Assembly (NCBI GenBank): GCA_030390025.1
Contig: CM059432.1
Span: 29,452,001 to 29,516,000 of the forward strand
DNA length: 64,000 nt
Direction of reading: 5' to 3'
Origin: Squalus acanthias
Taxonomy: Eukaryota
A program made the position numbers and the translations under genes. Of the stretch, positions 1 through 64,000 are shown piece after piece. The notes under the pieces are model-generated. The model was not told where the DNA came from. It made no database searches and saw only the letters and a list, made by a program, of their open reading frames with translations. How positions within the stretch are numbered: position 1 is the first letter of the stretch; every line of letters starts with the position of its first letter.

Positions 1-2
1 AC

Positions 3-448
3 TAACTTGTATTTATATAGTGGCTTTCGCAAGCCTCAGGACGCCCCAAAGCACTTTGCAACCAATGAAGTACTTTTACAGAAGTGTAGTCCCTGTTGTA
101 ATATAGAAAATGCAGCAGTGAATTTGCCCAGAGCAAGGTCCCACAAACAACAATGAGATAAATGATCAGATAATCTGTTTTAGTGGTGTTGGCTAAGGGA
201 TAAATATTGGCCAGGGCACTGGGGAGAATTCCCTTGCTCGTCGTCAAAATAATGCAATGGGATCATTTAAGTCCACCTGAGAGGGCAGATGGGGCCTCGG
301 TTTAGTGACTCATTTGAAAGATAGCACCTCCAATGGTGTAGCACTCCCTCAGTACTGCACTGGAGTGTAAGCCTAGATCTAATGCTCTGGAGTGGGATTT
401 GAACCCACAACCTTCTGCCTCAGAGGCGAAAGTGCTGCCACTGAACCA
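3..448 (-). mobile_element. tRNA-derived SINE, SacSINE1/DeuSINE-like, near full length
   Basis: The minus strand starts TGGTTCAGTGG (A box) and GGTTCAAATCC (B box). Central body CAGTGCAGTACTGAGGGAGTGCT; tail ...CTATATAAATACAAGTT. Body and tail match the copies at 6210, 9353 and 29425. Family name is from recall. Confidence 0.85.
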
Positions 449-616
449 GAAGCACTTCCGGACGCCATTGGAGGGCTTAATGAAACTCTCAGGACTGTTA
501 TAGTAAATCTGTCCTGGGACATCACATCCTACCACAGCAGGAATTTAGAAACACATCGAGGGCCATCCTGACAGGAATTCACACTGGCTCCCGAGTTTAC
601 CTTGCTGAAACAACAA

Positions 617-935
617 GGGCAACACAGTGGCATAGTGGTTAGCACTGTTGCCTCACAGCGCCAGGGACCCGGGTTCGAATCCGGCCTCAGGTGACTGTCT
701 GCGTGGAGTTTGCACATTCTCCCCGTGTCTGCGTGGGTTTCCTCCGGGTGCTCCGGTTTCCTCCCACAGTCCAAAGATGTGCAGGGTTAGGTTGATTTGG
801 CTATGATAAATTGACCCTTAGTGATAGGGGGATTTAATACGTGGGGTTACAGGGATAGGGTGGGATATGTGTCGGTGCAGGCTCGATGGGCCGAAATGGC
901 CTCTATCTGCACTGTGGGGATTCTGTGATTCTGTG
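617..935 (+). mobile_element. HE1-type V-SINE
   Basis: tRNA head (TGGCATAGTGG ... GGTTCGAATCC), V-domain TGGAGTTTGCACATTCTCCCCGTGTCTGCGTGGGTTTCCTCCGGGTGCTCCGGTTTCCTCCCAC, CR1-like 3' end (TCGATGGGCCGAAATGGCCTCT) and (GATTCTGT)n tail. Confidence 0.9.
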
Positions 936-1279
936 AAACCAGTGGCCTTAATCCAATGACACACTCATCAGTTTTCTGAACCTTGGCTTATTTACACTTC
1001 GGAGCGCAACTGATGGCAGGAGATCTGCAGACCTGCCACCAATTACACTCCAATAGTGTAAAAATGCACCTTTATGCGTGCCACTCATTTGCCTCTTTCA
1101 AGGTTGAAAAACTCAAGTACCTGTCTTGAAATCCATGTCCCTCAGATGAAAGGATACCATCTGGCCCACTGCATCATCCAATCCCTCTGTACTGTTGATT
1201 TTTGAACCTTTTTATTTCAAGCGGCACTGTCTTCCTAAAATTTGTTGTTTCTTTTGGGAAATAAAAAGAGATGAACACT

Positions 1280-1545
1280 AAAATTAGCCTCAGCATCCCT
1301 GTGCAGGGGCAGGGGAGAAATCAGGTGGGTCCAGCCAGTGAGTGTGCACGTGTGCATGGGCAGATGAGGACAGGAACGTGCTCAGTTATAATTCTCTCCA
1401 CAGTCAAATAGCCTGCCAACGCTCATTGTTGGACTCCCGCATGAAGAATAGGCAGTTGGTGGAAGTATCGGAGGGGCCCGTGGAACTGTACCCGAGCACG
1501 GATAAGTGACACCTTTAGGGGAGGAAGGGAGAAACTTGAGAAAAA
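1280..1545 (+). mobile_element. old degenerate interspersed repeat (probable SINE), family unassigned
   Basis: Shares GCCTGCCAAC and CATGAAGAAT(A)GGC motifs with the reverse complement of 4990-5325. Confidence 0.4.
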
Positions 1546-1749
1546 AAATTAACACATTGAACCTAAAACTTGCTGAATTGTAGTATGTTCAAGATCTTGG
1601 CTTCTCCTCTGATGTAATCCAATTAATGAGACCACAGCAATGACCTCACCCTTCCAAAATATTTTTGGATAATTTTCATCAATATTAAGGACGTTGATAA
1701 TAAGATGCCCTGCATCAGTACTGCTGGGTCAAGATGAGGCTACAGTGTG

Positions 1750-1860
1750 TTTTGTGGTAGGTGTGACCTATACAAAAGGGACGGTCTACACCTGTGCAAA
1801 GATGGAACTGATGTTCTCGGGGTAATTTTTGATAAAGCAGTTCGGGAGCATTTAAACTAG
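1750..1860 (+). pseudogene. C-terminal fragment of CR1 ORF1 (SGNH esterase-like domain)
   Basis: Translates FCGRCDLYKRDGLHLCKDGTDVLGVIFDKAVREHLN*. DGLH is the SGNH DxxH motif typical of vertebrate CR1 ORF1p. Stop TAG at 1858-1860. Confidence 0.85.
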
Positions 1861-1934
1861 TATGGCAGGGGGCTAGAAACCTATGTAGTGAAATAGAGGA
1901 AAGTGAAAGGCAGACAGAAATAAATGGTAAAAGG

Positions 1935-4802
1935 GTGAGGAACAAAAAACAAAGGGCCAAACTAATTCATAAAAAATGTGAGCATAAAAAAAGCCTGAGG
2001 GTTTTATACCTTAATGCGAGAAGCATCAGGAACAAGGTAGATGAATTAGCTGTGGAAATAGAGGTTAATAATTATGATCTAATTGGGATAACGGAAACAT
2101 GGTTGCAGGGTGAGCAGGGCTGGGAGCTTAACATACAGGGGTATTCAGTATTTAGGAAGGATCGACAAAAAAGAAAGGGAGGAGGGGTAGCATTGCTGGT
2201 AAAAGAAGGAATAAATGCAATTGAAAGGAAGGATATTAACTCAGTTAATACAGAATCTATATGGGTGGAGCTAAGAAATAGCGAGGGGCGAAAAACATTA
2301 ATAGGAGTGGTATATAGGCCTCCAAATAGTAAAATAGAGGTTGGGGAGGGCATCACGAGGGAAATTAGAGAAGCGTGCAATAAGAGCACAGCTGTCATCA
2401 TAGGTGACTTTAACTTACATATAGATTGGAATAGCCTAATCAGTAAAAATAATGAGGAGGAGGAATTCCTTGAGTGTTTAAGGGATGGTTATCTGGATCA
2501 ATATGTCGAGGAACCAACTCGGGAACAGGCTATATTGGACTGGGTACTGTGCAATGAGAAGGGACTAATTAGTAATCTTGTTGTACGGGGACCCTTGGGT
2601 CAGAGCGATCATAACATGATCGATTTCTCACTCGAAATGGAGAGCGAAGAAATTGACTCAGATACTAAGGTCCTGAATTTAAACAAGGGGAATTATGATG
2701 CCATTAGACGGGAACTGAGTAGGTCTGATTGGACAACGTTCCTGGGAGGACTGGAGGTAAATAAACAATGGCAAGCATTTAAAGATAGAATGACAAAATT
2801 GAAAAAATTGTTTATACCAATCTGGCATAAAAGGAAATCTAAAAAGGTGACTCAACCGTGGATAACAGGGGAAATTAGAGACAGCATAAAATCCAAAGAT
2901 AGGGCGTATAAAATAGCCAAAAAAAGCGCCAGAGCGGAAGATTGGGAACAGTTTAAGATAGAGCAAAGGAGGACAAAGGGCTTAATCAAGAGGGGCAAAA
3001 TAGCTTACGAAAGCAAGCTGGCGGAAAATATAAAAACTAACTCCAAAAGCTTTTATAAGTATATCAAGAGGAAAAGACTGGTGAAAACCAAAGTTGGCCC
3101 ATTGCAGTCAGATACGGGGGAATATATAACGGGAAATAAGGAAATGGCAGACCAACTAAATGCATACTTTGGGTCAGTCTTTACGAAGGAAGACACAAAA
3201 AACCTCCCTGGGATATCGGGAAAAATAGGGACATTTGCAAAGGAGGAACTGACGCAAATCAATATCTCTAAGGATATGGTGTTAAGGAAGCTAAAGGGAT
3301 TGAAGGCGGACAAATCCCCAGGGCCTGATAACATGCATCCTAGGGTGCTGAAGGAGGTGGCCCTAGAGATAGCGGATGCACTAAGTATGATTTTTCAGAA
3401 TTCATTAGAATCGGGAACAGTGCCCATGGATTGGAGGGTAGCTAACGTTACCCCACTATTCAAAAAGGGGGGTAGGGAAAAAGCAGGTAATTACAGACCT
3501 GTAAGCCTTACATCAGTTGTGGGCAAAATGCTGGAGTCCATCATTAAGGATGAAATAGCGGAGCACTTAGCAAATGGGGACAGGATAGGACAGAGTCAAC
3601 ATGGATTTACAAAGGGTAAATCGTGCTTGACTAATCTATTGGAATTTTTTGAGGGAGTAACTGGTAAAATAGATGGGGGAGAGCCAGTAGATGTGGTGTA
3701 CCTGGACTTCCAAAAGGCCTTCGATAAGGTCCCACATAAAAGATTAGCAGGGAAAATTGAAGCTCATGGGATAAAGGGGAAAGTATTGACGTGGATAGAG
3801 AACTGGCTGTCAGCTAGAAAACAGAGAGTTGGAATAAACGGCTCATTTTCTGAATGGCAGGCAGTAACAAGTGGGGTACCACAGGGATCTGTCCTGGGTC
3901 CCCAGCTGTTCACAATTTACATTAATGACCTGGATCAGGGAGTCGGATGCAGCATTTCCAAATTTGCAGACGACACTAAACTAGGAGGGGGGGTGGGCTC
4001 AGAGGAGGAGACCAGGAAGCTCCAGAGCGATTTGGACAGACTGGGTGATTGGGCGGATAAATGGCAGATGCACTATAATGTGGACAAGTGCGAAGTTATC
4101 CACCTTGGGTGCAGGAACGGGAGGGCAAATTATTATTTAAATGGCAATAAATTGGGAGAGGGGGAAGTACAGAGAGACCTGGGTGTTCTTGTACACCAGT
4201 CACTGAAGGCGAGCATGCAGGTGCAACAGGCGGTCAAGAAGGCAAACGGTATGCTGGCCTTCATAGCAAAAGGGTTGGAATACAGGAACAGGGATACCTT
4301 GCTGCAGCTGTACAGGGCACTGGTGAGACCACACCTCGAGTACTGTGTACAGTTTTGGTCGCCTCATCTGAGGAAAGATGTTCTTGCCATGGAGGGGGTG
4401 CAGCGGCGATTCACCAGGCTGATACCAGGAATGGCGGGATTGACCTATGAGGAGAGACTATGTAGTTTAGGGATGTACACACTGGAGTTTAGAAGATTGA
4501 GAGGGGACCTCATAGAAGTGTATAAAATTCTGACAGGTCTAGACAGACTAGATGCAGAAGGAATGTTTCCCTTGGCGGGTGAGAACAGAACTAGAGGACA
4601 TAATTTAAGGATAAGGGCTAAACCATTTAGGACAGAAATGAGGGGGAATTTCTTCACTCAGAGGATGGTGAACCTGTGGAACTCATTGCCACAGAGGGCA
4701 GTGTACGCCAGCTCATTAAATATATTTAAGAGGGAATTAGATATATTTCTACAGGCAAAAGGGGTTAAGGGTTACGGAGAGAAGGCGGGGACGGGATACT
4801 GA
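1935..4802 (+). CDS. CR1 ORF2: AP endonuclease + reverse transcriptase (frame open from 1836; the track start is a GTG)
   Basis: Uninterrupted 955 aa. APE motifs YLNARS, ITETW, VYRPP, GDFN, SDH. RT motifs KSPGPD, YRPVSLTS, QHGF, YLDFQKAFD, GVPQGSVLGP, FADD. CR1 C-terminal domain RPHLEYCVQFWSP...TRGH...WNSLP. Confidence 0.95.
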   Translation: MRNKKQRAKLIHKKCEHKKSLRVLYLNARSIRNKVDELAVEIEVNNYDLIGITETWLQGEQGWELNIQGYSVFRKDRQKRKGGGVALLVKEGINAIERKDINSVNTESIWVELRNSEGRKTLIGVVYRPPNSKIEVGEGITREIREACNKSTAVIIGDFNLHIDWNSLISKNNEEEEFLECLRDGYLDQYVEEPTREQAILDWVLCNEKGLISNLVVRGPLGQSDHNMIDFSLEMESEEIDSDTKVLNLNKGNYDAIRRELSRSDWTTFLGGLEVNKQWQAFKDRMTKLKKLFIPIWHKRKSKKVTQPWITGEIRDSIKSKDRAYKIAKKSARAEDWEQFKIEQRRTKGLIKRGKIAYESKLAENIKTNSKSFYKYIKRKRLVKTKVGPLQSDTGEYITGNKEMADQLNAYFGSVFTKEDTKNLPGISGKIGTFAKEELTQINISKDMVLRKLKGLKADKSPGPDNMHPRVLKEVALEIADALSMIFQNSLESGTVPMDWRVANVTPLFKKGGREKAGNYRPVSLTSVVGKMLESIIKDEIAEHLANGDRIGQSQHGFTKGKSCLTNLLEFFEGVTGKIDGGEPVDVVYLDFQKAFDKVPHKRLAGKIEAHGIKGKVLTWIENWLSARKQRVGINGSFSEWQAVTSGVPQGSVLGPQLFTIYINDLDQGVGCSISKFADDTKLGGGVGSEEETRKLQSDLDRLGDWADKWQMHYNVDKCEVIHLGCRNGRANYYLNGNKLGEGEVQRDLGVLVHQSLKASMQVQQAVKKANGMLAFIAKGLEYRNRDTLLQLYRALVRPHLEYCVQFWSPHLRKDVLAMEGVQRRFTRLIPGMAGLTYEERLCSLGMYTLEFRRLRGDLIEVYKILTGLDRLDAEGMFPLAGENRTRGHNLRIRAKPFRTEMRGNFFTQRMVNLWNSLPQRAVYASSLNIFKRELDIFLQAKGVKGYGEKAGTGY

Positions 4803-4989
4803 ATTGGAGGATCAGCCATGATCTCATTAAATGGCGGAGCAGGCGCGAAGGGCCGGATGGCCTACTCCTGCTCCTATCTTCTATGTATCTATGTATCTAT
4901 ATAAGACTAGTGATGCTTAACATTTTTCGGCTGAGCATTTAACTGCTGCAGTATACTGCACAGAGTAACGTTGATGCTCTGAAGTTCTC

Positions 4990-5325
4990 TCGCTGACCCT
5001 TGCTAGGTAGAGTTTCATGAAGCCTCTAGTCCTCCAGCGCCATGTCTAAGTGGCCATTCTTCATGTGTGAATCTTGACAGTTGGCAGGCCAGTCCTCATC
5101 CAACGTCCTTGCTTTCCCGCAATGCGCTGGACGGCGAACAAGAGTGGGAACCACAGGTGATTTTTCCGCTTCCTGGTCCCTGGTCCAGGGTCATTCAAGC
5201 CATTTGTAGCAACCCCACCATGACCTGAGCCAAAGTCTGCTAACACAGCACAGACCAAGCAACAAACCTGTGACTTCCTGATCAGTATAGCTTCAAATCA
5301 AGTGCGTTTACCCATTAGGAGACTG
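4990..5325 (-). mobile_element. old degenerate interspersed repeat (probable SINE), same family as 1280-1545
   Basis: The minus strand carries GCCTGCCAAC and CACATGAAGAATGGCCACTT, shared with 1280-1545. Confidence 0.4.
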
Positions 5326-5375
5326 GAGTGGGAACAGGAGCTAGATAAAGAATTTTGATATAGCCCACCATCTGG

Positions 5376-5635
5376 GTTATATTGGATGCCAGGTTAAATG
5401 GGGTGCCAGCTGCATTGGGTACCAGGTTATATTGGATACCAGGTTATGTTGGGTACAGTTTATATTACCAGTTATATTATAGTACCCAATATAATCAGTA
5501 GCTAATATAACATGATACCCAACATAACCCAGTATGCAATATAACCAGTACTCAATATAGCCTGATACCCAATATAATCTGGTATCTAAAATAACGCCTT
5601 CTCTAGCATAACCCTTTACCCGATACAACCCAGTA
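5376..5635. repeat. degenerate ~18-20-bp minisatellite (core TACCCAATATAACC); orientation switches near 5475
   Basis: 5376-5475 repeats GGTTATATTGGATACCA; 5480-5635 repeats TACCCAATATAA. Confidence 0.75.
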
Positions 5636-6186
5636 CACTCCCCACCGCTTGCGGTGGGCTCATTGGTGATAACGTGATTTGCCCGCTATATGCGGTGGAC
5701 GGCAAAACTATAATAGATTGGTTGAACATATTACCAAGTACAGTCCCCAATCCTTTTTGAAGCCTCCTCACCACTGTGTACATATATGTCACTGTTTGAG
5801 GACTTTGCCACTTAGACTTCATCAGAGTTCCGCTGGTTGGAGCATTTGTAAGTCACTGAGTTGCAGTGGCTACGCAACAGCCAATGGCAATAAAGAAAGC
5901 ATTGAGCGACTTTAGTGCCCAATAAACCGAAGTCCAATTACCAAGAGAAAGGGCCGATTTCACAAGCAAACCCTTTCCCCAAGCTGACCTCCCACCTCCA
6001 AGATTTCGAAACAACAGTGTGTAAATCGGTAAATATAGGGGATTAATGAGGTGCGAAGAACTTATTGAATGTACATATTTTATAAGCAGAGCCTTTGTAA
6101 TTGACTCCTGTGGTAATGGCTAGCCCCAATTGCCGATATAGGTGGCTGCACGTGATAAGCGGGGACGAGATAAGTGGTGAGGACTG
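5636..6186. mobile_element. non-autonomous Tc1/mariner-pogo (Tigger-like) DNA transposon / MITE, 551 bp
   Basis: Left end CACTCCCCACCGCTT vs right end reverse complement CAGTCCTCACCACTT (12/15). TA on both sides (5634-35, 6187-88). Removing it restores a minisatellite unit. Confidence 0.6.
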
Positions 6187-6209
6187 TACCCAGAAAACCC
6201 ATTCTAAAT

Positions 6210-6595
6210 CATAATCTAAACTGACACTTCAGTGCAGTACTGAGGGAATGCTGCACTGTTGGAGGTGCCGTCTTTCGAATGAAATGTGAAACCGATGCCC
6301 TGTCTGCCCTCGCAGCTGGACGTAAAAGATCCCATGGCACTATGTCAAAGAAGAGATGGGGAATATTCCCGGTGTCCTGGCCAACATTTATCCCTCAACC
6401 AACATCGCTAAAACAGATAATCTGGTCATTTATTTAATTGCTGTTTGTGGGAATTTGCTGTGCACAAATTGGCTGCCGCGTTTCCAATATTACAAAAGTG
6501 CCTACGTTTCAAAAGTACCTCATTGATTGTGAAGTGCTTTGGAAGGTCTTGAGGTTGTGAAAGGCACTATATAAATACAAATTCTTTCTTTTTTT
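6210..6595 (+). mobile_element. SacSINE1/DeuSINE-like SINE, 5'-truncated
   Basis: Body CAGTGCAGTACTGAGGGAATGCTGCACTG...; tail AAGGCACTATATAAATACAAATTCTTTC; no tRNA head. Confidence 0.85.
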
Positions 6596-6840
6596 ATCCA
6601 AATAAGCCAATACCCAATATAACCTGGTATCCAATATAACTTGGTATCCAATATAATCTGGTATCCAATGTAATCTGGTACCTAATATAACCCTGTACTC
6701 AATATAACCCAGTACCCAACATAACCTCGTTCCCAATATAACCTGTACCCAATATATTTCATACCCAATATAACCTGAAACAACCTGGTGCAAAATATGT
6801 CAGTACCCAATATAACAATGCCCAGTATAAAGTGACAACC
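6596..6840 (+). repeat. continuation of the TACCCAATATAACC minisatellite
   Basis: Repeated (TGG)TA(C/T)CCAATATAACC units. Confidence 0.8.
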
Positions 6841-7097
6841 TGTGAAATCTGTAACCTATTTCACAATTTGTGACATCTTATGTGAAACATTTAATTAACT
6901 AGATAATGTAATATGATAGTTCTCAATGTTAAAAAAACTAAAATATCTCAGCCTCGATGTAATTTAAATGGAATGGCTGTTAGTGAATTATGAAAACCAG
7001 GTTGAAGTGGGTTAAAAAATAGAATAAAATTTGAATAAATAAGAGATAAAATGATAAGGCGCTGTAGAAATGCAAGCCTTGTCTTAAAAAAGAAAAG

Positions 7098-7240
7098 TAC
7101 TGGAAATCTGAAATTAAAAGAGAAAATGCTGCAAATACACAATGGGGCCTGCCTAACGAAGGCTCCCTATTGAAAAGTTTAGCCTGTTTTACTTCTTTCA
7201 GATGCTGATAGACCTGCCTCACTATTCCAGAATGTTCTGC
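7098..7240. mobile_element. highly degenerate copy of the palindromic Penelope-type mini-element seen at 30585-30828
   Basis: CTGGAAATCTGAAAT is the reverse complement of that element's tail. CAGATGCTG..AGACCTGC...TATTCCAGAAT matches its arm. Decayed core CTAACGA...GAAA. Confidence 0.55.
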
Positions 7241-8766
7241 CTAAAGAAGCATTTTTTTTTAGCTGGGAGTAAAGCCGGTTAAGTGGCTGCTGACACAGTG
7301 TGCTCGAGATGGGAAAACAGTTTCATTCCTCAGCACTAATACCCCTCTCCTCAACGAACACCAAAATTTCACCCAAAAAATAAAATCGTCTGAGTTTCTG
7401 ATCTTCTCCAACACGGTCAACTGATGGCCGCTGGGATATCAGTGATATTATAATTATTGCTTTTAGAGAAAAAAAATGTAATTATATAGATCCTATTAAG
7501 AACGATATCTAGCTTTCTTTTTCCTTCATGCCTTCCCAACATGTGCTCTATGTGCTGATCAGGTAGTTTGTATTTAGATATTACCCAGATTAAAGAGCAA
7601 GATATCAGGGAATTACTTTAAGTGCAAAAACATGAGCTATAATTTCTCTTTCGGATCTGGTAGCTACTGAGAGATGCAGCTACATGGATTGAAGGGTAAT
7701 AGTGTTGCTTACATCCTGTTACGGTTTATTAAGGATTTGACGCAGGCTGGTTGCTGCTGATGAAGCTACTGAACTCTCCTCACCATCTTTATGGGATGTG
7801 CAAGGAGCACATTAACCTCAAGAGCTGGCGCGATAATGTAAAGCTGGTTAAGTGGTTGAATTTTATCCATCTCTCGCCCACCCTCTTCCCCAACGTGAAC
7901 ATACACATATATCTCCGAAAGAAAGTTAATGACTTCACTGGCGCCAATCCCTTCAATACTTTTAAATATATACCTCAAGGCCTTCTTCTTCTTAGCAAAT
8001 TGGACTGTAACGAATCCTATTGAGTCACAGTGCCGCTATTCGAAGCAGATGGGTATGAGGAAGGCGACAAGGCCCAGTAAATGGGTTAGTTGGTTTGCAA
8101 CCATATAGATTGTTAACAAGGAAAGGAGGGGATCTATTCCTGTCAGTTTGAAGAGTTTGAGCACTTTTCCTTTTCACCTCTAGGATCCCAATTCCAAATG
8201 ACTGAGATTGGGTCCAGAAGAGAAGATTACCATCTTAGTTGGAAAAATGTCTCTAATTGACAGGTTTTGCTTGAGGGCCTCAGGCAGGTAGATCGGACCA
8301 CTGTTAGACTGAGGATTCTGAAGTAATACCATTCAGAAATTCACGTCCAAATTTCAAGATGATTCAAATACGGTACACAGGGAGTGAAAATCGAGATAAA
8401 GGTAATACATTAACGATGCCCTGATGAGCTGTCTTTAGCCAGTTTTGTAAACGGGTTGCAATATACCTATTATCTATATACCTATCTGTGTTTATAAAAC
8501 CATTGCATGCCACACTTCAGATGTTACACTTTGTTGAGAATGCAGAACAATCATTAAAAAAAAGACAAACGCCTGAAATTTTCAAGGGGTTCTCCCAATC
8601 TTCCGCTGTTTTTAATGTTTCTAAGGGGTCGACGCTGATTTTCTGCCAAAGTTACAGGGGGAGACCTGGAGAACCCCCACACAAATTCTGTCCCAAAGTT
8701 AATCAACACCAGGCGCTTCTGCCCTGGAGTCTAAAGCTGACAAAATTTACAGGGGAGATTTTAACC

Positions 8767-8900
8767 TTGATTGCAAAGGCCCTCCCAAAACTCCTTTGTT
8801 CTCCTCAGGAGTTTGCCAAACAATTACAATTACCTATTTCCTGCTTAAAGGGACAGAACAGGCTAAACACAGCCAGATCTTGACCGCTAACCATTAAAAA
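8767..8900 (+). repeat. ~135-bp direct repeat, copy 1 (copy 2 is split: 9306-9352 + 10371-10463)
   Basis: TTGATTGCAAAGGCC...CTCCTCAGGAGTT recurs at 9306; ACAATTACCTATTTCCTGCTTAAAGGGACAG..CAGGCTAAACACAG recurs at about 10390. Confidence 0.8.
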
Positions 8901-9352
8901 AAAAGCTGGAAGAAACTGTGGAGCAGTCGGTTAACATTGCTTGGGAGACTTATCTGGCGATGTCCTGCTCCCTTCCCGCGGTCGTCTATTTCAATCTGTT
9001 TTTCCGAGCAGGCGTCAAGGACATGCGCCGGAAAATGGTGGAGTCCTGCTTTAAAAATGCAGATTGGTCTCCGATTACATCATCAGGACCCAACTGGCAT
9101 TTTAACCAGTGGTCTGAGCGGGGAAGCTATTTTGGATTTTCGGAGAGCTGAAGTTAGCGAGAAGGGAGTGGTCCAGAAGATGCCAAAAATAGTAGGTTTA
9201 ACTTTTTTAAAAAAATCCTTTTGGGGCCTGAAGCAGCCGGAGAGCTTCTCCTGGCCCCACAAGGAAAGTTTTGGTCTCCCCTGCACTGGGCTCCCATCCC
9301 CCTCCTTGATTGCAAAGGCCTCCCCAAAACTCCCCAGTTCTCCTCAGGAGTT

Positions 9353-10367
9353 GTCAGTCGTGGCTCAGTGGGTAGCACTCTCACCGTGAGTCAGAAAGTT
9401 GTGGGTACAAGTCCCACTCCAGAGACTTCAGCACAAAAATCTAGGCTGGCACTCCGGGAGTACTGAGTACTGAGGGAGTGCTGCATTGTCGGAGGTGCCG
9501 TCTTTCAGATGGGACGTTAAACCGAGGCCCCCTCTGCTCTCTCAGATGGATGTAAAATATCCCTGGGCACTATTTGGAAGAAGAGCAGGGGAATTATCCC
9601 TGGTGTCCTGGCCAATATCTATCCGTCAATCAACATCACACCTGGAGATTTATGTACAGTTTTGGACTCTTTATCTAAGAGGGAGTGCAACAAAGGTTCA
9701 CCAGACTGGTTCCTGAGATGGGGGAATTGTCCTATGAGAAGAGATTGAGTAGACTAGGCCTATATTCTCTGGAGTTTAGAAGAATGAGAGGTGATCTCAT
9801 TGAAACATACAAAACTCTTACAGGGCTTGACAGGGTAGATGCAGGGAGGATGTTTCCCCTGGCTGGGGAGTCTAGAACCAGGGATCACAGTCTCAGAATA
9901 AGGGGTCGGCCATTTAGGACTGAGATGAGGAGAAATTTCTATACACAGAGGGTGGTGAATCTTTGGAATTCTCTACCCCAGAGAGCTGTGGAGGCTCAGT
10001 CGTTGAGTATATTCAAGACAGAGATCGACAGATTTTTATATATTAAGGGAATCAAGGGATATGGGGATAGTGCAGGAAAGTGGAGATGAGGTAGAAGATC
10101 AGCCATGATCTTATTGAATGGCGTAGCAGGCTCAAAGGGCCAAATGGCCTACTGCTGCTCTTATTTCTTATGTTCTTTTGTTCTTAAAACAGATTATTTG
10201 GTCATTATCACAGTGCTGTTTGTGGGAGCTTGCTGTGCACAAATTGGCTGCCACATTTCCTACATTACAACAGTGACTACGCTTCAAAAAGTCCTTCATT
10301 GGCTGTAAAGCACTTTGGGACATCCTGAGGTTGTGAAAGGCGCTATATAAATGCAAGTCTTTCTTTC
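9353..10367 (+). mobile_element. full-length SacSINE1/DeuSINE-like SINE interrupted by a CR1 fragment
   Basis: Head GTGGCTCAGTGGGTAGCACTCTC and body up to ...CAACATCAC (9639). Resumes TAAAACAGATTAT at about 10185 and ends AAGGCGCTATATAAATGCAAGTCTTTCTTTC. Confidence 0.9.
9640..10185 (+). mobile_element. CR1 3' fragment (ORF2 C-terminus + 3' UTR)
   Basis: VQQRFTRLVP...LYSLEFRRMRGDLIE...WNSLPQRAVEA, homologous to the ORF2 end at 4400-4802. CR1 3' UTR and (TTCTTATG)n-type tail. Confidence 0.92.
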
Positions 10368-12214
10368 ATTAGAAGTTTACAAAACAACTACAATTACCTA
10401 TTTCCTGCTTAAAGGGACAGGCCAGGCTAAACACAGGCAGAACTTGATGGCTATTCATTGAAACCATGCTGCCGACTTAACACTACACATGACCAATGCA
10501 ACAAGATAAGTTCTGTTTATTTACTAAAAGTGCTAGAGGCATTAAAATGGTAGAACAGCAAAGTGGCATCCGCAGTTGTTTTTATTATATTAACAGGCTT
10601 TATTATTTGGTCACTATCAATTCAATAAATATATAGATTGTCAACTAGAAACTTCAACACAGAGCTCCGTCTAACATCAGACTGAACACACAGCTCCGTC
10701 TAACACCAGACTGAACACACAGCTCCGTCTAACATCAGACTGAACACACAGCTCCCTCTAACATCAGACTGAACACACAGCTCTCTCTAACACCAGACTG
10801 AACACACAGCTCCGTCTAACACCAGACTGAACACAGAGCTCCCTCTAACACCAGACTGAACACACAGCTCCCTCTAACATCAGACTGAACACACAGCTCC
10901 CTCTAACATCAGACTGAACACACAGCTCTCTCTAACACCAGACTGAACACACAGCTCCCTCTAACACCAGAATGAACACACAGCTCCCTCGAACATCAGA
11001 CTGAACACACAGCTCCCTCTAACACCAGACCAAACACACAGCTCCCTCTAACACCAGACTGAACACACAGCTCCCTCTAACACCAGACCAAACACACAGC
11101 TCCCTCTAACACCAGACTGAACACACAGCTCTCTCTAACATCAGACTGAACACACAGCTCTCTCTAACATCAGACTGAACACACAGCTCCCTCTAACACC
11201 AGACTGAACACACAGCTCCCTCTAACATCAGACTGAACACACAGCTCTCTCTAACACCAGACTGAACACACAGCTCTCTCTAACATCAGACTGAACACAC
11301 AGCTCTCTCTAACATCAGACTGAACACACAGCTCCCTCTAACATCAGACTGAACACACAGCTCCCTCTAACATCAGACTGAACACACAGCTCCCTCTAAC
11401 ACCAGACTGAACACACAGCTCCCTCTAACACCAGACTGAACACACAGCTCCCTCTAACATCAGACTGAACACACAGCTCCCTCTAACATCAGACTGAACA
11501 CACAGCTCCCTCTAACACCAGACTGAACACACAGCTCCCTCTAACACCAGACTGAACACACAGCTCTCTCTAACATCAGACTGAACACACAGCTCCGTCT
11601 AACACCAGACTGAACACACAGCTCCCTCTAACATCAGACTGAACACACAGCTCCTTCTAACACCAGACTGAACACACAGCTCTCTCTAACATCAGACTGA
11701 ACACACAGCTCTCTCTAGCATCAGACTGAACACACAGCTCCCTCTAACACCAGACTGAACACACAGCTCTCTCTAACATCAGACTGAACACACAGCTCCC
11801 TCTAACATCAGACTGAACACACAGCTCCCTCTAACATCAGACTGAACACACAGCTCTCTCTAACATTAGACTGAACACACAGCTCCGTCTAACACCAGAC
11901 TGAACACACAGCTCCCTCTAACATCAGACTGAACACACAGCTCCCTCTAACATCAGACTGAACACACAGCTCCCTCTAACATCAGACTGAACACACAGCT
12001 CCCTCTAACATCAGACTGAACACACAGCTCCCTCTAACACCAGACTGAACACACAGCTCTCTCTAACACCAGACTGAACACACAGCTCCCTCTAACACCA
12101 GACTGAACACACAGCTCCCTCTAACACCAGACTGAACACACAGCTCCCTCTAACATCAGACTGAAATGAGAAGTCGCACAACACCAGGTTATAGTCCAAC
12201 AGATTTATTTAAAA

Positions 12215-12252
12215 TTACAAGCTTTCGGAGCTGTCGCACCTTCGTCAGGTAA
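12215..12252 (-). ncRNA. minimal type I hammerhead ribozyme motif (inverted arm, copy 1)
   Basis: Minus strand: UUAC-CUGACGA-A-GGUGC GACA GCUCC-GAAA-GC-UU-GUAA. Stem I UUAC/GUAA; stem II has one U-U mismatch. Confidence 0.7.
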
Positions 12253-12428
12253 AGGTACAATGAGTGAATCTACAATATTGCACAGTATATAAACACAGAA
12301 ACTGCAGAGATACAATCTTTCAGGGAGGCCTTACATCAAAGACACACCAGAGCACAGCCAAGACAATGAGATGAGTCACAGAGGGTCCAACGTGTCAAAT
12401 CCTGCTGTCTGCAGTTTAACCCTTTTTT

Positions 12429-12941
12429 TTTAAGCAGCCGCCAAACCTCAAAATTACCATCGTTCGCAGCAAATTACCCAGCTGTCAGGAGAACAGCGAC
12501 CACGACACCACACAACCCTGCCACGGCAACCTCTGCAAGACATGCCAGATCATGAACACAGATACCGTCATCACACGTGAGGGCACTACCCACCAGGTAC
12601 ATGGTACATATTCATGTGACTCGGCCAACGTTGTCTACCTGATACGTTGCAGGAAAGGATGCCCCAGAGCATGGTACATCGGCGAGACCATGCAGACACT
12701 GAGACAACGTATGAACGGACACCGCACAACAATCGCCAGGCAGGATTGTTGCCTCCCAGTCGGGGAACACTTCAGCAGTCAAGGACATTCAGCCTCGGAG
12801 CTGCGGGTTAGCGTTCTCCAAGGCGGCCTTCGAGACACATGACAACGCAAAATCATCGAGCAGAAACTGATAGCCAAGTTCCGCACCCATGAGGACGGCC
12901 TCAATAGGGATATCGGGTTCATGTCACGCTACAGAACGTGA
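12429..12941 (+). pseudogene. Penelope linker + GIY-YIG endonuclease with premature stop
   Basis: FKQPPNLK...PCHGNLCKTC...VVYLIRCRKGCPRAWYIGET...RMNGHR. TGA at 12840, after which the frame continues QRKIIEQKLIAKFRTHEDGLNRDIGFMSRYRT*. Confidence 0.9.
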
Positions 12942-13162
12942 CTCGACATCGTTGTCTGTCTTTCCAGTTTTTAAAAAAAACACCAAAAAAAAGGGTTAAA
13001 CTGCAGACAGCAGGATTTGAAACGTTGGACCCCCTGTGACTCATCTCATTGTCTTGGCTGTGCTCTGGTTTGTCTTTGATGTAAGGCCTCCCTGAAAGAT
13101 TGTATCTCTGCAGTTTCTGTGTTTATATACTGTGTAATATTGTAGATTCACTCATTGTACCT

Positions 13163-13200
13163 TCACCTGACGAAGGGGCGACGGCTCCGAAAGCTTGTAA
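13163..13200 (+). ncRNA. minimal type I hammerhead ribozyme motif (direct arm, copy 1)
   Basis: UCAC-CUGACGA-A-GGGGC GACG GCUCC-GAAA-GC-UU-GUAA, with palindromic AAGCUU in place of stem III. Confidence 0.75.
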
Positions 13201-16200
13201 TTTTAAATAAATCTGTTGGACTATAACCTGGTGTTGTGCGACTTCTCATTTTTGTCCACCCCAGTCCAACACCGGCATCTCCGCATCATAACATCAGACT
13301 GAACACACAGCTCCCTCTAACACCAGACTGAACACACAGCTCCCTCTAACATCAGACTGAACACACAGCTCCCTCTAACATCAGACTGAACACACAGCTC
13401 CCTCTAACATCAGACTGAACACACAGCTCCCTCTAACATCAGACTGAACACACAGCTCCCTCTAACATCAGACTGAACACACAGCTCCGTCTAACATCAG
13501 ACTGAACACACAGCTCCCTCTAACACCAGACTGAACACACAGCTCCCTCTAACATCAGACTGAACACACAGCTCCCTCTAACACCAGACTGAACACACAG
13601 CTCCCTCTAACATCAGACTGAACACACAGCTCTCTCTAACATCAGACTGAACACACAGCTCCCTCTAACATCAGACTGAACACACAGCTCCCTCTAACAT
13701 CAGACTGAACACACAGCTCCCTCTAACATCAGACTGAACACACAGCTCCCTCTAACATCAGACTGAACACACAGCTCCCTCTAACATCAGACTGAACACA
13801 CAGCTCCCTCTAACACCAGACTGAACACACAGCTCCCTCTAACATCAGACTGAACACACAGCTCCCTCTAACACCAGACTGAACACACAGCTCCCTCTAA
13901 CATCAGACTGAACACACAGCTCCCTCTAACACCAGACTGAACACACAGCTCCCTCTAACATCAGACTGAACACACAGCTCCCTCTAACACCAGACTGAAC
14001 ACACAGCTCCCTCTAACACCAGACTAACACACAGCTCCCTCTAACACCAGACTGAACACACAGCTCCCTCTAACACCAGACTGAACACACAGCTCCCTCT
14101 AACACCAGACTGAACACACAGCTCCCTCTAACATCAGACTGAACACACAGCTCCCTCTAACACCAGACTGAACACACAGCTCCCTCTAACATCAGACTGA
14201 ACACACAGCTCCCTCTAACATCAGACTGAACACACAGCTCTCTCTAACATCAGACTGAACACACAGCTCTCTCTAACATCAGACTGAACACACAGCTCTC
14301 TCTAACACCAGACCAAACACACAGCTCCCTCTAACATCAGACTGAACACACAGCTCCTCTAACATCAGACTGAACACACAGCTCCCTCTAACATCAGACT
14401 GAACACACAGCTCTCTCTAACACCAGACTGAACACACAGCTCTCTCTAACACCAGACTGAACACACAGCTCCCTCTAACACCAGACTGAACACACAGCTC
14501 CCTCTAACATCAGACTGAACACACAGCTCCCTCTAACATCAGACTGAACACACAGCTCCCTCTAACATCAGACTGAACACACAGCTCCCTCTAACATCAG
14601 ACTGAACACACAGCTCTCTCTAACATCAGACTGAACACACAGCCCCTCTAACACCAGACTGAACACACAGCTCCGTCTAACATCAGACTGAACACACAGC
14701 TCCCTCTAACACCAGACTGAACACACAGCTCCCTCTAACATCAGACTGAACAGACAGCTCCCTCTAACACCAGACTGAACACACAGCTCCCTCTAACATC
14801 AGACTGAACACACAGCTCCCTCTAACACCAGACTGAACACACAGCTCTCTCTAACATCAGACTGAACACACAGCTCCCTCTAACACCAGACTGAACACAC
14901 AGCTCTCTCTAACATCAGACTGAACACACAGCTCTCTCTAACATCAGACTGAACACACAGCTCTCTCTAACATCAGACTGAACACACAGCTCCCTCTAAC
15001 ACCAGACTGAACACACAGCTCCCTCTAACATCAGACTGAACACACAGCTCTCTCTAACACCAGACTGAACACACAGCTCTCTCTAACATCAGACTGAACA
15101 CACAGCTCCCTCTAACACCAGACTGAACACACAGCTCCCTCTAACATCAGACTGAACACACAGCTCTCTCTAACATCAGACTGAACACACAGCTCCATCT
15201 AACATCAGACTGAACACACAGCTCCCTCTAACACCAGACTGAACACACAGCTCCCTCTAACACCAGACTGAACACACAGCTCCCTCTAACATCAGACTGA
15301 ACACACAGCTCCCTCTAACATCAGACTGAACACACAGCTCCCTCTAACACCAGACTGAACACACAGCTCCCTCTAACACCAGACTGAACACACAGCTCCC
15401 TCTAACACCAGACTGAACACACAGCTCCCTCTAACATCAGACTGAACACACAGCTCCCTCTAACACCAGACTGAACACACAGCTCCCTCTAACATCAGAC
15501 TGAACACACAGCTCCCTCTAACATCAGACTGAACACACAGCTCCCTCTAACACCAGACTGAACACACAGCTCCCTCTAACACCAGACTGAACACACAGCT
15601 CCCTCTAACATCAGACTGAACACACAGCTCCCTCTAACATCAGACTGAACACACAGCTCCCTCTAACATCAGACTGAACACACAGCTCTCTCTAACATCA
15701 GACTGAACACACAGCTCCTCTAACATCAGACTGAACACACAGCTCCCTCTAACACCAGACTGAACACACAGCTCCCTCTAACACCAGACTGAACACACAG
15801 CTCCCTCTAACACCAGACTGAACACACAGCTCCCTCTAACATCAGACTGAACACACAGCTCCCTCTAACACCAGACTGAACACACAGCTCCCTCTAACAT
15901 CAGACTAAACACACAGCTCCCTCTAACATCAGACTGAACACACAGCTCCCTCTAACACCAGACTGAACACACAGCTCCCTCTAACACCAGACTGAACACA
16001 CAGCTCCCTCTAACATCAGACTGAACACACAGCTCCCTCTAACATCAGACTAAACACACAGCTCCCTCTAACATCAGACTGAACACACAGCTCTCTCTAA
16101 CATCAGACTGAACACACAGCTCTCTCTAACATCAGACTGAACGCACAGCTCCCTCTAACATCAGACTGAACACACAGCTCCCTCTAACATCAGACTAAAC

Positions 16201-18886
16201 ACACAGCTCCCTCTAACATCAGACTGAACACACAGCTCTCTCTAACATCAGACTGAACACACAGCTCCCTCTAACATCAGACTGAACACACAGCTCCCTC
16301 TAACATCAGACTGAACACACAGCTCTCTCTAACACCAGACTGAACACACAGCTCCCTCTAACATCAGACTGAACACACAGCTCTCTCTAACACCAGACTG
16401 AACACACAGCTCTCTCTAACATCAGACTGAACACACAGCTCCCTCTAACACCAGACTGAACACACAGCTCCCTCTAACATCAGACTGAACACACAGCTCT
16501 CTCTAACATCAGACTGAACACACAGCTCCATCTAACATCAGACTGAACACACAGCTCCCTCTAACACCAGACTGAACACACAGCTCCCTCTAACACCAGA
16601 CTGAACACACAGCTCCCTCTAACATCAGACTGAACACACAGCTCCCTCTAACATCAGACTAAACACACAGCTCCCTCTAACACCAGACTGAACACACAGC
16701 TCCCTCTAACACCAGACTGAACACACAGCTCCCTCTAACACCAGACTGAACACACAGCTCCCTCTAACATCAGACTGAACACACAGCTCCCTCTAACACC
16801 AGACTGAACACACAGCTCCCTCTAACATCAGACTAAACACACAGCTCCCTCTAACATCAGACTGAACACACAGCTCCCTCTAACACCAGACTGAACACAC
16901 AGCTCCCTCTAACATCAGACTGAACACACAGCTCCCTCTAACATCAGACTAAACACACAGCTCCCTCTAACATCAGACTGAACACACAGCTCTCTCTAAC
17001 ATCAGACTGAACACACAGCTCTCTCTAACATCAGACTGAACACACAGCTCCCTCTAACACCAGACTGAACACACAGCTCCCTCTAACATCAGACTGAACA
17101 CACAGCTCCCTCTAACACCAGACTGAACACACAGCTCCCTCTAACATCAGACTGAACACACAGCTCCCTCTAACACCAGACTGAACACACAGCTCCCTCT
17201 AACATCAGACTGAACACACAGCTCCCTCTAACATCAGACTGAACACACAGCTCCCTCTAACACCAGACTGAACACACAGCTCCCTCTAACACCAGACTGA
17301 ACACACAGCTCCCTCTAACATCAGACTGAACACACAGCTCCCTCTAACATCAGACTGAACACACAGCTCCCTCTAACATCAGACTGAACACACAGCTCTC
17401 TCTAACATCAGACTGAACACACAGCTCCTCTAACATCAGACTGAACACACAGCTCCCTCTAACATCAGACTGAACACACAGCTCCCTCTAACATCAGACT
17501 GAACACACAGCTCCCTCTAACATCAGACTGAACACACAGCTCTCTCTAACATCAGACTGAACACACAGCTCCCTCTAACATCAGACTGAACACACAGCTC
17601 CCTCTAACATCAGACTGAACACACAGCTCTCTCTAACACCAGACTGAACACACAGCTCCCTCTAACACCAGACTGAACACACAGCTCCCTCTAACATCAG
17701 ACTGAACACACAGCTCCCTCTAACACCAGACAGAACACACAGCTCCCTCTAACACCAGACTGAACACACAGCTCCCTCTAACACCAGACCTAACACACAG
17801 CTCCCTCTAACACCAGACTGAACACACAGCTCTCTCTAACATCAGACTGAACACACAGCTCCCTCTAACATCAGACTGAACACACAGCTCCCTCTAACAC
17901 CAGACTGAACACACAGCTCCCTCTAACATCAGACTGAACACACAGCTCTCTCTAACACCAGACTGAACACACAGCTCTCTCTAACATCAGACTGAACACA
18001 CAGCTCTCTCTAACATCAGACTGAACACACAGCTCCCTCTAACATCAGACTGAACACACAGCTCCCTCTAACATCAGACTGAACACACAGCTCCCTCTAA
18101 CACCAGACTGAACACACAGCTCCCTCTAACACCAGACTGAACACACAGCTCCCTCTAACATCAGACTGAACACACAGCTCCCTCTAACATCAGACTGAAC
18201 ACACAGCTCCCTCTAACACCAGACTGAACACACAGCTCCCTCTAACACCAGACTGAACACACAGCTCTCTCTAACATCAGACTGAACACACAGCTCCGTC
18301 TAACACCAGACTGAACACACAGCTCCCTCTAACATCAGACTGAACACACAGCTCCTTCTAACACCAGACTGAACACACAGCTCTCTCTAACATCAGACTG
18401 AACACACAGCTCTCTCTAGCATCAGACTGAACACACAGCTCCGTCTAACACCAGACTGAACACACAGCTCTCTCTAACATCAGACTGAACACACAGCTCC
18501 CTCTAACATCAGACTGAACACACAGCTCCCTCTAACATCAGACTGAACACACAGCTCTCTCTAACATTAGACTGAACACACAGCTCCGTCTAACACCAGA
18601 CTGAACACACAGCTCCCTCTAACATCAGACTGAACACACAGCTCCCTCTAACATCAGACTGAACACACAGCTCCCTCTAACATCAGACTGAACACACAGC
18701 TCCCTCTAACACCAGACTGAACACACAGCTCCCTCTAACACCAGACTGAACACACAGCTCCCTCTAACACCAGACTGAACACATAGCTCCCTCTAACACC
18801 AGACTGAACACACAGCTCCCTCTAACATCAGACTGAAATGAGAAGTCGCACAACACCAGGTTATAGTCCAACAGATTTATTTAAAA

Positions 18887-18924
18887 TTACAAGCTTTCGG
18901 AGCTGTCGCACCTTCGTCAGGTAA
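18887..18924 (-). ncRNA. minimal hammerhead motif (inverted arm, copy 2)
   Basis: Identical to 12215-12252. Confidence 0.7.
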
Positions 18925-19100
18925 AGGTACAATGAGTGAATCTACAATATTGCACAGTATATAAACACAGAAACTGCAGAGATACAATCTTTCAGGGAGG
19001 CCTTACATCAAAGACGCACCAGAGCACAGCCAAGACAATGAGATGAGTCACAGAGGGTCCAACGTGTCAAATCCTGCTGTCTGCAGTTTAACCCTTTTTT

Positions 19101-19613
19101 TTTAAGCAGCCGCCAAACCTCAAAATTACCATCGTTCGCAGCAAATTACCCAGCTGTCAGGAGAACAGCGACCACGACACCACACAACCCTGCCACGGCA
19201 ACCTCTGCAAGACATGCCAGATCATGAACACAGATACCGTCATCACACGTGAGGGCACTACCCACCAGGTACATGGTACATATTCATGTGACTCGGCCAA
19301 CGTTGTCTACCTGATACGTTGCAGGAAAGGATGCCCCAGAGCATGGTACATCGGCGAGACCATGCAGACACTGAGACAACGTATGAACGGACACCGCACA
19401 ACAATCGCCAGGCAGGATTGTTGCCTCCCAGTCGGGGAACACTTCAGCAGTCAAGGACATTCAGCCTCGGAGCTGCGGGTTAGCGTTCTCCAAGGCGGCC
19501 TTCGAGACACATGACAACGCAAAATCATCGAGCAGAAACTGATAGCCAAGTTCCGCACCCATGAGGACGGCCTCAATAGGGATATCGGGTTCATGTCACG
19601 CTACAGAACGTGA
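19101..19613 (+). pseudogene. Penelope linker + GIY-YIG endonuclease with premature stop, copy 2
   Basis: Same translation as 12429-12941, including the TGA at 19512. Confidence 0.9.
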
Positions 19614-19834
19614 CTCGACATCGTTGTCTGTCTTTCCAGTTTTTAAAAAAAACACCAAAAAAAAGGGTTAAACTGCAGACAGCAGGATTTGAAACGTTGG
19701 ACCCCCTGTGACTCATCTCATTGTCTTGGCTGTGCTCTGGTTTGTCTTTGATGTAAGGCCTCCCTGAAAGATTGTATCTCTGCAGTTTCTGTGTTTATAT
19801 ACTGTGTAATATTGTAGATTCACTCATTGTACCT

Positions 19835-19872
19835 TCACCTGACGAAGGGGCGACGGCTCCGAAAGCTTGTAA
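19835..19872 (+). ncRNA. minimal hammerhead motif (direct arm, copy 2)
   Basis: Identical to 13163-13200. Confidence 0.75.
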
Positions 19873-22800
19873 TTTTAAATAAATCTGTTGGACTATAACC
19901 TGGTGTTGTGCGACTTCTCATTTTTGTCCACCCCAGTCCAACACCGGCATCTCCGCATCATAACATCAGACTGAACACACAGCTCCCTCTAACACCAGAC
20001 TGAACACACAGCTCCCTCTAACATCAGACTGAACACACAGCTCCCTCTAACATCAGACTGAACACACAGCTCCCTCTAACATCAGACTGAACACACAGCT
20101 CCCTCTAACATCAGACTGAACACACAGCTCCCTCTAACATCAGACTGAACACACAGCTCCGTCTAACATCAGACTGAACACACAGCTCCCTCTAACACCA
20201 GACTGAACACACAGCTCCCTCTAACATCAGACTGAACACACAGCTCCCTCTAACACCAGACTGAACACACAGCTCCCTCTAACATCAGACTGAACACACA
20301 GCTCCGTCTAACATCAGACTGAACACACAGCTCCCTCTAACATCAGACTGAACACACAGCTCCCTCTAACATCAGACTGAACACACAGCTCCTCTAACAT
20401 CAGACTGAACACACAGCTCCTCTAACATCAGACTGAACACACAGCTCCTCTAACATCAGACTGAACACACAGCTCCCTCTAACACCAGACTGAACACACA
20501 GCTCCCTCTAACATCAGACTGAACACACAGCTCCCTCTAACACCAGACTGAACACACAGCTCCCTCTAACATCAGACTGAACACACAGCTCCCTCTAACA
20601 CCAGACTGAACACACAGCTCCCTCTAACATCAGACTGAACACACAGCTCCCTCTAACACCAGACTGAACACACAGCTCCCTCTAACACCAGACTGAACAC
20701 ACAGCTCCCTCTAACACCAGACTGAACACACAGCTCCCTCTAACACCAGACTGAACACACAGCTCCCTCTAACACCAGACTGAACACACAGCTCCCTCTA
20801 ACATCAGACTGAACACACAGCTCCCTCTAACACCAGACTGAACACACAGCTCCCTCTAACATCAGACTGAACACACAGCTCCCTCTAACATCAGACTGAA
20901 CACACAGCTCTCTCTAACATCAGACTGAACACACAGCTCTCTCTAACATCAGACTGAACACACAGCTCTCTCTAACACCAGACTGAACACACAGCTCCCT
21001 CTAACATCAGACTGAACACACAGCTCTCTCTAACATCAGACTGAACACACAGATCTCTCTAACATCAGACTGAACACACAGCTCTCTCTAACACCAGACT
21101 GAACACACAGCTCTCTCTAACACCAGACTGAACACACAGCTCCCTCTAACACCAGACTGAACACACAGCTCCCTCTAACATCAGACTGAACACACAGCTC
21201 CCTCTAACATCAGACTGAACACACAGCTCCCTCTAACATCAGACTGAACACACAGCTCCCTCTAACATCAGACTGAACACACAGCTCTCTCTAACATCAG
21301 ACTGAACACACAGCTCCCTCTAACACCAGACTGAACACACAGCTCCGTCTAACATCAGACTGAACACACAGCTCCCTCTAACACCAGACTGAACACACAG
21401 CTCCCTCTAACATCAGACTGAACAGACAGCTCCCTCTAACACCAGACTGAACACACAGCTCCCTCTAACATCAGACTGAACACACAGCTCCCTCTAACAC
21501 CAGACTGAACACACAGCTCTCTCTAACATCAGACTGAACACACAGCTCCCTCTAACACCAGACTGAACACACAGCTCTCTCTAACATCAGACTGAACACA
21601 CAGCTCTCTCTAACATCAGACTGAAAACACAGCTCTCTCTAACATCAGACTGAACACACAGCCCCCTCTAACACCAGACTGAACACACAGCTCCCTCTAA
21701 CATCAGATTGAACACACAGCTCTCTCTAACACCAGACTGAACACACAGCTCTCTCTAACATCAGACTGAACACACAGCCCCCTCTAACACCAGACTGAAC
21801 ACACAGCTCCCTCTAACATCAGACTGAACACACAGCTCTCTCTAACATCAGACTGAACACAAAGCTCAATCTAACATCAGACTGAACACACAGCTCCCTC
21901 TAACACCAGACTGAACACACAGCTCCCTCTAACACCAGACTGAACACACAGCTCCCTCTAACATCAGACTGAACACACAGCTCCCTCTAACATCAGACTA
22001 AACACACAGCTCCCTCTAACACCAGACTGAACACACAGCTCCCTCTAACACCAGACTGAACACACAGCTCCCTCTAACACCAGACTGAACACACAGCTCC
22101 CTCTAACATCAGACTGAACACACAGCTCCCTCTAACACCAGACTGAACACACAGCTCCCTCTAACATCAGACTAAACACACAGCTCCCTCTAACATCAGA
22201 CTGAACACACAGCTCCCTCTAACACCAGACTGAACACACAGCTCCCTCTAACACCAGACTGAACACACAGCTCCCTCTAACATCAGACTGAACACACAGC
22301 TCCCTCTAACATCAGACTAAACACACAGCTCCCTCTAACATCAGACTGAACACACAGCTCTCTCTAACATCAGACTGAACACACAGCTCTCTCTAACATC
22401 AGACTGAACACACAGCTCTCTCTAACATCAGACTGAACACACAGCTCCCTCTAACACCAGACTGAACACACAGCTCCCTCTAACATCAGACTGAACACAC
22501 AGCTCTCTCTAACACCAGACTGAACACACAGCTCTCTCTAACATCAGACTGAACACACAGCTCCCTCTAACACCAGACTGAACACACAGCTCCCTCTAAC
22601 ATCAGACTGAACACACAGCTCTCTCTAACATCAGACTGAACACACAGCTCAATCTAACATCAGACTGAACACACAGCTCCCTCTAACACCAGACTGAACA
22701 CACAGCTCCCTCTAACATCAGACTGAACACACAGCTCCCTCTAACACCAGACTGAACACACAGCTCCCTCTAACATCAGACTGAACACACAGCTCCCTCT

Positions 22801-24674
22801 AACACCAGACTGAACACACAGCTCCCTCTAACATCAGACTAAACACACAGCTCCCTCTAACATCAGACTGAACACACAGCTCCCTCTAACACCAGACTGA
22901 ACACACAGCTCCCTCTAACATCAGACTAAACACACAGCTCCCTCTAACATCAGACTGAACACACAGCTCTCTCTAACATCAGACTGAACACACAGCTCTC
23001 TCTAACATCAGACTGAACGCACAGCTCTCTCTAACATCAGACTGAACACACAGCTCTGTCTAACACCAGACTGAACACACAGCTCCCTCTAACATCAGAC
23101 TGAACACACAGCTCCCTCTAACATCAGACTGAACACACAGCTCCCTCTAACATCAGACTGAACACACAGCTCTCTCTCACACCAGACTGAACACACAGCT
23201 CCCTCTCACATCAGACTGAACACACAGCTCCCTCTAACACCAGACTGAACACACAGCTCTCTCTAACACCAGACTGAACACACAGCTCCCTCTAACACCA
23301 GACTGAACACACAGCTCCCTCTAACACCAGACTGAACACACAGCTCCGTCTAACATCCGACTGAACACACAGCTCCCTCTAACATCAGACTGAACACACA
23401 GCTCCCTCTAACATCAGACTGAACACACAGCTCCCTCTAACATCAGACTGAACACACAGCTCCCTCTAACATCAGACTGAACACACAGCTCCCTCTAACA
23501 TCAGAGTGAACACACAGCTCCGTCTAACACCAGACTGAACACACAGCTCCCTCTAACATCAGACTGAACACACAGCTCCCTCTAACATCAGACTGAACAC
23601 ACAGCTCCCTCTAACATCAGACTGAACACACAGCTCCCTCTAACATCAGACTGAACACACAGCTCCCTCTAACACCAGACTGAACACACAGCTCTCTCTA
23701 ACACCAGACTGAACACACAGCTCCCTCTAACACCAGACTAAACACACAGCTCTCTCTAACATCAGACTAAACACATAGCTCTCTCTAACATCAGCACTGA
23801 CGGCCAACTCCTTCACCCCCAGCCGATCAATGCTGTTAAGAGTACAACAATCTCAGCAGGCTGGCAAGATAATACACTGAACACTCTCTTCTTTTCTTTC
23901 TTGCGCACCATGCGCACCAGCGCACAGTTCACCACCTTAAAGCAAACCCCGTACAGCTATCCCTACTCAGAACAATAGCACATGCCAGGCCTCTGGCCTT
24001 CGCCCACAGAGCATCATGCCAGTGGAATGTTTGAGATGTTACCAGGCTGTCAGGGTCAAGCTCCCGATATGTAGCCAGCAATTATTCTATACCAGGAGCA
24101 AGCCGCCTTGAGATGGGTCCACCTCAGTCCCATGGCCCTTTTGTAGAAAATGTGCAGCTAACCACCTCCCATGATACGAACCCTTGGTTTGCACCTAGGA
24201 GAAGCACTAAAATAGAAATGCACGTGTGGGCACAGGGGAAGCATGGTATTAGGAAAGAATAGATTGGCTTGTGTACACTTTGGACTTCAGTGTATTAAAA
24301 TAGAATATGCACTGACATCACACTTTGTTAATCATGAAGGCTAGAATCACACAGGAAAGAGTGCACTTTTGTGATGCTGATGCCTTCACTTAGCTGATGA
24401 TTATTGTCATGCTCATGTAGGAGCAAAGACACCTGCTGTTGTACGGATGGCTAGTAGATTGTGGGAATGTCCCTTTATTGAAAAGTGGGGAAGAAGGAGG
24501 CAAGGCTCTGATTTCAAAGGTAGACTATGTTACACAGAAGGTAAGACCTCAGTGATGAGACATGCTCTGATGTCCTTTGCAGCAGTCACTGAAGATTCCT
24601 CTGAGTTCAAGTCATCATGACTACATCTCTATGTAGTTCTGGCTCCAATAGAGCAGGGCTTCATCACCAGCAAT

Positions 24675-25120
24675 CATAAGGTTGTGAAGGGCACAGCAGG
24701 CAAAAGCTATGCATGACACACAATCTGGAGCTTACTGCAATGTCCCCCATGACCTGTGGAGGCAACAAAAACATGCCTTTAATACACCCTATTGGTCTTC
24801 TCGATGTCCAGTCTTGTAGGAGCATATAGCTTATGTTTTCGCTTCTCTGCTGCTGTTCAGGCCACTCTTACTGGAGTCATTATCCATGGGAGCAGGTGGT
24901 AGGTTTTGTCACCCAGAAGCCATCCACTGATGTGATCATCTTCCCAGCAGAGTTCAGGGAGAGTCATATATCGCAGTATGAAGGGATCATAACAACCTCA
25001 CACAAATCTGTGCAATGAGGGAATGGAAGCCCTTCCTATTCATGTCGGTGAGGGTGTGTTCTGTGGGAGTATCCAAAGCAACTTGGGTGCTATAGAATGC
25101 ACCCTAGCTCTTGGTAGTGG
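24675..25120 (-). pseudogene. decayed PIF/Harbinger (HARBI1-like DDE) transposase
   Basis: The minus strand, across frameshifts, gives GAFYSTQVALDTP (cf. GAIDCTHV), NRKGFHSL, LLGDKTYHLLPWIMTP, TRLDIEKT..G.LK..F, and CLHRSWGTLQ*AP..V..I..ACCALHN, all in canonical order. Confidence 0.85.
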
Positions 25121-25203
25121 GCTCCTCTACCTCCATAGTGTCCCCAGAAATGTACCTGCTGAAGGCTTTGGTCCAGGACAAAACTGCCAGTCTGGGCCTG
25201 TGA

Positions 25204-27563
25204 CAGGTGGTGAGAGAACCAACACGAGGAAAAACCTACTTAACCTCGTCCTCACCAATCTACCTGTCGCAGATGCATCTGTCCATGACAGTATTGGCAG
25301 CAGTGACCACTGCACAGTCATTGTGGAGACGAAGTCCCTTCTTCACACTGAGGACACCCTCCATCGTGTTGTGTGGCACTACCACCGTGCTAAATGGGAT
25401 AGATTCAGAACAGATCTAGCAGCTCAAAACTGGGCATCCATGAGGCGCTGTGGGCCATCAGCATCAGCAGAATTGTATTCCACCACAATCTGTAACCTCA
25501 TGGCCTGGCATATCCCTCACTCTACCATTACCATCAAGCCAGGGGACCAACCCTGGTTCAATAAGGAGTGTAGAAGAGCATGCCAGGAGCAGCACCAGGC
25601 GTACATAAAAATGAGGTGCCAACCTGGGGAAGCTGCAACACAGGACTATATGCATGCTAAAAAGCGGAAGGAGCATGCTATAGACAGGGCTAAGCGATCC
25701 CACAATCAACGGATCAGATCAAAGCTCTGCAGTCCTGCCACATCCAGTCGTGAATGGTGGTGGACCATTAAACAACTAACAGGAGGAGGAGGCTCCATGA
25801 ATATTCCCATCCTCAATGATGGAGGAGCCCAGCACGTGAGTGCAAAAGACAAAGCTGAAGTATTTGCAACCATCTTCAGCCAGAAGTGCCGAGTGGATGA
25901 TCCATATCGGCCTCCTCCTGTGGTCCCCACCATCACAGAAGCCAGTCTTCAGCCAATTCGATTCACTCCACGTGATATCAAGAAACGGCTCAGCGCATTG
26001 GATACAGCAAAGTCTATGGGCCCCGACAACATCCTGGCTATCGTGCTGAAGACTTGTGCTTCAGAACTAGCCGCGTCTCTACCAAGCTGTTCCAGTACAG
26101 CTACAACACTGGCATCTATCCGATAATGTGGAAAACTGCCCAGGTATGTCCTGTCCACAAAAAGCAGGACAAATCCAATCCGGCCAGTTACCGCCCCATC
26201 AGTCTACTCTCAATCATCAGCAAAGTGATGGAAGGTGTCATCAACAGTGCTATCAAGTAGGCACTTACGCACCAATAACCTGCACACTGATGCCCAGTTT
26301 GGGTTCCGCCAAGACCACTCGGCTCCCGACCTCATTACAGCCTTGGGCCAAACATTAACAAAGGAGCTGAATTCCAGAGGTGAGGTGAGAGTGACTGCCC
26401 TTGACATCAAGGCAGCATTTGACCGAGTGTGGCATCGAGGAGCCCTAGTAAAACTGAAGTCAATGGGAATCGGGGGGTAAAACTCTCCACTGGCTGGAGC
26501 CATCCCTAGCACAAAGGAAGATGGTTGTGGTGATTGAAAGTCAATCATCACAGCCCCAGGACATCGCTGCAGGAGTTCCTCAGGGCAGTGACCTAGGCCC
26601 AACCATCTTCAGCTGCTTCATCAATGACCTTCCCTCCAACATAAGGTCAGAAATGGGAATATTCGCTGATGATTGCACAGTGTTCAGTGCCATTCACAAC
26701 TCCTCAGATAATGAAGCAGTCTATGCCCGCATGCAACAAGACCTGGACGACGTTCAAGCTTGGGCTGATAAGTGGCAGGTAACATTCGCGCCACACAAGT
26801 GCCAGGCAATGACTATCTCCAACAAGCGAGAGTCTAACCACCGCCCTTTGACATTCAATGGCATTACCATCGCCGAATCCCCCACCATCAACATCCTGTG
26901 GGTCACCATTGACCAGAAACTTAACTGGACCAGCCACATAAATACTGTGGCAACAAGAGCAGGTCAGAGGCTAGGTATTCTGCGGCGAGTGTCTCACCTC
27001 CTGAATCCTCAAAGCCTTTCTACCATCTACAAGGCACAAGTAAGGGGCGTGATGGAATACTCTCCACTTGCCTGGGTGAGTGCAGCCCCAACAACACTCA
27101 AGAAGCTCGACACCATCCAGGACAAAGCAGCCCGCTTGATTTGCACCCTATCCACCACCTTAAACATTCACTCCCTCCAGCACCGACGTACCATGGCTGC
27201 AGTGTGTACCATCTACAAGATGCACTGCAGCAATTCGCCAAGGCTTCTTCGGCAGCACCTCCCAAACCCGCGACCTCTTCCACCTAGAAGGACAAGGGCA
27301 GCAGAGGCATGGGAACACCACCACCTCCAAGTTCCCCTCCAAGTCACACACCATCCTGACTTAGAACTATATCTCCGATCCTTCATCGTCGCTGGGTCAA
27401 AATCCTGGAACTCCCTCCCTAACAGCACTGTGGGAGTACCTTCACCACACGGACTGCAGCGGTTCAAGAAGGCGGCTCACCACCACCTTCTCAAGTGCAA
27501 TTAGGGATGGGCAATAAATGCTGGCCTTGCCAGCGACGCCCACATCCCATAAAAACGAATAAA
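25204..27563 (+). mobile_element. 5'-truncated, frameshifted CR1/L2-group LINE (family distinct from the HER1-like element)
   Basis: EPTRG, SDH, QPWF, KSMGPD, YRPISLLS, QFGFR, LDIKAAFDRVWH, GVPQGS, FADD and WNSLP are spread over several frames with stops. 3' UTR hairpin GGGATGGGC..GCTGGC-CTT-GCCAGC..GCCCACATCCC and an A-rich tail. Confidence 0.92.
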
Positions 27564-29029
27564 CATGTTTTTTAAAATCTGAGCCCTTCAGTAAAAAAAG
27601 TTTCCAAAACCTCGGGTTCTCCCCTTTTAAGAGCTTCTCCTCCTCTTCGGGCGTGCTTACTCTATGTGAGCAATATGTCTGGGCCAGCTTCATAACTTCC
27701 TTAATGAATCTGAAAATTTCTCATAAAGTAGCAGCTGGGGGTGAAGGAGTAGACTCTGTGCCCAACCATTCCACTCCCCTCCAGTTTTTATAGCATCAGG
27801 GCAAAACCACACTGTGTAGGTAGGCCGCACATATTTTACTGTATGTCCCCCTCCCCCCTTGAGCATATTCCCTTTGGACACAGGAGGAGGGTGTCTCCCC
27901 GTCCCACTTACCACAAAAGTGGTATTGGTGAATGAATCGTAATTAGCTCTCATCTCCTAGTCCTGCCATACATTTATTTTGAGAGGGTAGGGATAAACAT
28001 ATTTAAATACAGTCCCTCCCCTCACCCTCCTAAACACTAAATAGTCCGTTTTTCCAAAGCTTTAGGCCCTGAGGTAAGCCTGCTCCACATTGACTTGGCA
28101 ACTGGGATTAAGTGTCATTTAATAAATATCCATTTTAAACTGAAATAGCCATCTTCATGTCTAATATTTGCTTCAACATTATCACATGGAGGGAAAGTCT
28201 GACATGCTATTCTGTGATTTTAGTTTTGCTCAGATACTCTCTGTTCTCTTTCCTCTAGGCATGTTTTGACTGATCTTTGTCAATACCATAGGGACAAATA
28301 AAAGAGACTTGAGGAGGCAGTGGCAACACAGTCAAAGTATTTGTCTTGGACACGTTCCCTGTGCCGTAGTAGGAAGGCAGTGCTTCATGATGATAGCTTC
28401 TGGCACAGGGAGTGCAGAGAAACACACCAGAGAGAAACTGGATCTCCTGAGTGACAGGAGAATTCAACATATATAAAAATGAAAGACTTTACAGAAATAA
28501 GCAGGGGTGTGGGAGAACTGCAGCCAGGGCAGATGTAAACCCCACCATTGGTTTAGGGTAGGTTACAAGTTTGATCCAAATTTAATTTTGAAATCCGTCA
28601 GCCCTGGCTTTAAATTCGTTTTGTGCATAGAATAAGTGTTCGGCAAATGCCAGAATCTGAAGCATGGATTGGGATTCCAGATTCCGTTTGTCAGAAATCA
28701 CCGATTCCAATCAAGAATTGAGAAGTTTATTTTTTGAAACTTTGGACGGGGGATTTTGTACTCCAGATTTCTAAAACTGATGTTTGGATCTGGATGCTTT
28801 CCCACTTCTCCCTATTGGCCAATTTCAGATGATTTTTAAAGATTGCACCAGAACCCCAGTTTTGCAATATTAAAAATTTTCAGTGTGTTAACGCCTGTGG
28901 CGGGGGCTGATCCAAGCCCGCAGCATGGAGAGGGGGCAAGCTTTGTAATATCAGGCCAATCATTTGACTAGGCTACAAGCAAAGGGAAGGTTAAACTGCA
29001 GTGATTTAATGGAACAATTCTAAGGATTT

Positions 29030-29092
29030 AAGCACCTTGAGACGTTTTTCTACTTCAAAGGCGCTATATAAATGCAAGTTGCTGTTGTTGTT
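29030..29092 (+). mobile_element. SINE/L2-type 3' tail fragment
   Basis: AAAGGCGCTATATAAATGCAAGTTGCTGTTGTTGTTG. Confidence 0.6.
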
Positions 29093-29424
29093 GGATACCA
29101 TATCATACAATCTGGGTGGGCGGAGAGAAATTTGGGGTGGAATCTTAAAGACATTGGTGAGTTAGTTAAGTTTTTAATGGTAACTTTTCTGGTACCAGCC
29201 CACAATTTACCAGCTTTATTCAATACACTTCCATAACCTCAGGTGTTTCCGCCGCACTTATGCCGAAGTTACAGCAGCGGAGCGGGAGAATCTCAGAGGA
29301 AATTCACCCCCCCCGATGCCTCTACACTCAACGTGGCTCAGATTGGGAACTGAGGGGAATGGGCCTGAGATTTTCTGATGGCAAAGCATCCCCTTTCTAA
29401 GGGGATCTGATGGGAATGACAGAA

Positions 29425-29800
29425 CTGAGGAAGTGCTGCATTGTCAGGTGCCATCTTTCGGATGAGACGTTAAACCGAGGCCCCATCTGCCCTCTCAGGT
29501 GGATGTAAAAGATCCCATGGCACTATTCCGAAGAACAGCGGGGTAGTTCTCCCCGGTGTATTGGCCAATATTTATCCCTCAGCCGACTTAATAAAAAAAA
29601 ACAGATAATCTGGTCTTTATCACATTGCTGTTTGTAGGACCTTGCTATGTGAAAATTGGCTGCCACATTTCCTAGATTACAACAGTGACTACACTTCAAA
29701 AGTGCTTCATTGGCTGAAAAGCAGTGCTTCATTGGCTTTAAAACGCTTTAGAACATCCTGAGGTTGTAAAAGGTGCTATATAAATGCAAGTCTTTCTTTC
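29425..29800 (+). mobile_element. SacSINE1/DeuSINE-like SINE, 5'-truncated
   Basis: Body and tail as at 6210 and 9353, with a small internal duplication AGTGCTTCATTGGCT x2. Confidence 0.85.
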
Positions 29801-30349
29801 CTTTCTCCCTTGGTAAACATTGTGGCCTATTTTTTCCACTTGTAATGCCAAGGATAACCCATTCATTTTAATGGATTACTGTTTGCATTACGATTGGAAA
29901 GCCTCGGTCTGTGTGTCATTGCTCAGCTCCCAGTATTTATCAGCTTAGGCACAGTCACTCCAATGAGCAAGGCGTAGTTAATTTGGCAACATTTAATCAG
30001 GTTCTAATGGAAACATTAGCTGCAACAAACCAGCATTACAGAGCTAGTCTTACTGATTATTTTTAATATCATCATACGTCTTTCTGGTCAATAAATTCCT
30101 TCTAAAATCTAACGCTTCCTGGATGGAATGTACTGTTAATGTCCTGGCAGCTCCACTGTATGCAGATCATGTAGTTTGTCATCATTAGCTGCACGTCTCT
30201 AGTAATTGAGTAACTGGGAATGCTAATTACTAGAGTTTATTGAGGTCATAGAAGTATGAAGGGCAACTCTGGAGACCATCATAACATTAGGACCAGAACA
30301 AAAGGAATGTTATTATCAATCGTTGGATTGCGTGTCCTGTTGTCCACCA

Positions 30350-30515
30350 AAGAACTGGTCATTTATATTGTTGCTGTTTGTGCGACCTCTTGTGTACCAA
30401 TTGGCTACCACATTTGGCTATATATCAGTGACTGCCCTTTAAAAGTAATTAATTGGCTGTGAAACACTTTAGGATGTGATAACATTCTATATAAATTCAA
30501 GTTCATTCTCTTTCT
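30350..30515 (+). mobile_element. degenerate 3' half of the same SINE
   Basis: CTGGTCATTTAT..TTGCTGTTTGTG ... CTATATAAATTCAAGTTC. Confidence 0.7.
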
Positions 30516-30584
30516 ATCTATTTGACTCTTTGCATGAAAAGTACTCTTTGACTATTCGTCTTGCTCCAAACCTCCTCAATGATT

Positions 30585-30828
30585 AAGAAACAGAAAATTC
30601 TGGAAATACTCAGCAGGTCAGGCAGCATCTGTGGAGAGAGAAACAGAGTTAACGTTTCAGGTCGATGACCTTTTGTCAAAACTCTGGCATTCTGACGAAA
30701 GGTCATCGACCAGAAACATTAACTCTGTTTCTCTCTCCACAGATGCTGTCTGACCTGCTGAGTATTTCCAGAATTTCCTGTTTCTATTTCAGATTTCCAG
30801 CATCCACAGTATTTTGATTTTGTTTTCA
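30585..30828 (+). mobile_element. 244-bp non-coding palindromic Penelope-type mini-element with hammerhead core and 9-bp TSD
   Basis: Arms about 30585-30680 and 30692-30786 are inverted. Core CTGACGA-AA-GGTC ATC GACC-A-GAAA at 30692-30716. ~40-nt unpaired tail. TCAATGATT at 30576-84 and 30829-37. Confidence 0.8.
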
Positions 30829-31370
30829 TCAATGATTTGTCTCCTCTGCTATTTGAACCCATTGTCATTGTGGTCAATTTACCTGGGTCAATTTAGTCAA
30901 TTTCCTTCATAATCATGAAAACGTCAATTAATTAATCGCAAATTCATGTGTTTTGCAAAGAAATCAAACACAAATTCCTTAGCTTGTGCTTATGAATTAT
31001 TTTTTTCCCCGTGAATTAAAATATTTTGTAATTGTGCAAGTGCAGGGAGTATTACTTTGTGCAACGGTATGCAAGAGTAAGAAGTCGTGGCTGTGTTGAG
31101 TGCATAGCAGTAGAGGTTATGGTATTGAACTACTAACCGAGAAGTTATGAAAGTGAATTTAATAAATCTGCTAAATTATGGGCAGGTACCAGAAATAGAC
31201 CATGAACAACACAATCTGCACACCAAGGTGTATAAGAACGTGCTCCAAAATCCTCCCCACGCATTCAGATTGTATGATACGATATAAATAGAGTGTTTCC
31301 ATTAAACCACTGCATTCTAACTGAACATCAGCCGTCAATGTAATATATTGTCAGCCTGCTGTTATTCTCT

Positions 31371-34300
31371 CAGACATTGCCAGAGCTCTATTAAACTTCA
31401 TGTAACACACTGCCAGCTCTCTATTATCCTGTGTGTAACACACTGCCAGCTTTCTATTATCATGAGTAACACACTGCCAGCTCATTATTATCATGAGTAA
31501 CACACTGCCAGCTCTCTGTTATCCTCAGTGTAACACACTGCCAGCTCTCTGTTATCCTCAGTGTAACACACTGCCAGCACTCCATTATCCTCAGTGTAAC
31601 ACACTGCCAGCTCTCTATTATCCTCAGTGTAACACACTGCCAGCACTCCATTATCCTCAGTGTAACACACTGCCAGCTCTCTATTATCCTCAGTCTAACG
31701 CACTGCCAGCACTCTATTATCCTCAGTGTAACACACTGCCAGCTCTCTGATATCCAGTGCAACATACTGCCAGCTCTCTATAATCCTCAGTGTAACACAC
31801 TGCCAGCTCTCTATTATCCTCAGTGTAACACACTGCCAGCTCTCTATAATCTTCAGTGTAACACAGTGCCAGCTCTCTATTATCCTCAGTGTAACACACT
31901 GCCAGCTCTCTATAATCCTCAGTGTAACACAGTGCCAGCTCTCTATTATCCTCAGTGTAACACACTGCCAGCTCTCTGTTATCCTCAGTGTAACACACTG
32001 CCAGCACTCTATTATCCTCAGTGTAACACACTGCCAGCTCTCTATTATCCTCAGTCTAACGCACTGCCAGCACTCTATTATCCTCAGTGTAACACACTGC
32101 CAGCTCTCTGATATCCAGTGCAACATACTGCCAGCTCTCTATAATCCTCAGTGTAACACAGTGCCAGCTCTCTATTATCCTCAGTGTAACACACTGCCAG
32201 CTCTCTATAATCCTCAGTGTAACACAGTGCCAGCTCTCTATTATCCTCAGTGTAACACACTGCCAGCTCTCTATAATCCTCAGTGTAACACAGTGCCAGC
32301 TCTCTATTATCCTCAGTGTAACATACTGCCAGCTCTCTATAATCCTCAGTGTAACACAGTGCCAGCTCTCTATTATCCTCAGTGTAACACACTGCCAGCT
32401 CTCTATTATCCTCAGTGTAACACACTGCCAGCTCTCTATTACCTTCAGTGTAACACACTGCCAGCTCTCTATTACCTTCAGTGTAACACACTGCCAGCTC
32501 TCTATTATCCTCAGTGTAACATACTGCCAGCTCTCTATTATCCTCAGTGCAACACACTGCCCGCTCTCTGTTATCCAGTGTAACACACTGCCAGCTCTCT
32601 ATTATCCAGTGTAACACTCTGCCAGCTCTCGATTATCCTCAGTGTAACACACTGCCAGCTCTCTATTATCCTCAGTGTAACACACTGCCAGCTCTCTGTT
32701 ATCCAGTGTAACACACTGCCAGCTCTCTATTATCCTCAGTGTAACACACTGCCAGCTCTCTATTACCTTCAGTGTAACACACTGCCAGCTCTCTATTACC
32801 TTCAGTGTAACACACTGCCAGCTCTCTATTATCCTCAGTGTAACATACTGCCAGCTCTCTATTATCCTCAGTGTAACACACTGCCCGCTCTCTGTTATCC
32901 AGTGTAACACACTGCCAGCTCTCTATTATCCAGTGTAACACTCTGCCAGCTCTCGATTATCCTCAGTGTAACACACTGCCAGCTCTCTATTATCCTCAGT
33001 GTAACACACTGCCAGCTCTCTATTATCCAGTGTAACACACTGCCAGCTCTCTATTATCCTCAGTGTAATACACTGCCAGCTCTCTATTATCCTCAGTGTA
33101 ACACACTGCCAGCTCTCTATTATCCTCAGTGTAACACACTGTCAGCTCTCTATTATCCAGTGTAACACACTGCCAGCTCTCTATTATCCTCAGTCTAACA
33201 CACTGCCAGCTCTCTATTATCCTCAGTGTAACACACTGCCAGCTCTCTATTATCCAGTGTAACACACTGCCAGCTCTCTATTATCCTCAGTGTAACACAC
33301 TGCCAGCTCTCTATTATCCTCAGTGTAACATACTGCCAGCTCTCTATTATCCTCAGTGTAACACACTGCCAGCTCTCTATTATCCAGTGTAACACACTGC
33401 CAGCTCTCTATTATCCTCAGTGTAACACACTGCCAGCTCTCTATTATCCTCAGAGTAACATACTGCCAGCTCTCTATTATCCTCAGGGTAACACACTGCC
33501 AGCTCTCTATTATCCTCAGTGTAACACACTGCCAGCTCACTATTATTCAGTGTAACACACTGTCAGCTCTCTATTATCCTCAGTGTAACAAACTGCCAGC
33601 TCACTATTATTCAGTGTAACACACTGCCAGCTCCTAATTATCCTCAGTGTAACACACTGACAGCTCTCTGTTATCCAGTGTATCACACTGCCAGCTCTCT
33701 ATTATCCTCAGTGTAACACACTGCCTGCTCTCTCTTATCCTCAGTGTAACACACTGCCAGCTGTCTATTATCCTCATTGTAAAACACTGCCAGCTCTCTA
33801 TTATCCTCAGTGTAACACACTGCCAGCTCTTAATTATATTCAGTGCAACACACTGCCAGCTCTCTATTATCCTCAGTGTAACACACTGTCAGCTCTCTAT
33901 TATCCTCAGTGTAACACACTGCCAGCTCTTAATAATCCTCAGTGTAACACACTGCCAGCTCTCTATTATCCTCAGTTTAACACACTGCCAGCTCACTATT
34001 ATCCTCAATGTAACACACTGTCAGCTCTCTATTAACCTCAGTGTAACAAACTGCCAGGTCACTATTATCCAGTGTTACACACTGCCAGCTCTTAATTATC
34101 CTCAGTGTAACACACTGCCAGCTCTCTATTATCCTCAGTGTAACACACTGTCAGCTCTCTGTTATCCTCAGTGTAACACACTGCCAGCTCTCTATTAGCC
34201 TCAGTGTAACACACTGCCAGCTCTCTATTATCCTCAGTGTAACACACTGCCAGCTCTCTGATATCCAGTGCAACATACTGCCAGCTCTCTATAATCCTCA

Positions 34301-37300
34301 GTGTAACACAGTGCCAGCTCTCTATTATCCTCAGTGTAACACACTGCCAGCTCTCTATAATCCTCAGTGTAACACAGTGCCAGCTCTCTATTATCCTCAG
34401 TGTAACACACTGCCAGCTCTCTATAATCCTCAGTGTAACACAGTGCCAGCTCTCTATTATCCTCAGTGTAACATACTGCCAGCTCTCTATAATCCTCAGT
34501 GTAACACAGTGCCAGCTCTCTATTATCCTCAGTGTAACACACTGCCAGCTCTCTATTATCCTCAGTGTAACACACTGCCAGCTCTCTATTACCTTCAGTG
34601 TAACACACTGCCAGCTCTCTATTACCTTCAGTGTAACACACTGCCAGCTCTCTATTATCCTCAGTGTAACATACTGCCAGCTCTCTATTATCCTCAGTGC
34701 AACACACTGCCCGCTCTCTGTTATCCAGTGTAACACACTGCCAGCTCTCTATTATCCAGTGTAACACTCTGCCAGCTCTCGATTATCCTCAGTGTAACAC
34801 ACTGCCAGCTCTCTATTATCCTCAGTGTAACACACTGCCAGCTCTCTGTTATCCAGTGTAACACACTGCCAGCTCTCTATTATCCTCAGTGTAACACACT
34901 GCCAGCTCTCTATTACCTTCAGTGTAACACACTGCCAGCTCTCTATTACCTTCAGTGTAACACACTGCCAGCTCTCTATTATCCTCAGTGTAACATACTG
35001 CCAGCTCTCTATTATCCTCAGTGTAACACACTGCCCGCTCTCTGTTATCCAGTGTAACACACTGCCAGCTCTCTATTATCCAGTGTAACACTCTGCCAGC
35101 TCTCGATTATCCTCAGTGTAACACACTGCCAGCTCTCTATTATCCTCAGTGTAACACACTGCCAGCTCTCTATTATCCAGTGTAACACACTGCCAGCTCT
35201 CTATTATCCTCAGTGTAATACACTGCCAGCTCTCTATTATCCTCAGTGTAACACACTGCCAGCTCTCTATTATCCTCAGTGTAACACACTGTCAGCTCTC
35301 TATTATCCAGTGTAACACACTGCCAGCTCTCTATTATCCTCAGTCTAACACACTGCCAGCTCTCTATTATCCTCAGTGTAACACACTGCCAGCTCTCTAT
35401 TATCCAGTGTAACACACTGCCAGCTCTCTATTATCCTCAGTGTAACACACTGCCAGCTCTCTATTATCCTCAGTGTAACATACTGCCAGCTCTCTATTAT
35501 CCTCAGTGTAACACACTGCCAGCTCTCTATTATCCAGTGTAACACACTGCCAGCTCTCTATTATCCTCAGTGTAACACACTGCCAGCTCTCTATTATCCT
35601 CAGTGTAACATACTGCCAGCTCTCTATTATCCTCAGGGTAACACACTGCCAGCTCTCTATTATCCTCAGTGTAACACACTGCCAGCTCACTATTATTCAG
35701 TGTAACACACTGTCAGCTCTCTATTATCCTCAGTGTAACAAACTGCCAGCTCACTATTATTCAGTGTAACACACTGCCAGCTCTTAATTATCCTCAGTGT
35801 AACACACTGACAGCTCTCTGTTATCCAGTGTATCACACTGCCAGCTCTCTATTATCCTCAGTGTAACACACTGCCTGCTCTCTCTTATCCTCAGTGTAAC
35901 ACACTGCCAGCTGTCTATTATCCTCATTGTAAAACACTGCCAGCTCTCTATTATCCTCAGTGTAACACACTGCCAGCTCTTAATTATATTCAGTGCAACA
36001 CACTGCCAGCTCTCTATTATCCTCAGTGTAACACACTGTCAGCTCTCTATTATCCTCAGTGTAACACACTGCCAGCTCTTAATAATCCTCAGTGTAACAC
36101 ACTGCCAGCTCTCTATTATCCTCAGTTTAACACACTGCCAGCTCACTATTATCCTCAATGTAACACACTGTCAGCTCTCTATTAACCTCAGTGTAACAAA
36201 CTGCCAGGTCACTATTATCCAGTGTTACACACTGCCAGCTCTTAATTATCCTCAGTGTAACACACTGCCAGCTCTCTATTATCCTCAGTGTAACACACTG
36301 TCAGCTCTCTGTTATCCTCAGTGTAACACACTGCCAGCTCTCTATTAGCCTCAGTGTAACACACTGCCAGCTCTCTATTATCCTCAGTGTAACACACTGC
36401 CAGCTCTCTATTATCCTCAGTGTAACACACTTTCAGCTCTCTGTTATCCAGTGTAACATACTGCCAGCTCTCTATTACATTCAGTGTAACACACTGCCAG
36501 CTCTCTATTATCCTCAGTGTCACACACTGCCAGCTGTCTATTATCCTCAGTGTAACACCCTGCCAGCTGTCTATTATCCTCAGTGTAATACACTGCCTGC
36601 TCTCTATTATCCTCAGTGCAACACCCTGCCATCTCTCTATTATCCAGTGTAAAACACTGCCAGCTCTCTATTATCCTCAGTGCAACACACTGCCAGCTCT
36701 CTATTGTCCTCAGTGTAACACACTGTCTGCTCTCTATTATCCTCAGTTTAACACACTGCCAGCTCTCTATTACCCTCAGTTTAACACACTGTCAGCTCTC
36801 TATTATCCTCAGTGTAACAAACTGCCAGGTCACTATTATCCAGTGTTACACACTGCCAGCTCTTAATTATCCTCAGTGTAACACACTGCCAGCTCTCTAT
36901 TATCCTCAGTGTAACACACTGTCAGCTCTCTGTTATCCTCAGTGTAACACACTGCCAGCTCTCTATTATCCTCAGTTTAACACACTGTCAGCTCTCTATT
37001 ATCCTCAGTGTAACACACTGCCAGCTCTTAATTATCCTCAGTGTAACACACTGCCAGCTCTCTATTATCCTCAGTGTAACACACTGCCAGCTCTCTATTA
37101 TCCTCAGTGTAACACACTGTCAGCTCTCTGTTATCCTCAGTGTAACACACTTTCAGCTCTCTGTTATCCAGTGTAACACACTGTCTGCTCTCTATTATCC
37201 TCAGTTTAACACACTGCCAGCTCTCTATTATCCTCAGTTTAACACACTGTCAGCTCTCTATTATCCTAAGTGTAACACACTGCCAGCTCTCTATTATCCA

Positions 37301-40300
37301 GTGTAACACACTGCCAGCTCTCTATTATCCTCAGTGTAACACACTGCCAGCTCTCTATTATCCAGTGGAACATATTGCCAGTTCTCTATTATCCTCAGTG
37401 TAACACACTGCCAGCTCTCTATTATCCTCAGTGTAACACACTGCCAGCTCTCTATTATCCTCAGTGTAACACACTGCCAACTCTCTATTACATTCAGTGT
37501 AACAAACTGCCAGCACCCTATTACCTTCAGTGTAACAAACTGCCAGCTCTCTATTATCCTCAGTGTAACACGCTGCCAGCTCTCTATTATCCTCAGTGTA
37601 ACACACTGCCAGCTCTCTATTACCCTCAGTGTAACACACTGCCAGCTCTGTATTATCCTCAGTGTAACACACTGCCATCTCTCTATTTTCCAGTCTAACA
37701 TACTGCCAGCTCTCTCTCATCCAGTGTAACAAACTGCCAGCACTCTATTATCCTCAGTGTAACACACTGCCAGCTCTCTATTATCCAGTGTAACACACTG
37801 CCAGCTCTCTATTATCCTCAGTGTAACACACTGCCAGCTCTCTATTATACTCAGTGTAACACACTGTCAGCTCTCTATTATCCTCAGTGTAACACACTGC
37901 CAGCTCTCTATTATCCAGTGTAACACACTGTCAGCTCTCTATTATCCTCAGTGTAACACACTGCCAGCTCTGTGTTATCCTCAGTGTAACACACTGCCAA
38001 CTGTCTATTATCCTCAGTGTAACACACTGCCAGCTGTCTATTATCCTCAGTGTAACACACTGCCACCTCTCTATTATCGTCAGTGTAACACACTGCCAGC
38101 TGTCTATTATCTTCAGTGTAATACACTGCCAGCTGTCTATTATCCTCAGTGTAACACACTGCCAGCTCTCTATCATCCAGTATAACACACTGCCAGCTCT
38201 GTATTATCCTCAGTGTAACACACTGCCAGCTCTATATTATCCTCAGTGTAACACACTGCCAGCTCTCTATTATCCTCAGTGTAACACACTGCCAGCTCTC
38301 TATTATCCTCAGTGAAACGCACTGCCAGCTCTCTATTATCCTCAGTGTAACACACTGCCAGCTCTCTATTATCCGCAGTGTAACACACTGCAAGCTCTCT
38401 ATTATCTCCAGTGCAACACACTGCCAGCTCTCTATTATCCTCAGTGTAACACACTGCCAGCTCTCTATTATCCTCAGTGTAACACACTGCCAGCTCTCTA
38501 TTATCCTCAGTGTAACACACTGCCAGCTCTCTATTATCCTCAGTGTAACACACTGCCAGCTCTCTATTCTCCTCAGTGTAACACACAGCCAGCTCTCTAT
38601 TATCCAGTGTAACACAGTGCCAGCTCATTATTATCCTCAGTGTAACACACTGCCAGCTCTCTATAATCCGCAGTGTAACACTCTGCCAGCTCTCTATTAT
38701 CCTCAGTGTAACACACTGCCAGCTCTCTATTATCCTCAGTATAACACACTGCCAGCTCTCTATTACCTTCAGTGTAACACACTGCCAGCTCTCTCTTATC
38801 CTCAGTGTAACACACTGCCAGCTGTCTATTATCCTCAGTGTAACACACTGCCAGCTCTCTATTATCCTCAGTGTAACACACTGCCAGCTCTTAATAATCC
38901 TCAGTGTAACACACTGCCAGCTCTCTATTATCCTCAGTTTAACACACTGCCAGCTCACTATTATCCTCAATATAACACATTGTCAGCTCTCTATTATCCT
39001 CAGTGTAACAAACTGCCAGGTCACTATTATCCAGTGTTACACAATGCCAGCTCTTAATTATCCTCAGTGTAACACACTGCCAGCTCTCTATTATCCTCAG
39101 TGTAACACACTGTCAGCTCTCTGTTATCCTCAGTGTAACACACTGCCAGCTCTCTATTATCCTCAGTGTAACACACTGCCAGCTCTCTATTATCCTCAGT
39201 GTAACACACTTTCAGCTCTCTGTTATCCAGTGTAACATACTGCCAGCTCTCTATTACATTCAGTGTAACACACTGCCAGCTCTCTATTATCCTCAGTGTC
39301 ACACACTGCCAGCTGTCTATTATCCTCAGTGTAACACCCTGCCAGCTGTCTATTATCCTCAGTGTAATACACTGCCTGCTCTCTATTATCCTCAGTGCAA
39401 CACCCTGCCATCTCTCTATTATCCAGTGTAAAACACTGCCAGCTCTCCATTATCCTCAGTGCAACACACTGCCAGCTCTCTATTGTCCTCAGTGTAACAC
39501 ACTGTCTGCTCTCTATTATCATCAGTTTAACACACTGCCAGCTCTCTATTATCCTCAGTTTAACACACTGTCAGCTCTCTATTATCCTCAGTGTAACAAA
39601 CTACAAGGTCACTATTATCCAGTGTTACACACTGCCAGCTCTTAATTATCCTCAGTGTAACACACTGCCAGCTCTCTATTATCCTCAGTGTAACATACTG
39701 CCAGCTCTCTATTATCCTCAGTGTAACACACTGCCAGCTCTCTATTATCCTCAGTGAAACGCACTGCCAGCTCTCTATTATCCTCAGTGTAACACACTGC
39801 CAGCTCTCTATTATCCGCAGTGTAACACACTGCAAGCTCTCTATTATCTCCAGTGCAACACACTGCCAGCTCTCTATTATCCTCAGTGTAACACACTGCC
39901 AGCTCTCTATTATCCTCAGTGTAACACACTGCCAGCTCTCTATTATCCTCAGTGTAACACACTGCCAGCTCTCTATTATCCTCAGTGTAACACACTGCCA
40001 GCTCTCTATTCTCCTCAGTGTAACACACAGCCAGCTCTCTATTATCCAGTGTAACACAGTGCCAGCTCATTATTATCCTCAGTGTAACACACTGCCAGCT
40101 CTCTATAATCCGCAGTGTAACACTCTGCCAGCTCTCTATTATCCTCAGTGTAACACACTGCCAGCTCTCTATTATCCTCAGTATAACACACTGCCAGCTC
40201 TCTATTACCTTCAGTGTAACACACTGCCAGCTCTCTCTTATCCTCAGTGTAACACACTGCCAGCTGTCTATTATCCTCAGTGTAACACACTGCCAGCTCT

Positions 40301-43300
40301 CTATTATCCTCAGTGTAACACACTGCCAGCTCTTAATAATCCTCAGTGTAACACACTGCCAGCTCTCTATTATCCTCAGTTTAACACACTGCCAGCTCAC
40401 TATTATCCTCAATATAACACATTGTCAGCTCTCTATTATCCTCAGTGTAACAAACTGCCAGGTCACTATTATCCAGTGTTACACAATGCCAGCTCTTAAT
40501 TATCCTCAGTGTAACACACTGCCAGCTCTCTATTATCCTCAGTGTAACACACTGTCAGCTCTCTGTTATCCTCAGTGTAACACACTGCCAGCTCTCTATT
40601 ATCCTCAGTGTAACACACTGCCAGCTCTCTATTATCCTCAGTGTAACACACTTTCAGCTCTCTGTTATCCAGTGTAACATACTGCCAGCTCTCTATTACA
40701 TTCAGTGTAACACACTGCCAGCTCTCTATTATCCTCAGTGTCACACACTGCCAGCTGTCTATTATCCTCAGTGTAACACCCTGCCAGCTGTCTATTATCC
40801 TCAGTGTAATACACTGCCTGCTCTCTATTATCCTCAGTGCAACACCCTGCCATCTCTCTATTATCCAGTGTAAAACACTGCCAGCTCTCCATTATCCTCA
40901 GTGCAACACACTGCCAGCTCTCTATTGTCCTCAGTGTAACACACTGTCTGCTCTCTATTATCATCAGTTTAACACACTGCCAGCTCTCTATTATCCTCAG
41001 TTTAACACACTGTCAGCTCTCTATTATCCTCAGTGTAACAAACTACAAGGTCACTATTATCCAGTGTTACACACTGCCAGCTCTTAATTATCCTCAGTGT
41101 AACACACTGCCAGCTCTCTATTATCCTCAGTGTAACACACTGTCAGCTCTCTGTTATCCTCAGTGTAACACACTGCCAGCTCTCTATTATCCTCAGTGTA
41201 ACACACTGCCAGCTCTTAATTATCCTCAGTGTAACACACTGCCAGCTCTCTATTATCCTCAGTGTAACACACTGCCAGCTCTCTATTATCCTCAGTGTAA
41301 CACACTGTCAGCTCTCTGTTATCCTCAGTGTAACACACTTTCAGCTCTCTGTTATCCAGTGTAACATACTGCCAGCTCTCTATTATCCTCAGTTTAACAC
41401 ACTGCCAGCTCTTAATTATCCTCAGTGTAACACACTGCCAGCTCTCTATTATCCTCAGTGTAACACACTGTCAGCTCTCTGTTATCCTCAGTGTAACACA
41501 CTGCCAGCTCTCTATTAGCCTCAGTGTAACACACTGCCAGCTCTCTATTATCCTCAGTGTAACACACTGCCAGCTCTCTATTATCCTCAGTGTAACACAC
41601 TTTCAGCTCTCTGTTATCCAGTGTAACGTACTGCCAGCTCTCTATTATCCTCAGTGTAACACACTGCCAGCTCTCTATTATCCTCAGTGTAACACACTGC
41701 CAGCTTTCTATTATCCTCAGTGTAACATACTGCCAGCTCTCTATTACATTCAGTGTAACACACTGCCAGCTCTCTATTATCCTCAGTGTCACACACTGCC
41801 AGCTGTCTATTATCCTGAGTGTAACACCCTGCCAGCTGTCTATTATCCTCAGTGTAATACACTGCCTGCTCTCTATTATCCTCAGTGCAACACCCTGCCA
41901 TCTCTCTATTATCCAGTGTAAAACACTGCCAGCTCTCTATTATCCTCAGTGCAACACACTGCCAGCTCTCTATTATCCTCAGTGTAACACACTGTCTGCT
42001 CTCTATTATCCTCAGTTTAACACAATGCCAGCTCTCTATTATCCTCAGTGTAACACATTGCCAGCTCACTATTATCCTCAGTGTAACACACTGCCAGCTC
42101 TCTATTATCCTCAGTGTAACACACTGCCAGCTCTCTATTATCCTCAGTGTAACACACTGCCAGCTCTCTATTATCCAGTGTAACACACTGCCAGCTCTCT
42201 ATTATCCTCAGTGTAACACACTGCCAGCTCTCTATGATCCTCAGTGTAACACGCTGCCAGCTCTCTATTATCCAGCGTAACACACTGCCAGCTCTCTATT
42301 ATCCTCAGTGTAACACACTGCCAGCTCTCCATTATCCTCAGTGTAACACACCGCCAGTCCTCTATTATCCTCAGTGTAACACACTGCCAGCTCTCTATCA
42401 TCCAGTGTAACACACTGCCAGCTCTCTATTATCCTCAGTGTAACACACCGCCAGCCCTCTATTATCCTCAGTGTAACACACCGCCAGTCTTCTATTATCC
42501 TCAGTGTAACACACTGCCAGCTCTCTATTATCCTCAGTGTAACACACCGCCAGCCCTCTATTATCCTCAGTGTAACACACTGCCAGCTCTCTATTATCCT
42601 CAGTGTAAAACACTGCCAGCTCTCTATTATCCTCAGTGTAACACACTGCCAGCTCTTAATTATCCTCAGTGTAACACACTGCCAGCTCTCTATTATCCTC
42701 AGTGTAACACACTGCCAGCTCTCTATTATCCTCAGTGTAACACACTGTCAGCTCTCTGTTATCCTCAGTGTAACACACTTTCAGCTCTCTGTTATCCAGT
42801 GTAACATACTGCCAGCTCTCTATTATCCTCAGTTTAACACACTGCCAGCTCTTAATTATCCTCAGTGTAACACACTGCCAGCTCTCTATTATCCTCAGTG
42901 TAACACACTGTCAGCTCTCTGTTATCCTCAGTGTAACACACTGCCAGCTCTCTATTAGCCTCAGTGTAACACACTGCCAGCTCTCTATTATCCTCAGTGT
43001 AACACACTGCCAGCTCTCTATTATCCTCAGTGTAACACACTTTCAGCTCTCTGTTATCCAGTGTAACGTACTGCCAGCTCTCTATTATCCTCAGTGTAAC
43101 ACACTGCCAGCTCTCTATTATCCTCAGTGTAACACACTGCCAGCTTTCTATTATCCTCAGTGTAACATACTGCCAGCTCTCTATTACATTCAGTGTAACA
43201 CACTGCCAGCTCTCTATTATCCTCAGTGTCACACACTGCCAGCTGTCTATTATCCTGAGTGTAACACCCTGCCAGCTGTCTATTATCCTCAGTGTAATAC

Positions 43301-46300
43301 ACTGCCTGCTCTCTATTATCCTCAGTGCAACACCCTGCCATCTCTCTATTATCCAGTGTAAAACACTGCCAGCTCTCTATTATCCTCAGTGCAACACACT
43401 GCCAGCTCTCTATTATCCTCAGTGTAACACACTGTCTGCTCTCTATTATCCTCAGTTTAACACAATGCCAGCTCTCTATTATCCTCAGTGTAACACATTG
43501 CCAGCTCACTATTATCCTCAGTGTAACACACTGCCAGCTCTCTATTATCCTCAGTGTAACACACTGCCAGCTCTCTATTATCCTCAGTGTAACACACTGC
43601 CAGCTCTCTATTATCCAGTGTAACACACTGCCAGCTCTCTATTATCCTCAGTGTAACACACTGCCAGCTCTCTATGATCCTCAGTGTAACACGCTGCCAG
43701 CTCTCTATTATCCAGCGTAACACACTGCCAGCTCTCTATTATCCTCAGTGTAACACACTGCCAGCTCTCCATTATCCTCAGTGTAACACACCGCCAGTCC
43801 TCTATTATCCTCAGTGTAACACACTGCCAGCTCTCTATTATCCAGTGTAACACACTGCCAGCTCTCTATTATCCTCAGTGTAACACACCGCCAGCCCTCT
43901 ATTATCCTCAGTGTAACACACCGCCAGTCTTCTATTATCCTCAGTGTAACACACTGCCAGCTCTCTATTATCCTCAGTGTAACACACCGCCAGCCCTCTA
44001 TTATCCTCAGTGTAACACACTGCCAGCTCTCTATTATCCTCAGTGTAAAACACTGCCAGCTCTCTATTATCCTCAGTGTAACACACTGCCAGCTTTCTAT
44101 TATCCTCAGTGTAACACACTGCCAGCTGTCTATTATCCTCAGTGCAATACACTGCCAGCTCTCTATTATCCTCAGTGCAACACCCTGCCAGCTCTCTATT
44201 ATCCAGTGTAAAACACTGTCAGCTCTCTATTATCCTCAGTGTAACACACTGTCAGCTCTCTATTATCCTCAGTGTAACACACTGCCAGCCCTCTGTTATC
44301 CACAGTGCAACAAACTGCAAGCTCACTATTATCCAGTGTAACACACTGCCACCTCTCTATTTTCCTCAGTGTAACACACTGCCAGCTCTCTATTATCCTC
44401 AGTGTAACACACAGCCAGCTCTCTATTATCCTCAGTGTAACACATTGCCAGCTCTCTATTATCCAGTGTAACACACTGCCAGCTCTCTATTATCCAGTGT
44501 AACACACTGCCAGCTCTCTATTATCCAGTGTAAAACACTGCCAGCTCTCTATTATCCTCAGTGTAACACACTGCCAGCTGTCTATTATCCTCAGTGTAAC
44601 ACACTGCCAGCTCTCTATTATCCGCAGTGTAACACACTGCCAGCTCTCTATTATCCTCAGTGTAACACATTGCCAGCTCTCTATTATCCTCAGTGTAACA
44701 CACTGCCAGCTCTCTATTATCCAGTGCAACACACTGTCAGCTCTCTATAATCCTCAGTGTAACACACTGCCAGCTCTATATTATCCTCAGTGTAACACAC
44801 TGCAAGCTCTCTATTACCTTCAGTGTAACACACTGCCAGCTCTCTATTACCTTCAGTGTAACACACTGCCAGCTCTCTATTATCCTCAGAGTAACACACT
44901 GCCAGCTCTCTATTATCCTCAGTGTAACACACTGCCAGCTCTCTATTACCTTCAGTGTAACACACTGCCAGCTCTCTATTATCCTCAGAGTAACACACTG
45001 CCAGCTCTCTATTATCCAGTGTAACACACTGCCAGCTCTCTATTATCCTCAGTGTAACACACTGCCAGCTCTCTATTATCCTCAGTGTAACACATTGCCA
45101 GCTTTCTATTATCCTCAGTGTAACACACTGCCAGCTGTCGATTATCCTCAGTGTAACACACTGCCAGCTGTCTATTATCCTCAGTGTAACACATTGCCAG
45201 CTTTCCATTATCCTCAGTGTAACACACTGCCAGCTCTCTATTATCCAGTGTAACACACTGCCAGCTCTCTATTATCCAGTGTAACACACTGCCAGCTCTC
45301 TATTATCCAGTGTAAAACACTGCCAGCTCTCTATTATCCTCAGTGTAACACACTGCCAGCTGTCTATTATCCTCAGTGTAACACACTGCCAGCTCTCTAT
45401 TATCCGCAGTGTAACACACTGCCAGCTCTCTATTATACTCAGTGTAACACACTGCCAGCTCTCTATTATCCTCAATGTAACACACTGCCAGCTCTCTATT
45501 ATCCTCAGTGTAACACACTGCCAGCTCTCTAATATAAAGTGTAACACACTACCAGCACTCTATTATCCAGTGTAACACACTGCCAGCTCTCTATTATCCT
45601 CAGTGTAACACACTGTCAGCTCTCTATTATCCTCAGTGTAACACAGTGCCAGCTCTCTATTATTCTCAGTGTAACACACTGCCAGCTCTCTATTATCCAG
45701 TGTAACACACTGACAGCTCTCTATTATCCTCAGTGTAACACACTGCCAGCTCTCTTTTATCCTCAGTGTAACACACTGCCAGCTCTCTATTATACTCAGT
45801 GTAACACACTGCCAGCTCTCTATTATCCTCAATGTAACACACTGCCAGCTCTCCATTATCCTCAGTGTAACACACTGCCAGCTCTCTATTATCCAGTGTA
45901 ACACACTGCCAGCTCTCTATTATCCTCAATGTAACACACTGCCAGCTCTCCATTATCCTCAGTGTAACACACTGCCAGCACTCTATTATCCAGTGTAACA
46001 CACTGCCAGCTCTCTATTATCCTCAGTGCAACACACTGGCTGCTCTCTATTATCCTCAGTGTAACACACTGCCAGCTCTCTATTATCCAGTGTAACACAC
46101 TGCCAGCTCTCTATTATCCTCAGTGTAACACACTGCCAGCTCTCTATTATCCAGTGTAACACACTGCCAGCTCGCTATTATCCAGTGTAACACACTGACA
46201 GCTCTCTATTATCCTCAGTGTAACACACTGCCAGCTCTCTTTTATCCTCAGTGTAACACACTGCCAGCTCTCTATTATACTCAATGTAACACACTGCCAG

Positions 46301-49300
46301 CTCTCCATTATCCTCAGTGTAACACACTGCCAGCTCTCTATTATCCAGTGTAACACACTGCCAGCTCTCTATTATCCTCAATGTAACACACTGCCAGCTC
46401 TCCATTATCCTCAGTGTAACACACTGCCAGCGCTCTATTATCCAGTGTAACACACTGCCAGCTCTCTATTATCCTCAGTGTAACACACTGGCTGCTCTCT
46501 ATTATCCTCAGTGTAACACACTGCCAGCTCTCTATTATCCAGTGTAACACACTGCCAGCTCTCTATTATCCTCAGTGTAACACAGTGCCAGCTGTCTATT
46601 ATCCTGAGTGTAACACCCTGCCAGCTGTCTATTATCCTCAGTGTAATACACTGCCAGCTCTCTATTATCCTCAGTGCAACACCCTGCCAGCTCTCTATTA
46701 TCCAGTGTAAAACACTGCCAGCTCTCTATTATCCTCAGTGCAACACACTGGCAGCTCTCTATTATCCTCAGTGTAACACACTGTCTGCTCTCTATTAACC
46801 TCAGTTTAACACACTGCCAGCTCTCTATTATCCTCAGTGTAACACATTGCCAGCTCATTATTATCCTCAGTGTAACACACTGCCAGCTCTCTATTATCCT
46901 CAGTGTAAAACACTGCCAGCTCTCTATTATCCTCAGTATAACACAGTGCCAGCTCTCTATTATCCAGTGTAACACACTGCCAGCTCTCTATTATCCTCAG
47001 TGAAACACACTGCCAGCTCTCTATTATCCTCAGTGTAACACACCGCCAGTCCTCTACTATCCTCAGTGTAACACACTGCCAGCTCTCTATTATCCTCAGT
47101 GTAACACACCGCCAGCCCTCTATTATCCTCAGTGTAACACACTTCCAGCTCTCTATTATCCTCAGTGTAACACACTGCCAGCTCTCTATTATCCTCAGTG
47201 TAACACACCGCCAGCCCTCTATTATCCTCAGTGTAACACACTGCCAGCTCTCTATTATCCTCAGTGTAACACACTGCCAGCTCTCTATTATCCTCAGTGT
47301 AACATACTGCCAGCTCTCTATTATCCTCAGTGTAACACACTGCCAGCTTTCTATTATCCTCAGTGTAACATACTGCCAGCTCTCTATTACATTCAGTGTA
47401 ACACACTGCCAGCTCATAGAAACATAGAAACATAGAAAATAGGTACAGGAGTAGACCATTCGGTCCTTCGAGCCTGCACCGCCATTCAATGCGTTCATGG
47501 CTGAACATGTTACCTCAGTACCCCATTCCTGCTTTCTCGCCATACCCCTTGATCCCTTTAGTTGTGAGTGTTATATCTAACTCCCTTTTGAATATATTTA
47601 GTGAACTGGCCTCAACAACCTTCTGTAGAAGAGAATTCCATAGATTCACCACTCTCTGGGTGAAGAAGTTCCTCCTCAGCTCAGTCCTAAATGGCTTCCC
47701 CTTAATCCTCAGACTGTGACCCCTGGTTCTAGTTTTCCCTACCATTGGGAACATTCTGCCCGCATCTAATTTGTCTAAACCAGTCAGGATTTTAAATGTC
47801 CCTATAAGATCCCCCCTCATTCTTCTGAACTCCAGAGGATACAAGTTCAGTTGACCCAATCTTTCTTGATATGTCAGTCCGGCCATCCCAGGAATCAATC
47901 TAGTGAACCTTCGCTGCACTCCCTCAATAGCAAGAATGTCCTTCCTTAAGTTAGGAGACCAAAACTGCGCACAATACTCCAGCTGTGGCTCTCTATTATC
48001 CTCAGTGCAACACCCTGCCAGCTCTCTATTATCCAGTGTAAAACACTGCCTGCTCTCTATTATCCTCAGTGCAACACACTGCCAGCTCTCTATTATCCTC
48101 AGTGTAACACACTGTCTGCTCTCTATTATCCTCAGTTTAACACACTGCCAGCTCTCTATTATCCTCAGTGTAACACATTGCCAGCTCACTATTATCCTCA
48201 GTGTAACACACTGCCAGCTCTCTATTATCCTCAGTGTAACACACTGCCAGCTCTCTATTATCCTCAGTGTAACACACTGCCAGCTCTCTATTATCCTCAG
48301 TGTAACACACCGCCAGTCCTCTATTATCCTTAGTGTAACACACTGCCAGCTCTCTACTATCCTCAGTGTAACACACCGCCAGCCCTCTATTATCCTCAGT
48401 GTAACACACTGCCAGCTCTCTATTATCCTCAGTGTAACACACTGCCAGCTCTCTATTATCCTCAGTGTAACACACCGCCAGCCGTCTATTATCCTCAGTG
48501 TAACACACTGCCAGCTCTCTATTATCCTCAGTGTAACACACTGCCAGCTCTCTATTATCCTCAGTGTAACACACCGCCAGTCCTCTATTATCCTTAGTGT
48601 AACACACTGCCAGCTCTCTATTATCCTCAGTGTAACACACCGCCAGCCCTCTATTATCCTCAGTGTAACACACTGCCAGCTCTCTATTATCCTCAGTGTA
48701 ACACACTGCCAGCTCTCTATTATCCTCAGTGTAACACACCGCCAGCCGTCTATTATCCTCAGTGTAACACACTGCCAGCTCTCTATTATCCTCAGTGTAA
48801 CACACTGCCAGCTCTCTATTATCCTCAGTGTAACACACTGCCAGCTCTCTGTTATCCTCAGTGTAACACACTGTCAGCTCTCTATTATCCTCAGTGTAAC
48901 ACACTGCCAGCCCTCTGTTATCCACAGTGTAACAAACTGCAAGCTCACGATTATCCAGTGTAACACACAGCCAGCTCTCTATTATCCTCAGTGTTACACA
49001 CTGCCAGCTCTCTATTATCCTCAGTGTTACACACTGCCAGCTCTCTGTTATCCAGTATAACATACTGCCACCTCTCTATTATCCTCAGTGTAACACACTG
49101 CCAGCTCTCTATTATCCTCAGTGTAACACACTGCCAGCTCTCTATTATCCTCAGTGTAACACATTGCCAGCTCTCTATTATCCTCAGTGTAACACACTGC
49201 CAGCTCTCTATTATCCAGTGCAACACACTGTCAGCTCTCTATTATCCTCAGTGTAACACACTGCCAGCTCTATATTATCCTCAGTGTAACACACTGCAAG

Positions 49301-52300
49301 CTCTCTATTACCTTCAGTGTAACACACTGCCAGCTCTCTATTATCCAGTGTAACACACTGCCAGCTCTCTATTATCCTCAGTGTAACACACTGCCAGCTC
49401 TCTATTACCTTCAGTGTAACACATTGCCAGCTTTCTATTATCCTCAGTGTAACACACTGCCAGCTGTCGATTATCCTCAGTGTAACACACTGCCAGCTGT
49501 CTATTATCCTCAGTGTAACACACTGCCAGCTTTGCATTATCCTCAGTGTAACACACTGCCAGCTCTCTATTATCCTCAGTGTAACACACTGCCAGCTCTC
49601 TATTATCCTCAGTGTTACACACTGCCAGCTCTCTGTTATCCAGTGTAACAGACTGCCGGCTCTCTATTATCCTCAGTGTAACACACTGCCAGCCCTCTAT
49701 TATCCTCAGTGTAACAAACTGCCAGCTCTCTATTATCCTCAGTGTAACACACTGCCAGCTCCCTATTATCCTAAGTGTAACACACTGCCAGCTCTCTATT
49801 ATCCAGTGTAACACACTGCCAGCTCTCTATTATCCTCAGTGTAACACACTGCCAGCTCTCTATTATCCAGTGGAACATATTGCCAGTTCTCTATTATCCT
49901 CAGTGTAACACACTGCCAGCTCTCTATTATCCTCAGTGTAACACACTGCCAGCTCTCTATTATCCTCAGTGTAACACACTGCCAACCCTCTATTACCTTC
50001 AGTGTAACAAACTGCCAGCACCCTATTACCTTCAGTGTAACAAACTGCCAGCTCTCTATTATCCTCAGTGTAACACGCTGCCAGCTCTCTATTATCCTCA
50101 GTGTAACACACTGCCAGCTCTCTATTACCCTCAGTGTAACACACTGCCAGCTCTGTATTATCCTCAGTGTAACACACTGCCATCTCTCTATTTTCCAGTG
50201 TAACATACTGCCAGCTCTCTCTCATCCAGTGTAACAAACTGCCAGCACTCTGTTATCCTCAGTGTAACACACTGCCAGCTCTCTATTATCCAGTGTAACA
50301 CACTGCCAGCTCTCTATTACCTTCAGTGTAACACACTGCCAGCTCTCTATTACCTTCAGTGTAACAAACTGCCAGCTCTCTATTATCCTCAGTGTAACAC
50401 ACTGCCAGCTCTCTATTATACTCAGTGTAACACACTGTCAGCTCTCTATTATCCTCAGTGTAACACACTGCCAGCTCTCTATTATCCAGTGTAACACACT
50501 GTCAGCTCTCTATTATCCTCAATGTAACACACTGCCAGCTCTATATTATCCTCAGTGTAACACACTGCCAGCTTTCTATTATCCTCAGTGTAACACACTG
50601 CCAGCTCTGTGTTATCCTCAGTGTAACACACTGCCAACTCTCTATTATCCTCAGTGTAACACACTGCCAGCTGTCTATTATCCTCAGTGTAACACACTGC
50701 CACCTCTCTAGTATCGTCAGTGTAACACACTGCCAGCTGTCTATTATCTTCAGTGTAATACACTGCCAGCTGTCTATTATCCTCAGTGTAACACACTGCC
50801 AGCTCTCTATTATCCAGTATAACACACTGCCAGCTCTGTATTATCCTCAGTGTAACACACTGCCAGCTCTCTATTATCCTCAGTGTAACACACTGCCAGC
50901 TCTCTATTATCCTCAGTTTAACACACTGCCAGCTCTCTATTATCCTCAGTGAAACGAACTGCCAGCTCTCTATTATCCTCAGTGTAACACACTGCCAGCT
51001 CTCTATTATCCGCAGTGTAACACACTGCAAGCTCTCTATTATCTCCAGTGCAACACACTGCCAGCTCTCTATTATCCTCAGTGTAACACACTGCCAGCTC
51101 TCTATTATCCTCAGTGTAACACACTGCCAGCTCTCTATTATCCTCAGTGTAACACACTGCCAGCTCTCTATTGTCCTCAGTGTAACACACTGCCAGCTCA
51201 CTATTATCCTCAATGTAACACAATGTCAGCTCTCTATTATCCTCAGTGTAACAAACTGCCAGGTCACTATTATCCAGTGTTACACACTGCCAGCTCTCTA
51301 TTATCCTCAGTGTAACACACTGTCAGCTCTCTGTTATCCTCAGTGTAACACACTGCCAGCTCTCTATTAGCCTCAGTGTAACACACTGCCAGCTCTCTAT
51401 TATCCTCAGTGTAACACACTGCCAGCTCTCTATTATCCTCAGTGTAACACACTTTCAGCTCTCTGTTATCCAGTGTAACATACTGCCAGCTCTCTATTAC
51501 ATTCAGTGTAACACACTGCCAGCTCTCTATTATCCTCAGTGTCACACACTGCCAGCTGTCAATTATCCTCAGTGTAACACCCTGCCAGCTGTCTATTATC
51601 CTCAGTGTAATACACTGCCTGCTCTCTATTATCCTCAGTGCAACACCCTGCCATCTCTCTATTATCCAGTGTAAAACACTGCCAGCTCTCTATTATCCTC
51701 AGTGCAACACACTGCCAGCTCTCTATTATCCTCAGTGTAACACACTGTCTGCTCTCTATTATCCTCAGTTTAACACACTGCCAGCTATCTATTATCCTCA
51801 GTTTAACACACTGTCAGCTCTCTATTATCCTCAGTGTAACAAACTGCCAGGTCACTATTATCCAGTGTTACACACTGCCAGCTCTTAATTATCCTCAGTG
51901 TAACACACTGCCAGCTCTCTATTATCCTCAGTGTAACACACTGTCAGCTCTCTGTTATCCTCAGCGTAACACACTGCCAGCTCTCTATTATCCTCAGTGT
52001 AACACACTGCCAGCTCTCTATTATCCTCAGTGTAACACACTGTCAGCTCTCTGTTATCCTCAGTGTAACATACTTTCAGCTCTCTGTTATCCAGTGTAAC
52101 ATACTGCCAGCTCTCTATTATCCTCAGTTTAACACACTGCCAGCTCTTAATTATCCTCAGTGCAACACACTGCCAGCTCTCTATTATCCTCAGTGTAACA
52201 CACTGTCAGCTCTCTGTTATCCTCAGTGTAACACATTGCCAGCTCTCTATTAGCCTCAGTGTAACACACTGCCAGCTCTCTATTATCCTCAGTGTAACAC

Positions 52301-55300
52301 ACTGCCAGCTCTCTATTATCCTCAGTGTAACACACTTTCAGCTCTCTGTTATCCAGTGTAACATACTGCCAGCTCTCTATTATCCTCAGTGTAACACACT
52401 GCCAGCTCTCTATTATCCTCAGTGTAACACACTGCCAGCTCTCTATTATCCTCAGTGTAACACACTGCCAGCTCTCTATTATCCTCAGTGTAACACACTG
52501 CCAGCTCTCTATTATCCAGTGTAACACACTGCCAGCTCTCTATTATCCTCAGTGTAACACACCGCCAGTCCTCTATTATCCTTAGTGTAACACACTGCCA
52601 GCTCTCTATGATCCTCAGTGTAACACACTGCCAGCTCTTAATTATCCTCAGTGTAACACACTTTCAGCTCTCTGTTATCCAGTGTAACATACTGCCAGCT
52701 CTCTATTACATTCAGTGTAACACACTGCCAGCTCTCTATTATCCTCAGTGTCACACACTGCCAGCTGTCAATTATCCTCAGTGTAACACCCTGCCAGCTG
52801 TCTATTATCCTCAGTGTAATACACTGCCTGCTCTCTATTATCCTCAGTGCAACACCCTGCCATCTCTCTATTATCCAGTGTAAAACACTGCCAGCTCTCT
52901 ATTATCCTCAGTGCAACACACTGCCAGCTCTCTATTATCCTCAGTGTAACACACTGCTGCTCTCTATTATCCTCAGTTTAACACACTGCCAGCTATCTAT
53001 TATCCTCAGTTTAACACACTGTCAGCTCTCTATTATCCTCAGTGTAACAAACTGCCAGGTCACTATTATCCAGTGTTACACACTGCCAGCTCTCTAATTA
53101 TCCTCAGTGTAACACACTGCCAGCTCTCTATTATCCTCAGTGTAACACACTGTCAGCTCTCTGTTATCCTCAGCGTAACACACTGCCAGCTCTCTATTAT
53201 CCTCAGTGTAACACACTGCCAGCTCTCTATTATCCTCAGTGTAACACACTGTCAGCTCTCTGTTATCCTCAGTGTAACATACTTTCAGCTCTCTGTTATC
53301 CAGTGTAACATACTGCCAGCTCTCTATTATCCTCAGTTTAACACACTGCCAGCTCTTAATTATCCTCAGTGCAACACACTGCCAGCTCTCTATTATCCTC
53401 AGTGTAACACACTGTCAGCTCTCTGTTATCCTCAGTGTAACACATTGCCAGCTCTCTATTAGCCTCAGTGTAACACACTGCCAGCTCTCTATTATCCTCA
53501 GTGTAACACACTGCCAGCTCTCTATTATCCTCAGTGTAACACACTTTCAGCTCTCTGTTATCCAGTGTAACATACTGCCAGCTCTCTATTATCCTCAGTG
53601 TAACACACTGCCAGCTCTCTATTATCCTCAGTGTAACACACTGCCAGCTCTCTATTATCCTCAGTGTAACACACTGCCAGCTCTCTATTATCCTCAGTGT
53701 AACACACTGCCAGCTCTCTATTATCCAGTGTAACACACTGCCAGCTCTCTATTATCCTCAGTGTAACACACCGCCAGTCCTCTATTATCCTTAGTGTAAC
53801 ACACTGCCAGCTCTCTATGATCCTCAGTGTAACACACTGCCAGCTCTCTATTATCCTCAGTGTAACACACTGCCAGCTCTCTATTATCCAGTGTAACACA
53901 CTGCCAGCTCTCTATTATCCTCAGTGTAACACACTGCCAGCTCTCTATTATCCTCAGTGTAACACACCGCCAGCTCTCTATTATCCTCAGTGTAACACAC
54001 TGCCAGCTCTCTATTATCCTCAGTGTAACACACCGCCAGCCCTCTATTATCCTCAGTGTAACACACTGCCAGCTCTCTATTATCCTCAGTGTAACACACT
54101 GCCAGCTCTCTATTATCCTCAGTGTAACACACTGCCAGCTCTCTATTATCCTCAGTGTAACACACTGCCAGCTCTCTATTATCCAGTGTAACACACTGCC
54201 AGCTCTCTATTATCCTCAGTGTAACACACCGCCAGTCCTCTATTATCCTTAGTGTAACACACTGCCAGCTCTCTATGATCCTCAGCGTAACACACTGCCA
54301 GCTCTCTATTATCCTCAGTGTAACACACTGCCAGCTCTCTATTATCCTCAGTGTAACACACTGTCAGCTCTCTGTTATCCTCAGTGTAACATACTTTCAG
54401 CTCTCTGTTATCCAGTGTAACATACTGCCAGCTCTCTATTATCCTCAGTTTAACACACTGCCAGCTCTTAATTATCCTCAGTGCAACACACTGCCAGCTC
54501 TCTATTATCCTCAGTGTAACACACTGCCAGCTCTCTGTTATCCTCAGTGTAACACATTGCCAGCTCTCTATTATCCTCAGTGTAACACACTGCCAGCTCT
54601 CTATTATCCTCAGTGTAACACACTGCCAGCTCTCTATTATCCTCAGTGTAACACACTGCCAGCTCTCTATTATCCAGTGTAACACACTGCCAGCTCTCTA
54701 TTATCCTCAGTGTAACACACTGCCAGCTCTCTATTATCCTCAGTGTAACACACTGCCAGCTCTCTATTATCCTCAGTGTAACACACTGCCAGCTCTCTAT
54801 TATCCTCAGTGTAACACACTGCCAGCTCTCTATTATCCAGTGTAACACACTGCCAGCTCTCTATTATCCTCAGTGTAACACACTGCCAGCTCTCTATTAT
54901 CCTTAGTGTAACACACTGCCAGCTCTCTATGATCCTCAGTGTAACACACTGCCAGCTCTCTATTATCCTCAGTGTAACACACTGCCAGCTCTCTATTATC
55001 CAGTGTAACACACTGCCAGCTCTCTATTATCCTCAGTGTAACACACTGCCAGCTCTCTATTATCCTCAGTGTAACACACCGCCAGTCCTCTATTATCCTC
55101 AGTGTAACACACTGCCAGCTCTCTATTATCCTCAGTGTAACACACCGCCAGCCCTCTATTATCCTCAGTGTAACACACTGCCAGCTCTCTATTATCCTCA
55201 GTGTAACACACTGCCAGCTCTCTATTATCCTCAGTGTAACACACTGCCAGCTCTCTATTATCCAGTGTAACACACTGCCAGCTCTCTATTATCCTCAGTG

Positions 55301-58300
55301 TAACACACTGCCAGCTCTCCATTATCCTCAGTGTAACACACCGCCAGTCCTCTATTATCCTCAGTGCAACACACTGCCAGCTCTCTATTATCCTCAGTGT
55401 AACACACTGCCAGCACTCTATTATCCAGTGTAACACACTGCCAGCTCTCTATTATCCTCAGTGTAACACACTGCCAGCTCTCTATTATCCTCAGTGTAAC
55501 ACACTGCCAGCTCTCTATTATCCTCAGTGTAACACACTGCCAGCTCTCTATTATCCTCAGTGTAACACACTGCCAGCTCTCTATTATCCTCAGTGTAACA
55601 CACTGCCAGCTCTCTATTATCCAGTGTAACACACTGCCAGCTCTCTATTATCCTCAGTGTAACACACTGCCAGCTCTCTATTATCCTCAGTGTAACACAC
55701 TGCCATCTCTCTATTATCCTCAGTGTAACACACTGCCAGCTCTCTATTATCCTCGGTGTAACACACCGCCAGCCCTCTATTATCCTCAGTGTAACACACT
55801 GCCAGCTCTCTATTATCCTCAGTTTAAAACACTGCCAGCTCTCTATTATCCTCAGTGTAACACACTGCCAGCTCTCTATTATCCTCAGTGTAACACACTG
55901 CCAGCTCTCTATTATCCTCAGTGTAACACACTGCCAGCCCTCTATTATCCTCAGTGTAACACACTGCCAGCTCTCTATTATCCTCAGTGTAACACACTGC
56001 CAGCTCTCTATTATCCTCAGTGTAACACACTGCCAGCTCTCTATTATCCTCAGTGTAACACACTGCCAGCTCTCTATTACCTCAGTGTAACACACTGCCA
56101 GCTCTCTATTATCCTCAGTGTAACACACTGCCAGCTCTCTATTATCCTCAGTGTAACACACTGCCAGCTCTCTATTATCCTCAGTGTAACACACTGCCAG
56201 CTCTCTATTATCCTCAGTGTAACACCCTGCCAGCTCTCTATTATCCAGTGTAACACACTGCCAGCTCTCTATTATCCTCAGTGTAACACACTGCCAGCTC
56301 TCTATTATCCTCAGTGTAACACACTGCCAGCTCTCTATTATCCTCAGTGTAACACACTGCCAGCTCTCTATTATCCAGTGTAACACACTGCCAGCTCTCT
56401 ATTATCCTCAGTGTAACACACTGCCAGCTCTCTATTATCCTCAGTGTAACACACCGCCAGTCCTCTATTATCCTCAGTGTAACACACTGCCAGCTCTCTA
56501 TTATCCTCAGTGTAACACACCGCCAGCCCTCTATTATCCTCAGTGTAACACACTGCCAGCTCTCTATTATCCTCAGTGTAACACACTGCCAGCTCTCTAT
56601 TATCCTCAGTGTAACACACTGCCAGCTCTCTATTATCCAGTGTAACACACTGCCAGCTCTCTATTATCCTCAGTGTAACACACCGCCAGTCCTCTATTAT
56701 CCTTAGTGTAACACACTGCCAGCTCTCTATTATCCTCAGTGTAACACACTGCCAGCTCTCTATTATCCTCAGTGTAACACACTGCCAGCTCTCTATTATC
56801 CAGTGTAACACACTGCCAGCTCTCTATTATCCTCAGTGTAACACACTGCCAGCTCTCTATTATCCTCAGTGTAACACACCGCCAGTCCTCTATTATCCTC
56901 AGTGTAACACACTGCCAGCTCTCTATTATCCTCAGTGTAACACACTGCCAGCTCTCTATTATCCTCAGTGTAACACACCGCCAGCCCTCTATTATCCTCA
57001 GTGTAACACACTGCCAGCTCTCTATTATCCTCAGTGTAACACACTGCCAGCTCTCTATTATCCTCAGTGTAACACACTGCCAGCTCTCTATTATCCAGTG
57101 TAACACACTGCCAGCTCTCTATTATCCTCAGTGTAACACACTGCCAGCTCTCCATTATCCTCAGTGTAACACACCGCCAGTCCTCTATTATCCTTAGTGT
57201 AACACACTGCCAGCTCTCTATTATCCTCAGTGTAACACACTGCCAGCTCTCTATTATCCAGTGTAACACACTGCCAGCTCTCTATTATCCTCAGTGTAAC
57301 ACACTGCCAGCTCTCTATTATCCTCAGTGTAACACACCGCCAGTCCTCTATTATCCTCAGTGTAACACACTGCCAGCTCTCTATTATCCTCAGTGTAACA
57401 CACCGCCAGCCCTCTATTATCCTCAGTGTAACACACTGCCAGCTCTCTATTATCCTCAGTGTAACACACTGCCAGCTCTCTATTATCCTCAGTGTAACAC
57501 ACTGCCAGCTCTCTATTATCCAGTGTAACACACTGCCAGCTCTCTATTATCCTCAGTGTAACACACCGCCAGTCCTCTATTATCCTTAGTGTAACACACT
57601 GCCAGCTCTCTATTATCCTCAGTGTAACACACTGCCAGCTCTCTATTATCCTCAGTGTAACACACTGCCAGCTCTCTATTATCCAGTGTAACACACTGCC
57701 AGCTCTCTATTATCCTCAGTGTAACACACTGCCAGCTCTCTATTATCCTCAGTGTAACACACCGCCAGTCCTCTATTATCCTCAGTGTAACACACTGCCA
57801 GCTCTCTATTATCCTCAGTGTAACACACTGCCAGCTCTCTATTATCCTCAGTGTAACACACTGCCAGCTCTCTATTATCCTCAGTGTAACACACTGCCAG
57901 CTCTCTATTATCCTCAGTGTAACACACTGCCAGCTCTCTATTATCCTCAGTGTAACACACTGCCAGCTCTCTATTATCCAGTGTAACACACTGCCAGCTC
58001 TCTATTATCCTCAGTGTAACACACTGCCAGCTCTCCATTATCCTCAGTGTAACACACCGCCAGTCCTCTATTATCCTTAGTGTAACACACTGCCAGCTCT
58101 CTATTATCCTCAGTGTAACACACTGCCAGCTCTCTATTATCCAGTGTAACACACTGCCAGCTCTCTATTATCCTCAGTGTAATACACTGCCAGCTCTCTA
58201 TTATCCTCAGTGTAACACACCGCCAGTCCTCTATTATCCTCAGTGTAACACACTGCCAGCTCTCTATTATCCTCAGTGTAACACACCGCCAGCCCTCTAT

Positions 58301-61300
58301 TATCCTCAGTGTAACACACTGCCAGCTCTCTATTATCCTCAGTGTAACACACTGCCAGCTCTCTATTATCCAGTGTAACACACTGCCAGCTCTCTATTAT
58401 CCTCAGTGTAACACACTGCCAGCTCTCTATTATCCTCAGTGTAACACACCGCCAGTCTTCTATTATCCTCAGTGTAACACACTGCCAGCTCTCTATTATC
58501 CTCAGTGTAACACACTGCCAGCTCTCTATTATCCTCAGTGTAACACACTGCCAGCTCTCTATTATCCTCAGTGTAACACACTGCCAGCTCTCTATTATCC
58601 TCAGTGTAACACACTGCCAGCTCTCTATTATCCTCAGTGTAACACACTGCCAGCTCTCTATTATCCTCAGTGTAACACACTGCCAGCTCTCTATTATCCT
58701 CAGTGTAACACACTGCCAGCTCTCTATTATCCAGTGTAACACACTGCCAGCTCTCTATTATCCTCAGTGTAACACACTGCCAGCTCTCTATTATCCTCAG
58801 TGTAACACACTGCCAGCTCTCTATTATCCTCAGTGTAACACACTGCCAGCTCTCTATTATCCTCAGTGTAACACACTGCCAGCTCTCTATTATCCTCAGT
58901 GTAACATACTGCCAGCTCTCTATTACATTCAGTGTAACACACTGCCAGCTCTCTATTATCCTCAGTGTAACACACTGCCAGCTGTCTATTATCCTGAGTG
59001 TAACACCCTGCCAGCTGTCTATTATCCTCAGTGTAACACACTGCCAGCTCTCTATTATCCTCAGTGCAACACCCTGCCAGCTCTCTATTATCCAGTGTAA
59101 AACACTGCCAGCTCTCTATTATCCTCAGTGCAACACACTGCCAGCTCTCTATTATCCTCAGTGTAACACACTGCCAGCTCTCTATTATCCTCAGTGTAAC
59201 ACACTGCCAGCTCTCTATTATCCAGTGTAACACACTGCCAGCTCTCTATTATCCTCAGTGTAACACACTGCCAGCTCTCTATTATCCTCAGTGTAACACA
59301 CCGCCAGTCCTCTATTATCCTCAGTGTAACACACTGCCAGCTCTCTATTATCCTCAGTGTAACACACCGCCAGCCCTCTATTATCCTCAGTGTAACACAC
59401 TGCCAGCTCTCTATTATCCTCAGTGTAACACACTGCCAGCTCTCTATTATCCTCAGTGTAACACACTGCCAGCTCTCTATTATCCAGTGTAACACACTGC
59501 CAGCTCTCTATTATCCTCAGTGTAACACACCGCCAGTCCTCTATTATCCTTAGTGTAACACACTGCCAGCTCTCTATTATCCTCAGTGTAACACACTGCC
59601 AGCTCTCTATTATCCTCAGTGTAACACACTGCCAGCTCTCTATTATCCAGTGTAACACACTGCCAGCTCTCTATTATCCTCAGTGTAACACACTGCCAGC
59701 TCTCTATTATCCTCAGTGTAACACACCGCCAGCTCTCTATTATCCTCAGTGTAACACACTGCCAGCTCTCTATTATCCTCAGTGTAACACACTGCCAGCT
59801 CTCTATTATCCTCAGTGTAACACACCTGCCAGCCCTCTATTATCCTCAGTGTAACACACTGCCAGCTCTCTATTATCCTCAGTGTAACACACTGCCAGCT
59901 CTCTATTATCCTCAGTGTAACACACTGCCAGCTCTCTATTATCCAGTGTAACACACTGCCAGCTCTCTATTATCCTCAGTGTAACACACTGCCAGCTCTC
60001 TATTATCCTCAGTGTAACACACTGCCAGCTCTCTATTATCCTCAGTGTAACACACTGCCAGCTCTCTATTATCCTCAGTGTAACACACTGCCAGCTCTCT
60101 ATTATCCAGTGTAACACACTGCCAGCTCTCTATTATCCTCAGTGTAACACACTGCCAGCTCTCTATTATCCTCAGTGTAACACACCGCCAGTCCTCTATT
60201 ATCCTCAGTGTAACACACTGCCAGCTCTCTATTATCCTCAGTGTAACACACTGCCAGCTCTCTATTATCCTCAGTGTAACACACTGCCAGCCTCTATTAT
60301 CCTCAGTGTAACACACTGCCAGCTCTCTATTATCCTCAGTGTAACACACTGCCAGCTCTCTATTATCCTCAGTGTAACACACTGCCAGCTCTCTATTATC
60401 CAGTGTAACACACTGCCAGCTCTCTATTATCCTCAGTGTAACACACCGCCAGCTCTCTATTATCCTCAGTGTAACACACTGCCAGCTCTCTATTATCCTC
60501 AGTGTAACACACTGCCAGCTCTCTATTATCCTCAGTGTAACACACTGCCAGCTCTCTATTATCCAGTGTAACACACTGCCAGCTCTCTATTATCCTCAGT
60601 GTAACACACTGCCAGCTCTCTATTATCCTCAGTGTAACACACCGCCAGCTCCTCTATTATCCTCAGTGTAACACACTGCCAGCTCTCTATTATCCTCAGT
60701 GTAACACACTGCCAGCTCTCTATTATCCTCAGTGTAACACACTGCCAGCTCTCTATTATCCTCAGTGTAACACACTGCCAGCTCTCTATTATCCACAGTG
60801 TAACACACTGCAAGCTCACTAATATCCAGTGTAACACACAGCCAGCTCTCTATTATCCTCAGTGTTACACACTGCCAGCTCTCTATTATCCAGTGTAACA
60901 CACTGCCAGCTCTCTATTATCCTCAGTGTAACACACTGCCAGCTCTCTATTATCCTCAGTGTAACACACTGCCAGCTCTCTATTATCCTCAGTGTAACAC
61001 ACTGCCAGCTCTCTGTTATCCAGTATAACATACTGCCACCTCTTTATTATCCTCAGTGTAACACACTGCCAGCTCTCTATTATCCTCAGTGTAACACACT
61101 GCCAGCTCTCTATTATCCTCAGTGTAACACACTGCCAGCTCTCTATTATCCTCAGTGTAACACACTGTCCAGCTCTCTATTATCCTCAGTGTAACACACT
61201 GCCAGCCCTCTGTTATCCTCAGTGTAACAAACTGCAGCTCACTATTATCCAGTGTAACACACAGCCAGCTCTCTATTATCCTCAGTGTTACACACTGCCA

Positions 61301-64000
61301 GCTCTCTATTATCCAGTGTAACATACTGCCACCTCTTTATTATCCTCAGTGTAACACACTGCCAGCTCTCTATTATCCTCAGTGTAACACACTGCCAGCT
61401 CTCTATTATCCTCAGTGTAACACATTGCCAGCTCTCTATTATCCAGTGTAACACACTGCCAGCTCTCTATTATCCAGTGTAACACACTGCCAGCTCTCTA
61501 TTATCCAGTGTAAAACACTGCCAGCTCTCTATTATCCTCAGTGTAACACACTGCCAGCTCTCTATTATCCTCAGTGTAACACACTGCCAGCTCTCTATTA
61601 TCCGCAGTGTAACACACTGCCAGCTCTCTATTATCCTCAGTGTAACACACTGCCAGCTCTCTATTATCCTCAATGTAACACACTGCCAGCTCTCTATTAT
61701 CCAGTGTAACACACTGCCAGCTGTCTATTATCCTCAGTGTAACACACTGCCAGCTCTCTATTATCCGCAGTGTAACACACTGCCAGCTCTCTATTATCTC
61801 AGTGTAACACACTGCCAGCTCTCTATTATCCTCAGTGTAACACACTGCCAGCTCTCTATTATCCAGTGTAACACACTGCCAGCTCTCTATTATCCAGTGT
61901 AACACACTGCCAGCACTCTATTATCCAGTGTAACACACTGCCAGCTCCTCTATTATCCTCAGTGTAACACACTGCCAGCTCTCTATTATCCTCAGTGTAA
62001 CACACTGCCAGCTCTCTATTATCCTCAGTGTAACACACTGCCAGCTCTCTATTATCCAGTGTAACACACTGCCAGCTCTCTATTATCCTCAGTGTAACAC
62101 ACTGCCAGCTCTCTATTATCCTCAGTGTAACACACTGCCAGCTCTCTATTATCCTCAGTGTAACACACTGCCAGCTCTCTATTATCCTCAGTGTAACACA
62201 CTGCCAGCTCTCTATTATCCTCAGTGTAACACACTGCCAGCTCTCTATTATCCAGTGTAACACACTGCCAGCTCTCTATTATCCTCAGTGTAACACACTG
62301 CCAGCTCTCTATTATCCTCAGTGTAACACACTGCCAGCTCTCTATTATCCAGTGTAACACACTGCCAGCTCTCTATTATCCTCAGTGTAACACACTGCCA
62401 GCTCTCTATTATCCTCAGTGTAACACACTGCCAGCTCTCTATTATCCTCAGTGTAACACACTGCCAGCTCTCTATTATCCTCAGTGTAACACACTGCCAG
62501 CTCTCTATTATCCTAGTGTAACACACTGCCAGCTCTCTATTATCCTCAGTGTAACACACTGCCAGCTCTCTATTATCCTCAGTGTAACACACTGCCAGCT
62601 CTCTATTATCTCAGTGTAACACACTGCCAGCTCTCTATTATCCTCAGTGTAACACACTGCCAGCTCTCTATTATCCTCAGTGTAACACACTGCCAGCTCT
62701 CTATTATCCAGTGTAACACACTGCCAGCTCTCTATTATCCTCAGTGTAACACACTGCCAGCTCTCTATTATCCTCAGTGTAACACACTGCCAGCTCTCTA
62801 TTATCCTCAGTGTAACACACTGCCAGCTCTCTATTATCCTCAGTGTAACACACTGCCAGCTCTCTATTATCCTCAGTGTAACACACTGCCAGCTCTCTAT
62901 TATCCAGTGTAACACACTGCCAGCTCTCTATTATCCTCAGTGTAACACACTGCCAGCTCTCTATTATCCTCAGTGTAACACACTGCCAGCTCTCTATTAT
63001 CCTCAGTGTAACACACTGCCAGCTCTCTATTATCCTCAGTGTAACACACTGCCAGCTCTCTATTATCCTCAGTGTAACACACTGCCAGCTCTCTATTATC
63101 CTCAGTGTAACACACTGCCAGCTCTCTATTATCCTCAGTGTAACACACTGCCAGCTCTCTATTATCCTCAGTGTAACACACTGCCAGCTCTCTATTATCC
63201 TCAGTGTAACACACTGCCAGCTCTCTATTATCCTCAGTGTAACACACTGCCAGCTCTCTATTATCCAGTGTAACACACTGCCAGCTCTCTATTATCCTCA
63301 GTGTAACACACTGCCAGCTCTCTATTATCCTCAGTGTAACACACTGCCAGCTCTCTATTATCCTCAGTGGAACACACTGCCAGCTCTCTATTATCCTCAG
63401 TGTAACACACTGCCAGCTCTCTATTATCCTCAGTGTAACACACTGCCAGCTCTCTATTATCCTCAGTGTAACACACTGCCAGCTCTCTATTATCCTCAGT
63501 GTAACACACTGCCAGCTCTCTATTATCCTCAGTGTAACACACTGCCAGCTCTCTATTATCCTCAGTGTAACACACTGCCAGCTCTCTATTATCCTCAGTG
63601 TAACACACTGCCAGCTCTCTATTATCCAGTGTAACACACTGCCAGCTCTCTATTATCCTCAGTGTAACACACTGCCAGCTCTCTATTATCCTCAGTGTAA
63701 CACACTGCCAGCTCTCTATTATCCTCAGTGTAACACACTGCCAGCTCTCTATTATCCTCAGTGTAACACACTGCCAGCTCTCTATTATCCTCAGTGTAAC
63801 ACACTGCCAGCTCTCTATTATCCTCAGTGTAACACACTGCCAGCTCTCTATTATCCTCAGTGTAACACACTGCCAGCTCTCTATTATCCTCAGTGTAACA
63901 CACTGCCAGCTCTCTATTATCCTCAGTGTAACACACTGCCAGCTCTCTATTATCCTCAGTGTAACACACTGCCAGCTCTCTATTATCCTCAGTGTAACAC
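31371..64000. repeat. 33-bp satellite CAGTGTAACACACTGCCAGCTCTCTATTATCCT with interspersed 31-bp variants; runs off the window end
   Basis: Continuous tandem units. The 31-bp form lacks CT. The left edge is degenerate. Confidence 0.99.
47416..47987 (-). mobile_element. CR1 3' fragment inserted in the 33-bp satellite
   Basis: Minus strand PQLEYCAQFWSPNLRKDILAIEGVQRRFTRLIPGM...KGYGEKAGMGY*, followed by a CR1 3' UTR and (TTTCTATG)n tail. Confidence 0.95.

What the first reader, a model, noticed from the sequence alone, without database searches (positions are those of the whole stretch)
1836..1935. Canonical -1 frameshift slippery site (U_UUA_AAC) at the CR1 ORF1/ORF2 junction; ORF2 has no usable AUG
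Seen: ORF1 ends CAT TTA AAC TAG (1849-1860), so T TTA AAC is an X XXY YYZ heptamer in the ORF1 frame immediately before the stop. A -1 slip gives TTT AAA CTA GTA TGG CAG GGG..., the ORF2 frame, which is open from 1836 to 4802. The first in-frame ATG falls after the APE SDH motif. Established: U_UUA_AAC is the coronavirus ORF1a/1b slippery sequence. Inference: ORF2p is made as an ORF1(esterase)-APE-RT fusion by programmed frameshifting, gag-pol style, unlike L1 termination-reinitiation. I see no clear downstream pseudoknot; the adjacent UAG could supply the pause. ORF overlap in CR1s has been noted before, so novelty needs a literature check.
Basis: partly seen in the sequence, partly recalled or inferred. 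Interest (0 to 1): 0.75.

Follow-up and report, generated by a model that had tools for sequence, protein, structure and literature searches.

The report
CR1 LINEs frameshift like retroviruses
This jumping gene (a CR1-type LINE) ends its first gene with a seven-letter 'slippery' sequence, and its second gene starts one base back with no start codon; distant relatives keep a slippery site at their own junctions, so ribosomes likely slip back one base to make a fused protein, which would explain how one of the commonest vertebrate transposons makes its copying enzyme.

Summary
Confirmed: T TTA AAC (1851-1857) lies in the ORF1 frame directly before TAG; the -1 frame is open for 988 codons (APE+RT), first ATG at codon 261. 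The copy is 5'-truncated at ~1749 (36 ORF1 codons left), so it cannot itself make the fusion. Relatives fetched by the endonuclease, not by the motif, make the case: 56 of 65 junctions overlap in -1; 23 of 24 esterase-ORF1 loci carry a canonical heptamer (U_UUA_AAC, U_UUU_UUA, once A_AAA_AAU), with fixed synonymous bases while neighbouring conserved codons are scrambled. Families with an unrelated ORF1 use A_AAA_AAC or G_GAA_AAC; the same xKN peptide is slippery in 14 of 14 loci where it lies in the overlap, 2 of 9 where it does not. No downstream structure in the window; a G-run 10 nt downstream is shared by vertebrate-type copies. Best reading (0.87): programmed -1 ribosomal frameshifting yields ORF1-APE-RT; untested experimentally. 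Not found in print for CR1 in ten searches (older papers unreadable); a -1 frameshift is stated for Dictyostelium TRE5-A/TRE3-A. The scan noted this before on other DNA (e1-8041403, e1-9568866).

The parts
1749..1860 (+). 3' remnant of ORF1 (last 36 codons of the SGNH esterase domain, DGLHL motif to ...HLN stop); 5' truncation point of this copy at about 1749
   Evidence: 61% identity to P0124; depth step and loose ends at 1749
1851..1857 (+). Slippery heptamer T TTA AAC in the ORF1 frame; predicted -1 shift site, predicted junction peptide H-L-N / L-V-W-Q-G
   Evidence: conservation
1858..1860 (+). ORF1 stop codon TAG directly after the heptamer (TAG or TGA in relatives; always Leu in the -1 frame)
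1868..1872 (+). GGGGG run starting 10 nt after the heptamer; candidate stimulatory element, function unknown
   Evidence: same place in 5 of 6 vertebrate-type junctions, background 2 of 1194
1836..4802 (+). ORF2 frame (-1 to ORF1), 988 codons without a stop; about 47-codon linker from the heptamer to the endonuclease; first ATG at 2616
2013..2621 (+). APE endonuclease domain (PF03372, PF14529)
3471..4103 (+). Reverse transcriptase domain (PF00078)
4803..4903 (+). 3' UTR ending in about three copies of an 8-nt unit (TCTATGTA-like); 3' end of the insertion
   Evidence: two other 3' fragments in the window end alike

Best explanation
This is a 5'-truncated copy of a CR1-type LINE whose ORF1 ends in the slippery sequence U_UUA_AAC plus a stop, with an AUG-less ORF2 one base back, and in full-length elements a minority of ribosomes likely slip -1 there to make an ORF1(esterase)-endonuclease-reverse transcriptase fusion, as retroviruses make Gag-Pol. 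Shown: the phase, the open -1 frame, the missing AUG, and nucleotide-level conservation of canonical heptamers across divergent families and across unrelated ORF1 types. Inferred: tandem slippage of the Leu and Asn tRNAs, a large excess of ORF1p over fusion, and stimulation in vertebrate-type elements by the adjacent stop and/or the G-run 10 nt downstream rather than by a local pseudoknot. Not shown: any protein, rate, or later cleavage of the fusion.
For: (1) Of 65 junctions with a homology-identified ORF1 end (64 of 88 fetched loci plus the window), 56 have ORF2 overlapping in -1. (2) Esterase-ORF1 group: 20 of 20 such overlaps hold a strict heptamer in the ORF1 frame, 15 of 15 after merging at 75% APE identity, 1.7 expected from synonymous resampling; three broken copies (L008, L069, L071) keep it too, so 23 of 24. 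(3) In 20 aligned rows Leu is TTA 20 of 20, Phe TTT 11 of 11, Asn AAC 10 of 10 and the preceding wobble base T 20 of 20, while conserved D, G, L, H, G upstream use all codons (38% identical codons in 1847 same-residue pairs). LN and FL elsewhere in these ORF1s are slippery in 3 of 55 and 1 of 19 cases. (4) Natural control in the unrelated PHD/RRM-type ORF1 group: the xKN[LYE] peptide 51-80 codons from the end is xxA AAA AAC in 14 of 14 loci where it lies in the -1 overlap and in 2 of 9 where the overlap begins further down; xEN[YF] is G GAA AAC in 9 of 9; GGA is a known tolerated XXX (PMC3542737). (5) No in-frame ATG before the first APE motif in 11 of 21 and 26 of 35 sites; where present its place varies; as little as 3 nt separate the last -1-frame stop from the heptamer, leaving no room for an upstream start. 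(6) Seven ray, skate, frog and unnamed ORF1 proteins end in LN, and two stingray gene models read through the junction as G-F-K-L; 68 of the 150 best ORF1 cluster representatives end in LN, 27 in FLx. (7) A conserved hairpin starts about 12 nt after U_UUU_UUA in 7 loci, 2 of 9 pairs with a two-sided change. (8) RNA reads and contigs show no listed indel or joint at the site.
Against: No stimulatory stem-loop or pseudoknot at 5-9 nt in the window or consistently in vertebrate-type relatives; mean folding z is near zero in the A_AAA_AAC and G_GAA_AAC groups (0.17, -0.48). Nine loci use a non-canonical G GGG GA[AC] at the homologous place and one esterase locus (L006) has ORF2 in +1 with no heptamer. 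Ten of 21 esterase sites do have an ATG in the linker. The loci are related, so counts are not independent events (31 clusters at 60% APE identity). All evidence is comparative; no protein or ribosome data. A search for long in-frame esterase-ORF2 fusion proteins found none among 204 candidates (weak).
Confidence: 0.87

Rival explanations
1. ORF2 is made as a separate protein by AUG-independent termination-reinitiation or near-cognate initiation (L1-like or SART1-like) after the ORF1 stop; the heptamer would be incidental.
For: Established for L1 and SART1 (PMC2881922, PMC3708506). GTG 1935, CTG 1995 and other near-cognate codons are in frame in the window; 10 of 21 esterase sites have a linker ATG.
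Against: Does not explain fixed synonymous bases forming canonical heptamers, their replacement by other canonical heptamers in unrelated ORF1s, release of the constraint when the site moves, or a -1 frame kept open from the heptamer onward; in the PHD/RRM group the site lies up to about 70 codons before the ORF1 stop.
Confidence: 0.06
2. The frame is changed at RNA level by polymerase slippage (an added base in a T or A run), not by the ribosome.
For: U6A and A6C contain homopolymer runs; two stingray gene models read through in frame at this point, which could reflect an added base in those copies or an annotation or assembly correction.
Against: U_UUA_AAC and G_GAA_AAC have runs of only 3-4; the motifs are locked to codon phase; no insertion is listed between 1803 and 1943 at a 5% threshold, with about 93 RNA reads deep at 1850-1870.
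Confidence: 0.025
3. The motif is a 3' splice acceptor (pyrimidine run plus AG) that joins an upstream AUG exon to ORF2.
For: TTTAAACTAG and TTTTTTAG resemble acceptor sites (sequence, by eye).
Against: Two vertebrate-type copies have TGA, not TAG, after the heptamer; A_AAA_AAC and G_GAA_AAC are not acceptor-like; one search lists no joint, loose end or depth step at 1860 in RNA reads.
Confidence: 0.015
4. The bases are conserved for another cis function (RNA packaging, termination efficiency, protein binding) and ORF2 is reached by an unknown route.
For: No classical stimulator in the window; a G-run of unknown role is conserved beside it.
Against: The conserved words differ between families and share only the property of allowing tandem -1 re-pairing.
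Confidence: 0.03

Closest known systems
Viral -1 programmed ribosomal frameshifting (retroviral gag-pol, nidovirus ORF1a/1b)
   Same: X_XXY_YYZ heptamer in the zero frame, overlapping -1 ORF that encodes the polymerase, no own start codon (definition in PMC3542737, passages). That U_UUA_AAC is the coronavirus site and U_UUU_UUA the HIV-1 site is recalled (the latter also named in scan note e1-9568866).
   Different: Non-LTR element with no protease to cut the fusion; no stem-loop or pseudoknot 5-9 nt downstream in the window; stop codon directly after the site and a G-run at +10.
Dictyostelium TRE5-A / TRE3-A (APE-type non-LTR elements)
   Same: A review legend states that both require a -1 frameshift for ORF2 translation (PMC5911963, passage).
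   Different: Different host kingdom and, as recalled, different clade (L1-like); the passage names no slippery site or experiment; primary papers not read.
L1 and SART1 ORF2 translation (termination-reinitiation)
   Same: Bicistronic LINE mRNA, ORF2 translation dependent on ORF1 translation (PMC2881922, PMC3708506, PMC5009743; passages).
   Different: Those give a separate ORF2p from non-overlapping or stop-start ORFs; here the ORFs overlap in -1 with a conserved slip site, predicting a fusion.
Vertebrate CR1 with esterase ORF1 (type IVB, CR1 subgroup 7 of PMC4120745)
   Same: SGNH esterase ORF1, APE-RT ORF2, 5' truncation, short-repeat 3' tail.
   Different: The passages read from PMC4120745, PMC3905857 and PMC11835228 say nothing on how ORF2 is translated ('frameshift' 0 times in the first two).

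Membership tests
-1 programmed ribosomal frameshift site | X_XXY_YYZ heptamer in the zero frame | tested here: met
   T TTA AAC 1851-1857
-1 programmed ribosomal frameshift site | Downstream ORF open in -1 from the heptamer, lacking its own start | tested here: met
   no stop 1836-4799, first ATG codon 261
-1 programmed ribosomal frameshift site | Nucleotide-level conservation of the site beyond amino-acid need | tested here: met
-1 programmed ribosomal frameshift site | Stimulatory stem-loop or pseudoknot 5-9 nt downstream | tested here: not met
   window z 0.37-0.65, pseudoknot score not above shuffles; hairpins occur in some other families
-1 programmed ribosomal frameshift site | Trans-frame product or measured frameshift efficiency | not testable with these tools
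   needs reporter, proteomics or ribosome profiling
CR1-clade LINE, esterase-ORF1 type | ORF2 with N-terminal APE and RT | tested here: met
CR1-clade LINE, esterase-ORF1 type | ORF1 with SGNH esterase | tested here: met
   remnant 61% identical to the end of P0124 (PF13472); remnant alone has no Pfam hit
CR1-clade LINE, esterase-ORF1 type | 3' end in short tandem repeats, not poly(A) (hallmark recalled) | tested here: met
   8-nt unit at 4880-4903
CR1-clade LINE, esterase-ORF1 type | RT phylogeny with named reference CR1 elements | tested here: inconclusive
   quick tree of the ORF2 N-terminal part groups the window with stingray proteins (6 rows, SH-aLRT 100) near bird and frog ones; no record named CR1 was in the tree, the label CR1 is recalled
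L1/SART1-type reinitiation junction | Non-overlapping ORFs or stop-start (UAAUG) coupling | tested here: not met
   25-nt -1 overlap; the ATG at 1862 after the stop is out of the ORF2 frame

The most novel reading that the evidence does not exclude
A large part of the CR1 clade, from sharks and birds to non-vertebrate hosts, expresses its reverse transcriptase as a Gag-Pol-like fusion by -1 frameshifting, has rebuilt a slippery site each time ORF1 was replaced or the junction moved (at least four heptamers plus a non-canonical G_GGG_GA[AC]), and in vertebrates drives the shift with a new structure-poor signal (stop codon plus G-run at +10) open to host anti-frameshift factors.
Probability: 0.6. 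Interest if true: 0.85.

Novelty: new variant of a known kind. Interest (0 to 1): 0.75.

Why it matters
How two-ORF LINEs translate ORF2 is called unclear in the literature read (PMC3708506), with reinitiation shown only for L1 and SART1, and non-LTR organisation has been taken to mean ORF1p must stay separate from ORF2p (same paper). CR1 is the most abundant repeat of the chicken genome (11.8%, PMC11835228). If right, the active enzyme is an esterase-APE-RT fusion, ORF2 annotations starting at the first Met are wrong, engineered CR1 assays must keep the junction intact, and a 100-nt cassette gives a direct test plus a possibly new class of frameshift stimulator.

Tried and rejected
No whole genome was available for the window, so copies within the same genome were seen only through laid reads. 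Viral-contig scans gave no relatives. Rfam found nothing in 1-11000. Local folding, an H-type pseudoknot scan and a long-range duplex scan gave no shared stimulator for the six vertebrate-type junctions; a two-tier G-quadruplex is predicted in 3 of 6 but not in the window; an upstream hairpin ending at the heptamer is not above shuffles (z -0.71, -1.13). No target-site duplication was found with the boundaries tried. Search for long esterase-ORF2 fusion proteins: none. Per-base variation inside the heptamer could not be read because 72 rows were not shown. The careful tree did not finish; only the quick tree was used. 24 of 88 loci were dropped before counting because no ORF1 end could be identified by homology; L080 among them has G GGA AAC plus stop and was not counted. 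L076's counted hit (A_AAA_AAU) is probably not its real site, which lies upstream of a one-base break. Sequence look-up in the scan's notes found nothing.

Full report
Observation. Window 1849-1860 reads CAT TTA AAC TAG, so T TTA AAC (1851-1857) is an X XXY YYZ heptamer in the upstream frame, directly before its stop. The -1 frame is open from 1836 to 4802 (988 codons) and encodes an APE endonuclease (aa 60-262) and a reverse transcriptase (aa 546-756). Its first ATG is at 2616, codon 261, after the SDH motif. The 83-130 nt after the site fold no better than shuffles. The 36 remaining codons match the end of an SGNH-esterase ORF1 (22 of 36 identical to P0124). By itself the heptamer has a chance of about 0.003 at that place and 0.017 within the overlap.

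What it is. A young CR1-type LINE (label recalled; intact ORF2, esterase ORF1, 8-nt tail repeat at 4880-4903). The nearest named proteins are from rays; in a quick tree the window sits with stingray sequences (6 rows, SH-aLRT 100), so the host is likely a cartilaginous fish (inference).

Relatives. An alignment of the APE N-terminus fetched 80 metagenome loci (best 80 of 243 found in part of the collection) and 8 loci from genome records, without reference to the junction. ORF1 ends were assigned by protein homology for 64 of these 88; with the window, 65. They fall into two unrelated ORF1 types, esterase (24) and PHD/RRM-like (41). ORF2 overlaps ORF1 in -1 in 56 of 65. Five outlying loci in the tree (L053, L064, L065, L072, L084) have upstream in-frame ATGs and no heptamer. 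Hosts of the metagenome loci are not known; five group with bird proteins or end like them, the rest are probably non-vertebrate (inference).

Esterase group. All 20 loci with a -1 overlap carry a strict heptamer in the ORF1 frame: 10 U_UUA_AAC, 9 U_UUU_UUA, 1 A_AAA_AAU; 15 of 15 after merging at 75% APE identity, against 1.7 expected when ORF1 codons are resampled synonymously. Three broken copies keep it (L008, L069, L071); L006 lacks it and has ORF2 in +1. In 20 aligned rows the Leu codon is TTA 20 of 20, Phe TTT 11 of 11, Asn AAC 10 of 10, and the preceding wobble base T 20 of 20, whereas conserved residues of the DGLHL region use all synonymous codons, so shared descent alone does not explain the fixed bases. 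Seven further ORF1 proteins (ray, skate, frog, unnamed) end in LN and two stingray gene models read through as G-F-K-L, the -1 reading of the same heptamer. Among the best 150 cluster representatives found with an ORF1 profile, 68 end in LN, 27 in FLx, 7 in QGN and 3 in FFx, dipeptides that canonical heptamers can encode; their DNA was not seen and the profile itself ends in LN.

PHD/RRM group. Of 36 overlaps, 17 have a strict heptamer (8.6 expected), 26 when GGA is allowed as XXX (12.8 expected), as PMC3542737 allows; 9 have G GGG GA[AC] at a homologous place where L051 has canonical G GGA AAC, and 1 has its site upstream of a break. This group holds a natural control: the conserved xKN[LYE] peptide 51-80 codons before the ORF1 stop is xxA AAA AAC in 14 of 14 loci (two are duplicates) where it lies inside the overlap, but in only 2 of 9 (three near-duplicates) where the overlap begins further downstream; xEN[YF] is G GAA AAC in 9 of 9; background rates for KN and EN are 11 of 65 and 7 of 60. 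The constraint follows the frame junction, not the protein.

Start codons. No in-frame ATG precedes the first APE motif in 11 of 21 esterase sites and 26 of 35 PHD/RRM sites; where present it lies at scattered distances. The last -1-frame stop can lie 3 nt before the heptamer.

Stimulator. Seven U_UUU_UUA loci share a 9-pair hairpin about 12 nt downstream, 2 pairs with a two-sided change, and L013/L014 have a strong hairpin at 6-8 nt (z -3.0, -3.5). The six vertebrate-type junctions have no shared hairpin, pseudoknot or long-range partner but 5 of 6 have GGGGG exactly 10 nt after the heptamer (background 2 of 1194). A two-tier G-quadruplex is predicted in 3 of 6, not in the window. The stimulator is therefore open: adjacent stop, G-run, or a bound protein (inference).

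Mechanism. Most likely, ribosomes translating ORF1 of a full-length RNA mostly stop at UAG; some slip -1 with Leu and Asn tRNAs on the heptamer and continue CUA GUA UGG, giving ORF1p-linker-APE-RT (inferred; 0.87). Reinitiation, polymerase slippage and splicing fit worse; one search lists no indel between 1803 and 1943 and no joint at the site, although 72 substitution rows were not shown and contigs drop rare variants.

Literature. Ten searches: 'CR1 + slippery + retrotransposon' gave 0 papers; 'CR1 + ribosomal frameshift + non-LTR' gave 1, whose frameshift passages in the held first half concern ALV-E; the broad searches listed only part of their hits (for example 30 of 120, 30 of 408, 40 of 115, 30 of 511, 40 of 465). 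Seen as keyword passages only: PMC5009743 (first 300,000 characters; CR1 0 times; LINE ORF2 ascribed to unusual initiation), PMC2881922, PMC3905857, PMC1925062, PMC5911963 (TRE5-A and TRE3-A 'require a -1 frameshift'), PMC5443660, PMC11835228, PMC4120745, PMC3542737, PMC1965478, PMC3708506. Kojima 2005 and Kapitonov and Jurka 2003 were not held; Haas 1997 and Kajikawa 1997 are recalled as describing closely spaced or overlapping CR1 ORFs and were not read, so an earlier mention of frameshifting in CR1 cannot be excluded. No supplements were read. Two earlier notes of this scan reached the same idea on other DNA; they were seen after the main tests and are not independent evidence.

Verdict. 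Real and far beyond chance once relatives are included; a known kind of mechanism in a class of element where it appears not to be established, with strong comparative support and no experimental proof. New variant of a known kind; interest 0.75.

Noticed in passing
L015, L022, L030, L033, L036, L037, L039, L040, L066 (start of ORF overlap): Invariant non-canonical G GGG GA[AC], preceded by rare TCG/ACG/GCG codons, at the place where L051 has canonical G GGA AAC; may be a single-tRNA or mismatch-tolerant -1 site.
   Followed up: partly
L006:922-972: Esterase-ORF1 element with intact ORFs in which ORF2 is in +1 and no heptamer is present; either a mutated copy or a switch to another shift.
   Followed up: partly
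L053, about 15 codons before the APE domain: 2A-like motif (ending NPGP) at the ORF2 N-terminus in an outlying element without ORF overlap, as described in PMC3708506.
   Followed up: no
L002, L004, L010, L012, L014, L016-L020, L031, L046, L082, L083: Esterase-type ORF1 in elements that group outside the vertebrate sequences, whereas PMC4120745 found it only in vertebrate subgroups; hosts unknown.
   Followed up: no
L081, L082, L083 and protein P0008: Animal-type LINE sequence inside records labelled as bacterial or archaeal genomes; likely host contamination.
   Followed up: no
window 611-940: SINE-like element with tRNA-like head and a short-repeat tail of CR1 type (by eye; family name not tested); single copy in the window.
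   Followed up: no
window 1-460, 6194-6583, 9361-9639, 10185-10358, 29420-29721: Another dispersed repeat with several 76-81% identical copies.
   Followed up: no
window 10656-23800 and 31374-64000: Long tandem arrays of 29-nt and 33-nt units; a 3' CR1 fragment is inserted in the second at 47416-47993 (-), another lies at 9679-10173 (+).
   Followed up: no
window 25266-27222 (+): A second, distant and decayed LINE ORF2 (21-28% identity to the first).
   Followed up: no

Follow-up and report, generated by a model that had tools for sequence, protein, structure and literature searches.

A decayed fold-back Penelope-like element with minimal hammerhead motifs in a satellite array of Squalus acanthias

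The insertion, its family and its satellite host

The window, a 64,000-nucleotide stretch of Squalus acanthias DNA (contig CM059432.1, positions 29,452,001 to 29,516,000), contains a decayed, 5′-truncated Penelope-like element (PLE), probably of the Neptune clade, at 12166-13289, a fold-back insertion within an array of a 29-bp satellite. From 5′ to 3′, an inverted pLTR is followed by a GIY-YIG endonuclease (EN) end that a premature stop interrupts, then by a direct pLTR and, last, by a 39-nt tail. The following features were assigned.

10656..23800: host 29-bp satellite array
12151..12165, + strand: left copy of a target site duplication (TSD)-like sequence, 14-15 bp
12166..12430, − strand: inverted 5′-truncated pLTR, tail-less and outward-pointing, from arm comparison
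12431..12941, + strand: 3′ end of a Neptune PLE reading frame, with CX4CxxC linker and GIY-YIG (VVY..YIG) with CCHH
12985..13250, + strand: direct pLTR portion matching the left arm
13251..13289, + strand: PLE tail of ~39 nt, at one end only, marking the family 3′ terminus
13290..13303, + strand: right copy of the TSD-like sequence
18838..19961: second whole-element copy, with 1 difference in 1125 bp, identical junctions and an offset of 6672

The arms at 12166-12430 and 12985-13249 were 97.4% complementary, with 7 differences in 265 bp. A pLTR in direct or inverted arrangement, with an optional tail of 30 to 40 nt, is a feature by which PLEs are recognized, and it is present here. At 13289, 124 Logan contigs of DNA run X1 ceased to match and continued into mixed flanks, a family-level observation; the 12430/12431 junction was spanned by none of the Logan contigs listed. 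The dinucleotide AA at 12164-12165 is common to the left TSD-like copy and the element end. As the host is a 29-bp satellite, a 14- to 15-bp TSD-like junction is indistinguishable from a target deletion of 14 to 15 bp. Rates of private change were similar in the EN region (5/510) and right arm (2/266) among the rows listed. A DNA transposon or MITE was rejected: no transposase was present, the arms are pLTRs and the spacer is a PLE EN. An earlier, sequence-only reading had described a fold-back Penelope element at 12166..13288, with ~265-bp inverted arms around a GIY-YIG fragment. The arms, tail and EN homology all bore out this identity and arrangement, and the left end stood; the right end lies at 13289, and the copy at 18838-19961 went unmentioned in that reading.

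The spacer fragment reads VVY-LIRC..C-..WYIG..H..H, as in a C-terminal GIY-YIG endonuclease with CCHH, and is preceded by a linker, CHGNLCKTC, of the CX2-5CxxC form. Over 168 aa, it shared 88% identity with the C terminus of shark protein P0002, the closest homolog bearing a reverse transcriptase (RT), and the EN was 88 to 89% identical to shark PLE proteins carrying RT; the RT is absent from the truncated copy, while P0002 has PF00078 upstream. An EN profile matched T4 endonuclease II (E = 0.0019). A Pfam search of the 140-aa fragment gave no match, and GIY-YIG (PF01541) was matched by 4 of 19 aligned homologs and not by the window fragment. According to the parts of PMC8557442 available, this linker occurs upstream of the EN in Neptune and also in Nematis and Naiad; Naiad is excluded because the EN is C-terminal. 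Placement in Neptune thus appears probable from the linker and C-terminal EN, and splitting Neptune from Nematis would call for an RT phylogeny. Vertebrate PLEs are described as Neptune or Poseidon in the portion available of bioRxiv 10.64898/2026.07.22.740005. The premature stop at 12840-12842 is a private change: another letter stands there in 99% of family depth in run X1. The family occurs in very high abundance, with 15,903 matching contigs in run X1, and its 3′ end is fixed at 13289. The 4 of 20 Logan runs used, being contigs only, report on family presence rather than on strand, start or level.

Similar insertions of the EN+ PLEs Pen2a/Pen2 have been described in Adineta vaga (available text of PMC3846280 and PMC8557442): these are 5′ truncated, are flanked by head-to-head inverted pLTRs and have a 30- to 40-nt tail at one end, a TSD, and a TATA box ~20 bp before TCACT. 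The present element differs in being a shark Neptune rather than a rotifer element, in an inner junction without a palindrome, in a TSD-like sequence of 14 to 15 bp as opposed to 8 to 10 bp, and in its 29-bp satellite target and later duplication.

The second copy was duplicated along with flanking satellite, 6672 bp on, and unequal exchange probably duplicated the insertion with ~6.7 kb of satellite at some later time. That the second copy is instead a duplication introduced by assembly would fit ~1.5 kb inside satellite with a single difference. This appears unlikely, as past the first 11 units the satellite unit strings, while still alignable, differ at many positions, and one SNP lies within the element.

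Hammerhead motifs in the arms and in distant relatives

The string CUGACGA-A-stem II-GAAA-GCUU-GUAA was found once in each arm, at 13167-13200 (+) and 12248-12215 (−), beside promoter-like sequences.

12215..12252, − strand: left-arm minimal hammerhead, with stem I UUAC/GUAA (4/4 pairs), a U-U mismatch in stem II and a predicted cut at 12219/12218
12263..12291, − strand: putative outward promoter, TATA-like TATATA plus Inr-like TCACT, from arm identity and a layout as in the available text of PMC3846280
13124..13152, + strand: putative promoter, TATATA at 13124-13129 and TCACT at 13148-13152, directly upstream of the hammerhead
13163..13200, + strand: right-arm minimal hammerhead, with stem I UCAC/GUAA containing a C-A mismatch

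The right-arm motif comprises core 13167-13173, an extra A at 13174, stem II at 13175-13188 (5 bp, one G-U) and GAAA at 13189-13192, with a predicted cut at 13196/13197, after GAAAGCUU. Neither arm has lost a core nucleotide, and each has one stem mismatch; the features of a minimal type I hammerhead are present: the CUGANGA and GAAA core, U16.1-H17, G10.1-C11.1, the extra nucleotide and a palindromic 15.2-16.2. The earlier proposal of a minimal type I core per arm stands, and the cut site it had predicted agrees with the modeled position. Its proposal that stem III is reduced to the palindrome AAGCUU holds for the palindrome, while helix III of a dimer would use AGCU only (15.1-16.1), because the outer A and U are core positions 14 and 17 in standard numbering. 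The occurrence of cores on both strands simply reflects inversion of the pLTR, and selection for two-strand ribozymes was rejected as an explanation. Among the 40 of 78 variant rows listed, both positions of the stem I pair 13164/13199 have family variants, scored position by position.

A simple core pattern gave 12 matches in the window against 0.04 expected. Eight were rejected as satellite variants without stem II, and the remaining four represent a single sequence in several copies. When the descriptor was relaxed, it matched 14 of 200 Markov shuffles of 19.3 kb of non-satellite window DNA; hence, the motif by itself is not decisive, and the case is carried by position and by conservation in relatives. 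The Rfam check for Hammerhead_1 (RF00163) that the sequence-only reading had proposed was negative: no hammerhead family matched in the window up to E = 10, and matches to snR67, mir-4859 and ArcZ were dismissed as chance.

Both relatives with enough 3′ sequence (2/2), L001 (57% amino acid identity) and L002 (43%), carried a minimal hammerhead ~280 nt past the stop, the same place as here, which was matched by 0 of 5,000 shuffles in each case. Their stem I sequences, ACAC/GUGU and ACCCA/UGGGU, differ from UUAC/GUAA here yet pair. A formal covariation test on the three sequences detected one both-sided change, which shuffles matched in 338 of 500 cases, and Rfam gave no hammerhead match in L001 or L002 up to E = 5. 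Head-to-head inverted junctions were also present in both relatives, and L001 carries a TATA box, TATATAAA, ~39 nt before its core. A further relative, L124, was uninformative on the hammerhead because its sequence ends ~30 nt past the stop, and L003 was dropped as spurious (18 aa matched). The DNA motif had 0 matches in collections of metagenomes and prokaryotes, and 0 of 33 candidates were confirmed in a viral protein scan. A loose viral DNA pattern found 120 stretches, 2 of which passed the core filter, both the same chance match; a tighter one gave 1 match, without hammerhead or PLE similarity.

Minimal hammerheads of metazoan PLE pLTRs, as presented in the accessible part of Cervera & De la Pena 2014 (PMC4209133), are likewise type I, with an extra nucleotide before G10.1-C11.1, a short helix I, a palindromic 15.2-16.2 and no helix III. 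Motif pairs on opposite strands 100 to 700 bp apart are reported there; the cores here are ~920 bp apart with one stem mismatch each, and sharks are not named in that part of the paper. Non-LTR retrozymes, reported in one chondrichthyan (bioRxiv 10.64898/2026.07.22.740005, portion available), also have type I hammerheads of PLE origin close to tandem repeats, but theirs are direct tandem units with a hammerhead each, whereas here the cores have opposite orientations and bear no relation to the satellite unit. A retrozyme, defined by at least two direct tandem units each with a hammerhead, was rejected: same-strand cores are 6672 bp apart.

Predicted folding of read-through RNA

Read-through RNA was predicted to form a hairpin of ~265 bp (−644.5 kcal/mol) with uninterrupted pairing over stretches of 66 and 64 bp. 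In equilibrium folding predictions, stems I and II had a probability of 0.0000 on both strands in full transcripts; even when the opposite arm was left out, it did not exceed 0.11, owing to a competing local helix. As the arms point outward, the sense core is made after its antisense copy on either strand, and read-through RNA is therefore predicted to form a hairpin rather than to cleave. The hairpin proposed earlier, and its competition with ribozyme folding, are thus supported by the predictions.

Such a stable hairpin raises the possibility that the locus is an active source of double-stranded RNA (dsRNA), feeding siRNA or ADAR pathways and silencing of the satellite and PLE. The dsRNA would arise from read-through or from convergent transcription of the 5.5 kb of satellite between the copies; the putative outward pLTR promoters concerned are in the right arm of copy 1 and the left arm of copy 2. 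The TATA/TCACT layout in both arms, the TATA box of L001 and the geometry of the two copies are consistent with this. There is also a precedent in rearranged Penelope copies of transgenic Drosophila, where, in the accessible text of PMC3681739, long inverted repeats were inferred to yield dsRNA and siRNAs map to the inverted parts; small RNAs were demonstrated in that case. We consider both routes quite unlikely at this locus, where transcription is hypothetical and the arms drifted at a neutral-looking rate. A>G/T>C changes accounted for 7 of 11 places in presumed-RNA run X7 and 6 of 13 in DNA run X1, no excess at family level in contigs. Satellite DNA is, moreover, usually heterochromatic.

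Self-cleavage of satellite read-through RNA at the locus, the case made by the sequence-only reading, is extremely improbable: although the two cores are intact and stem I of the left arm pairs perfectly over 4 bp, it is opposed by the stem probabilities, the order of synthesis, the mismatch in each arm and the lack of a cis dimer partner (one sense core per transcript of one element), and, in the available parts of the sources, published minimal hammerheads showed no activity in monomeric form (PMC4209133) and that of Anolis needs protein and shows no RNA-seq ends at its cut site (PMC11167929).

Probable origin of the insertion and a predicted pairing with the tail

Very probably, an abundant shark PLE of the Neptune clade left a dead-on-arrival insertion at this locus: cDNAs from two starts were joined, and neutral decay and duplication followed, with the inherited hammerheads trapped in a hairpin. 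The RT/GIY-YIG protein of an active element would have nicked the satellite and copied its own RNA from two neighboring starts. Synthesis of one product would have started at the tail end (13289) and crossed the pLTR to reach the EN region; the second would have started ~39 nt internally (13250) and extended for 265 nt. Head-to-head joining of these 5′-truncated cDNAs is inferred from the published class mechanism and the anatomy, and neutral decay would have followed. The hammerheads would have been inherited with the pLTR as its minimal type I ribozyme, on which selection acts in the active family but not here. RNA reading through the locus would fold up into the 265-bp hairpin, trapping the sense core; a free core would be expected only in RNA started inside the pLTR and would still require a trans partner or the element's protein.

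The two-start mechanism is transferred by analogy from a Poseidon element, its sole demonstrated case. In PAc of Anolis (Frangieh et al. 2024, PMC11167929, accessible text), two adjacent sites within a stem-loop, at which the RT starts, account for the tail, and a hammerhead likewise lies in the upstream pLTR. PAc differs in being an intact, assayed Poseidon without the CX2-5CxxC linker, and its reading frame starts at the hammerhead, while no such start was located here. In the literature covered, the only assayed PLE protein is that of Poseidon (PMC11167929, same portion).

For this class, published accounts already cover the inverted pLTR, the tail, the minimal hammerhead and siRNA derived from Penelope inverted repeats. 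The insertion matters little as it stands: it adds another degenerate copy to a family that is already very abundant, in an arrangement typical of PLEs. From the fold-back geometry, insertions of this kind are predicted to shut down the ribozyme they carry and to be sources of dsRNA, not sites of cleavage.

One further feature was noted between the hammerhead and the tail.

13214..13234, + strand: motif conserved in L001 (20/21 letters), able to pair with the tail

In the predicted pairing, one helix joins 13214-13222 to tail positions 13263-13271, and a second could join 13228-13234 to 13269-13275; formation of both short helices would give an H-type pseudoknot. No description of this pairing was found in a search of the main texts of openly accessible papers. 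Two sequences carry the motif (n = 2) and L002 lacks it, and changes were one-sided only. In a reading of low probability, the Neptune lineage may keep a second RNA structure beside the hammerhead, on which the RT, related to telomerase, would initiate at two positions, building the tail and fold-back insertions; this role is suggested because the pairing spans exactly both insertion ends, 13250 and 13289. The conserved pairing is a testable candidate for a Neptune-clade RT initiation signal. L001, at 57% identity, keeps the motif with two U-A to U-G changes.

A fold-back element present in two copies

The inverted arms and Penelope-like element (PLE) endonuclease (EN) spacer described in the sequence-only reading were confirmed; a second copy, unmentioned there, was also detected.

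10656-23800: 29-bp satellite array, interrupted by the element (12166-13289)
12166-12430 (-): left arm, inverted pLTR
12985-13250 (+): right arm, direct pLTR
13251-13289: extra 39 bases at the right end only, the left end having none
18838-19961: copy 2

Over 265 bp, the inverted ends (12166-12430 and 12985-13249) depart from perfect complementarity at 7 positions (97.4%), and 14-15 bp of satellite were repeated on both sides of the element, which may represent a target duplication or, given the 29-bp array, an equivalent deletion. Copy 2 had identical junctions and 1 difference in 1,125 bp relative to copy 1. The strings of satellite units before and after both copies were alignable, although many units differed, a pattern that fits recent duplication of a segment about 6.7 kb long.

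Translation of the spacer gives 168 aa with 88% identity to the C terminus of P0002, a reverse transcriptase (RT)-bearing protein of the shark Heptranchias, and sharks ranked top (up to 89% identity) among 64 homologs from a protein search, which suggests a cartilaginous fish as host. A CHGNLCKTC motif is followed by VVY-LIRC..C..WYIG and two histidines, the linker and CCHH motifs given for Neptune/Nematis PLEs in PMC8557442. A Pfam search of the fragment itself gave no match, while 4 of 19 aligned homologs had a GIY-YIG match. This copy is dead because it lacks RT. The stop at 12840 was private to it, with 99% of the depth in X1, a DNA run, having another letter.

Contigs of four runs (of 20 listed) were compared with 12370-13310. 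In X1, 15,903 contigs matched this interval, with a depth maximum at 13202-13265, and 124 ended their match at 13289 with mixed flanks, which marks 13289 as the 3′ end of the family and the additional 39 nt as the PLE tail. Strand-switch joints at 12637/12758 in X1 and at 13184/13254 in X7, a presumed RNA run, each in a single contig, suggest that the family has other fold-back copies; the inner junction of this locus was spanned by none of the contigs listed. Private changes among the rows listed occurred at similar rates in EN (5/510) and the right arm (2/266), as expected for neutral decay. The inverted, 5′-truncated form with a 30- to 40-nt tail is typical of PLEs in excerpts of PMC8557442 and PMC3846280, and the element is an ordinary, further case of this known arrangement. 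Part of PMC11167929 explains the tail by two RT start sites. No shark-specific description was found in the literature; the supplements of PMC4209133 and of bioRxiv 10.64898/2026.07.22.740005, outside the search, may list the family, and the latter reports retrozymes in a chondrichthyan.

Hammerhead motifs in the arms and in relatives

The core motif claimed earlier was present in both arms, in the order stem I, CUGACGA, A, G..C stem II, GAAA, GCUU, predicted cut and GUAA. Both arms match the three traits of the minimal hammerhead in excerpts of PMC4209133 (an extra nucleotide before G10.1-C11.1, a palindromic 15.2-16.2 and no helix III), which also mention pairs on opposite strands. An Rfam search, the check proposed in that reading, found no hammerhead in the window, and a relaxed descriptor matched 14 of 200 shuffles of the non-satellite DNA; hence, the motif by itself carries little evidential weight. 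Stem I is interrupted by a C-A mismatch in the right arm, and stem II by a U-U mismatch in the left. Counted position by position, both partners of a stem I pair vary in the family (T at 13164 in 42-60% of depth, G at 13199 in 12-78%), and no variant fell in the core among the rows listed (40 of 78).

A protein scan for relatives gave four loci, of which L003 was dropped as spurious and L124 as too short for hammerhead comparison. L001 (57% aa identity) and L002 (43%) each contained a minimal hammerhead about 280 nt past the stop, and 0 of 5,000 shuffles of either matched a descriptor that was widened after the G3-C8 core of L002 had been seen. Stem I pairs in each despite differing (ACAC/GUGU and ACCCA/UGGGU versus UUAC/GUAA in the window). 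These sequence comparisons lend support to the hammerhead identity of the arms. A formal covariation count, on three rows only, gave one both-sided change, at the stem I pair that also varies in the shark family, and did not exceed shuffles (338 of 500).

The hammerhead of L002, a distant Neptune relative (1779-1816; stem I ACCCA/UGGGU), has a reversed core pair (G3-C8, GUGACCA), which makes it the natural equivalent of the C3G/G8C rescue mutant of PMC11167929. Head-to-head inversion junctions were present inside the ORF of L001 (3-185 and 166-702) and L002 (1-150 and 130-1494). L124, from the assembly of a bacterial symbiont (contig NZ_MPRK01000347.1), is part of a Neptune PLE (61% to P0002) and probably represents host DNA contamination.

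Folding, self-cleavage and transcription

As the arms point outward, read-through RNA of either strand has the antisense arm made before the sense core. The ∼265-bp hairpin proposed earlier was recovered in the predicted fold of the whole element (-644.5 kcal/mol, including uninterrupted stretches of 66 and 64 bp), and its suggested competition with the ribozyme was borne out in the model, stems I and II having a predicted probability of 0.0000 on both strands. Excerpts of PMC3681739 report siRNA from Penelope inverted repeats. Arms folded alone preferred a competing helix (stem probability ≤0.11 right and 0.001 left, versus >0.98 for L001). One element gives one sense core per transcript, leaving a dimer mechanism without a cis partner. 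Published minimal hammerheads were inactive as monomers (PMC4209133), and the Anolis hammerhead (PMC11167929) requires the element's protein, is dispensable for in vitro insertion and left no RNA ends where it should cut. That read-through RNA of the satellite self-cleaves, as the sequence-only reading envisaged, is therefore unlikely, given the hairpin, the missing cis partner, the competing helix, the mismatch in each arm, monomer inactivity and the protein need in Anolis.

For a free core, RNA would have to start within the pLTR. A putative promoter is present in each arm (TATATA, with TCACT 18 nt later and 15 nt before the core), the same layout as described for rotifer pLTRs in PMC3846280, and the TATA box of L001 is similarly spaced from its core. 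The D. virilis Penelope promoter is internal and TATA-less (PMC2377424). Convergent putative pLTR promoters flank the satellite block between the copies (13290-18837); if they fire, this 5.5 kb would be transcribed convergently.

Tail pairing and other repeats

A conserved motif follows the hammerhead and can pair with the tail (window 13214-13275; L001:1028-1085). The 21-nt motif (13214-13234) was 20/21 identical in L001 and absent from L002, so that pairing was seen in two loci only; in each, nucleotides 1-9 of the motif can pair with the tail, with two one-sided U-A to U-G changes. Fold z-scores were -1.5 (window) and -3.15 (L001). By eye, a further short helix can be drawn that would complete a pseudoknot, and the pairing is a possible pseudoknot and RT-initiation signal. 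No description of it was found in the literature searched.

The 33-bp (31374-64000) and 29-bp (10656-23800) satellites look related by eye, with CAGCTC..CTA..TCAG..AACAC in common. The 33-bp unit reads CTGAGGA-TAATA-GAGAGCT on the minus strand; eight variant units matching the hammerhead core pattern were ruled out, having no stem II. The same satellite is interrupted at 47416-47987 by about 570 bp that resemble, on the minus strand, the 3′ terminus of a LINE of the CR1/L2 type. An intact 988-aa ORF (1836-4802, plus strand) with APE-like and RT motifs looks by eye like a CR1-type LINE ORF2, and further LINE fragments lie at 9679-10089 and 24993-27504.
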